A DNA stretch of 64,000 bases from Haliotis cracherodii (Eukaryota), in contig NW_027266270.1 of assembly GCF_022045235.1 (NCBI RefSeq), positions 34,906,001 through 34,970,000 on the forward strand, written 5' to 3'. The position numbers and the translations under genes are program-made. Every line of letters begins with the position of its first letter. Within the stretch, counting starts at the first letter, position 1. The notes below the pieces were generated by a model. That model was not told the origin of the DNA and did no database searches. It was given only the letters and a program-made list of their open reading frames with translations. Below, one piece after another: positions 1-64,000 of the stretch.

Positions 1-176
1 TCACCTGTATATTGGCCAATGGCCTTTCATCCGATAAACCAATGATTTTAAATTTGCCCCAGTTTACAAACAAAGCAATGATTGACAGGTGATACTTAAT
101 ATCTCCTGGGGTGTTACACAAGCAATACCTTCTTCTATCATTCTCCCTAATCTTCTACCACAGCGAGGATCCCACT

Positions 177-443
177 ATGTTGCGCATGCACAGGACGGTT
201 GTGGGACAGTTAGCCCTGGTTCTAGCAGTACTTGGTCTGATCGTTGTTGCGATGATGAGAACAAGCACTTTTCAGCTAAACACGCGTGTTCTGTCAGATC
301 TCTCTGGCGGACGAAATGGCATGCATGCAGCTGAAACATTCAGACAACAGAGGGACAGACTGTCGAGTATATTAAACATGGCAAAGCGGGAACTAGCCGT
401 GATGAGCTGTAATATGATAGAGTTAAACACCAAACTCCAAAAG
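177..443 (+). CDS. Exon 1 of a type II membrane methyltransferase (signal anchor plus helical stem)
   Basis: ATG at 177 gives MLRMHRTVVGQLALVLAVLGLIVVAMMR (short basic N-terminus plus one hydrophobic helix). It ends AAG|GTATGT (phase 0 donor at 444), in frame with the acceptor at 3070. Confidence 0.8.
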
Positions 444-2502
444 GTATGTATGTGGATTACACTGTTCAGTAATGTTTATCGGCCACTTCTGAATTACGGC
501 GTGGGTTGTTGCACATAATATTAATCCCTTTTTTCAGCCTGAGATTTGATTATGCAAATACCGCTGTGATAAGGCTGTGGCGTTAAACAACAAACAAACC
601 ATATTAACATTCTTAATCTCGTAAATTTTCCATAGGTAAGTTCTATAGTTCTATACTATAACCAAGTAACTGAATGAAGGTATGGTACGACTTTTCACAT
701 ATGTCCACAAAGGCAGATAGGATGAAACAATGAGTTGTATGCCAAAACGGAACATGAGAAGTAGAATACTGTAAAATGGAGGTGGGTAAATTTGGAATTT
801 TTAAGGGATTGATTTTAGCCTTCTACACCGGGATCAGAGCCTGTGTCGGGTTAGACGGAATGTCAGATTACTGAGTCTACTGTATAGACCCTTTACACAG
901 AGTGGATTTAACAATAACATCAATGTTGTTATAGATCAAATCATTCAGTATTGTGAAAAATACCGCCTATATGACAAATCCGTTCGTCATGTACCAAATG
1001 TATTACTCCTTGAGGTTCATGTTGGTCCAGTCTCAATGTCAAACAATCATTTTTGTTTAAAATGAAAATGTGTCTTGATTAGATAAAGAATAGATCGTGC
1101 TTAGAGTTTGAAACTATTAACCATTTGTCTATCAGTTTATCAATATTTTCTCATTTGAAATTGAAGTTCCAAAATGAAACACATCTTTCGGTTGCACGTA
1201 CAAAAGAGACATAATCGGCCAGTGGTCTTTTGATACCATTTTTCCAAGGAAAGGGCGTTAACTGACTATGAAAGTCCAGTTTCCACCCTTGCCGAAGTAG
1301 GCTGGAATTATGGAGTTAATATTTATAGTTATATTTTGGCTGGACCAATGAGTTCATGCACAGTCCAATCAAAACGAAATCGACAGCCGGTTCGTAAACT
1401 GCCGTCCAAAATTCGGTTGCAGGATTTGCAAAGCATATTTGGAAAGGGTTTTGTCAATTATATTGTTCAATCTTGGAAAATGAGCATTGTGTATTAGATT
1501 GTACAGGAAGTGGTTTCTTAATGCAAGATTTACCTTACAGAATAACAAGGATACACACTTACAATAAATTACATAATTAATTATTCCCCTCACCTCGATT
1601 TTGAAATATTTCAATTCAAGATGACAAAAAACGGGTCCTATATTTTCCTTCCAGTTTGGAACATTTGATGACAATCGGGACTACCTTCATATACATTGTA
1701 CGGCATATAATCTGATATGAGTTCTACTATCTACTTTGGTTTACAAACATACGAAACAGTACTATTTCTGTACTACAGTCTGTAAATAATCGAGTCTAGA
1801 CCAGACCAGAAACAGATATTGTTTTATATTAAAACTATGAGCCTGAATATATTTTTACGAAAAATTCCTTCCAAAAATGTAATGTGTGTGGCAAACAATT
1901 TCTTTTTCATCTGCCTGAAGCCTAATTATTTATTTCAAGAATTTTTTAAAGGCAATTTTCTTTCTTTTAAAAAATCCCCGCCACCCCCTAAAGTTGAAAA
2001 TACAAGAAAAACCTGTTTTCATCGATATTCTTTGAAAACAAGCCTAAAATCCCGGTATTGCTAGTATCAAAACTAGTCTGCACCAGAGAACCCAGTGATT
2101 GACATCACGAGCATCGATTTACACAAATTTGAAACGATGACATGCATCAACCAAGTCAGCGACCTGACCACCCGATCCCGTTAGTCGCTTCTTAGTACAA
2201 GCATGGATTGCTAAAGGACTAATTGTAACCCGGATCTTCACGGGGTGAAACAATGTTAGAAGATGAGCACAAGCATGACGGTCAACAATACATTTCATTC
2301 TGAGCTTGAAAGAAACTCTTCTTTTCACAAATTTTAGATATGTATGTGAGAATAAGTAATTGCTTGTTACTTACTTACTTACTTACTTTGGAGATTTAAC
2401 GTGCGCTTTCCGACTGATGCGTATTTCGCACACGGAATTGCTTGTTTTCAAATTTGGTGTGAGCTTTTATCAACAACAATTATCGAAGTCTCTGTCCAGG
2501 AG

Positions 2503-2647
2503 TTCGCTCATCACGCCGAAGATCCGGGTTCGATTCCCAAAAAGGGTACAATGTTTAAGCCCATTTCTGGTGTCCCCCGCCGTGATATTGCTGGAATAGT
2601 GCTAAAAGCGGCGTAAAACCATACTCACTCACTCACTCACTCACTCA
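2503..2647 (+). mobile_element. 5'-truncated tRNA-derived SINE (family A) with target-site duplication
   Basis: B-box GGTTCGATTCC and a (CTCA)n tail, flanked by the direct repeat CTCTGTCCAGGAG at 2490-2502 and 2648-2660. Confidence 0.85.
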
Positions 2648-3070
2648 CTCTGTCCAGGAGATTTAAGTACCGTAACATGTTTGTTCCCCGTATCAAAATC
2701 GATGTAACTGTCATCAACCAGTGTTTTAAGCCAACTCATTGCTGAGCATTGTTTTAATATTGGCTAGTATTGTGCACAAACCACCACAAGTGATGACGTA
2801 AGTCCTGGTGGGGTATCATGCAGGAAGCTGAGGCACCGTAAGTCCCCATGATCCCCAGCGAGGTAGCCTAGCTTTGGTTATTGGTAGCCCGTGTTTTAAA
2901 CAGTAGTAAATAATATTGTTTTGCCAAAATGTGTTTGCAACTTTGTATTCATGACTCAAATGTATACAAATCATCTAGTTCTCGTGGCTCTATGGCTGAA
3001 ATAATGCCGATGAGACGTTAAAGTTTAACTCACGAATATCCTATATCCACTTTTCCGTTTCATTCATCAG

Positions 3071-3667
3071 ACCGCGGTATCCGCTGCAGGAGGATGGTGC
3101 AAGGAATCAAGTAAATCCGACAGTGGACAACATATGTTTGATAAATTTCTTGCGGAGCAACTATCATTATTATTTCAAAACCAAACTGTCGCAAGTTTTG
3201 GTGATGGTCCAGGTGACTACAAGAAATACTTGGACAGAACAGGCAGACTTCGCACCTACGATGCTTTTGATGGCGCACCCTTCGGACAGGAAACCAGTGG
3301 AGGGGTGGTCCGGTTTTTAGATCTGACGGCGCCGCAGTATGGACTTCCGGTATATGATTGGATCATCAGCTTGGAGGTGGCGGAGCATATTCCACCTCAA
3401 TATGAAGATAGATATATTGACAATATCGCGAGGCACGCCAATAAAGGACTTGTACTGAGTTGGGCAGTACCTGGGCAAGGCGGTCTCTCGCACGTCAACA
3501 ATCGAGCCTTGTCATATGTACGGAGTGTGCTGTCAGATAAGGGTTTTGAAACAGATATGACTGCTAGTAAGGTTCTCAGAGAAAAAGCATCTTTACCATG
3601 GTTAAAACAAAATGTGTATGTTTACAGAAGGCGGTTTGATAGTCCACTCGACCCACTTGATGCTTAA
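3071..3667 (+). CDS. Exon 2 of a class I SAM-dependent methyltransferase (joined protein about 287 aa)
   Basis: Acceptor ttttccgtttcattcatcag|ACC, phase 0, open to TAA at 3665-3667. Motifs: VASFGDGPG (motif I-like), YDAFDG, FLDLT, YDWIISLEVAEHIP, LVLSWAVPGQGG..HVN. Confidence 0.85.
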   Translation, partial: TAVSAAGGWCKESSKSDSGQHMFDKFLAEQLSLLFQNQTVASFGDGPGDYKKYLDRTGRLRTYDAFDGAPFGQETSGGVVRFLDLTAPQYGLPVYDWIISLEVAEHIPPQYEDRYIDNIARHANKGLVLSWAVPGQGGLSHVNNRALSYVRSVLSDKGFETDMTASKVLREKASLPWLKQNVYVYRRRFDSPLDPLDA

Positions 3668-4975
3668 ATATGTCTTATATAACACAAATGTGGTGATAAA
3701 TCACAGTTCACATATAACTGCCAATTTGTAGCTCACCTGACCAAAGTTTACGTGATCTTATGCAGGTTGTTTGTCAATCGATGTCCCTTGTGCATTGTAA
3801 ACACAGGCTCACCGATGAAGCTGAAAATATGTCCATGAAGTTGGAATCCAATTTTCAATGCGGCCGCAATGTCATACACGTGGGAAAACATATAGCCCTT
3901 GTTCAGCTATTTATCTTCAACATGTCATGAAATTTGATATATGGGTATTTGGAAGTTTTTGAATTTTGAATTTTGAGTTTACCTTCGCGAAGATAATATT
4001 CCTCTGTGATAGAAGCCACAGTGAATGTACTGCCCATTACTATTATCGCTCGATTTTATTTTTTCGATATGGCCGCCATATGACAAAAAGACGAGGCACG
4101 AAAAAGCGCAATAAGCTCAGTGGAAATCTTAAATTCTTTTCTAATATATTCTGTCGGATCGTGCGTTTTGGTATCTTTATTGCTACTGGTTTTCGCATAT
4201 ATTTCAAACATGTTTGCCAAGACAGACACGGCTCAGAAATGTGAAAGTTTGTGTGCATGATAATGGCTACTGTAAACAGGGAATTGTTTGCGACCGTTTT
4301 ATTATTGCGAGTTTTGCGAACGAGACTCAATCGCAAAAATTAAAAACGCAAAAATAGGTAATACTATAAATAATACATACATACTTTATTCATTGTAACA
4401 CGTTATCAAATGTTGAAATCATCAACCAGAACCACAAGTTACTCAATAAGTTAAAACACAAATGAATGCAGAATGGTCACACAATACATCACAAATGACA
4501 GTGTAAACAGACCAATTAGTGTGACTGTTACCTCACAGTTCTCCTGCCTTCTTCCAACCTCGCTTGATTGCGTCAGTGTCCTTTGCAATGACACTGGTAA
4601 ACTTTCCGGCCAACTCAGATTAACTAGCTTCGGAGAGAAGCTGTCTATTGTTTAGTAATCGAGGGGTCATCTCAACACGGCAACTCGCAAAACTATCTCG
4701 TCGCAGTATTGTCTTTGGCGTGGTATTCGCAATATTTTAACGGCGCAGAAATAAAGCAGTATATGAAATCGAATACATGATTAGAATTCCAGGTTGGTGT
4801 CGCAGGCGATGTTACATATGCAATGTTTTCTCCTTCTACTCAAAATTGAACTAAATGTATCTGTAACTTATAATTTGGATATGTTACATTGCTTAATAGT
4901 TTCCTATTTGTCAAGCATTGCTGTCTGAATGCTTCTTTGATAGGTATTTAGAAGTTGGAGTACAAAGTAAAGATA

Positions 4976-5085
4976 AGATATATGGATGAACAACTTGTTT
5001 ATTACAGTCATGAGCGACGTTTCGGTGTAGGTTCTAACACTTCACCTACTTGATAACGGTATAGAAATTGTTCATCCATATATCT
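4976..5085. repeat. 18-bp inverted repeat enclosing a 74-bp loop; possibly a Penelope-like terminal-repeat relic
   Basis: AGATATATGGATGAACAA (4976-4993) is the reverse complement of TTGTTCATCCATATATCT (5068-5085). The element assignment is tentative. Confidence 0.55.
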
Positions 5086-5517
5086 GATCCTTATTTATCT
5101 GAATGCTGACATCAAGGCTGTCGTCTTTAGTGACAGCATGAGCTGTTGAGTACATATCTAGGTGAGCTACAGTGTCGTGGAACTGTATTTTAGTAGTTTT
5201 GTACAGTTGGTATTAAGTTGGTAACACTACACTCTCCTCAATAAAAAACCCTTTAAATGCATGTTTGTATTTGAGTCTGATAAACTGAAATATTAGGTTT
5301 CTCCAAGCAGTTATGACAGACAGAGTTGAAACATTTGACGAAGCAGAAGTTGCAACAATTAGGGATTGGTCAAGACGTTCTCCAGTGTAGGCATAGCCAG
5401 CGCAAGAAGGGCATCGGCGTATTTTAAACATCTCATGCCAAAATGGCGTCATGGAATTTTGACCCTGGATTCTGGGTCTAAAAACAGACACGCTATTTGT
5501 TTGGCTACCAGTGAATA

Positions 5518-5645
5518 GGATCATAATCAGGGCGAATCCGAGGATCATAATCAGGGCGAATCCGAGGATCATAATCAGGGCGAATCCGAGGATTATAATC
5601 AGAGCGAATCCGAGGATCATAATCAGGGCGAATCTGAGAATAACA
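5518..5645. repeat. 24-bp minisatellite, about 5 copies
   Basis: Unit GAGGATCATAATCAGGGCGAATCC. It explains the 8-aa repeats in the two overlapping ORF-track entries. Confidence 0.9.
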
Positions 5646-6869
5646 GGATCCTGGTACACCTGAGAAACGTAGCTCTGAACAGGTCATTGCGGCGCCTGGG
5701 ACTAGTTCCCCGTGATCCACGATTGTACTAGAAGGGACTGTGTTAAAGTACCTTTGAGATGCATCTTGAATTGTATTAAAAGTATCCCTGGGTAACCAGG
5801 TCAATATAGGTCCCCAAACTATGCTTAAAGGGATATTCAACTCAAAATTAACATAAAGTATATTAAAAGAAACCACACAAAAACAATTAAGACACCTTGC
5901 ACACTTGTATGGATGCAAGTATGAGAAATATTAGACGAGAAACGTCATAATTTCCGATTCCCTGGAGGATTAAAAAAAATAAATATGAATGTTTTGTTAG
6001 TCCTTGAGTATAGATGGTGAAAAGTTAGGATATGAGTGAAATATTCCTTTGCGACCAAATTGAATGAAATGGTGAGGCTGGTTGACTTGGTTGATTGAGT
6101 GTTGACATACTCCGACATCGTTGTTTATACAACAAACACCGTCTAAACTGAGACATTGTCTCACTTACACATATAACAGGTGTACATAGGTCGACACCTG
6201 GAATGAAAACGGACTTCAGACCGTGCACAACAGTCCACCTTTAGTGTTTCAAAAAGCCTCTCAGAAACTTTCAGCGGTGAAACGTGAAGTTTGTTCGAGG
6301 GTACCTTGAAGGGCTTTCATGTCACAGTTTGTCTGTTAAAACACCCGAGGCCTGATCTGTGGTGCAAAGACAAATAAGCATATAGTCTAGTAAAATGGAT
6401 GAGAGTGTGTACTTCAATGAGATTTCTTGAAACAAAATGGGATTAGATCACGTAAATCTTTCGGACTTTGGGATGAATTCTATTATTGAGGAATATTCTC
6501 TCTCACTCTCAATTTTGAAAATTTTATTCGGAATTAATAACACGTTTAATAAATATAAATATTACATTTGAACAATAGCTTTTTCACATTCTTCTAACAA
6601 GGCGGGTTCAATTACCACGGTGCTTTGAACCATGACGCCGTAACCTCATAGTATTCCAGAGTGACGTCATGACTTTATCACAACTGTGAGAATTCAGGTG
6701 GAGAGCGACGTCGATGACAGCACCGTCCATGGTAACGTCGCCGATTTCTTCTTGTGGTTTGCGGATCTGCATTGTCTTCTGTGTCGAGGCCCAGAAATGC
6801 AATACCGATAGCGGAAACAACAGGAGCACCAAACTGATTCAAATTATCCGGACAAATAAGGTTTTGGTT

Positions 6870-7380
6870 ACATTCGACTGTAACTTACTTACCCCGATTG
6901 TGTGCTGCATAAACCACTGTAGAAAAGAACACAACTTTTCAAATTTTGAACATAAACTTGCACAGCAAAAGGGTAAATGCTTGTCAAAGTGATACAAACC
7001 GTTTAAATGTATGCTTCGGCGGTCAAAGTCCGCCGTTTGTGCGGGAATTATCCTGAAAGCTGACTTCATGTCAAGCTTAGATAACAGCTGCTTGGCCGAG
7101 CTGTTGTACCATCGCCTCGCGATCGGCCTCGTCAAAGGGAGGTAGGTAACAGAAGAATCTTGCTGATACATATTATCCTTATTTGACTGACCATCCGGGA
7201 AGGAACGATTATATATTATAATATTGTTATCCTTAACGGGCCAACCTGCCGATGTAGTAGTATCTTGCTTTTTTTGGACCAACCTTACCGGCGAAACCTG
7301 CAATCTTTCGAAGGTTGCATGATAGTAGGGCCCAGCAATCCTACCCAACATTGTCTCTTTGTCAAAATGGTCACCTAACA
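6870..7380 (-). mobile_element. Degenerate DIRS-type retrotransposon reverse transcriptase fragment
   Basis: Translation contains KETMLGRIAGPY, LQVSPVRLVQKK, LSKLDMKSAFRIIP and FDKHLPFCCASLCSKFE, which resemble DIRS RT motifs. No YxDD motif is seen. Confidence 0.7.
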
Positions 7381-8239
7381 TGTGAATATGGTAGCAGATA
7401 CGGTAAATTACTAAGCTTGACTGGCGTTGGTGCAAGTGACGTTGGGTTTCTGACGCTGGCTACCGGAACTTGTTACGCGGGGTGGGCGTTGCTTGTTGTG
7501 GACTGAGGTTGGATCTGACGATCGCGTGGCGCTGTCCCTTGAACGCAGACATCGGCTGTGGCCCAATTCGTGGTGTTCCCACACTTCGCACATTTACGTG
7601 AATATCTCCAGGTTGATCAGTTACATGCACCTTTGTTGAAATCCCAGCACAGATTATTATCCCCCGCCACGAATTGGGGCTGGGGATATAGGAACTGAGG
7701 TCGTCCGCCTGTCCGTCCTTCCGTCCGTCCGTCCGCTTCTCAAAGGGGATTTTTTGCTCCAAAACTATTTATGTCAGAAATGAAATTTCACACACTGCTT
7801 TTGCAGGTCATGATTTTAAATGAGTTCGAAAATGGGTGTCGTAAATTAAAATTCTACAGAGCTATGACCCTTGCTCCGTGCTTTTCAACTTAGTGCATAC
7901 TGTGTGAAATGGGGACAAGTATACTCAGAAAGTACTGGAGTTGCACGAATGAAAGTTGCATGCTCATCTAAGAGATACTTGTCAAGACTGATTTCGAAAA
8001 TGAGTCCCGTAAAATACCTTTTATCAAAGTTACGGCCCTTGGTCCATCTTATTTTACTTAGTGCATCGTGTCCCCATGTTTGGAAAGGTACCGTCACTGG
8101 GAAGCCCAAAATCAGCGCTGAAACCCGTTGATATTGATGTAGCACGGGTCCTCACCACAGATATCCATCGATCTCGGACCATCGCCTTGTCTGGTCTCTT
8201 ACCATTCTGTGCTGGAATTGCCATGTCACATTTGAGAGG

Positions 8240-8490
8240 TACCGTATTTTCTCTATTAGACATCCGGGCTTCTATTAATTTCGGACAAGCCTTTGACCCG
8301 GCGTCAATTAGAGGCCAGGCGTCTATTGGAGGCCCGGCTTCTATTAATACCACCATTTCACTATGACCAAGCATGTAATTTAGGTCCCAAAAAAGGATCA
8401 TTAATTGTATCAATTGATCGACCCGGCGTCTATTAGAGGCCCGGCTTCTATTTTTTGCACTGAACAATTGACCCGGCTTCTATTAGAAAC
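8240..8490. mobile_element. MITE-like DNA element with reiterated subterminal motif
   Basis: Begins TACCGTATTT and has about 7 copies of CCGGC(T/G)TCTATTA variants. The right end is unclear. Confidence 0.45.
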
Positions 8491-8699
8491 ACAGACACAT
8501 ACTGCATAAGATAAGGTACACAGAGGGCGAACAATGTTTGTAAAGGTATTTAGACATATATACGCCTGGGAGGAAGTCGTTCAAGCCCTAAGGGCCAGCG
8601 TTTATCTGAGCTGCCCCGCGACCGCACAGGTGGAAACAATACCGTACCTGTGGGTTCGGATCGCAAACTGAACGCCCTTTCGTCATCATCGCAACCGAG

Positions 8700-8965
8700 G
8701 TAGATCCGAGGTAGAATAAGTCTTCAGCAACCCATGCTTGCCGTAAAAGGCGACTATGCTGTTTTGGAGTAAGAGGTGACTAACGGGATCGGGTGGTCAG
8801 GCTCGCTGACTTGGTTTATGCATGTCATCGTAACCAAATTGCGTGGATCGATGCTCATAATGTCAATCACTGGATTGTCTGGTCCAGACTTGATTATTTA
8901 GAAACCGCCATTATATTGCTAGAATCTTGCTAAGTGCGGCGTTAGACAACAAACAAAACAAAACA
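8700..8965 (+). mobile_element. SINE-like dispersed repeat (family B)
   Basis: Core GGGATCGGGTGGTCAGGCTCGCTGACTTGG...GGATTGTCTGGTCCAGAC with an (AAAC)n tail. Related copies lie at about 2090-2250(-), 10994-11185, 18520-18790(-), 24344-24591 and 29926-30105. Confidence 0.8.
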
Positions 8966-10129
8966 TCGTCGTAACTTCTGACAGTTTATAGCCGTATGTC
9001 CAGATCCTCTGCTTTAGTTGAGGCCCATGGAAGGAATCCGATGTTATGTTGGTAACATGGACATGTTACGCAACAAATAGCAGCTAAAAGATATATGGTC
9101 ACACCAAGTGGCAGTAAACTACATAAAAGGAAAGCGGTTTACCGAGGTCAACTCACTAAGTTCGTTCAATTAAATAGTATACTGACACTGGGTGTGACCA
9201 TATATTTGTAGCTGCTATTTTGTGCGTTACAAGCCCCTGTGATGTTGGTCGGGTATGCCGGCTGAGTCCCATGGGCATCCATGGAAAGTTTAGCAATAGC
9301 TTGGAAAGATTACTGATTAGTATGAATACCAGGGTTACTTTCAGGGTCAGGATACTTGGTAACATTGTGATTGTTGTTGTGAAGCAGTTGGAAAATTACT
9401 TCCAAGAAGTTCATAAAAAAATTGAAGTGAGATAGAGAAGCGAATGAACCCATTGAGTATTAGACTAGAAAGTGCATTGCGGGAGAATGATGTCTTCGTG
9501 TAACCAGGTGGACACCAAACAGATTCCATTTACATTGGGCGTAAAACGCATAATAACAGTTAAAATAATATGAATGGATCACTGATATTCAGAAATAACA
9601 CCAGCTGTTCACGAAAAGGGTAGGCAGGTCTAAACAAAAGCTGAAATTCAAATATTGCCGCCAAGTGGCTTTACTTTGTTAGAGATCCAAGAACACAATA
9701 TGTGCAACAAACGTTGTTAATAAATAATGTCAACTTTCAAACTTTCTTAGCATATATCCGAATAAATCTGAATTTGTACAGCTAAATATATGAGAATATC
9801 ACTGAGATATACCAAAATGACATTTTCGAAAATGTCAGATCATAAGTTGGTGTAGGACGTATGGAAACCATATACAGAATAGTTTCAAGAAGTTGGGTTC
9901 TGAGGAGAACTTTGCCGGATGCTTGATCATGCCTACCGTAAAAATGCATACTCATAAATTTGAATCCAAAATGGCTGAAAAGTACATGACGTATGACCTA
10001 AGCGAAACTAAAGGTGACTGGCATCTAATGATACTATACACTGCCCAAACTGACACATATTGGGTGAGCAGTTGAGGAACATTAGCTTCAAAATATGTTG
10101 TTTTTAATTATTGCTTTTTCTTTGTTGGC

Positions 10130-10285
10130 GTGAGTGAGTGAGTATGGTTATTACGCCGCTTTCAGCAATATTCCAACAATATCACGGAGGGAGACAGCAG
10201 ATATGGGCTTCACATATTGTACCCATGTCGGGAATCGAACCCGGGTCTTCGGGAACGCTTTAACCACTAGGCTACCCAACCGCCA
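10130..10285 (-). mobile_element. tRNA-derived SINE (family A)
   Basis: Reverse complement of the 2503 and 18618 copies, with a (GTGA)n tail on the left and GGGAATCGAACCCGGG. Confidence 0.8.
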
Positions 10286-10924
10286 CTTTCATTGTTATCA
10301 TTGAGAGCTATGACCCTGTATGTACTCAACAATAATGGTCTATATACACAAGGGACAAAATCAGACAACTGACGGAGGTTTTAAAGCGGTCTAGTTTATG
10401 CCTAGAACCCGTTTCTGACAATGGAAAGGATCGCAGAAACACAGCACATAAGTCACCCGGTTACAGGGTAGTGCGGCAGAAGGAAAGGTTATCTAGCCCC
10501 ATTGTCCTTGACTCTATTTTGTAAGGGATTAGTGCTTTGGCTTCGCCCACATCTAACTGTACATGGATCCGTTTCATCGGAGAAGACATACATACCCTAA
10601 AAGAGCTCAAACAGAAGTGAGAAAACCTTACATCCATTAAGACAGCAAAAATGCATAACCTATCACCAAACAAAGCCAAAGAACATAAAAGTGACAGTCA
10701 TATCATCCAACTTAAACCGAGCTGCTGAGGAGCTTCATGGTGAACTGTGTCGTTTCAAATTAACTATTGTTGAATTATCTGCCCTTAGTCCTGCGACCAA
10801 TGAATGTCAGAAAATAGCCAGGTTCAATTATGTCACCAAAAAATGATTTTTCAAAATTTGATTTTTCAGCTTCATAGACCACTATCCCACATGATAAACT
10901 TAAGTAAACACTTCATTCCTTGAT

Positions 10925-11185
10925 GGGGCGGTCGGGTAGCCTAGTGGTTATAGCGTTCGCTCGTGACGCTGAAGACCCAGGTTCGATTCCCTGACGGGAT
11001 CGGGTGGTCAGGCTCGTTGACTTGGTTGATGAATGTCATCGATCCCAATTGCGTGGATCGATGCTCATGAATTAATCACTGGATTGTCTGGTCAAGACTC
11101 GATTAATTACAGACCGCCGTCATATAGCTGTAATATTGCTGAGTGCGGCGTTAAAGAACAAACCAACCAACTAACCAACCAACCA
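10925..11185 (+). mobile_element. Chimeric SINE: family A tRNA head joined to family B body
   Basis: GGGGCGGTCGGGTAGCCTAGTGGTT...GGTTCGATTCCC (10925-10991) is followed directly by GACGGGATCGGGTGGTCAGG... and an (AACC)n tail. Confidence 0.7.
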
Positions 11186-11279
11186 TTGGGCTTTTGTTAC
11201 AGAACGCGGTAATCAAGAATATAGTTACATATCTATCTTCAGAGGTTCATGTCAATTTGTAAAAATTGAAAGCAAATGC

Positions 11280-12100
11280 CATCTGAAGTTTACTGAGAAA
11301 ACAGTATGTGAAATGCTGGACTTCCTCATAGATAACATCTACGTACAACTTTGTGGTAGGACATTCAGGCAAGAAGTAGTCATCCCCATGGGCACCAATA
11401 GTGTCTTGCGATGTTACTTCCAGTACCTGCATTTCCGTGAACTGGCTTTGCTTTCCTTCGCTAGGGGGGACCAAGTACACGGCCACGGTTGGTTGACACT
11501 CGTGTTGACAGTTTCGGAATAATATGATCGGTTATTTGTCATTCCTGCAAAGTTATCGGCTCAACAGTTCATCGATGACATCAGCGAGATCGTAATATCC
11601 GAACATTACAGCACAGTAGTGGTTAAGGGATTTCGGAATTTTTCCAGAAATGTTAAGGCTGGGACAGTCAAAATTTAAGAAACATATAAATTGTTCCAGC
11701 CTGAGGGCAATGGATGAGATTCATTGTTCCTTTATTGGCTTTTTGGCTTAATGTAAGCTGGACAGGTTGAAAAGGGGAACAGAGAACATGCATGCAGTTG
11801 TTTTCATTTCGCTGTTCAAGTTCCAACATGGAAGAACGTGATCGTTTACGAAAGAGAAGATAGAGAAGGGCGATGATGTCGTTTGATCAGGATTTCAACA
11901 TTCAAGACCTCAGTAAAGCTTTCAAAAAGTTTTATGGTAGACATGTGGAGGACATCCCGTGTTTTTCAGGTGAACAATTGCTTGTGTTTGTGACGGGTGC
12001 CACTGGTGGAGCAGGATACGCTCACAGTTTCGCGAACATTTGGTATCATCACTATTTGATAGTGATTCATAAACACATGCTCATGATATAGTTGGAATGG
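11280..12100 (+). mobile_element. Fragments of a Penelope-like reverse transcriptase
   Basis: MLDFLIDNIYVQLCGRTFRQEVVIPMGTN (11313-11400) and FNIQDLSKAFKKFYGRH (about 11890-11945). Related sequence is at 33400-33830 and 49360-49700. Confidence 0.65.
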
Positions 12101-13796
12101 TAAAAAAGACTCTGCTTGGCAGAGATTTCTTATGAACATGGACATGGTTTTGTCGCTTTTAATCGTATGCACTAGTTCCCATTGGTCCGCATTCTGGTGA
12201 TTGCTGCTGGAGTTACAGTTGTTACATAAAAGGGCGGAATAATGAATAATAATATATAAACAGAACTATTACAATAGGACTCTCACTTTCACCTTTCTTC
12301 ATTATTTAAAAAAATAACAACATCATTCTGTTGTTACCTACCGCATCCTGTGTTCAGTCCATTGAAGGTCCAGTGAAGGTGGCATCTGGCAGCAGCCCTC
12401 CGCTTGAACCGATTTTGATAGGAGATGGTTGTTTACACTGAACTACCCATATATGACAGTCATTCTTGTGTATACGCTTTTGTATTGCCTTCTTTGATAG
12501 TTTTACTTGTAATGGTTATAAAGTGAAAAATATCCTGTAACGACTTCCTTCTGTGTCTCCCTATTCTGATGAGACGGGAGTACAAGTTTTACAGGTACGT
12601 GGAAAAATTGATATTTCTGAATTATTACAAATTAAATGTAAACGACAACCTATTCAATACAATTGATTGACTCGACAGAAGGAAATGGTGATATGTCAGT
12701 CAAAGTTACCCAGGATGTAAAATGTAACAGGATTTTGAGGTATACATTGGGGCCCACGTAAATGTAATAGTGAACTGGTAGAGCCGGGGGTACAGATTGC
12801 AGGTGTAGGGAAAGTAATAGCTCCTTGTTTCTAATTAAATGTAAACGACAACACATGATTTCCTTAACGGAAGGGAAATGTGATGCGTCAGTCCAAGATT
12901 CAAATACGGTGTTTCTAAGACCTTTTATATGTTTCAATCTTTGATCAAATAGACCAGCTGACAGGAGTGGCAAGTCGTTGGGTTCTCCTGACTTAGATGA
13001 CTTTCAAACCTGGAATAAAAGCATTATGAAATTGATATTATATAAAGTAATAATGGAGGAAAGTTAAGAAAATCCAAACATACATAATAAAAAACGTACC
13101 TTATAACATTTAATCAATAAAGCAGCAGTCTTGTCACTTCACCTTTAAATAAAAATGGTATATTAATGGATGTCATTTTCTACAAGAAAAAGTTCAATTT
13201 TTTGTGTAACAGTTTTGCTTCTGGAACATTCAAAGGATTACAGAAACGTTCAAAGGATTGCACAATGACACATGTTTACACATCTCTCATAATAGACAAA
13301 TGATTCATGCTTTCCTCGGGAATAACCAAGCAGACCGCAAGCCTTACTCAACGAGTTGCTCCTTTCACTTTTCAACAAACCCGCCTTTCTGTTATTGATT
13401 GTGGTTTGGTTACTGTTGTATTCGTTTTTGTAAGTCAATCCCGTCAACAGTGTTGGCAGATTCACTGCAGAACACGTCTGAAGTCAGTTGAAATGTGTGC
13501 TGATACAACCCAAGCTACACATACTTGGGTGGGACAATAATAAGACATGAAAACCCCTCTTGTCACTCACGTTTAGATCTGTTTGAGTGATTGAATCTCA
13601 CTCCTGACTGAGATTGCTGTCGTGTACACTCGAGTGGCAATAAAAGCACGTGTGAACAGTGTTTCAAAGTTGTATGTGACTGCTCCTAAACACATGGGAG
13701 TAACACTAGACGCGTCTCATTTGTGTTTTAGTAGGGTATGGCAAACTTTATAAGGTTTATGTGTTATTGGTTAAGATATTTTGAAACCTTCAAACG

Positions 13797-14180
13797 TTCC
13801 GCGAGATGTGTCCCGTGATATAAACTCCATTAATTTCTGATGAGTATTTCAAAATTCCCATGCTGAAGGTTAGGTGAAATGGTGTCAAAGAATATTTCGT
13901 GCACGCACACTGAGATACCATGCCATAGTTTAAACATGGATTCCCCACTCAGACATACATACTGACTCCGAGCCAGTCATGTCTTATTCTGTGTCCTTTA
14001 TATTGAGAGCCAGTCCATGCTACAGAAAGATTGGTAGCACTTGTAGTTCGTTTTCACATGTATATGGTAACTAAAGCAGCTGATGATGTTATTGCCGGTG
14101 TCAGTACGGGTTCGATTCTTGACATGGCACAATGCAACATACAGTTTCAGGTACTAGTACCTGACTGAACACAGTCACGT
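13797..14180 (+). repeat. Dispersed direct repeat; second copy at about 19846-20303
   Basis: Near-identical sequence (cccgtgatataaactccattaatttctgatgag...gactgaacac) at both sites. The second copy has an extra segment of about 80 bp near 20150-20228. Confidence 0.85.
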
Positions 14181-15582
14181 ACTAACCAGTGGTGATCGAG
14201 GGTGAGAGTGCTACAGAACACATGGTTTTTTACGAGCAATAAGCGGTTAGAGATGGTCATCTGTTACTGACATTACTGTAACTGGCAAGGTGTGTGTATT
14301 TAAACAGTCCGTCATGTCTCCCAAGACTTTCTGGGTCATGTTAAATGCCGATGCATTAAAGTCACATTTCATATAATTATAAAAAACACACATCTACATG
14401 GTCCACACACTACTTTCAGAGACAGGCGGTGGTAAACAGTCATCGTTATCAGCCATCACAAAGGCTGCATAAATTACATGTACAGCATTGTTTATAGTTA
14501 CGAAACGTGTCTCTACTGAAGTGTGTCGATATTACACTTTGCATAAAATTGTATGCACACTTTGTTTGTACACATAGACGTAGACATACACATGTCTTTG
14601 TGTATGCTTGCAGTGTTCAGGTATTTTGATGTGCGTTCTTACCGGTACGTGGATAATAGACATATAGTAAAGTTATTCATACAGGACGAACCATTTGCAG
14701 TGCAATTGAAAAGAGATCACTGTCGGATATAGGTCGAGCTTAAACCGTTAAAACGTCACCTTTTGGATTCCGAGCTGATTTGTATGACAGTCTAGGGGTG
14801 TCCCACGCCATGCGATGACACCAGTATCATTTGTGTTGACAAAGGAGAATTTGTGAATGCTCACTCTTTGAAATGTAGCATGTGTACAACTTTACACATG
14901 CTAATATCATTATAAGATTCATAACAGCGGATACAAGTGAAACCTCGACAGTTTGATTTGAATCTGTTGATTATTAGTTTATCCCCGTTTACATGTTGTG
15001 CTGTAACAACACAAACCAATTCAAACACCTTAGTCGTATATCTCGTAGAACAACTTACTGTATGTTTGTGTTTGAGCGTGCTGATATTTGTGTTGACAAA
15101 GGAGAATTTGTGAATGTTCACTCTTTGAAAAGTAGCATGTTTACACCTTTACTCATGCTAATACCATGTGAGATCAATATATTTGAATATGACGAGGAGC
15201 CTTCTGAATACCTGCGGTGTTTTAACGTGTTGTGCATAGATATTGCGTAAAAATAACAAAATCACGCATCCATAGATTCATGTAGCAAGAAACTACGTCT
15301 GTGCTGCTTGTTTAAACATGCCAATATTGAGACAATAAATGTTTCTTCGTTGCAATAATGAAACTAGGATGTGGGCCAAAATCTCAATGTTAGTGTTGAT
15401 TTTGTTGATGGTTGTGTACTGTTGGTTTCACAAGGCATCGCTTCCTTGGAGCAGTCCCATTCGCTGTCTGGGCTGCATGCAAAAGGGGCAAGAGCCCTGA
15501 GCTGATGATGCGCCTAACCAGCCTGGCTGTGCCATGATCACCCAAACCCTTTTAGCTGCATTTTTTATTTTAATCTGTACAT

Positions 15583-15594
15583 ACTACTACTACA

Positions 15595-15656
<62 letters not shown>
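15583..15656. repeat. (ACT)n microsatellite
   Basis: Seen directly. Confidence 0.95.
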
Positions 15657-17428
15657 GTAAAAAGACGACGAGATGTTTCATACATCTGTTATATTTGGTC
15701 ACAGTGAAAACATAGCTGATATTAATCTATGGTAATTCATCTGGCATAATAATTTGCCTCTAATGAAAATAATTTATTAAAAATTTATTAACTTTTGTGA
15801 AGCCTTACATTTAATAGGGGTCGAGCATATGTCACCATTTGAAGTCGTTTTTGCATTGGGAACGACCCTGGGCCTCAAAGAGGGTTAATGCGTGAACTAA
15901 ACACTCAGGTTTAAACTGCTAATAGCATAAAACCATAGGGAAGCCGCCACTCATGTAAGCTGAACTCCTCTGAACAAAATAGCAAATTATCTTTTCAAAG
16001 AACAAAATATTTATGGCCATACAAAATTCAGATGACATATTTGGTAAGTGTATTTCAATGAAGTCAAAACTGTTCTTTGTACAGACCCGTACATGAGAGT
16101 AGGGCCCAATGTTGTTGTTATCAAAACTGAGTTCTTTCTCTACGCCTGCCGCCAGTAGGACGTCACGTGTTTCCAACTTTTTGTATGGTAGATTGCTCAG
16201 ACATATGACATATTCGCATACAGTATTGGGTGGGCTCGCCTGGTCTGGCCATTCGACAAACTGCAATTGAAGGGTAGCAGTATCAAGGCTGCGCCTGGCG
16301 TAATGCGGTGCTACATTTAGAGGACAGGGTTTGGTCACAGATGGTAAGTATCCCTGATTATTTTACTCCTCAGATACTGTTACAGGTTTGTAAAAGTTGA
16401 AAATTTTATGATTAAACACGCCATATAATGCATACATCCAAGTGAATATGTGTTTGAAACCTCAGCATTTGAATTGAACATAATTAAAACAGATTATAAC
16501 GCCAATAATAATGCCTGCCTATGCGTACATATAGTGTTCACATCAGGGATCAACATTCGTATTCCAACTGTCGATTTAAGAGTTACACATTTTGATATTT
16601 TACGTTCAACAGACGCTACATAGGTGTGAATTGCTCATTCACTCTAGAATCAAATGGCAAATGTTCTTTGTCACCAATGCAAATTGTCTGGTGAAATCAA
16701 ACGAAATACATTAGGTGTGTAAACCAACACTGTGCTCGGAAAACTGTACTTGAACTGTAAACAAAGCAAAATTCAGATTTTACACTGTGTAGCATGTTCT
16801 CCTATTTTGAGAGATCCATTCGTCTAATTGTTGCAACATTGGTTCACGCATGAACAGTGAACACACCATTTTGTAAAAGTCGGTCACCACGGCAGTGAAG
16901 TCATACACTAGTAAACATTGTTGTACATATTTCGTAATAACTTTGAGGTGAAAATTATCAACTTGGCATCCAGCAGGTTCTTTGATCTTATCCAGTTTGC
17001 ATTATCATCATCCCCTTGATAATCCACCGAAATGGCGGAAACCTTTTTGTGAAGGGTTACATTATTTATGAGTAGTAAGCCGTACATCGGATGGCGTCAC
17101 TTATGACCGTGGTGGTATGTATTAATGCGCCACTGAGGTCATGAGAATAGAATACACAAAATACATCGATTCGATGCTAAAAACGGTGCGAGTTTAGGGT
17201 GTGTAAGAAACAGATTACTGCAGTCGTTCCTTTCAGACACCATTTATCTTACAACTCGTTGTTTGAAAGCAGATCTAACTCGCTTTCGTCTTTACTTTTT
17301 CGAGGCCGTTTTGACCTGCACCCTTACTTCTTACGTTAATGTCTTACCCCACTTTCCAACTGAAAGCAGATATTTTTTTATTGATAGTGATGTTAAATGT
17401 TAAATATTAGTTCATAAATATAACGAGA

Positions 17429-17496
17429 TCTCGCGAGAGTGACACTCAATTCAAGATGGCGGCGCCCAGCGAGTGTCGCCAGGGTAACTTGTAAGT
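17429..17496 (+). promoter_or_regulatory. Putative Pol II promoter / first exon: TCTCGCGAGA palindrome, YY1-type CAAGATGGCGGC, splice donors
   Basis: TCTCGCGAGA at 17429-17438 and CAAGATGGCGGC at 17452-17463 sit in a local GC/CpG-rich patch. Candidate donors G|GTAACT (17484) and T|GTAAGT (17491). Confidence 0.5.
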
Positions 17497-18617
17497 GGTA
17501 TAACTGGTAAGTAGTATTCTATGCGATAGTATATGTGACGTAAGGGAGGTAGGTTGCTAGGGGGATGACGGTTAGACGTTAGTCTGGTTGAGAGGGCTGC
17601 TGAGTGCGCACGTACATGTATTGTTGTCAAATATATACCCGAATAAACCACCTTGACTCGAGACATCATCGTTGTGTCATCTGGGCCATATTCCACAAAA
17701 TTCCCCTTTTCTTCCACATTTGCCTGTTCACCCCAGAAACCTACCTCCCTCATGTCACATGTACTATCGCATAGAACATTACTTAAATATTAACCTTTAG
17801 ATTGAATGTTACATGTACAAGGATGTTAGTGAATGTGAACTCTTAACTCTTACACTAATCTTGTTCTCTATTGTTAAGTTAAGACAAACCATATTCCGAT
17901 CTAACAGAGAGAATCCCTCGAGATGGAAAAAAACAAGCAAAATATACTTCAAATTTTCATCAAAAAGGATACTTTTTGGAAGTTAATCCTCATCAGTATT
18001 ATTCATTAGTAACCCAAATAACCAAAGTTTGTTTGGCCGATTGTTGGTTTAAATTCCATACGTGTATTGACTTCATCTTGGATGTCCCACATCTTTTGCA
18101 TAAGATCCCGATTATTACTTTGATTGCTGGTTCACTGTCGGGGATAAGAAAGGGAGATGAGATCTGTCTTACATGTAGAAAACTCTTGCCATAACCATAA
18201 GGAATATCCACTGAGAGAGAGGTCAATAGTACGATTTAAAATCTTTCATAATCATCCGTTTATGGATCACTATCAAACACTGACGATCCCAAGAAAGCCT
18301 TGTTGCGACGGATAAACATATGGCGCCGAAACGAGACACTGTACGTGCGCAATGTGTGGTAGCACCACAAAAGTAGTCCAATTTAGACGTCTTGCATACA
18401 ACTTGATTGAAAAGATACAATGGATTTGATTGAATGTCCCATGCATTACCTGGCTTGCATTGTCATATGGACGTGGCTGGCAAGGAAGCTATAATAGGAC
18501 AATGTAGTATACGGTTTTGTTTGTTGTATAACGTCGCACTACCCATTATATGACACGCTACCAACCAAGTCACCGTGTCTGACTATCCGATCCATTCAGT
18601 TACCTCTTACGACCTGC

Positions 18618-18734
18618 GGGGCGGTGGGGTAGCCTAGTCGTTAAAGTGTTCGCTCGGCACGCCGAAGACCCGTGTTCGATTCCCCACATGGGTACAATGT
18701 GTGAAGCCTATTTCTGGTGTCCCCCACTTACTCA
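18618..18734 (+). mobile_element. Family A tRNA-SINE nested in a minus-strand family B copy
   Basis: tRNA-like head GGGGCGGTGGGGTAGCCTAGTCGTT...GTTCGATTCCC. The 14-bp TSD CTCTTACGACCTGC lies at 18604-18617 and 18735-18748. Confidence 0.85.
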
Positions 18735-21142
18735 CTCTTACGACCTGCATAGGTTGCTGTGGACGGACTTTTACCCGGCATCCCAACTGGTACAATAATC
18801 TCGTAGCTTACATCGATCTTAGTACCGGTCTACCATTAAAGTGTTAAATGCCACCCCTCTGGTTGTTACAGACTAATGTCACTGATAAACACTGTACTTC
18901 AAGGCATACTCGAAAATACACTTGATGTGTTTTATAAATAGACTCCATGTATACCACACATTTCACGCTAAGCTTAACTTAGAATACACTGTCATTGCAT
19001 ATGTTTTCCATCCACTTTATTACTTACAAGTCCCCATGTACTTTTCACAAAGCCGCCCTTTTCACAATTACAAATAGTGCACGACCTTTATAGGGGTTGA
19101 TTAGGCTGAGCTCGCTGTGGTTATCATCTGACATGTAATAGAGATACATCTACTCTTTATAGGGATTGCTAAGGGTGTGCTCCCTCTGCTGCTTCCAAAT
19201 GAAATTTGGTGTGTGATTGGATTAATGTGAGGTTGGATTAAGGTGAGGATTCTCCTGTCAACCTGACAGAGGACATTTTGTTTAGATATAAATCCACTGA
19301 TGCTTGAGAGGAGGGGGTGTCGCATTCATATTGAGCTGCATTTTTGGCTGGGGGCCAACGGTCGCATTCTTTTGGAGACGCATTAATTTCACGTTTTACA
19401 GTATGTATATTTATTCAACAGCTGTGTTTAAAATGCAGTGATATTTTGGTATTACGCCTCTTTTTGGCATGGGCCAGCGAAAAAGCGAGACACGGAAAGT
19501 ACACACTGTACTATGGGGAATCAAACCCTGATAGTGGCCATTATGAACGAACGCTTCAACCACAAAACCATGCAGGTGTCAGTGGGCCTTTTCTGTTGCC
19601 TGGCCGTATTTATGAGTGAGTGAGTGAACGTCACATGTGCTCTATCTCAGGAAAATATTAAAGAGTTGATAAATACTTGTCACAAAGGACAGTAAGATAT
19701 ATCACAACATGTAAAGAAAAAACTAAACATATCAAGTATTAAAACATTCAAATCAACACATTTATCAATATTTCACAGTGGATTATCAGCAACCAAAGTT
19801 AGACCTCCTTACTGGCGACCTTGGGGACTTAGTGTACCTTTGCATTCCGCAAGATGTCCCCGTGATATAAACTCCATTAATTTCTGATGAGTATTTGAAA
19901 ATGTCCATGCTGCAGTTGAGGTGAAATGGTGTCAAAGAATATTTCGTGTACGCACACTGAGATACCATGCCATAGTTTAAACATGGATTCCCACACAGAC
20001 ATACATACTGACTCCGAGCCAGTCATGTCTTATTCTGTGTCCTTAATACCGAGAGCCAGTCCATGCTACAGAAAGATTGGTAGCACTTGTATTTCATTTT
20101 CACATGTATATGGTAACTAAAGCAGCTGATGATGTTATTGTCGGTGTCAATATTCTGATTTCAGCTACGTGCATCTTTAATTATTGTAAATTAAAATTAA
20201 ACCTACAGTTAAAGCGTTAAAGCTGGAGGTACGGGTTCGATTCTTGACATGGCACAATGCAACATACAGTTTCAGATACTAGTGTCTGACTGAACACGGT
20301 CACATCATCAGAGAATTTTCACAACCCTGACATATTCAGCTATACATAATTGGCGTAAGATCATCTATCTATGATGCATTGAAAGAATATAGAAATTGAA
20401 ATAGTCAACTCAGTCTTCATTGTCTGATTTAATGTGTTCTATGTTACCTTTTGTATGAATACAATGTAACGCCAGTTAGGGTAAATATGTATGAGAATTA
20501 ATACAAAAACGTCCTTTTTCATCACCAGTGATAGAATCAGTCTGTAAAACACACGAGTACTTATGAATGTGTCATAGCCTGGCTATGGTTATACCACCCC
20601 TCATATAACAGGTCCCGGATGCACACAGTGTTGCCAGTGAGACCACAGAAAGTCCGCGTGCCCGGGAATACATTAAACGAAAATACAAAAGCTGTGCTTG
20701 AATGTAGATTATAATTAGAAAATTGACTCTGCTATTGCTACCTGTATTATAAATACAAAAAGAAGTGCATACAGGCAGGGGGTATTGATCTGTTATATGA
20801 CTGCATGGCCCCGGATGCACTGCACTGAATAAAATGTCAGTGGGGTTACTTGTAATGGCAACATTTAATAACATATCACAGCCTGTGCTGCATACAACAA
20901 TAGGATTAGGTGTGTCCCCCTCCATGTCACGACAGAAATATTCATAAAATTCCATTACATTTTAGAGCAATGACTATGAATAGCCTTTCACATGTGACAT
21001 CAAATCGGATTCGAACAAATTCAGGTAACATCTTTGTTTGGAACGAGCATGTTTCAACGTCATTGGTCAAGTGGCTTCTCAGGAAGATGATGTTAACAAG
21101 AGGAAATGCATTTTGAGGTAATTTAGGAGCATGGTCGAAGTA

Positions 21143-22205
21143 TACTAGCCACATAAAGAAACTGTGCACGGAGAAAATATATTCTGGATTGAAATACAAC
21201 ACAGCAAGAACAAAATGATGCAGACGCTGTAGCAGCTGAATGATCGGACCATAAGAAAATGTCAACGGGACCTGAACAACATCTGTTACGATGACGTCAG
21301 AAGATCAAAATGGAGTAGGGGGTCAAACGACAAAGTCATAAAGTCAATAACGGGTATGAAACCCCTGTGCGTGAATCATAGCAGTGCATCGGCGACGCAT
21401 GGAGTCCACCAAATGGGCATGGAAGGCCTGGGGAATGGCCTGCCATATCCTCCTCAAATCCTGTGCCAAGTCACGGACGTTATCTGGAGGATGTGGAAGA
21501 CGACGCAGACGGCGCTCCATTTCATCCCACACATGCTCTATTGGGGAGAGATCTGGAGAAATTACATGCCATGGCAGTAACATGACACTGTTATGGTGAA
21601 GGAAATCCATTGCGATCCTAGCCGTGTGAGGACGAGCGTTGTCCTGTTGAAATGTCAATCCCGGGCCATGACGTTGCAGGAAAGGAATGACCACAGGCCT
21701 CAGAATCTGATCTCTGTAGCCAACACCGGTGATATTGCCCTGAACAACCACCAAATGTGTTCGGTGCCGTGCTGTTATCCCACCCCAAATTATCATAGAG
21801 CCACCTCCAAAACAATTCCTCTCCACAATACAGTTGCGTGCATAACGTTCTCTCAAACGCCGGTAGACACGTTGGCGCCCGTCACTGTGGGAAATGTTGA
21901 ACCTAGATTCATCTGTAAAGACAACATTTCTCCACCATATTCGAGGTTGGCGAACATGATTTCGACACCATCTTAGACGGTTGACTCGATGACGGTGTGT
22001 CAGGATGGGACGTATGGCAGGGCGTCGTGGTCGAATCCCGTACTGACGTCCATAGGCCCCCATCAATGACGTCATATCGCATGGCACGTGCATGTGTGTT
22101 TGAATGTCTCCAATAATTGCTGTGTTCAAACCTATCTTTCATATATGGACAGTGTGCCCTTATATCTATATTTTCTCCGTGCACAGTTTTTTTATGTGGC
22201 TAGTA
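21143..22205 (-). mobile_element. Tc1-family DNA transposon, 1,063 bp, internally deleted
   Basis: 39-bp TIRs TACTAGCCACATAAA(G/A)AAACTGTGCACGGAGAAAATATA (21143-21181 and 22167-22205, one mismatch). TA flanks both ends. Confidence 0.9.
21344..22129 (-). CDS. Tc1 transposase, DD34E catalytic domain; N-terminal DNA-binding region largely missing
   Basis: VVFTDESRF, FQQDNARPH and SPDLSPIEHVW are present, with 34 residues between the second D and the E. Confidence 0.85.
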   Translation of the reverse strand: MNTAIIGDIQTHMHVPCDMTSLMGAYGRQYGIRPRRPAIRPILTHRHRVNRLRWCRNHVRQPRIWWRNVVFTDESRFNISHSDGRQRVYRRLRERYARNCIVERNCFGGGSMIIWGGITARHRTHLVVVQGNITGVGYRDQILRPVVIPFLQRHGPGLTFQQDNARPHTARIAMDFLHHNSVMLLPWHVISPDLSPIEHVWDEMERRLRRLPHPPDNVRDLAQDLRRIWQAIPQAFHAHLVDSMRRRCTAMIHAQGFHTRY

Positions 22206-22989
22206 TACAAAGGTCTGACTTTAAATTATCAGAAATAATGGTACATATGTATGATTACATTTGAACAAAAAAAAACTGCCGTGGAGGCCATGTTTAAATT
22301 TAGATTTGACCCCTTTAACATACTGGGTTGTCATCATTTCAGCTTCATTGGTCCAGTGGTTTCCGATGAGAAACAGGCCACGACATAAACGAGATGAGAT
22401 CAGGGGATTTTTTTTGTTTTCTCTCTTTCTGATTGTAACTTATTTAGGAGAAAAATACAGTTTCATTGAAGAGCTACGTTACTTCTAGATGTCACCTCGC
22501 TACAATGAAATAGATCCAAATATGTATTATGTAAATTTTCATATGTTTACATGCCTTAGAACGTTATGCATCCTATCTGATATGAAGGGTATGCATTGGA
22601 ATAGTTTATATACGATCATATTATCGGTACTAAAATAGGATGAAATTGGGTTCACATTGATTTATGTTCATATAAGCTGATAAATCTTTACAATCGGTGC
22701 CTCATAACCTCATTAACCTCATAGAGCTGAGAGTCTGGCTAAGCAAAATACTACGTAAATTGATACTCTGGCATTAGGTCACAAGGTTGATCACTTGCAG
22801 ATTCTTCAGAATATTGTGAGAGGGAGAGTGAGATTATTATGATCACACTTCCGGCAGATCATACTAATTATAGATACATTAACATCTTGTGCAGATCTCT
22901 CTCATCACCCATGGGTTTTGGCAAATCTTAATGGATGTTTTATAAAAAAAAAAGGGAACGCTTGACCAAAACGAACAGACTGAGGTGTC

Positions 22990-23690
22990 ACAATTCCGAA
23001 TGTTAACAACGCGAGTAACCCCTGGGACAGTTTGGGCATGCTCCGTATGAGGCTCCTGATGGTGGCTTCTGGAATGCGTAGCCATTCATCTTGGAGAGCC
23101 AAATACTGTTCATAGGAGGCTGTCGTACATAGTCTTGGAAACCTTTAGAACCCCAGTTTAGCTGTTGGATTTGTGCAACATACATGGATACCTGAGCAGT
23201 GTGAGGACAGTCGCCCCGCCCGCAAACGGTACCGCAACTGGACTCAACGGTAACGGATACCAGTCACCCAGCCAATGAGGTCAGTCCTGTGATCCCAAAC
23301 GTGATCCTGTACAACTCGATCACAGAAAACGTCTATGTGTATTTGTCATTCTGGTGCCTACCAGATGACAACGACTATTGAGAACCTACGATTTGAGGCG
23401 ATTACGGATCGTACGGTCACGACGTCTGACGTGAAGAGTGTTTATAGAGATCCCGTAATGCAATGAGTCTTTTTTCGCGATCTCCACAAGGTTTGGTTTG
23501 GGGCTCCCCTTCACGACCGCGTCTTATCAAAACGTTCCTGTTTGCCTATAGATCGAGGTTCTACATTCGTGACGCCACACTGACCGATATCTAACTGTCT
23601 GCTGCAGTATGTGTCGTTAAGGGTTTCCGGACCCAATGCAACCAACCAACTATCCTTTCTGTCCTGAACTCATGTATCGTCTTACCATGG
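22990..23690 (-). mobile_element. Older, heavily degenerate Tc1-like transposase relic
   Basis: Fragments ALQDEWLRIPEATIRSLIRSM (Tc1 C-terminus-like) and D.PHTA, with many stops and frameshifts. Confidence 0.55.
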
Positions 23691-23906
23691 TTCCACAATG
23701 AAGACACGCCATGGTTGACGATGCACAGGAGATTGACATGATTGCAGCGATTGGTTGTACTGATTGCAGTGTTAAGTTTACAGTCAGCTGTCGACAATTG
23801 AAACGTTCCCATATTCATGACTTCATGAAGTATGTAATAAAATATAAAACACCACACAAGCACACCACATACGCATACGCACGCATATTCAGATACAAGT
23901 CATATA

Positions 23907-23970
23907 AAAGAAAAAGGTTACTGACAGAATAGATAAAGTGGCGTCAGCTTTAAGGAACAGTGGCGGTGGG
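23907..23970 (+). pseudogene. Short duplicated fragment of the Schlafen ORF1 exon
   Basis: aagaaaaaggttactgacagaatagataaagtggcgtcagctttaaggaacagtggcggtggg aligns to about 24887-24949 (KKKVIDRIGKVVSALRNSGGG). Confidence 0.8.
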
Positions 23971-24074
23971 AAGATCTGTATATGAAAATATGTTTTCCAT
24001 TGCAGATGAAAATACAGAAAATCACATGACGCATGTTCAAGGAATGGACAATTCAGGATGAAAAAAAATCTGGC

Positions 24075-25918
24075 ATGGATGACTCTGGTGTGAATGGGAC
24101 AACATCGGCAAAAGATTTGACAGGTAAACTGCATGTAAAAATTCGTATTGTGTGCAGGAAAGCATACACTTACCACCACATATTAGAATTGCAGATATTC
24201 AAAGGTTACTACGTCACAGAAACTCGTAAATCAGTAAGCTTCAAGATTAAACAGTTTAGTTTAAGAACAAATATGTTCTTGTACGACTAACAAACACCAG
24301 TTACACGTCAGCCAAATTGTGTGAAACCTACTTGAAACTATTGGACCCGTAGAGGTCCGGGGTAGAATAGGTCTTCAGCAATCGATGCTTGCTGTAATAG
24401 GCGACGATGCTTGTCGTAACAGGCGACTAACGGGATCGGGTGGTCAGGCCCGATGACTTGGTTGATGCATATCCTCGTATCCCAATTGCGTGGGTCGATG
24501 TTCATGATGTCAACCATCCAGACTCGATTATTTACAGACCGCCGTCATATAGCTGGATTATTGGTGAGTGTGGCGTTAAACAAACAAACAAACTTGAAAC
24601 TATTGACATATTTTATGGATGCTATTTTCTGTGTCAATAACAAAACTGAGTTCTGTCAATGGATTCATTTGCATATTCATGTATGTTTTTTTATTTTGCG
24701 TAAAGTTAATCGTTTATATCACAAGAACACCTGTAGACACAGTAACATTCCCTTTCAGGTTCATGTGAGAAGTGTCAGAGTGTTGAAAGGAGGTATGAGG
24801 ACATATCCTGTGCTCCAAATTTGTTTGTCATTCACACGGAACGCCCTTATATTTGTGCTGGGAAGAGATCTGGACATTTGAGAGAAAAGAAGAAGGTTAT
24901 TGACAGAATAGGTAAAGTGGTGTCGGCTTTAAGGAACAGTGGAGGTGGGCATCTGTTGGTCCATATTGACGGCCAGGAATCGGAAGATAGGTGTCTTGAA
25001 CAGTTTGATGAGGCAATTACAAAGAGTTTGACGGATCTCATTGAAGATGGACAGTTGTATGTAAACATATATAAGCGACAATGGTTGTCGGAGTTGCCTT
25101 TGTCTGATTTTCAAAATGACACTGAATTTATTTGGCTTAATGTGGAAAGTGCTCATGGTGTAGCGACTGTAGATTTCAATACGAAAATAAGAGACGATAT
25201 TGCCAACGAAAATCCCCCATACGTAACAGTGGCATGTTTACTATCCACAACCAAGGCAAGGAGATCACAAAGTGCAGAAGGCCAGAGTACACAAACTGAT
25301 ACTGTAGGCAGCGGTAGTACTGAACATATCGCAACTTTGTTAGAAAACCCACAGCAATATCACGAAAATAGGAACATAGAATACAAGGCATTAAAATCTC
25401 AGATTTTGAAAAAGATCGGGAAAAGTGACTCTGGTTTCGCAGATTACATCTGGACGGACCTGAAACTAAAGTATAATGTGACATCCATGTCAAAGGTGGA
25501 GAACGGGGGTTCATTTTATGTTGGAATTGCTGAGGTGCAAAAGAAATACACAGCACAGTATGGAACCAAAGTGCCGCACATTGAAGGATTTCAATTGACA
25601 GTTGACCCACAGGTTGTAACTAAACTTCTACTTCAAAAACTCAAAGATACCGTTACTGTCTTAAAAGATGGGACTTTCCATGATGCTCCAGATGACCTTA
25701 TCGAGATAACCTTCCACAAGATACCCAGTGGTTACGTGTTAGAAGTTGCCGTGCGTTATTGTGAAGGACTTGTGTTTTATGACAAAGAGGGACCAAGGGC
25801 ATACGAAGTGAAGGGCAATGAAATTCGTCGAATTGATAAAGAAGTGTGGTTGCGACGATTCAGTTTATCTATGAATAACAAAACACTGTGTTTTAAGTGT
25901 AAGGAAAGAGAGTACTGA
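24075..25918 (+). CDS. Schlafen-like (AlbA_2 core) putative RNase, ORF1 copy 1; exons 24075-24123 + 24759-25918, about 402 aa
   Basis: N-lobe VVSALRNSGGGHLLV. C-lobe HENRNIEYK (ExxxxExK), VTSMSKVENGGSFYVGIAE and VLEVAVRYCEGLVF...PRAYEVKGNEIRRIDKEVW, all matching Schlafen-core motifs. Phase-1 intron ACAG|GTAAAC...ccctttcag|GT. The ATG in GGCATGG is conserved in copy 2; another in-frame ATG exists at 24033. Confidence 0.85.
24344..24591 (+). mobile_element. Family B SINE in the ORF1 intron, with TSD
   Basis: TSD ACTTGAAACTATTG at 24330-24343 and 24592-24605. The paralogous intron has an empty site near 59453-59466. Confidence 0.85.
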
Positions 25919-25929
25919 TTTCTTTCAAA

Positions 25930-27883
25930 ATGTCAGACAGTGACTCCAGTCTGTCCAGCTCGTACAGCTCTGATGGACCGTACCTCATGTCGTATGGGAA
26001 GACATATGACTCTGATGAACCTGACGGGAATGAATTCATTTCAGGTAATAGAAAGCAATAAGCAGCCCAATGGGGATGTGTAGGGTTTGACCGCACTGAC
26101 CACCGCCACACAATGAAAACAGCTTGTACCTCTAAGCTATATAGCAGCAAACATTTCCCTTTCATAGTCCAAAAGATTTTATTCACGACATTGATCAGTC
26201 CTGTCAAAGGTCAAGGCCGTTGGCAAGATTGCTTATTTGTCTTACTGCGCTTGTTTGTGTCTGGAATATGATATGCTTAAGTTATCTGGAAAATGATGTC
26301 CTTTAGTACACATCTTTATAGCCTGGGTAACATGTTTTAGACATGGATCCGTCAATTATATTTCTGAAACGGCCATGGTTGATCGGTCACAGCGAAGATT
26401 GTCAGTAAAGTTTGTTTGGCCTTTTCACAAAAATGGCTTCCTTCATCCATCCTGTACGGGTATATATGACAAGTGACGAAAAACTTATGACCAACTTTCA
26501 ATTTGGAGTATATGCGATATTTCTGTTATATTTAACTTCACCGATGGACTTGCAACCGGAGGTCAAATTCATTCTCAAGGTCACACGTTAAAAGATAATG
26601 ATGTTTATGATAATGCAAGAAGTATTTACTGCAATCAGAGTACCTTGAATACATGTTCTTAGGGTGGGGCCTTCATTGAGGGTCAAGGTCACTGGAATTG
26701 TCATTTGTAAGATAGTTCAGATTATTATTATGTGTATGACTTGAAATGAGGAACAACGTTAATAAACGTTCTTATTAAGGTGGTTGGAGGCACTTTCAGC
26801 TTTAAAGTTGTACCAGAGTTCTTTTCCCTAATAGAAATAGTATTGTTGAAGCGGAAGTAACTGTACAGTCGCCTTGCTTTGGTCAATGGCTGTCATTATA
26901 CCGGTTTGGACGCTGAGGTAGGCTTGTGGTGGAAGCCTTCGCTCAACATGCTGTAAACCCGGGTTCGACTCCCCACATTTCACACCCTATTTTTGGTGTG
27001 ATGCTGCTGGAATGCTACTAAAAGCGATGTAAAACCATACTCACTCTCTCGTGTTAAGATTTTAAGAGGCATGGGGCTTTTTGTTAACTAATAGAGACAA
27101 ACACTTTCTAGGTTCATAAGAGAGCTCTGCCAAAGAACAGATTTGACTGTACGATTCCGACTATATCATGAGCATGCGTTTATGAATCACTAACAAATAG
27201 TGATCATACCAGGTGTTCGCCCTAACGGTGTCACCCGTCACAAACACCTTCAAGGGCAAGACAATTCCTCACCTGAAAAAACAGTCCCGACAATAAATGT
27301 CACAATTTGTCACAGCCGGATGTCTTCAATGAGGGACGTGAATCCAGCAAACGGTGTTGGAAACAACCATACATATCGGCTCTTTCAGATAGGTATCCCG
27401 TTCATGCAGGGCAAGCAAACACGTCGCAAAGCAGATTGTGAAAGGAATCGATTCGCAGTCGTCTTGATCTTTTAGGTATGGCCAGTCTTCAAGAAACTGT
27501 AACCTCGCGACACTTTCGAAATAGTTTGTCTCTCCCGAAATTGAATTATGACTATGAACAGTGGAGCTCGATTCTGTCAAGCACTGGGACGGAGCATGCA
27601 ACCGCACCAAATTAGGGAGGCCACGCAAGACATAAGAGCTGCCGTGGGCCACTTCGTTCTTTTACGAGCGCCTTTTATATGCTGCCACTAACAATCATCA
27701 GAAATAAACTTACAATATATACTGCCAAACACGGTAATCTTAATCCCTGCACATCTTAGTAGAACAAGAAATACAGTGTACATATTGATATCACCTGTTT
27801 CTTTACCTGAATTCGCTGAAGTTTTTCACTGCGCATAATGCTCGAAAATCTCATGCATCTACTCTGGTAGAATTATTTGGGTG

Positions 27884-27947
<64 letters not shown>

Positions 27948-30900
27948 CATGCAGAAACTTCAGGATCTCTCCGAGCAGCATGAATGTGAACATGTCCTAG
28001 TTACTGAGGATTTCTTTATTGTGCAGAAAATGACACAACTCTCCAACTCGTTGTTTACTGATCATGCCAGTGCTGTAGCATTCAGACTCTCAATGATCTC
28101 TAAGTAAAGTAAGAACTCCCTTACTTCTCTGATTATTGTTTAAGTAATAACACAATTCATAACAAATACAGTTTCGTATTCTATCATAAACTGCAGATGA
28201 CAAAACAACACCAGTAATAACGTTTTTAGTGCTTGCAATTAGGCCATTTACAAAAAGGCCCAGTGAGCACAGTTCACATACAGTATGCAGTGCGCCAGCT
28301 GTTTATTCAGCAAGTATATTTCAATATTTTTTCATCTTGTTTGTGTTATAGTATCAGTCTGGTATTGGTACTGCTATCACCTTTCTGCTTACCTCTTGCC
28401 TCCAATCAAATATTTGATTTGATTTATGATTTATTTGATTTTATGTATGATTTATTTGATTTTATGTATGATTTATGTGAATTGATTTAATATGATTTCA
28501 ATTTCCTGTTATATGATAACTATGATATACAGTTACAAATAATCAATTAGTTATTTGTAAAAACAAAGTGACCTAAGATTCTATAGTTATCAGGGAATTA
28601 TATACATATATGTTTTTTCTCATCCTCAATTATAAATAATTCGCAAGCCATGGGTTTTTTGGTTTCCATTTCAGAGCATGCATTCCCATCAAGCGTATTG
28701 TCACTTTCTGAACAACATGATATGCTACGTACATTGCACGAAGAATCAGACAAGCCGTGTGAGTAATTCCTTTACTATTCCACAGCCTTCATATAGATTA
28801 TATCTGATAACAATAATTTTACTTGTCATATTAATAATGAAATTCGCTGCTAATATTTGTGCATCATAACAAAACAAGATTCAAACACACATGGATACTT
28901 GAAGTTATGGGACAACTAAACGGTCCTTGTTTTGCGTGTTTTCAGCCTTTTGGATCTTTCCTCAAAATGTAAGAAAGCACCTGTCAGACAAGTTTCCTCT
29001 GATAAAAAGAAGACTGGAGGAACTGCTTCAACAAGACTGTGCCATCATCATAGCGGGTCATAGTTTACTGAACCTGACAGAAGCATACTGGCAGGGCCGA
29101 GTGCCAATGAGTGTCATTTGTGATGTGTGTGTCTTCTCCCGTGCACACCCTCTCATGATCCTCACCTTTACAACAAACAGACCCGAGACAGCTGTCAGAC
29201 ACAACTCATACTTGGCCAGGTCAATCATAAGAGCTATTAAAGGCGAAACGCAGCTGAATTTAAATGTCTTTCATGGCGTTTTGGATGAGAATGTGTGTCA
29301 GGCACGTGAGACATTCCTTGAAACAATAAACCATTTTGAGAAAATCTCCCACGTTCTGGGCTCTCTGTCTTCTCCAACTCATGACATGTACAGAGTACTG
29401 AAAGCCTTTCTGAAAGTTCTACATGATAACCAGCTACAACGACAAAGTAACAGAGAGGTAACTGCTGTTTGTGTTCAAATGACAAATGTATTTTTCAACA
29501 GGAAACATCAATACCCAATCTCATGGAGCTAAAAGTTTAATAACATTTAAGATGGTCTCAAGTATAGCTTTAACATTTTTTGATGAAAATCTCATAACTA
29601 AGAGTTAAAAAAGCACAGTGGTTAAGACCAGTGGGGAAGGCTATGACTAGAAAAGTGAATAGTTTACCACCCTGAATAGTGAGTTGTGTTAACGTCGCTT
29701 TGAACGGTATTCCAGTAATATCACGTCGTGTCACCTCAGTGTGCAGGTCTCAGGCGTTTTCCACTTTGATGAAACCCATGAGCATGTATAAGGTGCTGAC
29801 AAACTCTGAAATGTAATCGGCGCGAACCTGGAGTAAAACCCACGATCATAGATTTCTGGTGTTCCTAAGGGACGCAGCTCAACTCGGCGAATTGCGACGC
29901 CTAAGGAGACTATGTAACCCACCGCGACTAGCGGGATCGGGTGGTCAGGCTTACTTGGTTTATCCATGTCATCGTATCCCAATTGCGTGGATCGATGCTC
30001 GTGATGTCAATCACTGGATTGTCTGGCCCAGACTCGATTATTTACAGACCGCCGCCATATAGATGGAATATTGCTGAAAGCAGATTTAAACAACAAACAA
30101 AACAAAAAATCTTGCATTTGAACCCATTATCATAGGTTTTTGCCATGCCAAAGGAACGCAATTCTGCAAATCAAATTGAGGTAGTCATGTGAAGCTATGA
30201 ACAATCCTTTCCTTGTGTTATCATCAGTTGCCATTGTAATAATTCTTCAATATCATTGCATACTATATATTAAAACAGTTCTACCATTTCATACAATTGT
30301 AGTCCAATGGCAATTGCATAAAAACAACCCCACTCATAGAAATCGGTAACTTATATTTATGATTTACTTCTAAATCAACTACAGAATAACGTCTTTTAAT
30401 CGAACTCCATTACCTATATATTTTAAGATAGCATGTAGCATGACAGTAGCTTTATTGTTTTGGTACATTGCTGATGAGAACTGTAGTCTAATATTCTCGT
30501 GCAGATAACTTGACGTGTTGTCGATGGTTCGAGGACTTGGATTCTACAAGATTTCACTTAATCTACAGAGCCATCGCCATTTAAGAAATAATCTCAAATT
30601 GTTTTCTTTTTATATCTTCCCAGAACAAAGAACAAGACAAAGAGACAGGTTTGCACACCAATAAGTACCAGCAAGATGCAAAATCGGTCAAACCACTTGT
30701 AATATACATCCACTTAGTACGTTTTGCAAAGTCGTAACACTTGACTAATAAACACTCTGGCAGGAGTAAATATGGGTTATTGAAGTTTAAATATTTACAA
30801 ATATCATTAAAAGCAGCACTTAATAACAGGACGCTTTTTCTTATAACATTTCCATGTTGCAACAGAAAGGACTACAACGCAGGAGGCTTCTTCTCAAATG

Positions 30901-33900
30901 ATGGCTCCTGAAGACCATACGGGAGAAAACAGTCATATATCAGCTCTTCCTAAACGACCAGATGACCAGTCGCCATGTCTAGAGGCATCTGCTACTAGTG
31001 CGAACGACAATGGACATGCACCTATTCAAAGACGAGAGGTATGCATGTATTTGTGTATTGGTTTAAGCCTGCTCACGAAGAGAGTTATGAAGGCCAAATA
31101 CATTGCTTGCTTACTTTCCTGGCAACTGCGTTTTATATTAATATGTATTTAGTATTATATATGTTGGACTTCCATTTTTTTAAACCTTGGTGGCTGAGTG
31201 GGTTAGGTCACTGATTTTGTGTTTGTGATGCCGATTAGGCAAATTGATGTTGAATTCACACAAAAAAAGTTCTAGAATTACTTTACAAAGAAAGTGTTCC
31301 CGGATATAACGTGTGTGAATACTTGTCCTGACTTATTCAACTGAGCAATATGTTTAATGTTACATGGGGCGAATACACTCTGTGTGTTTTTCTAACATGT
31401 CACTCCCTATTTTGTCATTAAAGAGCATTAGTGTACAATCACCGATGGGTCTGTTTGGGTTACATGCAACTAATGCTTCGGTCAATGCTTCGGTGACGAC
31501 AGTCCGTATATCCCTCTGTCGGTAACACTCATATTCAAGATCAAATTCGAGGATCTTTGTATTCTTCAGCTTGCAAAACAGAGATCGTCCTTAATGTTGG
31601 GTTAGGCATGGCTATGTTTCGTTAGTCGCCGCTATTCGCTGTGCAGGGACATGCGTGTAACTTAGCAGGTGGTTCTGATCCCAGATTCACTCTCAGTATG
31701 ATTCTTGGTGTGTCAGCACCGTACCGTTGTTCGTGGGTTTAACTGAAGTGGTAATCGTCTGAGACCTACAACACATCAGGCTTTCATCCCACAACATATT
31801 GACAAGACTGAAAAACAACGTTTAAAATCAAGTCACTCACATTTTATGTGTGTGTTCCAATGTCTCTCTCGGATATACATCTATGTGGGTACATTTAAAT
31901 GTTTTGTGTGGCCAGTGGAATTTCTGCAATCTGGCAGAAATGGTCAATTTTGTGTTCATCCCAGTGAATGTAAAAAATATAAGTCGGGCTACTTTCATCC
32001 CAATATGATGTCAGGGAATCCAGATGCAAGGTGATGGTTACTTTGACACCTTCTTCCTGGGCCAATGTGCACAAAATGATCTTTCCGCTACAATTATTGT
32101 AAATCCATAACTTTGCAAACCACAATCGAAATTTACAATTGGTGTGGTCCAACTTTGAGTAATCCCTTAACATACTTAACAAAATGGCGCGCAATACTGG
32201 GTCTAATTGCAATAAATCCGCTTGTGAGAGTCATATCAATGCTTGGCAAAATATGTAGAACGCATCACAGATATCAGAAAATTGCGATGACAATCCACAT
32301 TAATATCTTGTCGATAATCTAAAATTTCGTGTCCATCCGAGTCTATGCAGACATAATTATAAAAAGAATCTCGCATCTTGCCTTGATCTCTTAACATTTT
32401 TTTAGATGCTACTCTGCGTTCTTTTGCTTCTGACTTTGGATGTGTATTAAAACATTCGTCACCTAATTCATGTCACGCCACAAAATGTATTCCCCTGCAT
32501 GGAATGTTTTTCTCATTTTCTCCTCTATGTATCTGTTTCTAACTAACGGTGAGAAGATATGCTGTTGATTTAACTTCACCTATAAGTATTGCCTGTGTAT
32601 TGTTCAATGAAAAACTACACATTCGATCATTATATGGTCATATTCTGCGTCAATTAACATTCGAGCCATATCGCGATGGGAAATACTCAAATGTAGAGAT
32701 GTAAAATGTTTCTATTGGTATGGCTAATATATGGTGATAACAGATTCTTGTCTCAGTGCCATATATCGGTACACTTTCCACATAGATGTATATAACTTCA
32801 AAACTGTCTACTACTGGGACTTGCTCCGTGTATTGTTACTTACACTTAAACTTAGACTTAGACTTTTGTTGAACCAGTTCCATAAAACCATTACTCACAC
32901 TTCAGTATGACGATCTTCTAAAGAGAATCGAGCAGCTGGAGCAAAGACAAGAAGGTAAGCTTCAGGTTAACCATCATATTTAGGGGCTTTGCTGAAGTAT
33001 AAATCTTTTAGTGAATGAGTATTGTTTTACGCAGCGTTTAGCAATATTCCAGCAATACCACGGCGGGGGACACCAGAAATGGGCTTCACACATGGTACTC
33101 ATGTGGGGAATCGAGCCCGAGCGAACGCTTTAACCACTGGGATACACCGCCCTTATAACTTTTTTTAACAACACATCGTTCATTAACAGTTGATATGTCA
33201 TTCAACATCTGCTTTCTTGAGTTTATATATATATATATATATATTGTTACTGATGTGGTTTCATTTACAGACATCCTGCAAGAAAAGGTAAACAATTCAT
33301 ACATTTCTTTCTTGTCTTTGTTAAAAAAAGTGATTTGTTCTGAAGTAGTAACATCATTTAATGTATACATGTTTGTCTTCTCACACTCATGTCATCCATA
33401 TTACAACTAATATCGAGGAATATTCCCGCAGCTCCAGACCTTGGAGCCTATTTTTCACAACTTTTGAGGCAATCAAGCATGCTCTTTCTACCGAGATTTC
33501 AAAGAGCGTCATACAACTCAGAAGTTGTTTGATCAAGGTTACAGCATTCAAGGCCTCAGTAAAACTTTCAAAATGTTTTATGGAAGACATGTGGAGGAGA
33601 TTTCCAAATTAGACGCATCAGTGACTGAATGATGTCAAATTCAATTCCCTATTTTAACTTGTACCATGTGTTCCCGTGTTTTATTCAGGTGAACAATTGA
33701 ATCTGCCTTTGCATGTGTTTGTGACGGATGCCACCGATGGTGGATGATACACTCACATTTTCCCGAACACATGGTATCATCACTATTTGAAAATGATTAA
33801 GTAACAAATTTTCATGATATAGTTAAAATCGTACAATCGACTCCGTTTTTTGCAGAGATTTATAGTCCGTTGCATTTCTTTATACAGGAAATGCTGCATC

Positions 33901-35655
33901 AAGATTACTTGACGGGTGGGTAGACATACATATTTTTGATTGGTTACATAATACCCCCCCCCCCCAATATGTATGCATGTGTTGTCAGAACACATGTAAA
34001 CAAAAACAGACAAAAAGAATTCAAACAAATAAAGAAGTGACCGTGTCGGAATTGAACCCTTGTAATGAGTGAGCACCTTGACTTCAAAGCTTCCTTTTTG
34101 TTTGTTTACAAGTGCATGTTTGCATTATTATCTCTCCTTTGTGCACAGTGCACTGAATAAAAGTCTTAATAACTCATAATCATAACTCATAACTCATCAC
34201 TGACACGTAATACTTACCTTGACATATTTTGTCTTTCAGATGTACGCCTGTCTCTCTTGATGAGAGTCAGATCCTCCTCATTCTCAAAGTCTGATTCTGG
34301 ATTCTGTAAGTAATCCAAGGGTCCAAACGTTGATAAAGTAGCCGGCCATGTTGAATCTCTCAGCCGAGAAGAAAACACTCACCAATCGGAGGCTCGACTA
34401 ACCTGTCGAACTAAATCTTCCTACAGTAATAACGTTTGCTCTATAAGATTGAAGACAGAAGGTATCAATGGAAACTGTCAATAGAATCAGAACAACATAT
34501 TCACATTTCGATATATTATCGGACAAGAGGATGATAAAGTATTGACTCATAACGGAATTCATGATATATGGGTGTGTTTGCCGGTAAGATAAAGCCAAAG
34601 TCATTTTTTTATTTATTCATAATACAGGATAATTACCGTCCCAATACATACGGATGTTAACCTCGGTACAGGAACAAAGGTTTTATTTCCAGATAACTAT
34701 CAGTTCAACGTACTTTAGAATACAGCAATGGTGTATGGTTGTATAAACTTCTGTGATCACTTGATTGACCAAATAACAGTTGCTGTCGTTTTATATAGCT
34801 GAGACTGGATTGCTATATTTGACCCTCTAACTAATGTTTATGACAGTTTTACATTTTCTTTAAGCAACATCTACTTCAACGAGCGACAAGGGCAGAATAT
34901 CAGATGCCGGAAAAGGGGATAAACGTGAGTTCAGTTCGAGTTTATAAATGAAAACAATCCCTGAAAATACATATCAGCTTTAAGCCTATCTCGAGAGATG
35001 AGGCCTCTTAACGTCCCCTTCACATGTTTTGCATATGTATTGCGAGCATGATGGCATGTTGTGGGTTGTGAACTATTGCTGAAGATCCCTAAACATTTCA
35101 CAAATTAAGGGTAATAGTTGTTGATAGATTTTCGACACAGAATACCCTATCTGTTCACTGCTGTCCCTCAAAGGACCAACAATACTTACATTGTTTAACA
35201 AGTCGAATTTTCCTTAATTAAGATACTACAATTTCACTGTGTACGCATTTGTGAGAAATGCATTTTTTGTTTTACCCAAGGCGACAATGTGACAACGAGA
35301 CATTACATTCAAGGTCAAAATATATCGCATTTTCGCCCCATCGAAAATGACTGAAAGAAGCGTAAATATTGGCGACATTATCGCGTTGTCGTGCATTTTA
35401 ACGCCTTGTTTTACACATTGGGGCGACAATAAAACATATTTTGACCTTGAAAAATGTCGCATTGTCGCATTTTAGCGCTTTGGTTAATTTTGACACTGTT
35501 TTCTTTTTGGAAGGGCGACAACGCGACAACGTGTCAGTGTCCCTTAGTGAACATTTACAGTCATGTCAACGTATTTCTCCACAAGAAGCAATTCTAACAA
35601 CATATATGAGATCTCTATTTTCAGACACACACACACACACACACACACGCACGCA

Positions 35656-35705
<50 letters not shown>

Positions 35706-38189
35706 TAGTAAATATCACCTTTAAACGTTTACAATGACTATGTGTATCTAGACACCACACAACCAAACCATACAGATAGAAATAGAAGGGGTCAACTGTT
35801 TTGCTAAGTTTCACTTAAACGTTTGCGGGGATATTCATGAAAAAGGCGCTGCTGAAGTATTCATCTTTATTGCACAATATTATTGTCAATAATTGTTAAT
35901 ATAGATGATCGTTGTGAAGCTCAAGGTGAACACCTACCTCAGCTGACAAGAAAAGAAATAGATGGAGGCGACCTGGAGTTGGTCAAATTCAACCGAGAGG
36001 CTTCTCTACATGAGGCGTGTCAGGAGGGCAACCTGGATGCCGTGACGCACATCGTGTCCGGGGGACTGGCTGATATCAACTGTAGAGGCAGGCTGGGCAG
36101 AACTCCAGTCATGGTGGCAGCAAAGGCAGGGCACCTGTCAATAGTTAACTTCTTGATCAGGCAAAGCTGTGGTATCTTAGAGGTTGATCACAATAATGAC
36201 ACTGTCCTCCATGTTGCCTGTATGAGTGGAAATGTGGATGTGTTTAAATGTATTCTGTCAAGAAATACTATCAACATGGAGAAGAGAGGGCGATATGGAT
36301 GGACAGCCATAGGCACATCTGCGTTTTATGGCGCGAAAAATGTCTTTGACTTCATTATTAGGAAAGGGTGTGATATGTCAGTGGTCGATGATGATGGTGA
36401 CAACATCCTTCACTTGACATGTCTTGGTGGCAATGTCGAGATCTGCAAGTTCCTCCTCTCAAAAGACATAGTTGGAATAGAGAGTAGAGGAAAATACAAC
36501 AGAACACCCGTGATGAAAGCAGCTAGCAAGGGTCACAGAGAACTGTTTGAGTTCCTTGTGAGTAGAGGGTGTGATCTGTCAGTAGTGGATGGGTATGGAG
36601 AAAACATCCTTCACGTGACGTGTCTTGGTGGCAATGTCGACATCTGCAAGTACCTCCTCTCAAAAGACATAGTTGGAATAGAGAGTAGAGGAAAATACAA
36701 CAGAACACCCGTGATGAAAGCAGCTAGCACTGGTCACAGAGAACTGTTTGAGTTCCTTGTGAGTAAAGGGTGTGATCTGTCAGTAGTGGATGGGAATGGA
36801 GACAACATCCTTCACGTGACATGTCTTGGTGGCAATGTCAACATCTGCAAGTACCTCCTCTCAAAAGACATAGTTGGAATAGAGAGTAGAGGACGATACA
36901 ACAGAACACCCGTGATGACAGCAGCTAGCATGGGTCATAGAGAACTGTTTGAGTTCCTTGTTTGTAAAGGGTGTGATCTGTCAGTACTGGATGGGAAGGG
37001 GAACAACATCCTTCACTTGACATGTATTGGTGGCAATGTCGACATCTGCAAGTACCTCCTCTCAAAAGACATTGTTGGAATAGAGAGTAGAGGACGATAC
37101 AACAGAACACCCGTGATGACAGCAGCTAGCATGGGTCATAGAGAACTGTTTGAGTTCCTTGTTTGTAAAGGGTGTGATCTGTCAGTACTGGATGGGAAGG
37201 GGAACAACATCCTTCACTTGACATGTATTGGTGGCAATGTCGACATCTGCAAGTACCTCATCTCAAAAGACATAGTTGGAATAGAGAGTAGAGGACGATA
37301 CAACAGAACACCCGTGATGAAAGCAGCTAGCATGGGTCATAGAGAACTGTTTGAGTTCCTTGTTTGTAAAGGGTGTGATCTGTCAGTACTGGATGGGAAT
37401 GGAGACAACATCCTTCACTTGACATGTATTGGTGGCAATGTCAACATCTGCAAGTACCTCCTCTCAAAAGACATAGTTGGAATAGAGAGTAGAGGACAAA
37501 ACAACAGAACACCCGTGATGAAAGCAGCAAACCAGGGTCACAGAGAACTGTTTGAGTTCCTTGTGAGTAAAGGGTGTGATCTGTCAGTACTGGATGGCAA
37601 TGGAGACAACATCCTTCACGTGACATGTCTTGGTGGCAATGTCGACAACTGCAAGTACCTCCTCTCAAAAGATGTAGTTGGCTTAGAGAATAGAGGACGA
37701 TACAACAGAACACCCGTGATGACAGCTGCTAGCAAGGGTCACAGAGAACTGTTTGACTTCCTTGTGAGTAAAGGGTGTGATCTGTCAGTAGTGGATGGGA
37801 ATGGAGAAAACATCCTTCACTTGACATGTCTTGGTGGCAATGTCAATATCTGCAAGTACCTCCTCTCAAAAGACATAGTTGGAATAGAGAGTAGAGGACA
37901 ATACAACAGAACACCCGTGATGACAGCAGCGAGCCAGGGTCACAGAGAACTGTTTGACTTCCTTGTGAGTAAAGGGTGTGATTTGTCAGTACTGGATTGG
38001 AATGGGAACAACATCCTTCACTTGACGTGTCTTGGTGGCAATGTCAACATCTGCAAGTACCTCATCTCAAAAGACATAGTTGGAATAGAGAGTAGAGGAC
38101 AATACAACATGACACCCGTGATGATGGCAGTAAACAAGGGTCACAGAGAACTGTTTGAGTTCCTTGTGAGTAAAGGGTGTGATCTGTGA
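25930..38189 (+). CDS. ORF2: Ser/Asp-rich N-terminus + Schlafen SWADL-like linker domain + short-exon linker + about 22 ankyrin repeats (about 1,100 aa)
   Basis: Phase-consistent GT-AG model: 25930-26044, 28946-29457, 30624-30648, 30866-31038, 32906-32954, 33271-33287, 33888-33915, 34240-34305, 34865-34924, 35905-38189 (3,330 nt, no internal stop). Start context is TTCAAAATG. The small exons are the least certain part. Confidence 0.65.
27887..27945. repeat. (GT)n microsatellite
   Basis: Seen directly. An interrupted version is at about 62057-62098 in the paralogous block. Confidence 0.95.
28946..29457 (+). CDS. ORF2 exon 2: Schlafen middle (SWADL-type linker) domain
   Basis: Acceptor ttttgcgtgttttcag|CC (phase 1) and donor GAG|GTAACT. 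AIIIAGHSLLNL...VICDVCVFSRAHPLMILTF...YLARSIIRAI resembles the vertebrate SLFN linker as I recall it (ILIFSRSWAVDL...VICDALLIAQNSTPILYTI...TAFTLKQKL). Confidence 0.7.
29680..29910 (-). mobile_element. tRNA-derived SINE (family C)
   Basis: Reverse complement resembles 39115-39380 and 49850-50090 (CATGCTCATGGGTTTC...GAGACCTGCA). Confidence 0.6.
33010..33150 (-). mobile_element. tRNA-derived SINE (family A)
   Basis: GGGGACACCAGAAATGGGCTTCACACAT...GGGAATCGAGCCC is the reverse complement of family A. Confidence 0.8.
33400..33830 (+). mobile_element. Penelope-like element 3' fragment
   Basis: KLFDQGYSIQGLSKTFKMFYGRH. The nucleotide sequence is similar to 11880-12090. Confidence 0.6.
35626..35702. 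repeat. (CA)n/(CACG)n compound microsatellite
   Basis: Seen directly. Confidence 0.95.
35905..38189 (+). CDS. ORF2 terminal exon: ankyrin-repeat array
   Basis: Acceptor aatatag|AT (phase 1). Four diverged ANK repeats, then nine near-identical 67-aa double-ANK units (NILHxTCLGGNV / RTPVMxAASxGH), ending at TGA 38187-38189. Confidence 0.9.
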
Positions 38190-38660
38190 GTAGTGGATGA
38201 GAATGGTGACAAAATCCTTCACGTGACGTGTATTGGTGTCAATGTCGACAACTGCAAGTACCTCCTCTCAAAAGACATAGTTGGCATAGAAAGTAGATAA
38301 AAATACAACAGAACACCCGTGATGAAAGCAGCTAGCAATGGTCACAGAGAACTGTTTGAGTTCCTTGTTTGTAAAGGGTGTGATCTGTCAGTAGTGGATG
38401 GGAATGGAGACAACATCCTTCACGTGACATGTCTTGGTGGCAATGTCGACATCTGCAAGTACCTCCTCTCAAAAGACATAGTTGGAATAGAGAGTAGAGG
38501 ACAATACAACATGACACCCGTGATGACAGCAGCTAGTAATGGTCACAGAGAACTGTTTGAGTTCCTTGTGAGTAAAGGATGTGATGTGTCAGTACTGGAT
38601 TGGAATGGGAACAACATCCTTTACGTGACATGTCTTGGTGCCAATGTCGACATCTGCAAT
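36366..38660 (+). repeat. 201-bp coding tandem repeat, about 11.5 units
   Basis: The G-C-D codon block recurs every 201 bp from 36366 to 38577. Confidence 0.95.
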
Positions 38661-38831
38661 TACCTCTTCACGAGAGGGATAACTGATAAGATGTGTAAAA
38701 AGAATAAACGTGGTGAAAAACCACTGCAAGTTGCAGAATCACGTGGCCACAAAGTTGTTGTTGGCATTCTGAAATCCGTTCCGAAACGAGGGTTGAGGCG
38801 TAGCTTTTTCAGCAGAAAGAAGACGCAGTAG
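38190..38831 (+). pseudogene. In-frame continuation of the ankyrin array and original C-terminus beyond two stops
   Basis: Same frame as 35905-38189. A second stop (TAA) is at 38298-38300, followed by intact units, a capping repeat (KPLQVAESRGH) and a basic tail ending at TAG 38831. Confidence 0.75.
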
Positions 38832-39114
38832 ATGTATGAATATTGGAATGGTCAATACGCTGCATGGCAGTAGATGTATGCATATTGCAGGACTGGTGCG
38901 CGACTAGAAAAGTATTCAAGATTTGTCACACAGTTAAAGACGTGTGACTGACGTTAAAACCCTCTAGCCGATAGCAATATACATAAACGAGATAAACAGT
39001 ATTAATTTTCCTTGCAACTGTCAAATGTATACAGCTTTTGCATGTACCTGTTTTTTGTAAATATCACGTTTGTCTAGTCACCTCAAGTGATCATGCGACA
39101 ATACTATTTTCAGG

Positions 39115-39380
39115 GGTGGACGGGGTGCCATGGGTGGCCCAGTCGTCTAAGGCGCTCAAATCGCTGCGTCCCTTGGACTCTGTACTTGAGTTCGAATCCC
39201 TATTCACCCCAATTATATTTCTAGATTTCTCCGCACTATACCCGTGCTCGTGGGTTTCCACAATGTGGTAAACGCCCGAGACCTGCATCATGTCGGGCAT
39301 CCCTTCCACACTAGCTGACACGCCGTGATATAACTGGAATACTGTTCAAAGCGCTCATAAACCCAACTCACTTACTCACT
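39115..39380 (+). mobile_element. tRNA-derived SINE (family C)
   Basis: A-box-like GGTGGCCCAGTCGTCTAAGGCGC, B-box GAGTTCGAATCCC and a CTCACT tail. Relatives at about 44860-45000(-), 48095-48250 and 49850-50090. Confidence 0.75.
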
Positions 39381-42149
39381 ATTTTCAGTGACAATGTGTA
39401 CAGTTCATTTAAAGGGTGTGGAACAATCTTACAACAAACCTAAAACTAATTAAACCCCCATATGACATTTAATAAAAGAGTATTTGGAAAATCCCATTAA
39501 TGCATATACTTATCTTGAATATCAATGCTATAAAATTCGTTTAAACATAACCAATGCATATTGTTCTATTGCTGCAGTCAGTTGAAGACATGATAAACGT
39601 TGATATTAGACAGACATTCCCAAAATGATACGAGTTAAAACTTTAAACAAACGAGTAAATATTCTACATAAACCATTGAAGATTGTTATACGTATGTACA
39701 TTTAGATCAATTATTACATTCTGTTTCAATACTAAGTTCCCCTTATTTGAACAAAAGAGTTTTGAAATTAATCATTTGCTTTTGATCAACAATTTAAGAT
39801 AAACAATATTTCAAAAAGACTGATTAAGGCAATAAAGTTATGTCAGTCTGACAGTTGTATTGTAAATATGATCCCACTTTCTATTCAGGTTAATAATTAT
39901 TGTGTGTCGTATATAAACCGTTCATATGATGGTTGTTGATAGCTCCTTACCTTTATCTAAATACTAGTATTTTGTGTATCGTTTCCTATGTTATGTCTGT
40001 ATTTTGTGTAGTTATAAACTACTCTGGGATAGATTATATGTCAAGAATTATCATTGGATATCATTGGAATCCTCTGAGAATAACGTTATGTTTTAATAGC
40101 AGTTGATGATCACTCTGTCAAAATAGAACTGGCACATGACATTAAATCATGCAAGGACTTCTATTTCACCAAATCGCACGAATGGTGCATCATTATATAT
40201 TGTTTTCTCTAGTTTTACCCAGATCATGATGCTGTTAGAATGTTAGTTTTGTTCCAGGAGATATCTCCACCCTAACACATACACATGCCTTCATATATTT
40301 TATATTTTCTCTCGTTAACAACTTATTGTCGTGAAATATGGTGAAGGTTTGGTACTCATGTGGTCCCTTCCTTGCTAATCTGATTCTTTATGCATATTGA
40401 TCCGTATTTCTGAAAATTTCAAAACACGAGAATATGGCCAATAAGTTTAACTTAAGCTTCGATTCGGGTAAAGCGATGGTCTCATATCATTCAGTATGGA
40501 TCTAATAGCTAATAACTTAAGCTTCAGGTATATCGACGATCAGATATTCAATACTGTCAAATAGCAATTCCCTTCCCTTCATTTACCCATCTGAAAGAAA
40601 ACGTTTCATCTGTTTTATATTAATATCAATGCAGAGAGATTCAGAGTGACAAAAATATCCACAAAACTGTAAAACCCATGTTGAAGATACAGTCGGAATC
40701 GTACAATTGAATCTGCTTCAACTGTCCCTACAATATTAGTGAACATGTGTAGAAAGATGGGCTAATGGTGCACCATGGAAAAAACGCTTTGAATTATCAA
40801 GTTAGCATTGCTTCAAATTTGTAAATATTTCAGGTTTTAATTAATAACGTAATGACCATCTCCGTCTATAGTCCATATGCACGCATATAAATAATCAATT
40901 GCATTCTAACCATTCCATTTAAAGTCATCACACAACGAACAGATTAGGTCAGATAAGATCTATTTGTACGTTGCTTATATTTGGGAAGTTATGTGTTATA
41001 CATGTATAATCTGCCATACTGAACGGAAGAGTGAACAGTGACAATGCCGTCCCATAAACCCTGGTATCAAAGCCACGACTGCATCTATCATGGAATGAAA
41101 CATTGCATCTATCATGCTGCGCATGCACTGGTGAAATTCAAAACGTTCAGTGTCTTTTGATGTATCTGTGATGTACTATTAAAACCCATATGTACACTGT
41201 TTGTTTATCAATGAATCGTCATCTTTTGCGTAAAGATAATAATGTGACTCAGGGGGAAAGAAAACGTTTTGATGTTACGTGTACTCATGGAGGCGAAATA
41301 AATTAATAATGTTGACACTGTTGAAGTAACAGTCCATCCTTTCCACACTGTGCGTTTTAGACAGGACATGTACTGCAAAGTTACTTGACAGGTAGTGGCA
41401 AGTATAATATATGTTCACCTCCATAACTGCAATGACAGAATATTTCTGATTGATTATAATAATTTCCACTGCAATAATTGTGGATAACATTCATAAGACA
41501 GGTCAGTCTGTGGTTGTACATCGAAGGCTGTGAAGCCTTCTCAAGAGGATAGATAATAACTAAGTGTAGAAACTTAACTCCAATAATGGTGGCATTAAGC
41601 TACTAAGTGTATGACTTACAGTTTTCATCTCTTATATCCCATTAATTATGTATTGTTGTATTTTATAGTTGCTTCAGGAAAATAAAGCTATCAAATAAAA
41701 TCTATGAATCTGTTCTTGTTTCTATGCAAATAATTACTCATGAAGATGTTGAGGTGCAAAATCAAGAACGCTCGGACCCGTCCCCTTCGGCGTCTGTCCG
41801 AACCTGGGCCGCATATTAAGTTATCATTCGTTTTGCTTCAACGAAATGTCCTTTAAAGTTTATGGCCGCCCTATGTTTCATTGCAGTAACTTAGCTGCGA
41901 ACCATGAAATGATAGCAACAGACGCCATCTTGTTTTCCATCAGATGAGTCAATATTCATTACGTGACAGGCCAAAACTGATCATGTGATAAGTCAATATT
42001 CGAGGTCAGTGGCAGTTACATGATTTGGGGGTCTACATTTCAATGTATTGTTTCGTCACATGATGACAGTTTAACCAATGGAATTGCAAGATTAATAGAG
42101 GAATAACAATTCACAATTTATTACCTGAATGTTAACAGTTTTTAACCCG

Positions 42150-42880
42150 TGAACGAGACCAAAGGAAATGCAAGTATTTTATAGGCAAATGATGAAATAG
42201 TATTGACTTTAACGCAGTGGAGTTTGGGTTTCATCCTTAAGCGATTGACCTTTTTCAGTCTAGTGGTCATTAGGTGAGTATATCCTGGCAATTTCAGTTC
42301 ACCCACATCATTAGCCCATCTTTCTACACATGAAATTATGTTATATCCAGACAATCAATTGATAACGTTAAATAATTCCAGCTTTTGTAAGTCTTTTCGT
42401 TATCAGATTGTATGGTTAAAGTTGTCTTTACCTTGCCACTCCACTATCTGCTGGTCGATCTCGTCGTCACACACGTGAACGGGGTGAGCGTCTTCATTGG
42501 AGTGATGTGTGCACCATCTTCTGTAGGTGTGTATATCCTACTGTCGCGATCGATGTATGGTTTTTCAGGGTCGCAAATGTATCTGCTTTTCTTTCTCTGT
42601 CAATGAAAGGCTTTTATTTCGACGTGTTTCCCTCATCCGCTGGCTATAGTCTTTGGAAAGGCCAATAATGTGTCCCTTTAACTTCTTTGTTGATTTCGGG
42701 ATTGTTGTCTTGTTTTTACTGTGACAAGAATAGCTTTTTTTGCAGAAAACTAAATTGTTTATTTTTATATATTAATGTTTAAGATAGTGTATCAGCTTGT
42801 CCCCGAAGATAAACGTTTTCTTCAGCAATGATATTCAAATCTGTTTTCTATTTTTTTAATTTGTTCAGATAAACCTTGAA
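42150..42880 (-). mobile_element. Degenerate non-LTR retrotransposon ORF1/endonuclease junction
   Basis: The minus strand gives YNIISCVERWA...LPGY (EEP-endonuclease N-terminus-like), preceded by K/R-rich ORF1-like fragments. Many lesions. Confidence 0.4.
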
Positions 42881-45382
42881 AATTGTCTTTCATCTCTTTT
42901 CGCATTTCATATATTTTTTTGGGAAAAATACAGTTGAAGTCATGTCGTTGATGGCTGTTAACGTTACGTCGCCATCGTCATGGTAAAGTAAGGAGACTTC
43001 GAATCTGTATTCAATCAAATGAGGGATACAATCAAACCTTCTTAGTCCGGACCCTTTTAAACCTCCATCAGCACTACAACTCCTCTGAACATTTACAAGA
43101 GCATATAAAGTGTGATTTCTCAATGAACATGCTCGTTGTGTCCGGACAATTTCACTTGGATCGGTACCTACTGTCTCAATGGGCTTACAGTGAATAATCT
43201 TTGTTTTGGGCTGTTTTACGCAGCATATACGATAGTGGACTATCGTATATGCTGTATCATGGCTTGATTAGACAAACCAGTGATTTATAATATGAATATT
43301 GTCCAACACCGTCGGTCTGCGATGACACGCAATCATCCAAGTCAACGACTATTTAGTCATCAAAGGAGGGCTTGGAGTAAATTCTAACAAGGGTTCGCAC
43401 CATCCACGATTATTCAGGGTATTATTTCTTCCACGTTTTGTTTTCACTTTTAAGGGCAATGAAGTGTTTCGTCGGATAATTTCAGAAGTGACTTCACCAT
43501 CTCAAACCCCAAATATACATGTATATTTATAGTAAAGGAATGGAGATATGACACAGAGTGAGATATATAACTAGTGGATAGGGGTTGTAATTATTGAATT
43601 TGATCACTTTCCATCTTTGGTAATGACTAACTAGTGTCGTTCAAAGTGCCCCCATGCCTAATCTCACATTTACAGTCATGCTATTCAACCTTGTCGTGGA
43701 TTGGTGTTTACGTTTAGAAATAGTTTGTACTCATTCACAGTTCTTCAAACAGAGGCGTGGGTGTCTTTTCGTCATTATGTTTGAAATACGAAAGGAATTT
43801 ATTGGGGTGCAAAAGCAAAGAATAATGTTTAGGCTTCATAGTTACTCATTTTCGATCCAACAACAAAGTTATTCCAACGCAACCCCAAGAGTTTGTTTCA
43901 GAGGCGGTGCACGGACCAATAAACTACAGGAAGTGCAGCTATTTAAGACATAAGCGGCAAGTGGTTTGTTTTCCATACAGTGTTTATTGTATGATAAAGG
44001 AGAACGAGTCGTTTATTTCTTATGAGATATCAATATTATGTACAACTTCTTTACAGATGATGATAAGCTATAAGAATATTAATACAACCAGACCTCGGCA
44101 ATGTTGGACAAGTCAATTTTATGAACAGGTGGGTTAAGTTTGGTATATCCGTCATATTCTCATAATCCTTATGTCGATTATCTGTACCATTCCTCCCAAT
44201 ACCGATTGTCGTATATCTCCCACTTTTGGATGTCATCGTTCGGCCACTGCGTTAATATGCATTACCCAGCTACATCTAATCACGAGACACTTCTCTCTAA
44301 AAATAACGTCGTCAAATTTACGTCATCAAGTTGCGCATGTTCTAATCTCCATGACAGAACAATGTTTTATCCTGAAACTAACCACGCTTCGTTCTCCATT
44401 GTTCTTTGCTATTTATCGCGTCTTATATATCAATATACATATGTTTAAAAACAGCTGGTTTTATGGGTAGATAGTTCACTTAACATCAACAGTGTTACCT
44501 AATCGCAGAGACTTATGACCAATTGTCCGATATCCTAACACTCAAACCCGATGTTGAACTCTCTCACAAAGGCTTCGGAGCATACACTAATCATTCATTC
44601 GGCACGGAAAATCAGCAATTCCTCAGTTCGTTGGTTTATCTCAAAAGCAGTTTCAGAAACATGCATTATGCAGCAGGGATACACATCGATATAGCCTTTA
44701 CCCTTGGAATGCCGCACAAAACCTGATCACTCACCCTGTTGCAGCAGGACATACTTTGACATATCACCATTTAACGCAGCTTCAAACAGCATATCATTTA
44801 TATCACGACGTGTCAGTATGATGCTGGTGGAAAGGGATGCATGTTCTAGACGTTAACTGCTTTGGCTGAAACTTACGAGCACGGGTTTAGTGCTGGCAAA
44901 CTTAAGAACATAATCAAGGCGACCTGAGATTCGAACTAAATATCATAGGTTTCCGACGCTTCCGGCGCTTAAGAAGAAGGGACCACCGGTGTCCCTGTTG
45001 TGAAAAGTATGAACCCATCAATATTGATTGTGTTCACTGATACACTGTTGAATACAGTTTAAGTATTAGAAGAGCACTGTGAATTAATATGAGAAAATAC
45101 TGTATGTTTGTACCGAGGTAGTAATGAGAAAAGGGGTGTATATTTGTAAGCAACGTCATTGCCCACGTGACGTTAAAACATCCCAATTAGAAAAAATGGG
45201 ATGTCCTCAGAGATTCATCTAGAGGAAGTGAGAACTAAGATCTGATTTTCATGAGATTGAGTAAAGTGTTATATCTCCAAGAATAAAAGTTATCTCCCTT
45301 ACATCACAACCACGCCACTGGATCGTGCATTGCCGCGCCTACATGACAGGGTCGGCCGTGTCCAAAATGAGGGCAGAAATAC

Positions 45383-46100
45383 ATGCGTGCATATATGTGT
45401 ACATGTATGTATATGTGTATGAATATGGGTAAATGTTTGTGTGTGTATGNNNNNNNNNNNNNNNNNNNNNNNNNNNNNNNNNNNNNNNNNNNNNNNNNNN
45501 NNNNNNNNNNNNNNNNNNNNNNNNNNNNNNNNNNNNNNNNNNNNNNNNNNNNNNNNNNNNNNNNNNNNNNNNNNNNNNNNNNNNNNNNNNNNNNTGTGCG
45601 GATGTACTTACATTTGTGTATGCGCGTTTGTACATTTGTGTATGTGCGTGTGTACATTTGTGTATGTGCGTTTGTACATTTGTGTATGTGTGTGTGCGTT
45701 TGTACATTTGTGTGTGTGTATGCGCGTATGTGCATTTGTGTTTGTGCATGTGCGTATGTACATTTGTGTATGTGTGTGTGCGTTTGTACATTTGTGAGTG
45801 TGTATGCGCGTATGTGCATTTGTGTTTGTGTATGTGCGTATGTAACATTTGTGTTTGTGTGTGTGCGTGTGTACATTTGTGTGTGTGTATGCGCGTATGT
45901 GCATTTGTGTATGTGCGTATGTACATTTGTGTATGTGTGTATGTACATTTGTGTATGTGCGTTTGTACATTTGAGTATGTGTATGTGCGTATGTACATTT
46001 GTGTATGTGTGTATGTACATTTGTGTATGTGCGTATGTTACTTATTTTTGTGTATGTGCTTTTGTACATTTGTGTATGTGCGTATGTACATTTGTGTATT
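45383..46100. repeat. Degenerate TG-rich simple satellite containing an assembly gap (N at 45450-45594)
   Basis: Reiterated TGTACATTTGTGTATGTGCG variants plus a run of Ns. Confidence 0.95.
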
Positions 46101-47885
46101 ATGTTTCCATTTACCTAAAACATAGCTCAAGCCCACAGGTCGGCTTCCTGCGAGACGTTTCCTGGATTATCAGTGTCTAGCCCGTGATATGCATAGCCTC
46201 CACTTCAAATGAAAAGATTAAATTAACTTTGTTTTACTTATTTTAGTATGTCTCATACATAAATCATTTGATCGTTTAAGACATAATTAACAACATATAT
46301 ATCATCAAATAACAATATTTGCCCGACTTCAGTGTCTGCCATCTGGTTACACCTTGGTAATGGCCGATGATAGTTACACCTACGGCGATTTTCATCAGGA
46401 AACATTGATAATCCGTTGTCCTTAAATGATATTGTGAGTTGGTTGAATATGAATTTTCTTGACGAAGATTTAGATCTGGAGATATTTAGGACAGAAGCTA
46501 CCCGATAGCTTTCTTGATCCTTCGAAGTCGTAAATGAAGCATCCAAAATACAATCTCGTCTATTTTCTAAATTTCCCTCTGGCTATATAAAGTGATAAGT
46601 CATCTTGCAATTGCAAAACATGTTCGTAGTTATATGTAAAGGATAAATGAAAGTGAAGTCCACTAATCTATTATCTAAACCAAGTTAGTCCACTCGACCC
46701 ACCTGCCATTCGATAACACAACGGAACGTTCTGCGGTCCAAGGCCGATAACTGAAAGCGATTTTCGTACATATTTATGTTTTAATAGATGAATTAGACCA
46801 TGAAGCAGAGTAGTTCATCATCCCATTTCGATTACTCAGTTTGTTCTTGTTGAAGAACAGTTTGATGTGTTGGGCGCAAATAGACGTTGAATTGTCTAAG
46901 GCGCCCGACAACCCAAACACCACACCATACCAAACACACTTACAATCAGCTGATCAATGAACTATAGTTGTAATGCACATCATGTGAGGAGCTGTTGAGG
47001 CTAATGTAAATTGCGTACCTTTTTACTGACGAAATCACTCAAACAAGTAGTTTTAGCTTGCATAATTCACACGATTAACTATGATTTGTATTAATCCAGA
47101 CGATGTGGTGGAAGTTAACGATGAAGGAAATTACGCTGGAAAATCAACCCATGTATGAAGTCTAAACAAAGAACATGTCTCAACGATTTGAAAAATGCCC
47201 TACAATGAAGCTGCCGAAAACGCGAGATCGGCAATAAATCGTCGTTTTTCTGCGACTCGGCAGAGAGGAACATTGATGTCGGTTAGAGAGACAGTTCTGA
47301 CGAGTCAAAGTCCTCCTGATTGGGAAATTAAAATCCAGTGCAGAAGATGAGCGTTCTCGACAAATGTAACAAAAGGATTTCATTTCACCAGCATGTTTAC
47401 AACACTTTTCCACATACCTTCATTCGACCACAAAACCTGTTATCCTCCCTTAACGAGTACGGTACGTTCGACAATCCACTTCATTTGTAGGGGCTGATAA
47501 TTCTACTAACAACTAACAATGAATTAAAACAGAACATCGGATTGTGTCCAGAGTGATGAAGCGACACCCGACAAGCGGATATACTCTACGGGCAATGGTA
47601 ATGCATCTGCCGAATCACTGTTTCTTCACTGTCGAATTGTGGTGATTGCAACACCGAATATGGAAAACACTTGGTACTAAGAAATACAATGGAAATCATA
47701 TCAATTTTCAAAATGCATGCATGAAATGCCGCGTAGTGCAGGTTAAAAAAATACACACTTGTCTCCGACCTAAATCCATTCAAGCAATGATTGATGCTGG
47801 TTTGAACTGAGGCACATCATGTTCATAAGTGGACACAAAAATGAAAGCTCTGTGAGCTCAGCGCCCCTCGTGGTTTATACTTCCT

Positions 47886-47937
47886 GTATGCGTATGCGTA
47901 TGCGTATGCGTATGCGTATGCGTATGCGTATGCGTAT
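47886..47937. repeat. (GTATGC)n microsatellite
   Basis: Seen directly. Confidence 0.95.
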
Positions 47938-49359
47938 TAATATGTGTATGAATTCGCGTATGTATATGTGTAGGTCTATGTGTATTTGTAGAATGTATAC
48001 GCGTATGTGTATGTATTGTGTGTATGTGTATGCATACGTGTAGACTTGCGTCTCGTGGGCACGAAAGAAACCTTTGATCGTGAGGTTGTATTACCGTATC
48101 GCCCCGATTATATTTCTTGATTTGTGAGCACCAAACCCATGCTCGTGGGTTTCACCAAATCTGTAAACGTTTAAGACCTGCATCACTTTGGGATTTCCAC
48201 CCACATTAAGCTGACACACCATGATATAACTGAAATACTGTTCAAAACCCCGTGAGAGGGTGTGTAAGACCACGCCATTCAAAGTATATTTGAATGCCAC
48301 GTTTTTGATTATACAGCCCATCTATCTATAGCCCATTTATATATTGGGTTGTATACTGATGATTTATTGTTTTATATGTTTTCAACTAGTTTTATAATGA
48401 ATCTGTGATATTCTACTGCCCATAAATACATTTATTTGGCGTAGAGATATGTATTATATACGTATAACTTGCTGACATTTTGCCGATGTGACGTAAAATT
48501 TTAACGCACTCACCCACTGTGTATCTTCAACATGAATGTTTACAGAACAGATGGCAAAGGGTTCACATCGACAATGTTACAGTCATAACATGATTTGAAG
48601 AAGTTATGCATATATAGCACATATGAAGCTGCCGTCAAAGGACAGTATAACAACTAGTAATATATCACAGTTGTTGTTTTAAGACAAGTTTGACAACATT
48701 GAAAAGAACAGACTATGACGGACAACACAATATAAAACAAACGAGCTTAAGTTTGGTCATCATACCCGGGACCATGGGAACATACAGTACTTTTGCTACC
48801 TGCATGGTTCCCCTGCAGGATTTACGCCATCCCTAAAGTCGCTGGTGATTGTTAACAAGATGAGACACATGTTAAAGCACACAAATATTCTGCGGTTAAA
48901 ACAGTGGTAGAAATAAAAATACTTTGAATGACGTGATCTTCGAAGATTCTTATCGTATTCGTAAATAAGACAACCTCAACGAATTGTTCTTATCTTAGAA
49001 AGAAGTGATTTAAAAACATAGATTTTGAGTTTCAATTTTTTACAATAGTCTTCAGATAAGAGAATTAATTTGATAAAAAGACAAATAATCACATCTGTAA
49101 AAGGTTCAGCTAATGTACCATCAAATCCCTGTTTTAAAGATCAACCACTACGCCTTATACAACCAAGAAAGTATTTGAGAGAAGTGGAATTAACACCATA
49201 TGTGACTTACAGGGTCTGCTTGAATGTTTGCTATCTCGGAAAAGGAAATTAGATGATGATTAAACATTTGATTTTTCATCTCCAATACGAGAAAAGGTCT
49301 GCATTCGATGATCCATTGGCATTTGTCACTAAACTTTGGTGAGCATATAATAATTATTT

Positions 49360-49700
49360 ATTTGAGTTGCTGGGCTTCCTCATAGACAACATCAACGTTA
49401 AATTTGGGAAAATGTCTGTCAGGCAAGAGGCAGGCATCCCCAATGGGCACCAATTGTGTTTCCTTCCTTGCTGATCTGTTTCGTTATGCTATCTTACAAT
49501 AATAGTCAAATGGCCGATTCTATTCCACTGATTTACCCACGAGAACTAAAGAAGAGACCCGTGAAACCACCTCATCTATTCCATATCAAAACATGCATAC
49601 AGATTGAGAGTGGCAATATCTACACAACACTGCATGACAAGGGGGGATTATTTCAACTTTCCAATAGTCAACTTCCCTTTATAGCCATAAGGAATGTCCG
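49360..49700 (+). mobile_element. Penelope-like RT fragment
   Basis: LLGFLIDNINVKFG, GIPMGTNC, YTTLHDK and FNFPIVNFPF appear across frameshifts. Confidence 0.7.
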
Positions 49701-50181
49701 CTAAGACGCACACCTCTCTCACAAAAGATGCTACTGTGTTAACGTTGGCAAGGTGACGTTTGGTGAGTCGCCGATGATCCATACTCATATCATGCATTTT
49801 GTCACATTTTCCATAGTGGAGTCAGTTGAAGGTCTTCCAAATCTGTTGGCATGGGTTGTCCAGTCGTCCAAAGCCCCACAGTTCACTATGATGCGTCCTA
49901 TGATCGTGGGTTCGAATCCTGGTTCACCCCAATAATGCTTCTAGGTTTGTCAGCATTACACAAGTGTTGGTTGGTTTCACCTAAGTGGTCTGAGACCTGC
50001 ATCACTTCGGGTTTTCCTCCCACATTTGGCTGGGGCGACGTGATATAAATGAAATACTGTTTAAAGCGGCGTTAAACACTCGATCACTCAACTTTCCTAG
50101 ATGCTATCTTTTCCAGCCTTGAACCACGCTGTCCAACTCTTAACGGTGGCAAACGGAAGGAGCAACATTCCCTTGAGCTGA

Positions 50182-51823
50182 CACCATGTCCGCATGGATG
50201 ATTATTTGAGTTGTCCCTTTCACCATGTCCGAATGGATGGTTATTTGAGTTGTCCCTTTCACCATGTCCGCATGGATGGTTATTTGAGTTGTCCATTTCA
50301 CCATGTTCGCATGGATGGTTATTTGAGTTGTCCCTTTCACCATGTCCGCATGGATGATTATTTGAGTTGTCCCTTTCACCATGTCCACATGGATGGTTAT
50401 TTGAGTTGTCCATTTCACCATGTCCGCATGGATGACTATTTGAGTTGTCCCTTTCACCATGTCCGCATGGATGGTTATTTAAGTTGTCCCTTTCACCATG
50501 TCCGCATGGATGGTTATTTGAGTTGTCCCTTTCACCATGTCCGCATGGATGGTTATTTGAGTTGTCCCTTTCACCATGTCCGCATGGATGGTTATTTATG
50601 TTGTCTCTTTCACCATGTCCGAATGAATGACTATTTGAGTTGTCCTTTTCACCATGTCCGCATGGATGGTTATTTGAGTTGTCCCTTTCACCATGTCCGC
50701 ATGGATGGTTATTTGAGTTGTCCCTTTCACCATGTCCGCATGGATGGTTATTTGAGTTGTCCCTTTCACCATGTCCGCATGGATGGTTATTTGAGTTGTC
50801 ACTTTCACCATTTCCGCATGGATGGTTATTTAAGTTGTCCCTTTCACCATGTCCGCATGGATGGTTATTTGAGTTGTCCCTTTCACCATGTCCGCATGGA
50901 TGGCTAGTTGAGTTGTCCCTTTCACCATGTCCGCATTGATGGTTATTTGAGTTGTCCCTTTCACCATGTCCGCATGGATGGCTAGTTGAGTTGTCCCTTT
51001 CACCATTTCCGCATGGATGGTTATTTGAGTTGTCCCTTTCACTATGTCCGCATGGATGGTTATTTGAGTTGTCCATTTCACCATGTCCGCATGGATGGCT
51101 AGTTGAGTTGTCCCTTTCACCATGTCCGCATGGATGGTTATTTGAGTTGTCCCTTTCACCATGTCCGCATGGATGGTTATTTGAGTTGTCCCTTTCACCA
51201 TGTCCGCATGGATGGTTATTTGAGTTGTCCCTTTCACCATTTCCGCATGGATGGTTATTTGAGTTGTCCCTTTCACCATGTCCGCATGGATGGTTATTTG
51301 AGTTGTCCCTTTCACCATGTCCGCATGGATGGTTATTTGAGTTGTCCCTTTCACCATGTCCGCATGGATGGTTATTTGAGTTGTCACTTTCACCATTTCC
51401 GCATGGATGGTTATTTAAGTTGTCCCTTTCACCATGTCCGCATGGATGGTTATTTGAGTTGTCCCTTTCACCATGTCCGCATGGATGGCTAGTTGAGTTG
51501 TCCCTTTCACCATGTCCGCATTGATGGTTATTTGAGTTGTCCCTTTCACCATGTCCGCATGGATGGCTAGTTGAGTTGTCCCTTTCACCATTTCCGCATG
51601 GATGGTTATTTGAGTTGTCCCTTTCACTATGTCCGCATGGATGGTTATTTGAGTTGTCCATTTCACCATGTCCGCATGGATGGCTAGTTGAGTTGTCCCT
51701 TTCACCATGTCCGAATGAATAACTATTTGAGTTTTCCTTTTCACCATGTCCGCATGGATGGTTATTTATGTTGTCCCTTTCACCATGTCCGAATGGATGG
51801 TTATTTGAGTTGTCCCTTTCACC
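50182..51823. repeat. 39-bp tandem array, 42 units, with a 585-bp higher-order duplication
   Basis: Consensus CACCATGTCCGCATGGATGGTTATTTGAGTTGTCCCTTT. 1,638 bp / 39 = 42 units with no net indels. The pattern of variant units recurs at +585 bp. Confidence 0.95.
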
Positions 51824-53030
51824 TGATATTTGATGAGTGTGTGGAAGCAGTATCGTCCATTTGTCAGTTTGATGCCTGTAGATTATGCTGTCTGGTCGTG
51901 TATTTTGTTCAGCTTGTAATCAGGGAAAGTATATCACTAAATACATGCAAACTGCACCCATCGTAATAGCCCCTGAAGTGCGTAGATATCGTGCCATGGT
52001 TGTTAGACAGTAATATAAGCATACGCCCCTTTTCAATGGTACAGAATCTTCAGCGAGATGACTGTATGAGACCATAGAGATATCACTCCATTAGTGAAAT
52101 CACAAATAGTTAAAATGTCACTGCTGTACAAGTACAAGCTACATTATGACAATCGACGTTGCTATCGATGTCCTTGTCGACTATAATAACCATATCTAGG
52201 TTATCAGTGAGCACAGCTTTGGGGGTGGTTTCCCTCACATGGACAGAAGACAATAAATAAATGTTCAGTGTGCTTATCTGGAAAAACATACAGTAGCTGG
52301 AACCACATGTCACAGTGAGATTAAAGGTGTCCGAAATCATATCCCAAAACGCTGTTGTACATACCGTGTCTATGCTGTGACCGTATAAAAGAAAATCAAA
52401 CAGATTTTATTCATGGGGGATAGTTTTGCTAATATATAATTTAATTCATGTAACAAAGCAAAACAAAATAAACTACACGTGAACATTAAGTATATCGATA
52501 CAATCTCTTCAGTGATTCAGACTTAGAAAGATAGTATGTCTTTCGCGCTGCATGACCTGTTTTTTTCATATCGTATGTTTGACTTTGTCTTTTGATATAA
52601 AAATCAGTACATGTCGGCAAACTTCGTAAGTCATTTATTGTTAAAACAGTTGAAGTAGCAACTTCACCGCCAGTTCAAACTCAAAATAGCAACATTACAA
52701 ATATTTATATTAAACATTGCATCACAAACAAAACGAGGGTTAAATGCGCAGTTTTATTATCACAGCGACCTTCAACTATAATGATAACATGCTTATACGC
52801 CCCTCTGAACGATAAGTTACTGATCATATCAGCGCACGATGAATTGCGCAGTGTGATCGTTGCATCAATATACTCCCTGCAAGACGACGCCATATGCAAA
52901 CGAGGTGAGAGTCAGTAACTTTTTCTGTTTTCACGGTTATTGTATTTACATACAATCTTAATGAATGACATATACTACAACGCACACGTTTGTGATCATC
53001 TTCTGGAGTAAGATTACGGAATAATTCGCT

Positions 53031-53487
53031 AACATGAATACACAATGTCATTTTGAAAGTGGTCAAATGTAACAAATGTTATATTTGGGATAACACCTTC
53101 TTCGTAAAGTACAGATTCTCGTACTTGTTTGGGTTCAGTCCCGTCCGGGATTCGAACCCTCACTGCCAGATTGAGGCACCTAATCGCCAGCACACAAAGT
53201 CAGCGATCTAACCCACTCAGCCACTGAGGCTTCCACAAAAATGAAAGTCCGACAACTGGTAGTCTAGATCACGTACCCCTCTGACAAGTGTAAATTGGCA
53301 CAGCTCCAATGGCCGAAAGCTATGAACACACAATGCCATTTAGAAAGTGGTCAAATGTAACAAATGTTATATTTGGGATAACACCTTCCAAGTAAAGATT
53401 TCGAATCCCGGACGGGACTCAACCCCCAAAAAGTACGAGAATCTGTACTTTACGAAAAAGGTGTAATCCCAAATATAACATTTGTTA
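53031..53487. repeat. Fold-back structure built from a tRNA-headed SINE
   Basis: About 53070-53156 is the reverse complement of about 53400-53487. About 53031-53100 is directly repeated at about 53324-53389. A minus-strand tRNA-like head (GTGGCTGAGTGGGTTAG...GGTTCGAATCCC) lies at about 53140-53230. Confidence 0.75.
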
Positions 53488-55136
53488 AATTCGCTAATAA
53501 TCTGCGAAAACTAGTTTATTGCTTTATGACCACAATAAGAAGTTTAATAAAAGTAGGATACTTTAATCAGGATATCGATTAAATCTAATATTTGATGCTC
53601 AATGTGAAAGTATTGCAGGTAATTTTGGATAAATCAACTTAAGTTTGTAAATTATTCCTGCCATAATATTATTGTCCGTAAATAATATTTTTGACATGAA
53701 TATTTGACTTGATCAATTTACATTGTGACTTTTGTACAAATCTTTATGTGTATATACTTGCATGCAGTAGTTTGATAAATACCAATGTGTCAGGCGTGTT
53801 ATCACAGTTGCTATGTGTACTTGGGTTAACCACACCATGCAGAGCCATCCTAATCAGTGATACCTAACAGTTAAGGTTGATATATGAACAATATGAAGTG
53901 CATTACACTCACCAAGCTGATAATTATGTTCACATTTACACAGTACAGGTATAGATCTATATATCTATGGAACTACGGATCTTTCTGTGTGTATCATATG
54001 CTAAATGTCATTACGATATATAAATCAAACAGAAATAAGAAAGCTAAATGTATTCTATAAGTTTGTTATTATTGTGTCATGTACACCAGTTGTCCAAATG
54101 GTTTCTTGCTCCGTGACATACATCTTTCGCTATGATGATTGGTGAATAAGCTACCTGTATCATGATATGTCTTGCGTTTGCAAATAAATAATTCAAGAAC
54201 CTCCTCAAACTAGCTACGTTCCGCTATTTATGCAATATTCCAGCATAATCACAACGGTGAAATGGGCGGAATCAAACCCATGCCTTTGGCGTGACAAACA
54301 ACATTATCTTGGGTGAAATTCCAGCAGATAACCTGGATGATATCACTCAAATCACTCAAACTGGGTCACATATTTTAACGTCCCAGATTGAACAAGTCCA
54401 TGGCGATGCGAACATGACTGAAAAACACACTGTTCAAATTGAGGTTAAGCCCTACATCTATATTACACCATCTTTGTGCATGTTGTCAATCAACAAACGT
54501 GACTGAACACCAGACAGTATTCGTGTAGCCAGTAGTTCGTTCTAAATCATGGGGACACATACGAGCGTACAGGAACTCTGTTCGTTACCGTCGGCATCGT
54601 CATGGTAAAGTTAGGGCTTCAAATCTCTATTAAATTAAATAAGTGACATGTGAATAATCGAGACTTGATAAGACAAACCAGTGATTTATAATACGAGCAG
54701 CGTCCTACACCGTCGATCTGCGATAACACGCAATCATCACCGAGCCTGGCCACCCAACTATTTAGTCATCAATGGAGGGCTAGGAATCACCGTGTGCGAC
54801 ATACGCTTGCAGTCGGAAAGCGCACGTTAAATCTCCAATATAAGTAAGTAAGTAAGCTAGGAATAAATCCTAACAAGGGTTCGCACCATCCACGATAATC
54901 CAGGGTAGTATTTGTTCTGCTACTTTGGCTATTACGCGCAATGGACTGTTTCGTATATATTCAAACACGTTTTTATTTAGATAATTGTCATCAATGTTTA
55001 TATGTTTGAGTCTGATCACAGTGGTGAACTGTGGGTCCACCGTGAAAAAAGGACCCTGATAGAGATGGTTCGAAACTAGTGATTACTTTGAATGGCATTG
55101 AGTAATATATTGTTGTTTTGATAGAAATATACTTGC

Positions 55137-56284
55137 CCTTGCTATGATTGAAGTAGTCCTCCGCTGCACTAGTACTGTAGTAGCCGAAGAACGTATCAAA
55201 CCCTCTGTAAGTAGGTGTACACTTCCATTTGCAGAAACCCAGGTGCCATCTTGAAAAACTCATGAAACTGATGGGCGGGTGTTGGGTTGTGTAGAATAGT
55301 TAAATATGAAAATTCTTTGCTGATAGTTGGGACCCGCTCATTTATCAAATTATTACAATTCTTTGTGAACATAGTAGGTAATCATATACATGTATCTACC
55401 TTGCTTGTAAGGTATCCGAGATTCATTTCGTCCATGTACAGGAATGCATAGTGTTTAGGCCATATTGATTGGTATCAAACCTACATCCATACGATCAGAA
55501 AGCCAATTTCGCACTCTACAAAAGCTGTTGTATTATAATACTTTTTCTGGACATACCTGTCGACCATATGCATGGGTAGCGTATCCGAGTTTCTTCAACT
55601 CTTGTTGCAGTAAGGTGTAGTTGAGAGGCACACATGCGGCCTGAACATCGTTCAGAACTCCGTGTTTCAATGTGAAATTTAAATGTAACCCCCATTACAC
55701 CATAACAGACAAGACGACATTTCACGTTATACAAATTACACGCTTGGCTTAGCGGGGTTGTCCCATACGGGGCCATATTTGATCCCAGTTAAAAACTGAT
55801 TCACAAAATTCTGTTCTGGCACCATTAATGTTAAATGTGTTATGTTCATCTTAATGTTTCATGAGGAAAAAAATCTTTTATTTTTCTTACCTGCATGCCC
55901 ATCTTGAATGGAAACATTCCACTCACGAAGGCAGTACGATACCTCTAAATAATTATTTGAGGACGAGGCTGTATCTAACAGTGCACATACTGACAACCGT
56001 CGATCGTGGATATGCTCTTATCAGTTTCATCTCGAAAAATCCTTCTTTTATGACAGTTATAATTTTCAAGATTCAGAATCCATGACAGATCATTCTACAA
56101 ATACATTTGGACAATTTACAACTTATATTCATGCATTAAATGCATAAAAGTTAAAGTGATATATAAAAGCAAATGAGATTTACGGGCTACAATAAGGCGT
56201 TCTCAAAGATGATCCCCTCTGTAGCCAGTTTGTCAATGTTAGGAGTCTTTATGTTTGGGTTTCGGAAACCAAAATCGTTCCATC
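55137..56284 (-). pseudogene. Arylsulfatase B-like pseudogene fragments (exons 56284-56184 and 55249-55137)
   Basis: GWNDFGFRNPNIKTPNIDKLATEGIIFENA is followed by a frameshift that puts the catalytic C-S-P codons (TGT AGC CC|gtaaat) out of frame. The second exon reads WHLGFCKWKCTPTYRGFDTFFGYY...AEDYFNH and ends at a GC donor. The other exons were not found. Confidence 0.8.
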
Positions 56285-59198
56285 CTTAGTTAGAATTAGA
56301 ATCTACAGGACCCGGAAACGTTATTACATACATTTGTGCAAGTAAGGATGATTTAATTCAGGACTGATGAGGAATCAATCGGTCCTTTAGAAGTTCCAAA
56401 TCTAAAATTTGTGGAAACTTAAGAAAGAAACTTGTCTCTCATTAAAACATTATATTCATACTAGTGATATTATGTCTGCAGGCCGTCCACAAATATGAGT
56501 AAGATTCGAAGTAGTAGTCAGTTTTAAAGTTTTTAAGAGAGCATTGTGAAACAGCTTTATGACATGTTGTAGTTCTGCATGTGGAAATCTAAACTAACTT
56601 TCTTGTGTGATGTGTGTTATGTGTGTTTTGTACATATTTGGTATAGCATGTATCGCTATTGACGCACTTTCTTCTTTACGCGAAAGTATTCATGAATTTT
56701 GAAAGCTTTTGTTATTGGTCAGGAATTTATCAATTGACTATTAAGGTACGCTTCCATTAAGACCACATTCTAAGTATCAAATACTGGTCTCCGCGAGAGA
56801 GATACCACAGTAGAATAATATGCTATACTCAAACAAAAGACACACATGTGTGCTATTGAGATACATACATGACGAATATAAGCACAAACAATATGTGAAG
56901 AATCAATTGTATGTCATTGTAGCGCCACATAACCACGGGATCAATGTACGCGCATCATGAAAAGGCCAATAAATGAATTCTTAGTTGCCAAACACGTTGT
57001 CTGTTACAACAGTTTAACTGTTACTTGATGCCACGACTAAACGATACACGAAACATCTTGAATAGCAAAAGTTTAGCACATGCCTGTTGTGTATATAAAG
57101 AACAATAACTTGACGGACGAGGTCCGTTTCTATCTCCCAAGCAACAAGAGGAAAATAGAAGAAAATCTACAATTATGATTACTAAAAAAGTATGGGCTCC
57201 TGAAAAATCAGATTTAATATAAAAGCATTTTATTTGTGTATACAATTTAAACAATGTCTGTTTAACACTATGGTTTCTTTGTGATTGACAAATGTTTTGT
57301 GCGTACGTATCAAAAGTAAATATCAGCCACTAACTTGGCTGGCATCAGAGACCATAAACCGATACTCTGGCTGGCATGGTTAAGTTGACCCTTTTGATAT
57401 TAGCGTGTGTCATAGTTACAACGTTAAGAAACCTTTCAAGGTGCTTGGTTGTCCACCAAGTTGCTATATATTATGCTCCTTCTGACAGTGACATATTTAC
57501 AATTATCAGCAGGCGATATTGAGGTCCATACTCGACGGACATGCAGGTAACCATACAGATAGTTGAGTGTATTTTAGCTCTTAAAGACTGGTCTTTGCTG
57601 GAATACAAAAGCAGAACGGTAACGTATATACAACACAATTGGAGTTCATCAATGAATCCATGTCAACATTTTTATCTGGGGCACAAACGCGTGGCAGTTA
57701 CATGTATAGTATTACCCACATTTTTCGTAAATGCACTATGCATGTATTTGAACATAATTAAATCCATTGAATGTATTTTCCATTCCAAATATAGTTTATG
57801 GCGAAATAAAATCATGTATTAACAGAAACTTGAAATATCTTTAAAATATAATAAATGCAAAGAGGTTGAATGACAATGTAAGTCAATCCCATTTTAGGTA
57901 CCATTCTCGGTGAAATTGTTTGGACCAACAGAAGTGTATCACTTGTGTCCAGAAAACACTTTAATCAGTACAGAGTACTATTATATAGTTTGTATGTACA
58001 CATACGCAATCGCCCAGGAGGAGTGTTTGTCCAGATTTAATGGATGTACAGGTTTAACAGTTCAAAATTTTAGATCTTATTGGAAAGTTCTCTATGAACA
58101 ATGTGATGGGCTATTTCACAGTGTGTAAATCTACAGGTAATTTTGCATTGTAAACACGATATGTGTTTCTCCTAATTCAGAATACTGAATGGTCCATACT
58201 ATTGATGTTCACACTTTCGCCATCTTGGATCGAAAACGCGTATCAACTAATTGGGAACAGAGGCCGTCTTGTAATGTGGAACGTTATAAGCCCGCGTTTT
58301 ATTGTTGATATATCGAATACAGAAAATATTGTATATCTAGTGCTCAACTCGTTTTTAATATACTGGAATTTGCATTTTGCTGTCAGAAATACGGAAGTGA
58401 TCATGAACTATGTATATCAGAAATGTATTCGTTTACAAATTGAAACATCCTTTACCACCTATGTAATGACAAAACATTGTGACAGTATATTAAGTTACAG
58501 AATGTATGGTATTCTGTAGATTACAATGAAACTATGTTCAATTAAACTTTTTTAACACAATACAATAGAAAAGCTAAACATATGTAAATGCCAATCAGCT
58601 AATCAAATCCATGTTCAATTACTGAGATATATATCAGATGATGGTCCAGATGGTCAGTTGGTCCAGGTCCTGCGCAAATCTGAGTTTCCATCTCTGGGTC
58701 TACTGTTCTTTTAACCAAGCTCGTCAAGCAACCCTCATCCCTCAGCCTGCAGTGTGCATCATTATGTCCATCAGACTTCTAAACTGGTTTAAGATGGGGT
58801 TTATGCTCACCTTTGGGTCGACATTCAGAACTTGCAAGTATAAGCCTATCTTGAGATAGTGTTTTGTTTGTTACTAGATATGTAACGAGCAAAGTCTCGT
58901 GCTATTTACGAGTACGTGGGGTACACTGCATGCGATTGTGGTAAAACAAAAAAAGGATGGAGCGACCTACCGTGTCTTGTTTTACCAAAGTAACTATTTC
59001 ACAGAAGGATATGACTCAGAGATTCGTGAAGTATGCGTGTTTCCTCATTGAAACAGAAATAAATATTCAATTTAAGCTTCCTTACTACAATGTTTATAGT
59101 TTGACGTGGAGATCTACATGTGTATATGAAAATATATTTTCCATTACAGATGAAGCTTTTAGGATGAACGAGCAATTCAGGATGAATACATATCTGCC

Positions 59199-60767
59199 AT
59201 GGTTGACTCTGGTGTGAATGGGACAACATCGGCCAAAGATTTGACCGGTAAACTGCATGTAAAAATGTATTGTTTACAGAAATGTACACACTAAGCACTA
59301 CATATTAGAACTGCAGATATTCAAAGGTTACCACATAAAAGAAACTGTGACTCGTAAGTCAGTAATCTTCAAATGTAAATAGTTCATTTAAAGTTATTTT
59401 CTGGTACTGTTAACAAACATTAGGTACATGTAAGCTAAATTGTGTGAAACTTACTTGAAACTTTTGACGTATTTTATGGATGCTCTTTTCTGTGTCAATA
59501 ACAAAACTGAGTTCTATCAATGGATTCATTAACATCTTCATGTATTTACTTAGAATAAAATGAATCCCCTATATCACAAGAACACCTGTAAGCACATTAA
59601 CATTCCCTTTCAGGTTCATGTGAGAAGTGTCAGAGTGTTGAACGGAGGTATGGGGACATATCCTGTGCTCTGAATTTGTTTGTCATTCACACGGAACGAC
59701 CTCATATTTGTGCTGGGAAGAGATCTGGACATTTGAGAGAAAAGAAGAAGGTTATTGACAGAATTGGTAAAGTGGTGTCGGCTTTAAGGAACAGTGGAGG
59801 TGGGCATCTGTTGGTCCATATTAACGGCCAGGAATCGGAAGATAGGTGCCTTGAACAGTTTGATGAGGCAATTACAAGGAGTTTGTCGGATCTAATTGAA
59901 GATGGACAGTTGTATGTAAACATATACAGGCGACAATGGTTGTCGGAGTTGCCTTTGTCTGATTTTCAAAATGACACTGACTTTATTTGGCTTAATGTGG
60001 AAAGTGCTCATGGTGTAGCGACTGTAGATTTCAATACGAAAATAAGAGACGATATTGCCAATGAAAATCCCTCATACGTCACAGTGGCATGTTTACTATC
60101 CACAACCAAGGCAAGGAGATCACAAAGTGCAAAATGTCGAGAAACTGATACTGTAGGCAGCAGTACAACTGAACATTTCGCATCTTTGTTCAATAACCCA
60201 CAGCAATATCACGAAAATAGGAACATAGAATACAAGGCGTTAAAATCTCAGATTTTGAAAAAGATCGGGAAAAGTGACTCTAGTTTCGCAGATTACATCT
60301 GGACGGACCTGAAACTAAAGTATAATGTGACATCCATGTCAAAGGTGGATAACGGGGGTTCATTTTATGTTGGAATTGCCGAGGAGCAAAAGAAATACAT
60401 AGCAGAGTATGGAACCAAAGTGCCGATCATTGAAGGATTTCAACTGACAGTTGACCCGCAAGCCGTAACTAAACTTATACTTCAAAAACTCAAAGATACC
60501 GTTACTGTCTTAAAAGATGAGACTTTCCATGATGCTCCAGATGGCCTTATCGAGATAATCTTCCACAAGATACCCAGTGGTTACGTGTTAGAAGTTGCTG
60601 TGCGTTATTGTGAAGGAATTGTTTTTAATGACAAAGAAGGACCGAGGGCATACGAAGTGAAAGGCAATGAAATTCGTCGTATTGATAAAGAAGAGTGGTT
60701 GCGACGTTTCAGTTTATCTATGAATAACAAAACACTGTGTTTTAAGTGTAAGCAAAGAGAGTACTGA
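59199..60767 (+). CDS. Schlafen-like (AlbA_2 core) putative RNase, ORF1 copy 2; exons 59199-59247 + 59614-60767, about 400 aa
   Basis: GCCATGG start and a phase-1 intron ACCG|GTAAAC...ccctttcag|GT. Same motifs as copy 1, including HENRNIEYK. The frame is intact. Confidence 0.85.
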
Positions 60768-60778
60768 TTTCTTTCAAA

Positions 60779-60893
60779 ATGGCAGACAGTGACTCCAGTG
60801 TGTCCAGCTCGTACAGCTCTGATGGGCCGTACCTCATGTCGTATGGGAAGACATATGACTCTGATGAACCTGACGGGAATGCAGTCATTTCAG
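60779..60893 (+). CDS. ORF2 copy 2, first coding segment (the rest lies beyond the window)
   Basis: TTCAAAATGG start 11 nt after the ORF1 stop; MADSDSSVSSSYSSDGPYLMSYGKTYDSDEPDGNAVIS, then G|GTAAAA. It is 115 nt long, the same as copy 1. Confidence 0.7.
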
Positions 60894-62859
60894 GTAAAAG
60901 AAAGCAATAAGCAGCCCAATGAGCAATTGGGATGTGTAGGGTTTGACCGCACTGACCACCGCCACACAATGAAAACAGCTTGTACCTCTAAGATATATAG
61001 CAGCAAACATTTCCCTTTCATAGTCCAAAAGATTTTATTCGCGACATTGATCAGTCCTGTCAAAGTCAAGGCCGTTGGCAAGATTGCTTATTTGTCTTAC
61101 TGCGCTTGTTTGTGTCTGGAATATGATGTCCTTTAGTACAGATCCTTTATAGCCTGGATAACATGTTTTAGACATGGATCCGTGAATTCAATTTCTGAAA
61201 CGGCCATGATTGCTCTACGTATAAAGCGAAGGTTGTCAGTAAAGTTTGTTTGGCCTTTTCACAAAGATGGCTTCCTTCATCTTTTCTGTACGGTATGTAT
61301 GTTAAGTGACTAAAAACTTATGACCAACTTTCAGTGTGGAGTATATGCGATATTTCTGTTATATTTAACTTCACCGATGGACATGCAACTGGAGGTCAAA
61401 TTCATTCTCAAGGTCACACATTAAAAGATTATTATGTTTATGATAATGCAAGAAGTATTTACTGCAGTCATATTACTTAGTAGGTATCCCGTTCATGCAG
61501 GGCAGATTGTAAAAGGAATCAATTCGCAGTAGTCTTGATTTTTTAGGTATGGCCAGTCTTCAAGAAACTGTAACCTCTCGACACTTTCGAAATAGTTTTG
61601 TCTCTCCCGAAATTGAATTATGACTATAAACAAGGACCTCACAGGGGAGCTCTCTGTCAAGCGCTTGGACGGAGCATGCAACCGCACCAAATTAGGGAGG
61701 CCACGCAAGACATACGAACTGCCGTGGGCCACTTCTAAAGTTCTATCTTACGAGCGCCTTTTATTTGCTGCCACTAACAATCATCAGAAATAAACTTTGC
61801 CAAACAACACTGTATTAAGCGAAACACCGGCAATGTGTGTACAGATGACTGCCATTTCCGGATTACTTTACCAGAAAATAAACTCGGCAATCGTAATCCC
61901 TGCATATAAAGCAATTCCTAGCAGAACAAGAAATACAGTGTATATATTTGCTACCACCTGTTTGTTTACCTGAATTCGCTGAAGTTTTTCACTGCGCAGA
62001 GTGCTCGAAAATCTAATGCATCTACTCTGGTAGAATTATTTGGGTAAGGTGGGGAGGTGTGCGTGTGTGTGAGCTTGTGTGTGTGTGTGCGTGTGTGTTT
62101 GTTAACTCTGGTCATATGACAAGGGATTTATATACCCGGAAATTCCATTATATCGACAATATTTGAGAAATTGCACATGTCCGGATGAGCGAGGTTCGAC
62201 TGTACTAAATTGCTATTTAAAGAACGCCTCTTCTTCCATGCTGGAAGCCTTTATTATGTTGAGGATGAAGTGCCTGTATTGTTGATATGTGGTAGTTATT
62301 CCCAACCGAGAAGCGAAATACTTTGCCAATTATTTCATAAATACACCAAGAACTGAAACCTTTGTAAGACCGACAATATCCATGTTTTTATTCCCAAAAG
62401 TTTGGGATTTTTGAAAAAAAAACATTTTCGAATTTCGCTTTCAATGGCTTTGACTTAGACTGAAAATCGCGGTAGTCTTCGTTTCCGGTCAGATCTTGAA
62501 AACCATGTAATATTTCTTCAAACGTGGCATATAAATAGGTCTAGGGGTAAACTGGTGCCTTTTGAAAGTTTGGGAGTTTTTGCGAATGTTTCCTTAGCAA
62601 GAGCATAACTCGGAAACCATTTACACATTCTACAAAAAAACCATCTGAGAACCGTTATCATAGTTATCAATTGAGATGTATACCACTTGACAAAGGATAT
62701 TGGACAACGTACATGGTAAATAATTGTGAAAACACAATTTAAAGGGGTCACCTCAACAAGCCTACTTCATCGCAGTGCCTGTCGGTAACATGAACTGGGG
62801 CACCCGAACCAACCTACTTCCTCGCAATGCATGATGGTAACATGAACAGTGGCAACCGA

Positions 62860-63250
62860 ACCAAGTTCTGCATTGCTTGTGTGTATGTTCCTCCAAAAGT
62901 GTCATGGACACGGTTGTCGCATTCACTTACTGATTTCATGCAGAAACTTCATGATCTCTCCGAGCAGCATGAATGTGAACATGTCCTAGTTACTGGGAAT
63001 TTAAACTGTGATCTGAGTGAAAAAAAAGGAAACTTGAAGATTTCTTAGATGTGCAGAATATGACACAACTCATTCACTCTCCAACTCACTGTCTTGGACT
63101 TGTTGTTTACTGATCATGCCAGTGCTGTAGCATTCCAGACTCTCAATGTTCTCTCAGTAAAGTAAAAACTCCCATACATCTCTGATTATTGTTTAAGTAA
63201 TAACAAATACAGTTTCGTATTCTATCATAAACTGCAGATGACAAAACAAC
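62860..63250 (+). mobile_element. LINE AP-endonuclease fragment in intron (deleted version at about 27946-28260)
   Basis: IACVYVPPK...VLVTGNLNCDL...LDLLFTD resembles the EEP motifs YRPP, GDFN and LDL. Confidence 0.6.
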
Positions 63251-64000
63251 ACCAGTAATAACGTTTTTAGCGCTTGCAATTAGGCCATTTACAAAAAGAT
63301 CCAGTGAGCACAGTTCACAGGAGCTAATCCATTGCACACAACAGGACATGTCATATTGGCGGGGGATCTGAGTATTTCATGCTTATCAAATATTTGATGA
63401 AATTTCTTTGTCAAGTACTAGAAATTTCAAACAAAACATCTACCCGTGTAACATACAGGATGCAGTGCTCCAGCTGTTTATTCAGCATGTACATTTCAAT
63501 ATTTATTTCATCTTGTTTGTGTTATAGTATCAGTCTGGTATTGCCACTGCTATCACCTTTCTGCTTACCTCTTGCCTCCAATCAAATATTTGATTTGATT
63601 TATGATTTATTTGATTTATTAGTTGCAGTAAAATACATAATTAATTTATTTGTAAAAAAATGTGACCTAAGAATCTATAGTTATCAGGTAATTATATACA
63701 TATATGTTTCTCTCATCCTCAATTATAAATAACTCGTAAGCCATAGGTTTTTTGGTTTTCATTTTAGTGCATGCATTCCCATCAAGCGTATTATCACAGT
63801 CTGAACAACATGATATGCTACGTACATTGCACGAAGAATCAGACAAGCCGTGTGAGTAATTCCTTTACTATTCAACAGCCTTCATATAGATTAAATCTGA
63901 TAACAATAATTTTACTAGTCATATTTATAATGAAATTCGCTTGTAATATTTGGGCATCATCACAAAAACAAGATTCAAACACACGTGAATATTTAAAGTT

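Follow-up and report, generated by a model that had tools for sequence, protein, structure and literature searches.

An abalone Schlafen divided between core and linker into two open reading frames that likely share one transcript

Long Schlafens such as SLFN11, SLFN5 and SLFN14 are tripartite, with a core followed by a linker and a helicase (PMC11615386, PMC13056530), SLFN12 being without the helicase, and the catalytic motif ExxxxExK is defined in PMC13056530. A Schlafen nuclease tied to exchangeable sensor domains, as in RorSlfn5 and SAMD9/9L, is considered in the Discussion of PMC13056530, and SAMD9 is described in PMC5445408 as combining an AlbA domain with a predicted STAND-like NTPase. 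Termination-reinitiation is treated for the calicivirus and influenza B TURBS and for SART1 in section 9 of PMC10275272, and polycistronic mRNAs of green algae are reported in PMC7896298. Among molluscs, P0142 of Tegillarca granosa, P0150 of Pecten maximus and P0030 of Haliotis rufescens (with an ApoL tail) hold core then linker in one chain; these fused forms are gene models and fall outside the clade described below. In fungal NLR-executioner pairs and plant paired NLRs, a STAND receptor has an adjacent effector gene.

The window analysed here, a 64,000-nt stretch of Haliotis cracherodii contig NW_027266270.1, holds what we read as a long Schlafen cut where core meets linker, its two ORFs being joined in one transcript (Table 1), likely giving a free RNase core and a linker-ankyrin protein predicted to bind and gate that core as an innate-immune sensor (probability about 0.6). 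Paralogs have the same order of core, linker and helicase start as long Schlafens, and ExxxxExK is present here, but core and linker are separate ORFs and the helicase is lost, with ankyrins instead. RorSlfn5 and SAMD9/9L are single chains, whereas this unit would yield two proteins, with the linker N-terminal in the sensor and a two-lobed core. Like termination-reinitiation mRNAs, it has a long first ORF and a stop near an out-of-frame AUG and would yield a second functional protein; unlike them, it belongs to a spliced cellular immune family in an animal, with spacers of 10-286 nt, and has no TURBS-like motif. Sister ORF2s resemble the receptors of NLR pairs in placing an N-terminal domain, nSTAND3 and ankyrin repeats beside an effector ORF, but here a Schlafen RNase, probably encoded by that very transcript, is the effector, and the ORF2 of the window has no STAND NTPase. 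The first-pass annotation knew of no description of this architecture, and our searches of the main texts of openly accessible papers returned none of a split or bicistronic mollusc Schlafen.

Table 1. Coordinates of the split Schlafen unit and of its second tandem copy (positions of the window)
Feature	Position	Strand	Remarks
ORF1 exon 1	24075..24123	+	coding, donor phase 1
ORF1 exon 2	24759..25918	+	two-lobed Schlafen RNase core; stop codon TGA 25916-25918
ExxxxExK catalytic motif ENRNIEYK	25364..25387	+	in ORF1 exon 2
Intercistronic spacer TTTCTTTCAAA	25919..25929	+	11 nt, without AG, without poly(A) hexamer
ORF2 exon 1 part	25930..26044	+	ATG (A at -3), Ser/Asp-rich leader
ORF2 exon, 84 nt	28675..28758	+	splice at 26044 used, leading to this exon, in contigs of 4/4 runs
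ORF2 linker exon	28946..29457	+	Schlafen linker (SWAVDL-type) domain
ORF2 exons	30624..30648, 30866..31038, 32906..32954	+	low-complexity spacer; phase-matched GT-AG
ORF2 exons	33271..33287, 33888..33915, 34240..34305, 34865..34924	+	low-complexity spacer; phase-matched GT-AG
ORF2 terminal exon	35905..38831	+	27 ankyrin repeats, 201-nt units
Tandem copy 2	59199..63851	+	ORF1 59199-59247 + 59614-60767; same 11-nt spacer

The first ORF spans 24075-25918 and encodes a complete Schlafen RNase core of 402 aa, which could be 14 aa longer if the in-frame ATG at 24033 is used. As a single sequence, ORF1 returned nothing useful from a PDB search. A profile of 27 ORF1 paralogs matched the N-terminal domain of SLFN11 (E 3e-7) as well as SLFN14 (2e-5), SLFN8 (3.5e-4), SLFN12 and SLFN5, and PF04326 was found in 24 of 27 core members, with ORF1 of this copy scoring under the curated cut-off. 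In an Atlas search the core scored 0.93 against the SLFN12-like and Schlafen 1 clusters, and the predicted ORF1 model has a pLDDT of 79.5. By homology across its two lobes, ORF1 is a Schlafen core. The three key residues of the motif vary within the family, reading E-E-K in 24 and E-Q-K in 54 of 82 paralogs; Gln takes the place of the second Glu in 22 of 44 clade cores, and many of these may be poor nucleases. [quoted passage not shown] The profile match to Schlafens stops at the last Trp of the core and the linker fold lies in ORF2, so that the cut falls at the core/linker boundary, where it had first been placed.

Re-reading of the sequence confirmed the stop, the out-of-frame ATG and the 115-nt stretch that closes at a phase-1 GT donor (26045); no poly(A) hexamer occurs between 25860 and 26300. 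The first-pass annotation had joined this donor directly to the exon at 28946, which proved wrong in that a phase 1-1 exon of 84 nt lies between. The proposed phase-matched chain to the ankyrin exon was otherwise borne out, with 11 exons separated by GT-AG introns of matching phase and 1351 codons in all, two small exons (33271-33287 and 33888-33915) being placed from RefSeq models of the tandem copies. RefSeq models P0157-P0159 begin at the 25930 ATG, and the first 400 aa of ORF2 are 94% identical to P0157; RefSeq lists the two halves as separate proteins, and databases carry them as unrelated “uncharacterized” and “ankyrin repeat” entries. An X5 contig links the linker exon with a 30866-type exon. 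When ORF2 exon 1 was compared among the three tandem copies of the unit, no dN<dS was seen (against copy 1, one synonymous and 4-5 non-synonymous changes).

Structure comparison supported the expected Schlafen-linker fold of the 28946 exon: the top 13 Foldseek matches were all human SLFNs, with Z 12.8-16.1 to SLFN5/11/12/14 and 5.5 for the next best, and the predicted structure superposed on SLFN12 388-545 at Z 15.7 (rmsd 3.1 Å over 155 aa). As a sequence, however, the SWAVDL-type motif of this copy is degenerate. A Pfam scan of the linker exon alone gave no match and Atlas matches to ORF2 1-235 were all <0.9; PF21026 was found in the linkers of 9 of 29 paralogs. Tested for a helicase, the terminal exon gave ankyrin families only in Pfam, and paralogs keep a linker with a helicase stub, which supports the earlier proposal that ankyrins replaced the helicase. 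That proposal counted at least 22 repeats; the motif count is 27, but an in-frame stop leaves 22 in this copy (TGA at 38187-38189, TAA at 38298-38300). In copy 2, the ORF1 exons are separated by a 366-nt intron that is spliced out in contigs of 3/4 runs, the ORF2 ATG stands at 60779, the following exon starts at 63768, and the ankyrin exon, which lies past the window, is intact with 57 repeats.

Across the family, none of 82 paralogs is fused in frame, and in 58 of them a linker exon lies 0.75-6.5 kb downstream of the core. A split clade of 44 loci (support 0.995) was recovered, within which an acidic ORF starts ≤300 nt after the core stop at 32 loci, against 2 of 38 loci outside the clade and 174 of 1640 random positions; the layout of the ORF2 start is therefore not due to chance. 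These 32 starts are spread over the three frames (12/11/9), and spacers in the family run from 10 to 286 nt; 12 of the 44 clade loci are without such a start, and 20 are without a linker in the DNA examined. In six close pairs (L049/L058 excluded), dN/dS was 0.33-0.40 for the core and 0.23-0.67 for the linker exon, values below 1 which indicate that both ORFs are constrained. A weak search for longer homologs of ORF1 (684-2000 aa) found none, P0030 being one nonetheless, and in G000 no fused orthologue of P0030 was detected (best 38%). Littorina and Batillaria have proteins that consist of the core alone. From this comparison of paralogs, the core/linker stop is old and clade-wide.

Assembled contigs bear on whether both ORFs share a transcript. 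In 5/5 runs (4 studies), contigs cross the stop, spacer and ATG ungapped and then splice into ORF2; a 1288-nt contig of X2 starts about 450 nt inside ORF1, passes the spacer and extends into the linker exon. In the 4 runs compared with this copy, neither the stop nor the ATG is lost, contigs of X1, X2, X5 and X12 showing 0 gaps and neither codon altered, and the 11-nt spacer is identical and ungapped in 4/4 runs. Within X1, X2, X5 and X12, no loose contig ends occur between 25860 and 26044 and no contig cover lies behind the donor (26045 on). That these runs are RNA is a guess, for which the splice joints in their contigs argue. Of the listed runs matching the unit, not one is registered as RNA or contains half of the search words. 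At 90-99% likeness to this copy, the contigs come from relatives or sister copies rather than from this copy. The claim of one transcript for both ORFs thus holds in that spliced contigs join them, and falls short in that contigs are not single molecules; within what contigs can tell, the two ORFs do occur together.

The same data can be read as two overlapping transcription units, with ORF2 translated from its own shorter capped mRNA, begun in the ORF1 exon or the spacer, and the ORF2 exons serving as 3' UTR of the ORF1 mRNA; the two proteins may still pair. We consider this unlikely, albeit with several observations in its favour. Of 31 hand-curated ORF2 starts, 27 carry an A at -3 (27% of intronic ATGs do); so strong a context suits scanning from a cap and agrees as well with a separate mRNA as with a shared one. 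No reinitiation element was found: TGGGA, which we take to be the 18S-complementary motif of TURBS, occurs at 5 of 53 loci against a 12.5% background, no synonymous-site peak lies near the junction, and the junction fold has z -0.05. Spacers reach 286 nt, the long ones with up to 6 ATGs, 4 of 31 carry a poly(A) hexamer, and RefSeq gives the halves separately. Against this, contigs of 4/4 runs have no end or branch near the junction, although contigs are blind to starts and could have merged overlapping transcripts from an internal start. A stop upstream of many introns makes an mRNA a likely decay target, and reading only ORF1 would put the stop upstream of ten.

Alternatively, the split may be real and the halves function apart, with ORF1 a short Schlafen acting on its own and the ORF2 linker no more than a scaffold for cargo. 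Core-only Schlafens do exist in vertebrates (clusters of ~335 aa), and C20 loci have no linker within the DNA examined; we nevertheless hold this to be improbable, as the linker exons found, with few exceptions, directly follow a core in the same orientation, an adjacency maintained across ~60% amino-acid divergence as the cargo changed.

Less probable still is alternative splicing, either from exon 1 (phase 1) to an acceptor at 25937 in the frame of ORF2 or from a donor at 25899, which would take out the stop and fuse the halves. With a phase-1 GT at 25899 and a CAG at 25934-36, an in-frame intron of 38 nt would be possible. Outside the clade, a strong donor overlaps the apparent stop at L126, L129, L143, L135 and L138, and these five loci may be fused by splicing. 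However, no such joint, gap or loose end was seen in 4/4 runs at a 3% threshold, although contigs lose rare forms. Acceptor-like sites lie near the ORF2 ATG at 9 of 31 loci (20-33% in controls), with no conserved alternative acceptor found among the 31. Where named database proteins match these loci, they terminate at the genomic stop, and of 135 homologs that extend to the end of the core, 120 terminate within 50 aa. That a once-fused gene suffered a recent nonsense or frameshift lesion or was misassembled, to which the two premature stops in the ankyrin exon of this copy and a damaged junction at L067 might point, is refuted for the core/linker stop, which recurs in all three copies and in the contigs of four organisms, and by the clade-wide layout.

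For the preferred reading of two ORFs on one transcript, ORF1 would be made from the 5' end of the mRNA and ORF2 from the same molecule, most likely, at about even odds, through reinitiation by ribosomes stopping 11 nt upstream. Frameshifting and readthrough are ruled out as the family mechanism by ORF2 occurring in three frames, and leaky scanning is unlikely, with 21 out-of-frame ATGs in ORF1 (19.5 ± 2.6 in shuffled sequence). By analogy with SLFN11, the linker would probably dock on the core as the two do as neighbours there, and a ligand on the cargo might then, with a chance near one half, switch on tRNA/rRNA cleavage and shut down translation. A shared mRNA would co-express nuclease and regulator and leave the sensor half free to evolve.

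The cargo behind the linker is exchangeable, comprising ankyrin repeats, nSTAND3 with ankyrin repeats (NLR-like), RING-B-box, or a helicase stub. A scan of 53 downstream ORFs found PF20720 (nSTAND3) at 4 loci of the clade and at 3 other loci, and nSTAND3 also occurs in P0167, P0170 and P0171. In paralogs, linker and helicase stub are collinear with SLFN5 423-619 up to the Walker A (E 1e-4), and with SLFN11; a stub count by regular expression (15/58) was too low, and a profile search was used instead. Because the cargo of sister ORF2s is NLR-like, their domain content points more to a sensor-effector pair than to a toxin-antitoxin module. More tentatively, abalones may carry dozens of two-cistron immune mRNAs, each pairing a Schlafen RNase with an NLR-like or repeat sensor made by coupled reinitiation and docked by its linker, operon-like and without a known viral-type signal.

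Few animal mRNAs code for two proteins in two long conserved ORFs, and an entire clade of immune genes appears to do so here. With naturally occurring spacers that span 10-286 nt and every frame, the family allows a direct test, in a cellular gene, of reinitiation behind a long ORF. A chain cut in nature at this point suggests that the Schlafen linker can be separated as a docking module, a matter relevant to the switching-on of SLFN11-type nucleases, and the core adds a candidate effector for mollusc NLR-like receptors.

The junction claimed by the first-pass annotation, a TGA at 25916-25918 followed by TTTCTTTCAAA and an ATG at 25930, is correct on re-reading of the sequence, and its chain of phase-matched exons leading to the ankyrin exon also held, except that an exon at 28675-28758 had been missed. 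The "at least 22" ankyrin repeats it had counted are in fact 27 in this copy, 22 of them ahead of the first of two in-frame stops (ORF2 codons 1138 and 1175), which reflect either an assembly error or an allele that truncates the array. Two tandem copies, at 59199 (copy 2, inside the window) and ~70 kb further on, carry a stop and spacer identical to this copy's, and their ankyrin exons are intact, with 57 and 17 repeats. The most similar named proteins are Haliotis entries, which marks the source as an abalone. The upstream ATGs in the leaders of ORF1, the nuclease-core frame, may damp nuclease output.

Features of the window and their positions
Feature	Position	Observation
ORF1	24075-24123 + 24759-25918	402 aa
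ORF2		11 exons, 1351 codons; introns all GT-AG, in phase
ORF1-like piece	23906-23970	65 nt, 91% identity to ORF1 24885-24949; directly upstream of exon 1; not in copy 2
ORF1 leaders	24006-24074; 59150-59198	several upstream ATGs, opening short ORFs, in both copies
In-frame ankyrin stops	38187-38300	both inside one 201-nt unit, the one with most differences from its neighbours (17 vs 6-15)
Tc1/mariner transposase remnant	21344-22138 (-)	DDE_3, E 1e-9
Probable two-exon gene	93-518 + 3029-3667 (+)	weak methyltransferase match, E 0.025
Minisatellite	50182-51823	39 nt, 42 copies; 611-aa open frame kept on minus strand

A profile of 27 ORF1 paralogs matched the SLFN11 N-terminal domain (E 3e-7), as well as SLFN14, SLFN8, SLFN12 and SLFN5, with the match stopping at the core's final Trp. 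The ORF1 motif ENRNIEYK fits ExxxxExK, described in PMC13056530 as essential for tRNA cleavage; its second Glu is retained in this copy and is Gln in 22/44 cores of the split clade. In the N-terminal part, a CxxC and two His (A1 positions C3, C6, H26 and H69), a possible metal site, are invariant across the 27 aligned paralogs. For the 28946-29457 exon of ORF2, a structure model (pLDDT 85.8) searched with Foldseek gave 13 matches at E up to 0.001, every one a human Schlafen, confirming the proposed linker fold; a second aligner scored Schlafens at Z 12.8-16.1 and the best unrelated fold at 5.5, and 155 residues of the model superposed on SLFN12 388-545 at an rmsd of 3.1 A. When 22 linker exons of paralogs were combined in a profile, it aligned as a single segment to SLFN5 423-619 (E 1e-4) and SLFN11 463-639, spanning the SWAVDL linker motif as far as the helicase Walker A. 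Taken together, the core match, the linker fold and this collinear alignment establish that the family ancestor is a long Schlafen, cut between core and linker where the first-pass annotation had placed the break.

At least 120 places in the genome match ORF1, and we examined 82 loci (80 fetched plus the two tandem copies). The core frame ends 3-39 aa past the conserved Trp in 78/82 (Trp not located in 4), a linker exon lies 0.75-6.5 kb downstream in 58/82, and none of the 82 encodes core and linker in a single genomic frame, contrary to the possibility that the stop is a recent lesion of a fused ORF. In a FastTree phylogeny rooted on a bacterial homolog, 44/82 loci, including the window gene, form the split clade (support 0.995). 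A Ser/Asp/Glu-rich ORF opens within 300 nt of the stop in 32/44 clade loci versus 2/38 outside and 10.6% of random positions, the paralogs being non-independent; clade spacers measure 10-286 nt, and the ORF2 frames divide 12/11/9. An A occupies -3 at 27/31 curated ORF2 starts versus 27% of intronic ATGs. Comparing this copy and its two tandem copies gave a dN/dS of 0.33-0.40 for the core; linker exons from six close pairs gave 0.23-0.67, and ORF2's short opening exon showed no comparable sign of constraint. In protein databases, a stop falls within 50 aa of the core end in 120/135 homologs reaching it, Littorina and Batillaria included, and a linker follows the core in 3/150 (P0142, Tegillarca; P0150, Pecten; P0030, H. 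rufescens, with an ApoL tail in a core-linker-ApoL order). Outside the clade, L126, L129, L143, L135 and L138 have a strong phase-2 donor overlapping the apparent core stop and may be splice-fused, ancestral-type members. Compared with its sister L068, L067 (the L004 locus) has a damaged junction, in which the core frame continues across the former ORF2 ATG; this looks like a recent lesion.

Contigs from sequencing runs presumed to be RNA were aligned to copy 2 (X1, X2, X4, X5) and to this copy (X1, X2, X5, X12). Each of the 5 runs, which come from 4 studies and 5 organism codes, has a contig that bridges stop, spacer and ATG without a gap and continues either into the exon preceding the linker exon or into the linker exon itself; one X2 contig begins ~450 nt within ORF1 and ends where the linker exon ends. 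In 4/4 runs aligned to this copy, 25914-25946 is unchanged and 26044 is spliced into the 28675 exon. Because they contain splice joints, these contigs, which are assemblies rather than single molecules, are processed transcripts; their 90-99% identity to this copy means that what they show concerns relatives or sister copies.

ORF1 would be translated first, and at short-spacer loci we favour production of ORF2 by reinitiation after the ORF1 stop, a process known, according to section 9 of PMC10275272, in viral RNAs and SART1. No TURBS-like signal, the viral-type upstream element for termination-reinitiation, was detected at the junction by motif and fold checks. The alternative is a second start site. 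Contigs of 4/4 runs aligned to this copy, in which rare forms are dropped, have no joint or loose end at 25860-26044 and no coverage of the intron behind. Leaky scanning is disfavoured by 21 out-of-frame ATGs en route (shuffles 19.5 +- 2.6), and no conserved splice acceptor was found ahead of the curated ORF2 starts. Readthrough or a common frameshift is ruled out, since the ORF2 frame varies among paralogs. With these set aside, reinitiation or a second start site is left. Some paralogs may differ in mechanism, since long spacers can contain additional ATGs or poly(A) hexamers (hexamer in the spacer of 4/31 loci).

A domain scan of 53 downstream ORFs placed behind the linker, by position alone for most of the loci named here, an nSTAND3 NTPase plus ankyrins (L069, L070, L081 and L084 in the clade; L100, L119, L125), a B-box (L083), ankyrin alone (L076) or an AIG1 GTPase (L126, L130, L097). 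RefSeq models show the connection directly in some cases: P0167, P0170 and P0171 join an acidic leader, linker and nSTAND3 without a core, P0160 has leader, linker, RING and B-box in series, and P0157-P0159 begin at the ATG 11 nt past the stop. Other database proteins carry Ig or fn3 domains ahead of the core (P0104, P0128), a linker preceding the core (P0091, a Batillaria model) or a two-lobed core within a 1040-aa Endozoicomonas protein (P0141).

Our literature search found no description of a split, two-ORF mollusc Schlafen layout; the separate elements, namely Schlafen sensor fusions, two-cistron mRNAs and NLR-effector pairs, have precedent. In mussels exposed to Vibrio, Schlafen transcripts increase, as PMC7772429 reports. 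Schlafen nucleases have repeatedly been coupled to exchangeable sensors, according to the Discussion of PMC13056530, and the SLFN11 linker, as described in PMC11615386, bridges the nuclease to the helicase, whose two orientations it maintains. We infer that the ORF2 linker would dock on the free ORF1 core and relay a signal to it from the cargo, the domains behind the linker, such that ORF2 would either restrain or activate the nuclease core.

What the first reader, a model, noticed from the sequence alone, without database searches (positions are those of the whole stretch)
25898..26050. Stop-11 nt-ATG junction is identical in both paralogues; reinitiation or -1 frameshift is needed
Seen: AGAGAGTACTGATTTCTTTCAAAATG occurs at 25907-25932 and 60756-60781, although the two ORF1 proteins differ at about 30 positions. 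The ORF2 frame (-1) is open only back to TAA 25900-25902, so it overlaps the last four or so ORF1 codons. No canonical X_XXY_YYZ slippery site is present. The ORF1 stop lies 126 nt upstream of the next exon junction, which by the usual 50-55-nt rule would invite NMD unless ORF2 is translated. Inference: termination-reinitiation is the simplest mechanism. A non-canonical -1 shift, or a 1-nt indel older than the duplication, would instead give a roughly 1,500-aa fusion.
Basis: partly seen in the sequence, partly recalled or inferred. Interest (0 to 1): 0.8.

Follow-up and report, generated by a model that had tools for sequence, protein, structure and literature searches.

The report
Two-cistron split Schlafen gene in abalone
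In abalone, an antiviral-type Schlafen protein is encoded as two back-to-back reading frames on one spliced RNA, and dozens of sister genes share this layout, so the second protein must start at its own ATG by a route still to be found.

Summary
The sequence facts are right: the 26-mer with TGA, 11 nt and ATG sits at 25907-25932 and 60756-60781. Its identity in both copies is not special. The copies are 92% alike, and the identical run holding the stop ranks 24th of 107.

The stronger evidence lies elsewhere.
- Spliced RNA contigs from four runs cross the stop and ATG without any indel, then splice on to ORF2 exons.
- The genome, Haliotis cracherodii, holds at least 124 ORF1 matches. In 31 of 70 loci examined, a conserved Ser/acidic ORF2 start follows the ORF1 stop. 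The spacer is -38 to 738 nt, all three frames occur, and A stands at -3 in 27 of 31. This excludes frameshift, readthrough or an old indel as the general mechanism.
- ORF1 is a complete Schlafen RNase core. ORF2 carries the Schlafen SWADL domain plus ankyrin repeats. The gene is therefore split in the connector loop.
- RefSeq already lists both ORFs as separate proteins.

How ribosomes reach ORF2 is untested. Reinitiation is favoured here; a minor ORF2-only isoform is the main rival. Another reader noted the same pattern elsewhere in this genome.

The parts
24006..24123 (+). Exon A: 5' leader with a 12-codon uORF (24026-24061) and the ORF1 start ATG 24075. It holds the first 16 codons plus 1 nt of ORF1.
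   Evidence: Joint 24120->24756 (cut +3, GT..AG) appears in all 4 runs. X1 record 1 carries 50 more nt upstream of 24005. Sequence read.
24759..25915 (+). ORF1 body: a Schlafen RNase core (both lobes). ORF1 is 402 codons in all, counting exon A.
   Evidence: The family profile hits SLFN11/12/14/5 cores, best E 7.9e-20, over profile positions 40-361. 24 of 37 members hit Pfam SLFN_AlbA_2. RNA contigs cover the region.
25916..25918 (+). ORF1 stop codon TGA.
   Evidence: It is unchanged in the contigs of all 4 runs, and no indel is listed between 25277 and 28123.
25919..25929 (+). 11-nt pyrimidine-rich spacer (TTTCTTTCAAA) with no ATG and no AG.
   Evidence: The third copy, L002, has the same spacer.
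25930..26044 (+). ORF2 start (ATG 25930, A at -3) and its first 38 codons plus 1 nt: a Ser/acidic-rich N-terminus with the family motif SS.Y.SDG. It lies in the same exon as ORF1.
   Evidence: HMM hit E 4e-14. The contigs X1 rec4, X2 rec17, X5 rec24 and X12 rec9 run through it. RefSeq proteins of the sister copies start at this ATG.
28675..28758 (+). It is phase 1-1 and keeps the frame.
   Evidence: Contig pieces 28667-28758 in X1 and X12. AG|, |GTGAGT and the 8-nt joint ambiguity were read. P0112 residues 37-66 match it.
28946..29457 (+). ORF2 exon encoding the Schlafen SWADL (linker) domain.
   Evidence: AlphaFold model with pLDDT 86.8. The Foldseek top 13 are all Schlafens, E 1.5e-5 to 1.5e-3. 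VIA Z is 12.8-15.9 to 11 SLFN entries from chain residue 385-405 onward, and the next hit has Z 5.5. 7 of 21 family members hit Pfam SLFN_GTPase-like. Contigs cover it.
35905..38831 (+). Ankyrin-repeat part of ORF2 (open frames 35883-38189 and 38319-38831). The exact exon limits, and the exon or exons between 29457 and 35905, were not settled.
   Evidence: Pfam Ank_2 E 9.5e-141 and 1.2e-25. A phase mismatch between 29457 (phase 0) and the AG at 35903-04 was read.
59199..59247 (+). Copy 2: ORF1 start (ATG 59199) in its exon A.
   Evidence: Sequence read. The N-terminus of P0001 fits it.
59614..60893 (+). Copy 2: the exon holding the ORF1 body, TGA 60765-67, the 11-nt spacer, ATG 60779 and the ORF2 first segment up to 60893|GT.
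   Evidence: P0001 (XP_071100462.1) matches 59607-60764 at 99.7%, and P0112 residues 16-38 match 60824-60892 at 100%.
63768..63851 (+). Copy 2: the 84-nt ORF2 exon.
   Evidence: Sequence read. P0112 residues 37-66 match 63761-63850.

Best explanation
This is a two-cistron 'split Schlafen' gene. One spliced mRNA carries ORF1 and, 11 nt after its TGA and in the same exon, ORF2. ORF1 (402 codons) is a complete Schlafen RNase core. ORF2 (about 1,200 codons) has an acidic Ser-rich N-terminus, the Schlafen SWADL domain and ankyrin repeats. The cut falls where vertebrate Schlafens have a flexible connector loop.

ORF2 is made as a separate polypeptide from its own AUG (25930; 60779 in copy 2). It is not made by frameshift, readthrough or a sequence error. 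The layout is an old, selected feature of a large abalone gene family.

Shown: the anatomy, the continuity of the RNA contigs, the family-wide layout and the domain identities.

Inferred: in this subfamily ribosomes that end ORF1 most likely resume on the spot and reinitiate at the AUG. The grounds are the 11-nt spacer, the absence of an intervening AUG and the A at -3. Making both halves from one mRNA would favour their assembly into a two-chain Schlafen.
For: RNA:
- Four runs from four studies give contigs spliced at GT..AG joints. These contigs run unbroken from ORF1 across the stop and ATG, then on into exons 28675-28758 and 28946-29457: X1 rec4, X12 rec9, X2 rec17 and X5 rec24.
- No indel is listed at the junction and the stop is unchanged.
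- The intron at 26200-26999 has depth of about 0.
- Contig depth over ORF2 is not above that over ORF1: 18.4 vs 24.1, 10.2 vs 15.5, 23.5 vs 20.1, and 8.2 vs 7.2-7.5 (all).

Family:
- 124 ORF1 matches in the genome.
- 31 of 32 SWADL-exon matches lie 0.8-5.9 kb behind an ORF1 match on the same strand.
- 31 of 70 loci have a conserved ORF2 N-terminal peptide after the ORF1 stop. The relative frames are 12/10/9, and A stands at -3 in 27 of 31.
- 102 of 107 public relatives end within 48 aa of the core.

Domains. SLFN14 domain limits come from passages of PMC12135189.

Annotation: RefSeq lists both ORFs of copy 2 as separate proteins. The ORF2 models start at this ATG in H. cracherodii, H. rufescens and H. 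asinina. None of the 120 ankyrin proteins retrieved contains a core.

Leaky scanning is excluded: 23 ATGs lie between the two start codons.
Against: - No translation data exist for ORF2.
- Contigs built from short reads can merge two overlapping transcripts, so a single bicistronic molecule is not proven. The tool itself warns of this.
- Reinitiation after a 402-codon ORF is normally inefficient (my knowledge).
- No TURBS-like UGGGA lies in the 150 nt before the stop.
- No significant local RNA structure was found, z -1.36, and no Rfam element.
- Sister genes tolerate spacers of 409-738 nt, intervening ATGs and one 38-nt overlap. This fits a stop-coupled mechanism poorly.
- The junction also looks like a 3' splice site: CTGAT, a pyrimidine tract and CAG, in phase with exon A.
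- The listed joints were truncated (15 of 69 shown).
Confidence: 0.5

Rival explanations
1. ORF2 is translated from a minor, ordinary monocistronic mRNA of the same locus. Such an mRNA could start at an internal transcription start in or after ORF1. It could also come from an isoform in which exon A is spliced to the CAG at 25934-36, so that ORF1 is skipped. On the bicistronic RNA ORF2 would then be mere 3' UTR.
For: - The junction holds a branch-point-like CTGAT (25915-19), the tract TTTCTTTC and CAG|25937.
- Exon A ends in phase 1, and a joint at 25937 would be in the ORF2 frame (read).
- Spacers of up to 738 nt in sister genes leave room for their own promoters.
- Contigs cannot show RNA starts, and only 15 of 69 joints were listed.
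Against: - No contig piece shows a 24123->25937 joint, and no contig breaks at 25937 in any of the 4 runs (table 8, a truncated list).
- ORF2 contig depth is not above ORF1 depth.
- The start ATG with A at -3, and a frame closed just upstream, are kept across the family. A splice-fed frame would not need either.
- The splice-like signals are not shared by distant paralogues.
- The RefSeq clusters of the four orthologous or paralogous ORF2 proteins have one member each and start at the ATG.
Confidence: 0.28
2. Ribosomes enter internally (IRES-like or other cap-independent entry) near the ORF2 AUG on the bicistronic mRNA, independently of ORF1 termination.
For: - ORF2 starts work at very different distances from the ORF1 stop, including one overlap. 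This fits a mechanism that ignores the stop.
- The spacer here is A/U-rich and pyrimidine-rich.
Against: - No conserved sequence or structure lies upstream of the AUG across paralogues.
- The local fold is not significant, z -1.36, and there is no Rfam match.
- Cellular IRES claims have a poor record (my knowledge).
Confidence: 0.1
3. A fused, canonical Schlafen is also made. One route is a rare splice from the GTAAGG at 25899 to exon 28946, which would be in frame. The other is a non-canonical -1 shift within 25903-25915.
For: - The GT at 25899-25900 is kept in all three close copies.
- Exon-end phase 1 matches the phase-1 acceptor at 28946 (read).
- One public relative, P0034 of H. rufescens (798 aa), has core and SWADL in one predicted protein.
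Against: - No contig shows such a joint. All four runs read straight through 25899.
- There is no slippery heptamer.
- The paralogues use all three frames and often have extra in-frame stops in the spacer.
- No RefSeq ankyrin protein carries a core, 0 of 120.
- P0034 has no close counterpart in this genome; the best match is 38% identical.
Confidence: 0.07
4. The stop or the frame break is an assembly error or a recent pseudogenising mutation.
For: None found.
Against: - Three genomic copies have the same junction.
- Contigs from four independent runs carry the same stop and no indel.
- The layout is shared by paralogues at 30-50% identity and by RefSeq models in three species.
Confidence: 0.01

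Closest known systems
Vertebrate Schlafen proteins of subgroups II and III (SLFN5, 11, 12, 14)
   Same: - The RNase core fold and sequence profile match.
- A SWADL domain follows the core.
- The cut lies where SLFN14 has a disordered connector, residues 351-378 (passages of PMC12135189).
   Different: - Core and SWADL lie on two separate reading frames with a stop and a new AUG between them.
- The C-terminal module is ankyrin repeats, not an SF1 helicase.
- ORF2 has an added Ser/acidic N-terminus.
- ORF1 alone resembles a subgroup I (core-only) Schlafen.
Dicistronic cellular genes of animals, such as Drosophila stoned, Adh/Adhr, and human SNURF-SNRPN (recalled, not checked in a call)
   Same: Two conserved ORFs lie on one mature mRNA with a short spacer, and the way ORF2 is read is often unsettled.
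   Different: - Here a whole family of dozens of paralogues keeps the layout.
- The two cistrons are the halves of one known multidomain protein.
- ORF1 is long (402 codons) and holds 23 internal ATGs.
Termination-reinitiation of caliciviruses and influenza B (TURBS), and LINE-1 ORF1/ORF2 (search listings of PMC2793014 and PMC3035654; LINE-1 recalled)
   Same: A long ORF1, a stop close to the ORF2 AUG, and no leaky scanning possible.
   Different: - No UGGGA motif lies upstream.
- Sister genes work with spacers of up to 738 nt.
- Nothing has been tested functionally.
Polycistronic nuclear genes of green algae and fungi (search listings and abstracts, PMC11291117 and PMC11952965)
   Same: Nuclear, capped polycistronic mRNAs that encode functionally linked proteins.
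   Different: By its abstract the algal case works by leaky scanning past a short or weak ORF1 start.

Membership tests
Schlafen family | N-terminal RNase core (two AlbA_2-like lobes) | tested here: met
   - Family profile A1 against the PDB: SLFN11 core E 7.9e-20, and also SLFN12, 14, 5 and rat Slfn, over profile positions 40-361.
- 24 of 37 members hit Pfam SLFN_AlbA_2.
- The window protein alone is below the Pfam cut-off, 17.9 vs 25.3 bits, and finds no Schlafen by phmmer.
Schlafen family | Catalytic acidic motif E-x4-E-x-K and GGS..G..[DE] | tested here: met
   E202, K209, G249, G250, S251, G255 and E258 are invariant or nearly invariant in A1, and they align to the SLFN11 motif. Activity was not tested.
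Schlafen subgroups II and III | SWADL domain after the core | tested here: met
   The exon 28946-29457 model matches only Schlafen SWADL regions, Z 12.8-15.9 against 5.5 for the next hit (Foldseek). By sequence the match is weak: PDB profile E 0.36, and 7 of 21 members hit Pfam SLFN_GTPase-like.
Schlafen subgroups II and III | Core and SWADL in one polypeptide | tested here: not met
   A stop at 25916-18 and a new ATG at 25930 lie between them. 102 of 107 relatives end within 48 aa of the core.
Bicistronic cellular mRNA | Both ORFs on one mature transcript | tested here: inconclusive
   Spliced contigs from 4 runs bridge both ORFs. Contigs can merge overlapping transcripts, and no long reads were available.
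Bicistronic cellular mRNA | Both ORFs conserved as coding | tested here: met
   The ORF1 family, the ORF2 N-terminal peptide and the SWADL exon are all conserved among paralogues.
Termination-reinitiation (TURBS type) | Stop and restart codon close or overlapping | tested here: met
   The spacer is 11 nt here. It is not general in the family, where it ranges from -38 to 738 nt.
Termination-reinitiation (TURBS type) | Upstream 18S-complementary motif (UGGGA) | tested here: not met
   No TGGGA in the 150 nt before the stop. The motif itself is recalled.
Termination-reinitiation (TURBS type) | ORF2 output depends on ORF1 termination | not testable with these tools
   This needs reporters or ribosome profiling.
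-1 programmed frameshift | Slippery X_XXY_YYZ heptamer in the overlap plus a downstream structure | tested here: not met
   No heptamer in 25903-25918. The fold has z -1.36. The paralogues use all three frames.

The most novel reading that the evidence does not exclude
Abalone, and perhaps gastropods generally, have an efficient way to restart translation after a 400-codon ORF. A whole immune-type gene family would exploit it to make the RNase core and the SWADL-ankyrin half of a Schlafen as two chains from one mRNA, assembled co-translationally. That would be a natural, family-wide, two-subunit Schlafen system.
Probability: 0.25. Interest if true: 0.85.

Novelty: new variant of a known kind. 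Interest (0 to 1): 0.62.

Why it matters
Schlafens are innate-immunity RNases known as single chains. Here the chain is cut at its flexible connector into two cistrons, and selection has kept this layout through a large expansion of the family and across abalone species.

If both cistrons are read from one mRNA, this is a natural system of many independent replicates (spacers from -38 to 738 nt). It could be used to learn how animal ribosomes reach a second long ORF.

It would also show that the RNase core and the SWADL-effector half can work as separate subunits.

For annotation, it explains why abalone RefSeq holds hundreds of 'uncharacterized' 400-aa proteins, each next to a 'phosphatase 6 ankyrin subunit-like' protein.

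My searches found no paper on this.

Tried and rejected
- Leaky scanning: rejected, because 23 ATGs lie between the two starts.
- TURBS motif: absent.
- Local RNA structure: an 8-bp hairpin (25904-11 with 25919-26) holds the stop in its loop. The region's z is only -1.36, and variants in the sister copies and in run X1 break pairs.
- Rfam: no match in 24000-30000.
- Distance from the stop to the first ATG across 69 loci: not different from the null (median 20 vs 28 nt), so I dropped it as a statistic.
- ATG depletion in the spacers: none clear (counts).
- Single-sequence searches gave nothing useful. These were the PDB with ORF1 and with exon 3, Pfam with exon 3, and the search for homologous proteins with exon 3, which returned 0 hits within its length band of 94-297 aa.
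- P0034, the one public core+SWADL fusion: it has no close locus in this genome (best 38%), so I could not inspect it.
- SL trans-splicing: the 11-nt spacer has no AG, and no loose ends near the junction are among those listed (a truncated list).
- Other gastropods: stand-alone core proteins exist in Littorina saxatilis and Batillaria attramentaria. I could not fetch their DNA, so I do not know whether their genes are bicistronic.
Full report
**Observation**

- The 26-mer AGAGAGTACTGATTTCTTTCAAAATG occurs exactly twice, at 25907-25932 and 60756-60781.
- ORF1 ends at TGA 25916-18 and the next ATG is at 25930. That ATG lies in the -1 frame, which is open back only to TAA 25900-02. No slippery heptamer lies in the four-codon overlap.
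- The two copies belong to a tandem duplication that is 91.8% identical over about 2 kb, introns included.
- The identical run that holds the stop is 28 nt long and ranks 24th of 107 runs. Five of the 23 longer runs lie wholly within the downstream intron, the longest of them 64 nt.
- So the identity of the junction says nothing by itself. A third copy, 107 kb downstream (L002), has the same junction.

**Transcripts**

The single read-laying run used four runs from four studies and four coded organisms. The runs are labelled 'RNA?' and are kept as Logan contigs.

- They are RNA. All four show the GT..AG joint 24123|24759, which joins a 5' exon holding ATG 24075 to the ORF1 exon.
- In each run one contig runs unbroken from ORF1 across the stop, the spacer and the ATG to the exon end, then continues spliced:
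  - X1 record 4: 25859-26036 | 28667-28758 | 28946-29457
  - X12 record 9: 25584-26036 | 28667-28758 | 28946-29316
  - X2 record 17: 25469-26038, then 28946-29457
  - X5 record 24: 25629-26036, then 28946-29203
- The apparent joint 26036|28667 is 26044|28675, because the eight letters CATTTCAG stand on both sides. It is phase 1-1, so his frame survives.
- No run lists an indel between 25277 and 28123, and the stop is unchanged. The variants at 25904, 25951 and 25977 are those of the sister copies.
- The intron has no depth. The contig depth of the ORF2 part is equal to or below that of ORF1.
- Caveat given by the tool: contigs can merge overlapping transcripts, and they show no RNA ends. Only 15 of 69 joints were listed.

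**Organism and annotation**

- Contig lengths of G000 equal those recorded for Haliotis cracherodii RefSeq proteins. For example, C80 is 60,096,789 bases.
- XP_071100462.1 (P0001, 400 aa, 'uncharacterized protein') is ORF1 of copy 2 (window 59607-60764, 99.7%).
- P0112 (1,267 aa, 'phosphatase 6 regulatory ankyrin repeat subunit B-like') is ORF2 of copy 2. It starts at ATG 60779 and uses the 84-nt exon.
- ORF2 proteins with the same N-terminus are annotated for the L002 copy (P0116), for H. rufescens (P0114) and for H. asinina (P0118).
- None of the 120 ankyrin proteins retrieved contains a core.

**The family**

- ORF1 has 124 matches in the 1.18-Gb genome, nearly all with an open frame of about 350-440 aa.
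- I examined 70 loci: 30 came, and 40 more of the longer matches were chosen by me. Many are recent duplicates of each other, so the counts are not independent events.
- An HMM was built inside a script from peptides picked by a short motif. It found a conserved ORF2 N-terminus (Met, then Ser/Asp/Glu-rich, then SS.Y.SD[GE]E) within 1 kb after the ORF1 stop in 31 of 70 loci.
- The corrected spacers run from -38 to 738 nt. Fourteen are at most 81 nt, 20 are at most 282 nt, and 11 are at least 409 nt.
- The frame relative to ORF1 is 2, 0 or 1 in 12, 10 and 9 loci. A stands at -3 in 27 of 31. The frame is closed a few codons upstream of the ATG.
- Of the 7 frame-0 loci with spacers of at most 282 nt, 6 have further in-frame stops.
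- Four more loci look the same by eye. The other 35 were not resolved.
- The SWADL-type exon has 32 matches. Of these, 31 lie 0.8-5.9 kb behind an ORF1 match on the same strand, one of them as a second match behind the same ORF1 (distances worked out by hand).
- In public proteomes, 102 of 107 relatives end within 48 aa of the core match. Of the 10 top relatives I looked up, nine are named and all nine are Haliotis (H. asinina, H. rufescens, H. rubra, H. cracherodii); the tenth carries no name. More distant ones include Littorina and Batillaria.
- Another first-stage note records the same pattern on another piece of this genome.

These data exclude any frame-specific recoding, or a single old indel, as the way ORF2 is made.

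**What the two ORFs are**

- The ORF1 family profile matches solved Schlafen cores end to end. SLFN11 scores 7.9e-20, and SLFN12, 14 and 5 also match. The acidic catalytic motif is kept.
- The exon 28946-29457 folds confidently, with pLDDT 86.8. It matches only Schlafens. The Foldseek top 13 have E 1.5e-5 to 1.5e-3, then a gap to 0.09. VIA gives Z 12.8-15.9 for 11 entries, aligned from chain residue 385-405 onward, and the next hit has Z 5.5.
- By passages of PMC12135189, SLFN14 has its RNase domain at 9-350, a disordered connector at 351-378 and the SWADL domain at 379-570. The SWADL fold has no other structural homologue.
- So the abalone gene is a Schlafen cut in its connector. ORF2 adds an acidic N-terminus and ends in ankyrin repeats.

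**Mechanism**

Shown:
- two ORFs
- continuous spliced contigs
- ORF2 defined by its own conserved AUG
- leaky scanning impossible (23 ATGs between the starts)

Inferred: how the ribosome gets to the ORF2 AUG.

For reinitiation in this subfamily:
- an 11-nt spacer
- no intervening AUG
- A at -3
- no excess of ORF2 depth over ORF1 depth

Against reinitiation:
- the length of ORF1
- no TURBS-like motif
- no significant RNA structure and no Rfam hit
- sister genes with long spacers, intervening ATGs or an overlap

The main rival is a minor ORF2-only mRNA. The junction resembles a 3' splice site (CTGAT, a pyrimidine tract, then CAG|25937), and that site is in phase with exon A. No contig shows this joint, and distant paralogues lack these signals.

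A GTAAGG at 25899 is in phase with exon 28946 and could give a fused isoform. Again no contig shows it.

**Verdict**

- Frameshift, an old indel and assembly error are excluded.
- Reinitiation is plausible but untested.
- The real interest is the family-wide, cross-species split of a Schlafen into two cistrons. I found no paper describing it.

Noticed in passing
window 25915-25937: The stop and spacer read like a 3' splice site: branch-point-like CTGAT, then TTTCTTTC, then CAG|. A joint from exon A (phase 1) to 25937 would be in the ORF2 frame. No contig shows it.
   Followed up: partly
window 25899-25904: A GTAAGG donor-like site lies inside the CxxC tail of ORF1, in phase with the SWADL exon at 28946. 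It would give a canonical fused Schlafen. It is kept as GTAAGC in the sister copies. No contig shows the joint.
   Followed up: partly
window 25904-25926: An 8-bp purine/pyrimidine hairpin holds the TGA in its loop. The region's z is -1.36, and variants in the sister copies and in run X1 break pairs.
   Followed up: yes
window 24026-24061: A 12-codon upstream ORF lies in the 5' leader, out of frame with the ORF1 start at 24075.
   Followed up: no
window 24200-24600, 27000-27200, 29600-29999: Intronic pieces of a very abundant repeat. Summed contig depth reaches 10^4-10^5 in all four RNA runs, with many 'goes back' and 'skips' joints between 24380-24560 and 29926-29999.
   Followed up: no
window 21344-22129 (-): A Tc1/mariner-type transposase frame (Pfam DDE_3 1.2e-9; HTH_Tnp_Tc3_2 1e-4, below its cut-off) lies just upstream of the gene.
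   Followed up: partly
window 38186-38318: The ankyrin frame is closed by a TGA at 38190-38192 (the open frame listed runs to 38189), where other repeats read Ser. The spot also reads GTGAGT. The next repeat unit holds a TAA at 38298-38300. This is either a decayed repeat spliced out or a truncated gene. Copy 2's RefSeq ORF2 is 1,267 aa.
   Followed up: no
window 29457 to 35905: Exon 28946-29457 ends in phase 0, but the AG at 35903-04 before the ankyrin exon needs phase 1. At least one more exon must lie between them. Contigs X12 rec11 and X5 rec25 carry 402 and 218 further letters beyond 29457.
   Followed up: no
L006-L021 (G000 contig C20 cluster): In this subfamily the ORF1-ORF2 spacer is 409-738 nt and is built of tandem units of about 24 nt that end right at the ORF2 ATG.
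   Followed up: no
L017, L025, L029, L032 (G000 contig C4): The 44-63-nt spacer holds a conserved 5-codon mini-ORF (MLTLF or MLILF) between the ORF1 stop and the ORF2 ATG.
   Followed up: no
window 24761-25915 vs 59616-60764: The two ORF1 copies differ by 33 non-synonymous and 20 synonymous codon changes out of 385. That is fast protein evolution, as in immune gene families.
   Followed up: partly
P0097/P0109: A 1,040-aa 'ATP-binding protein' of the bacterium Endozoicomonas euniceicola, a marine-invertebrate symbiont genus, matches the core weakly (E 2.7e-4, residues 430-719).
   Followed up: no
window 45450-45594: A run of 145 N lies between the two copies. I left it alone.
   Followed up: no
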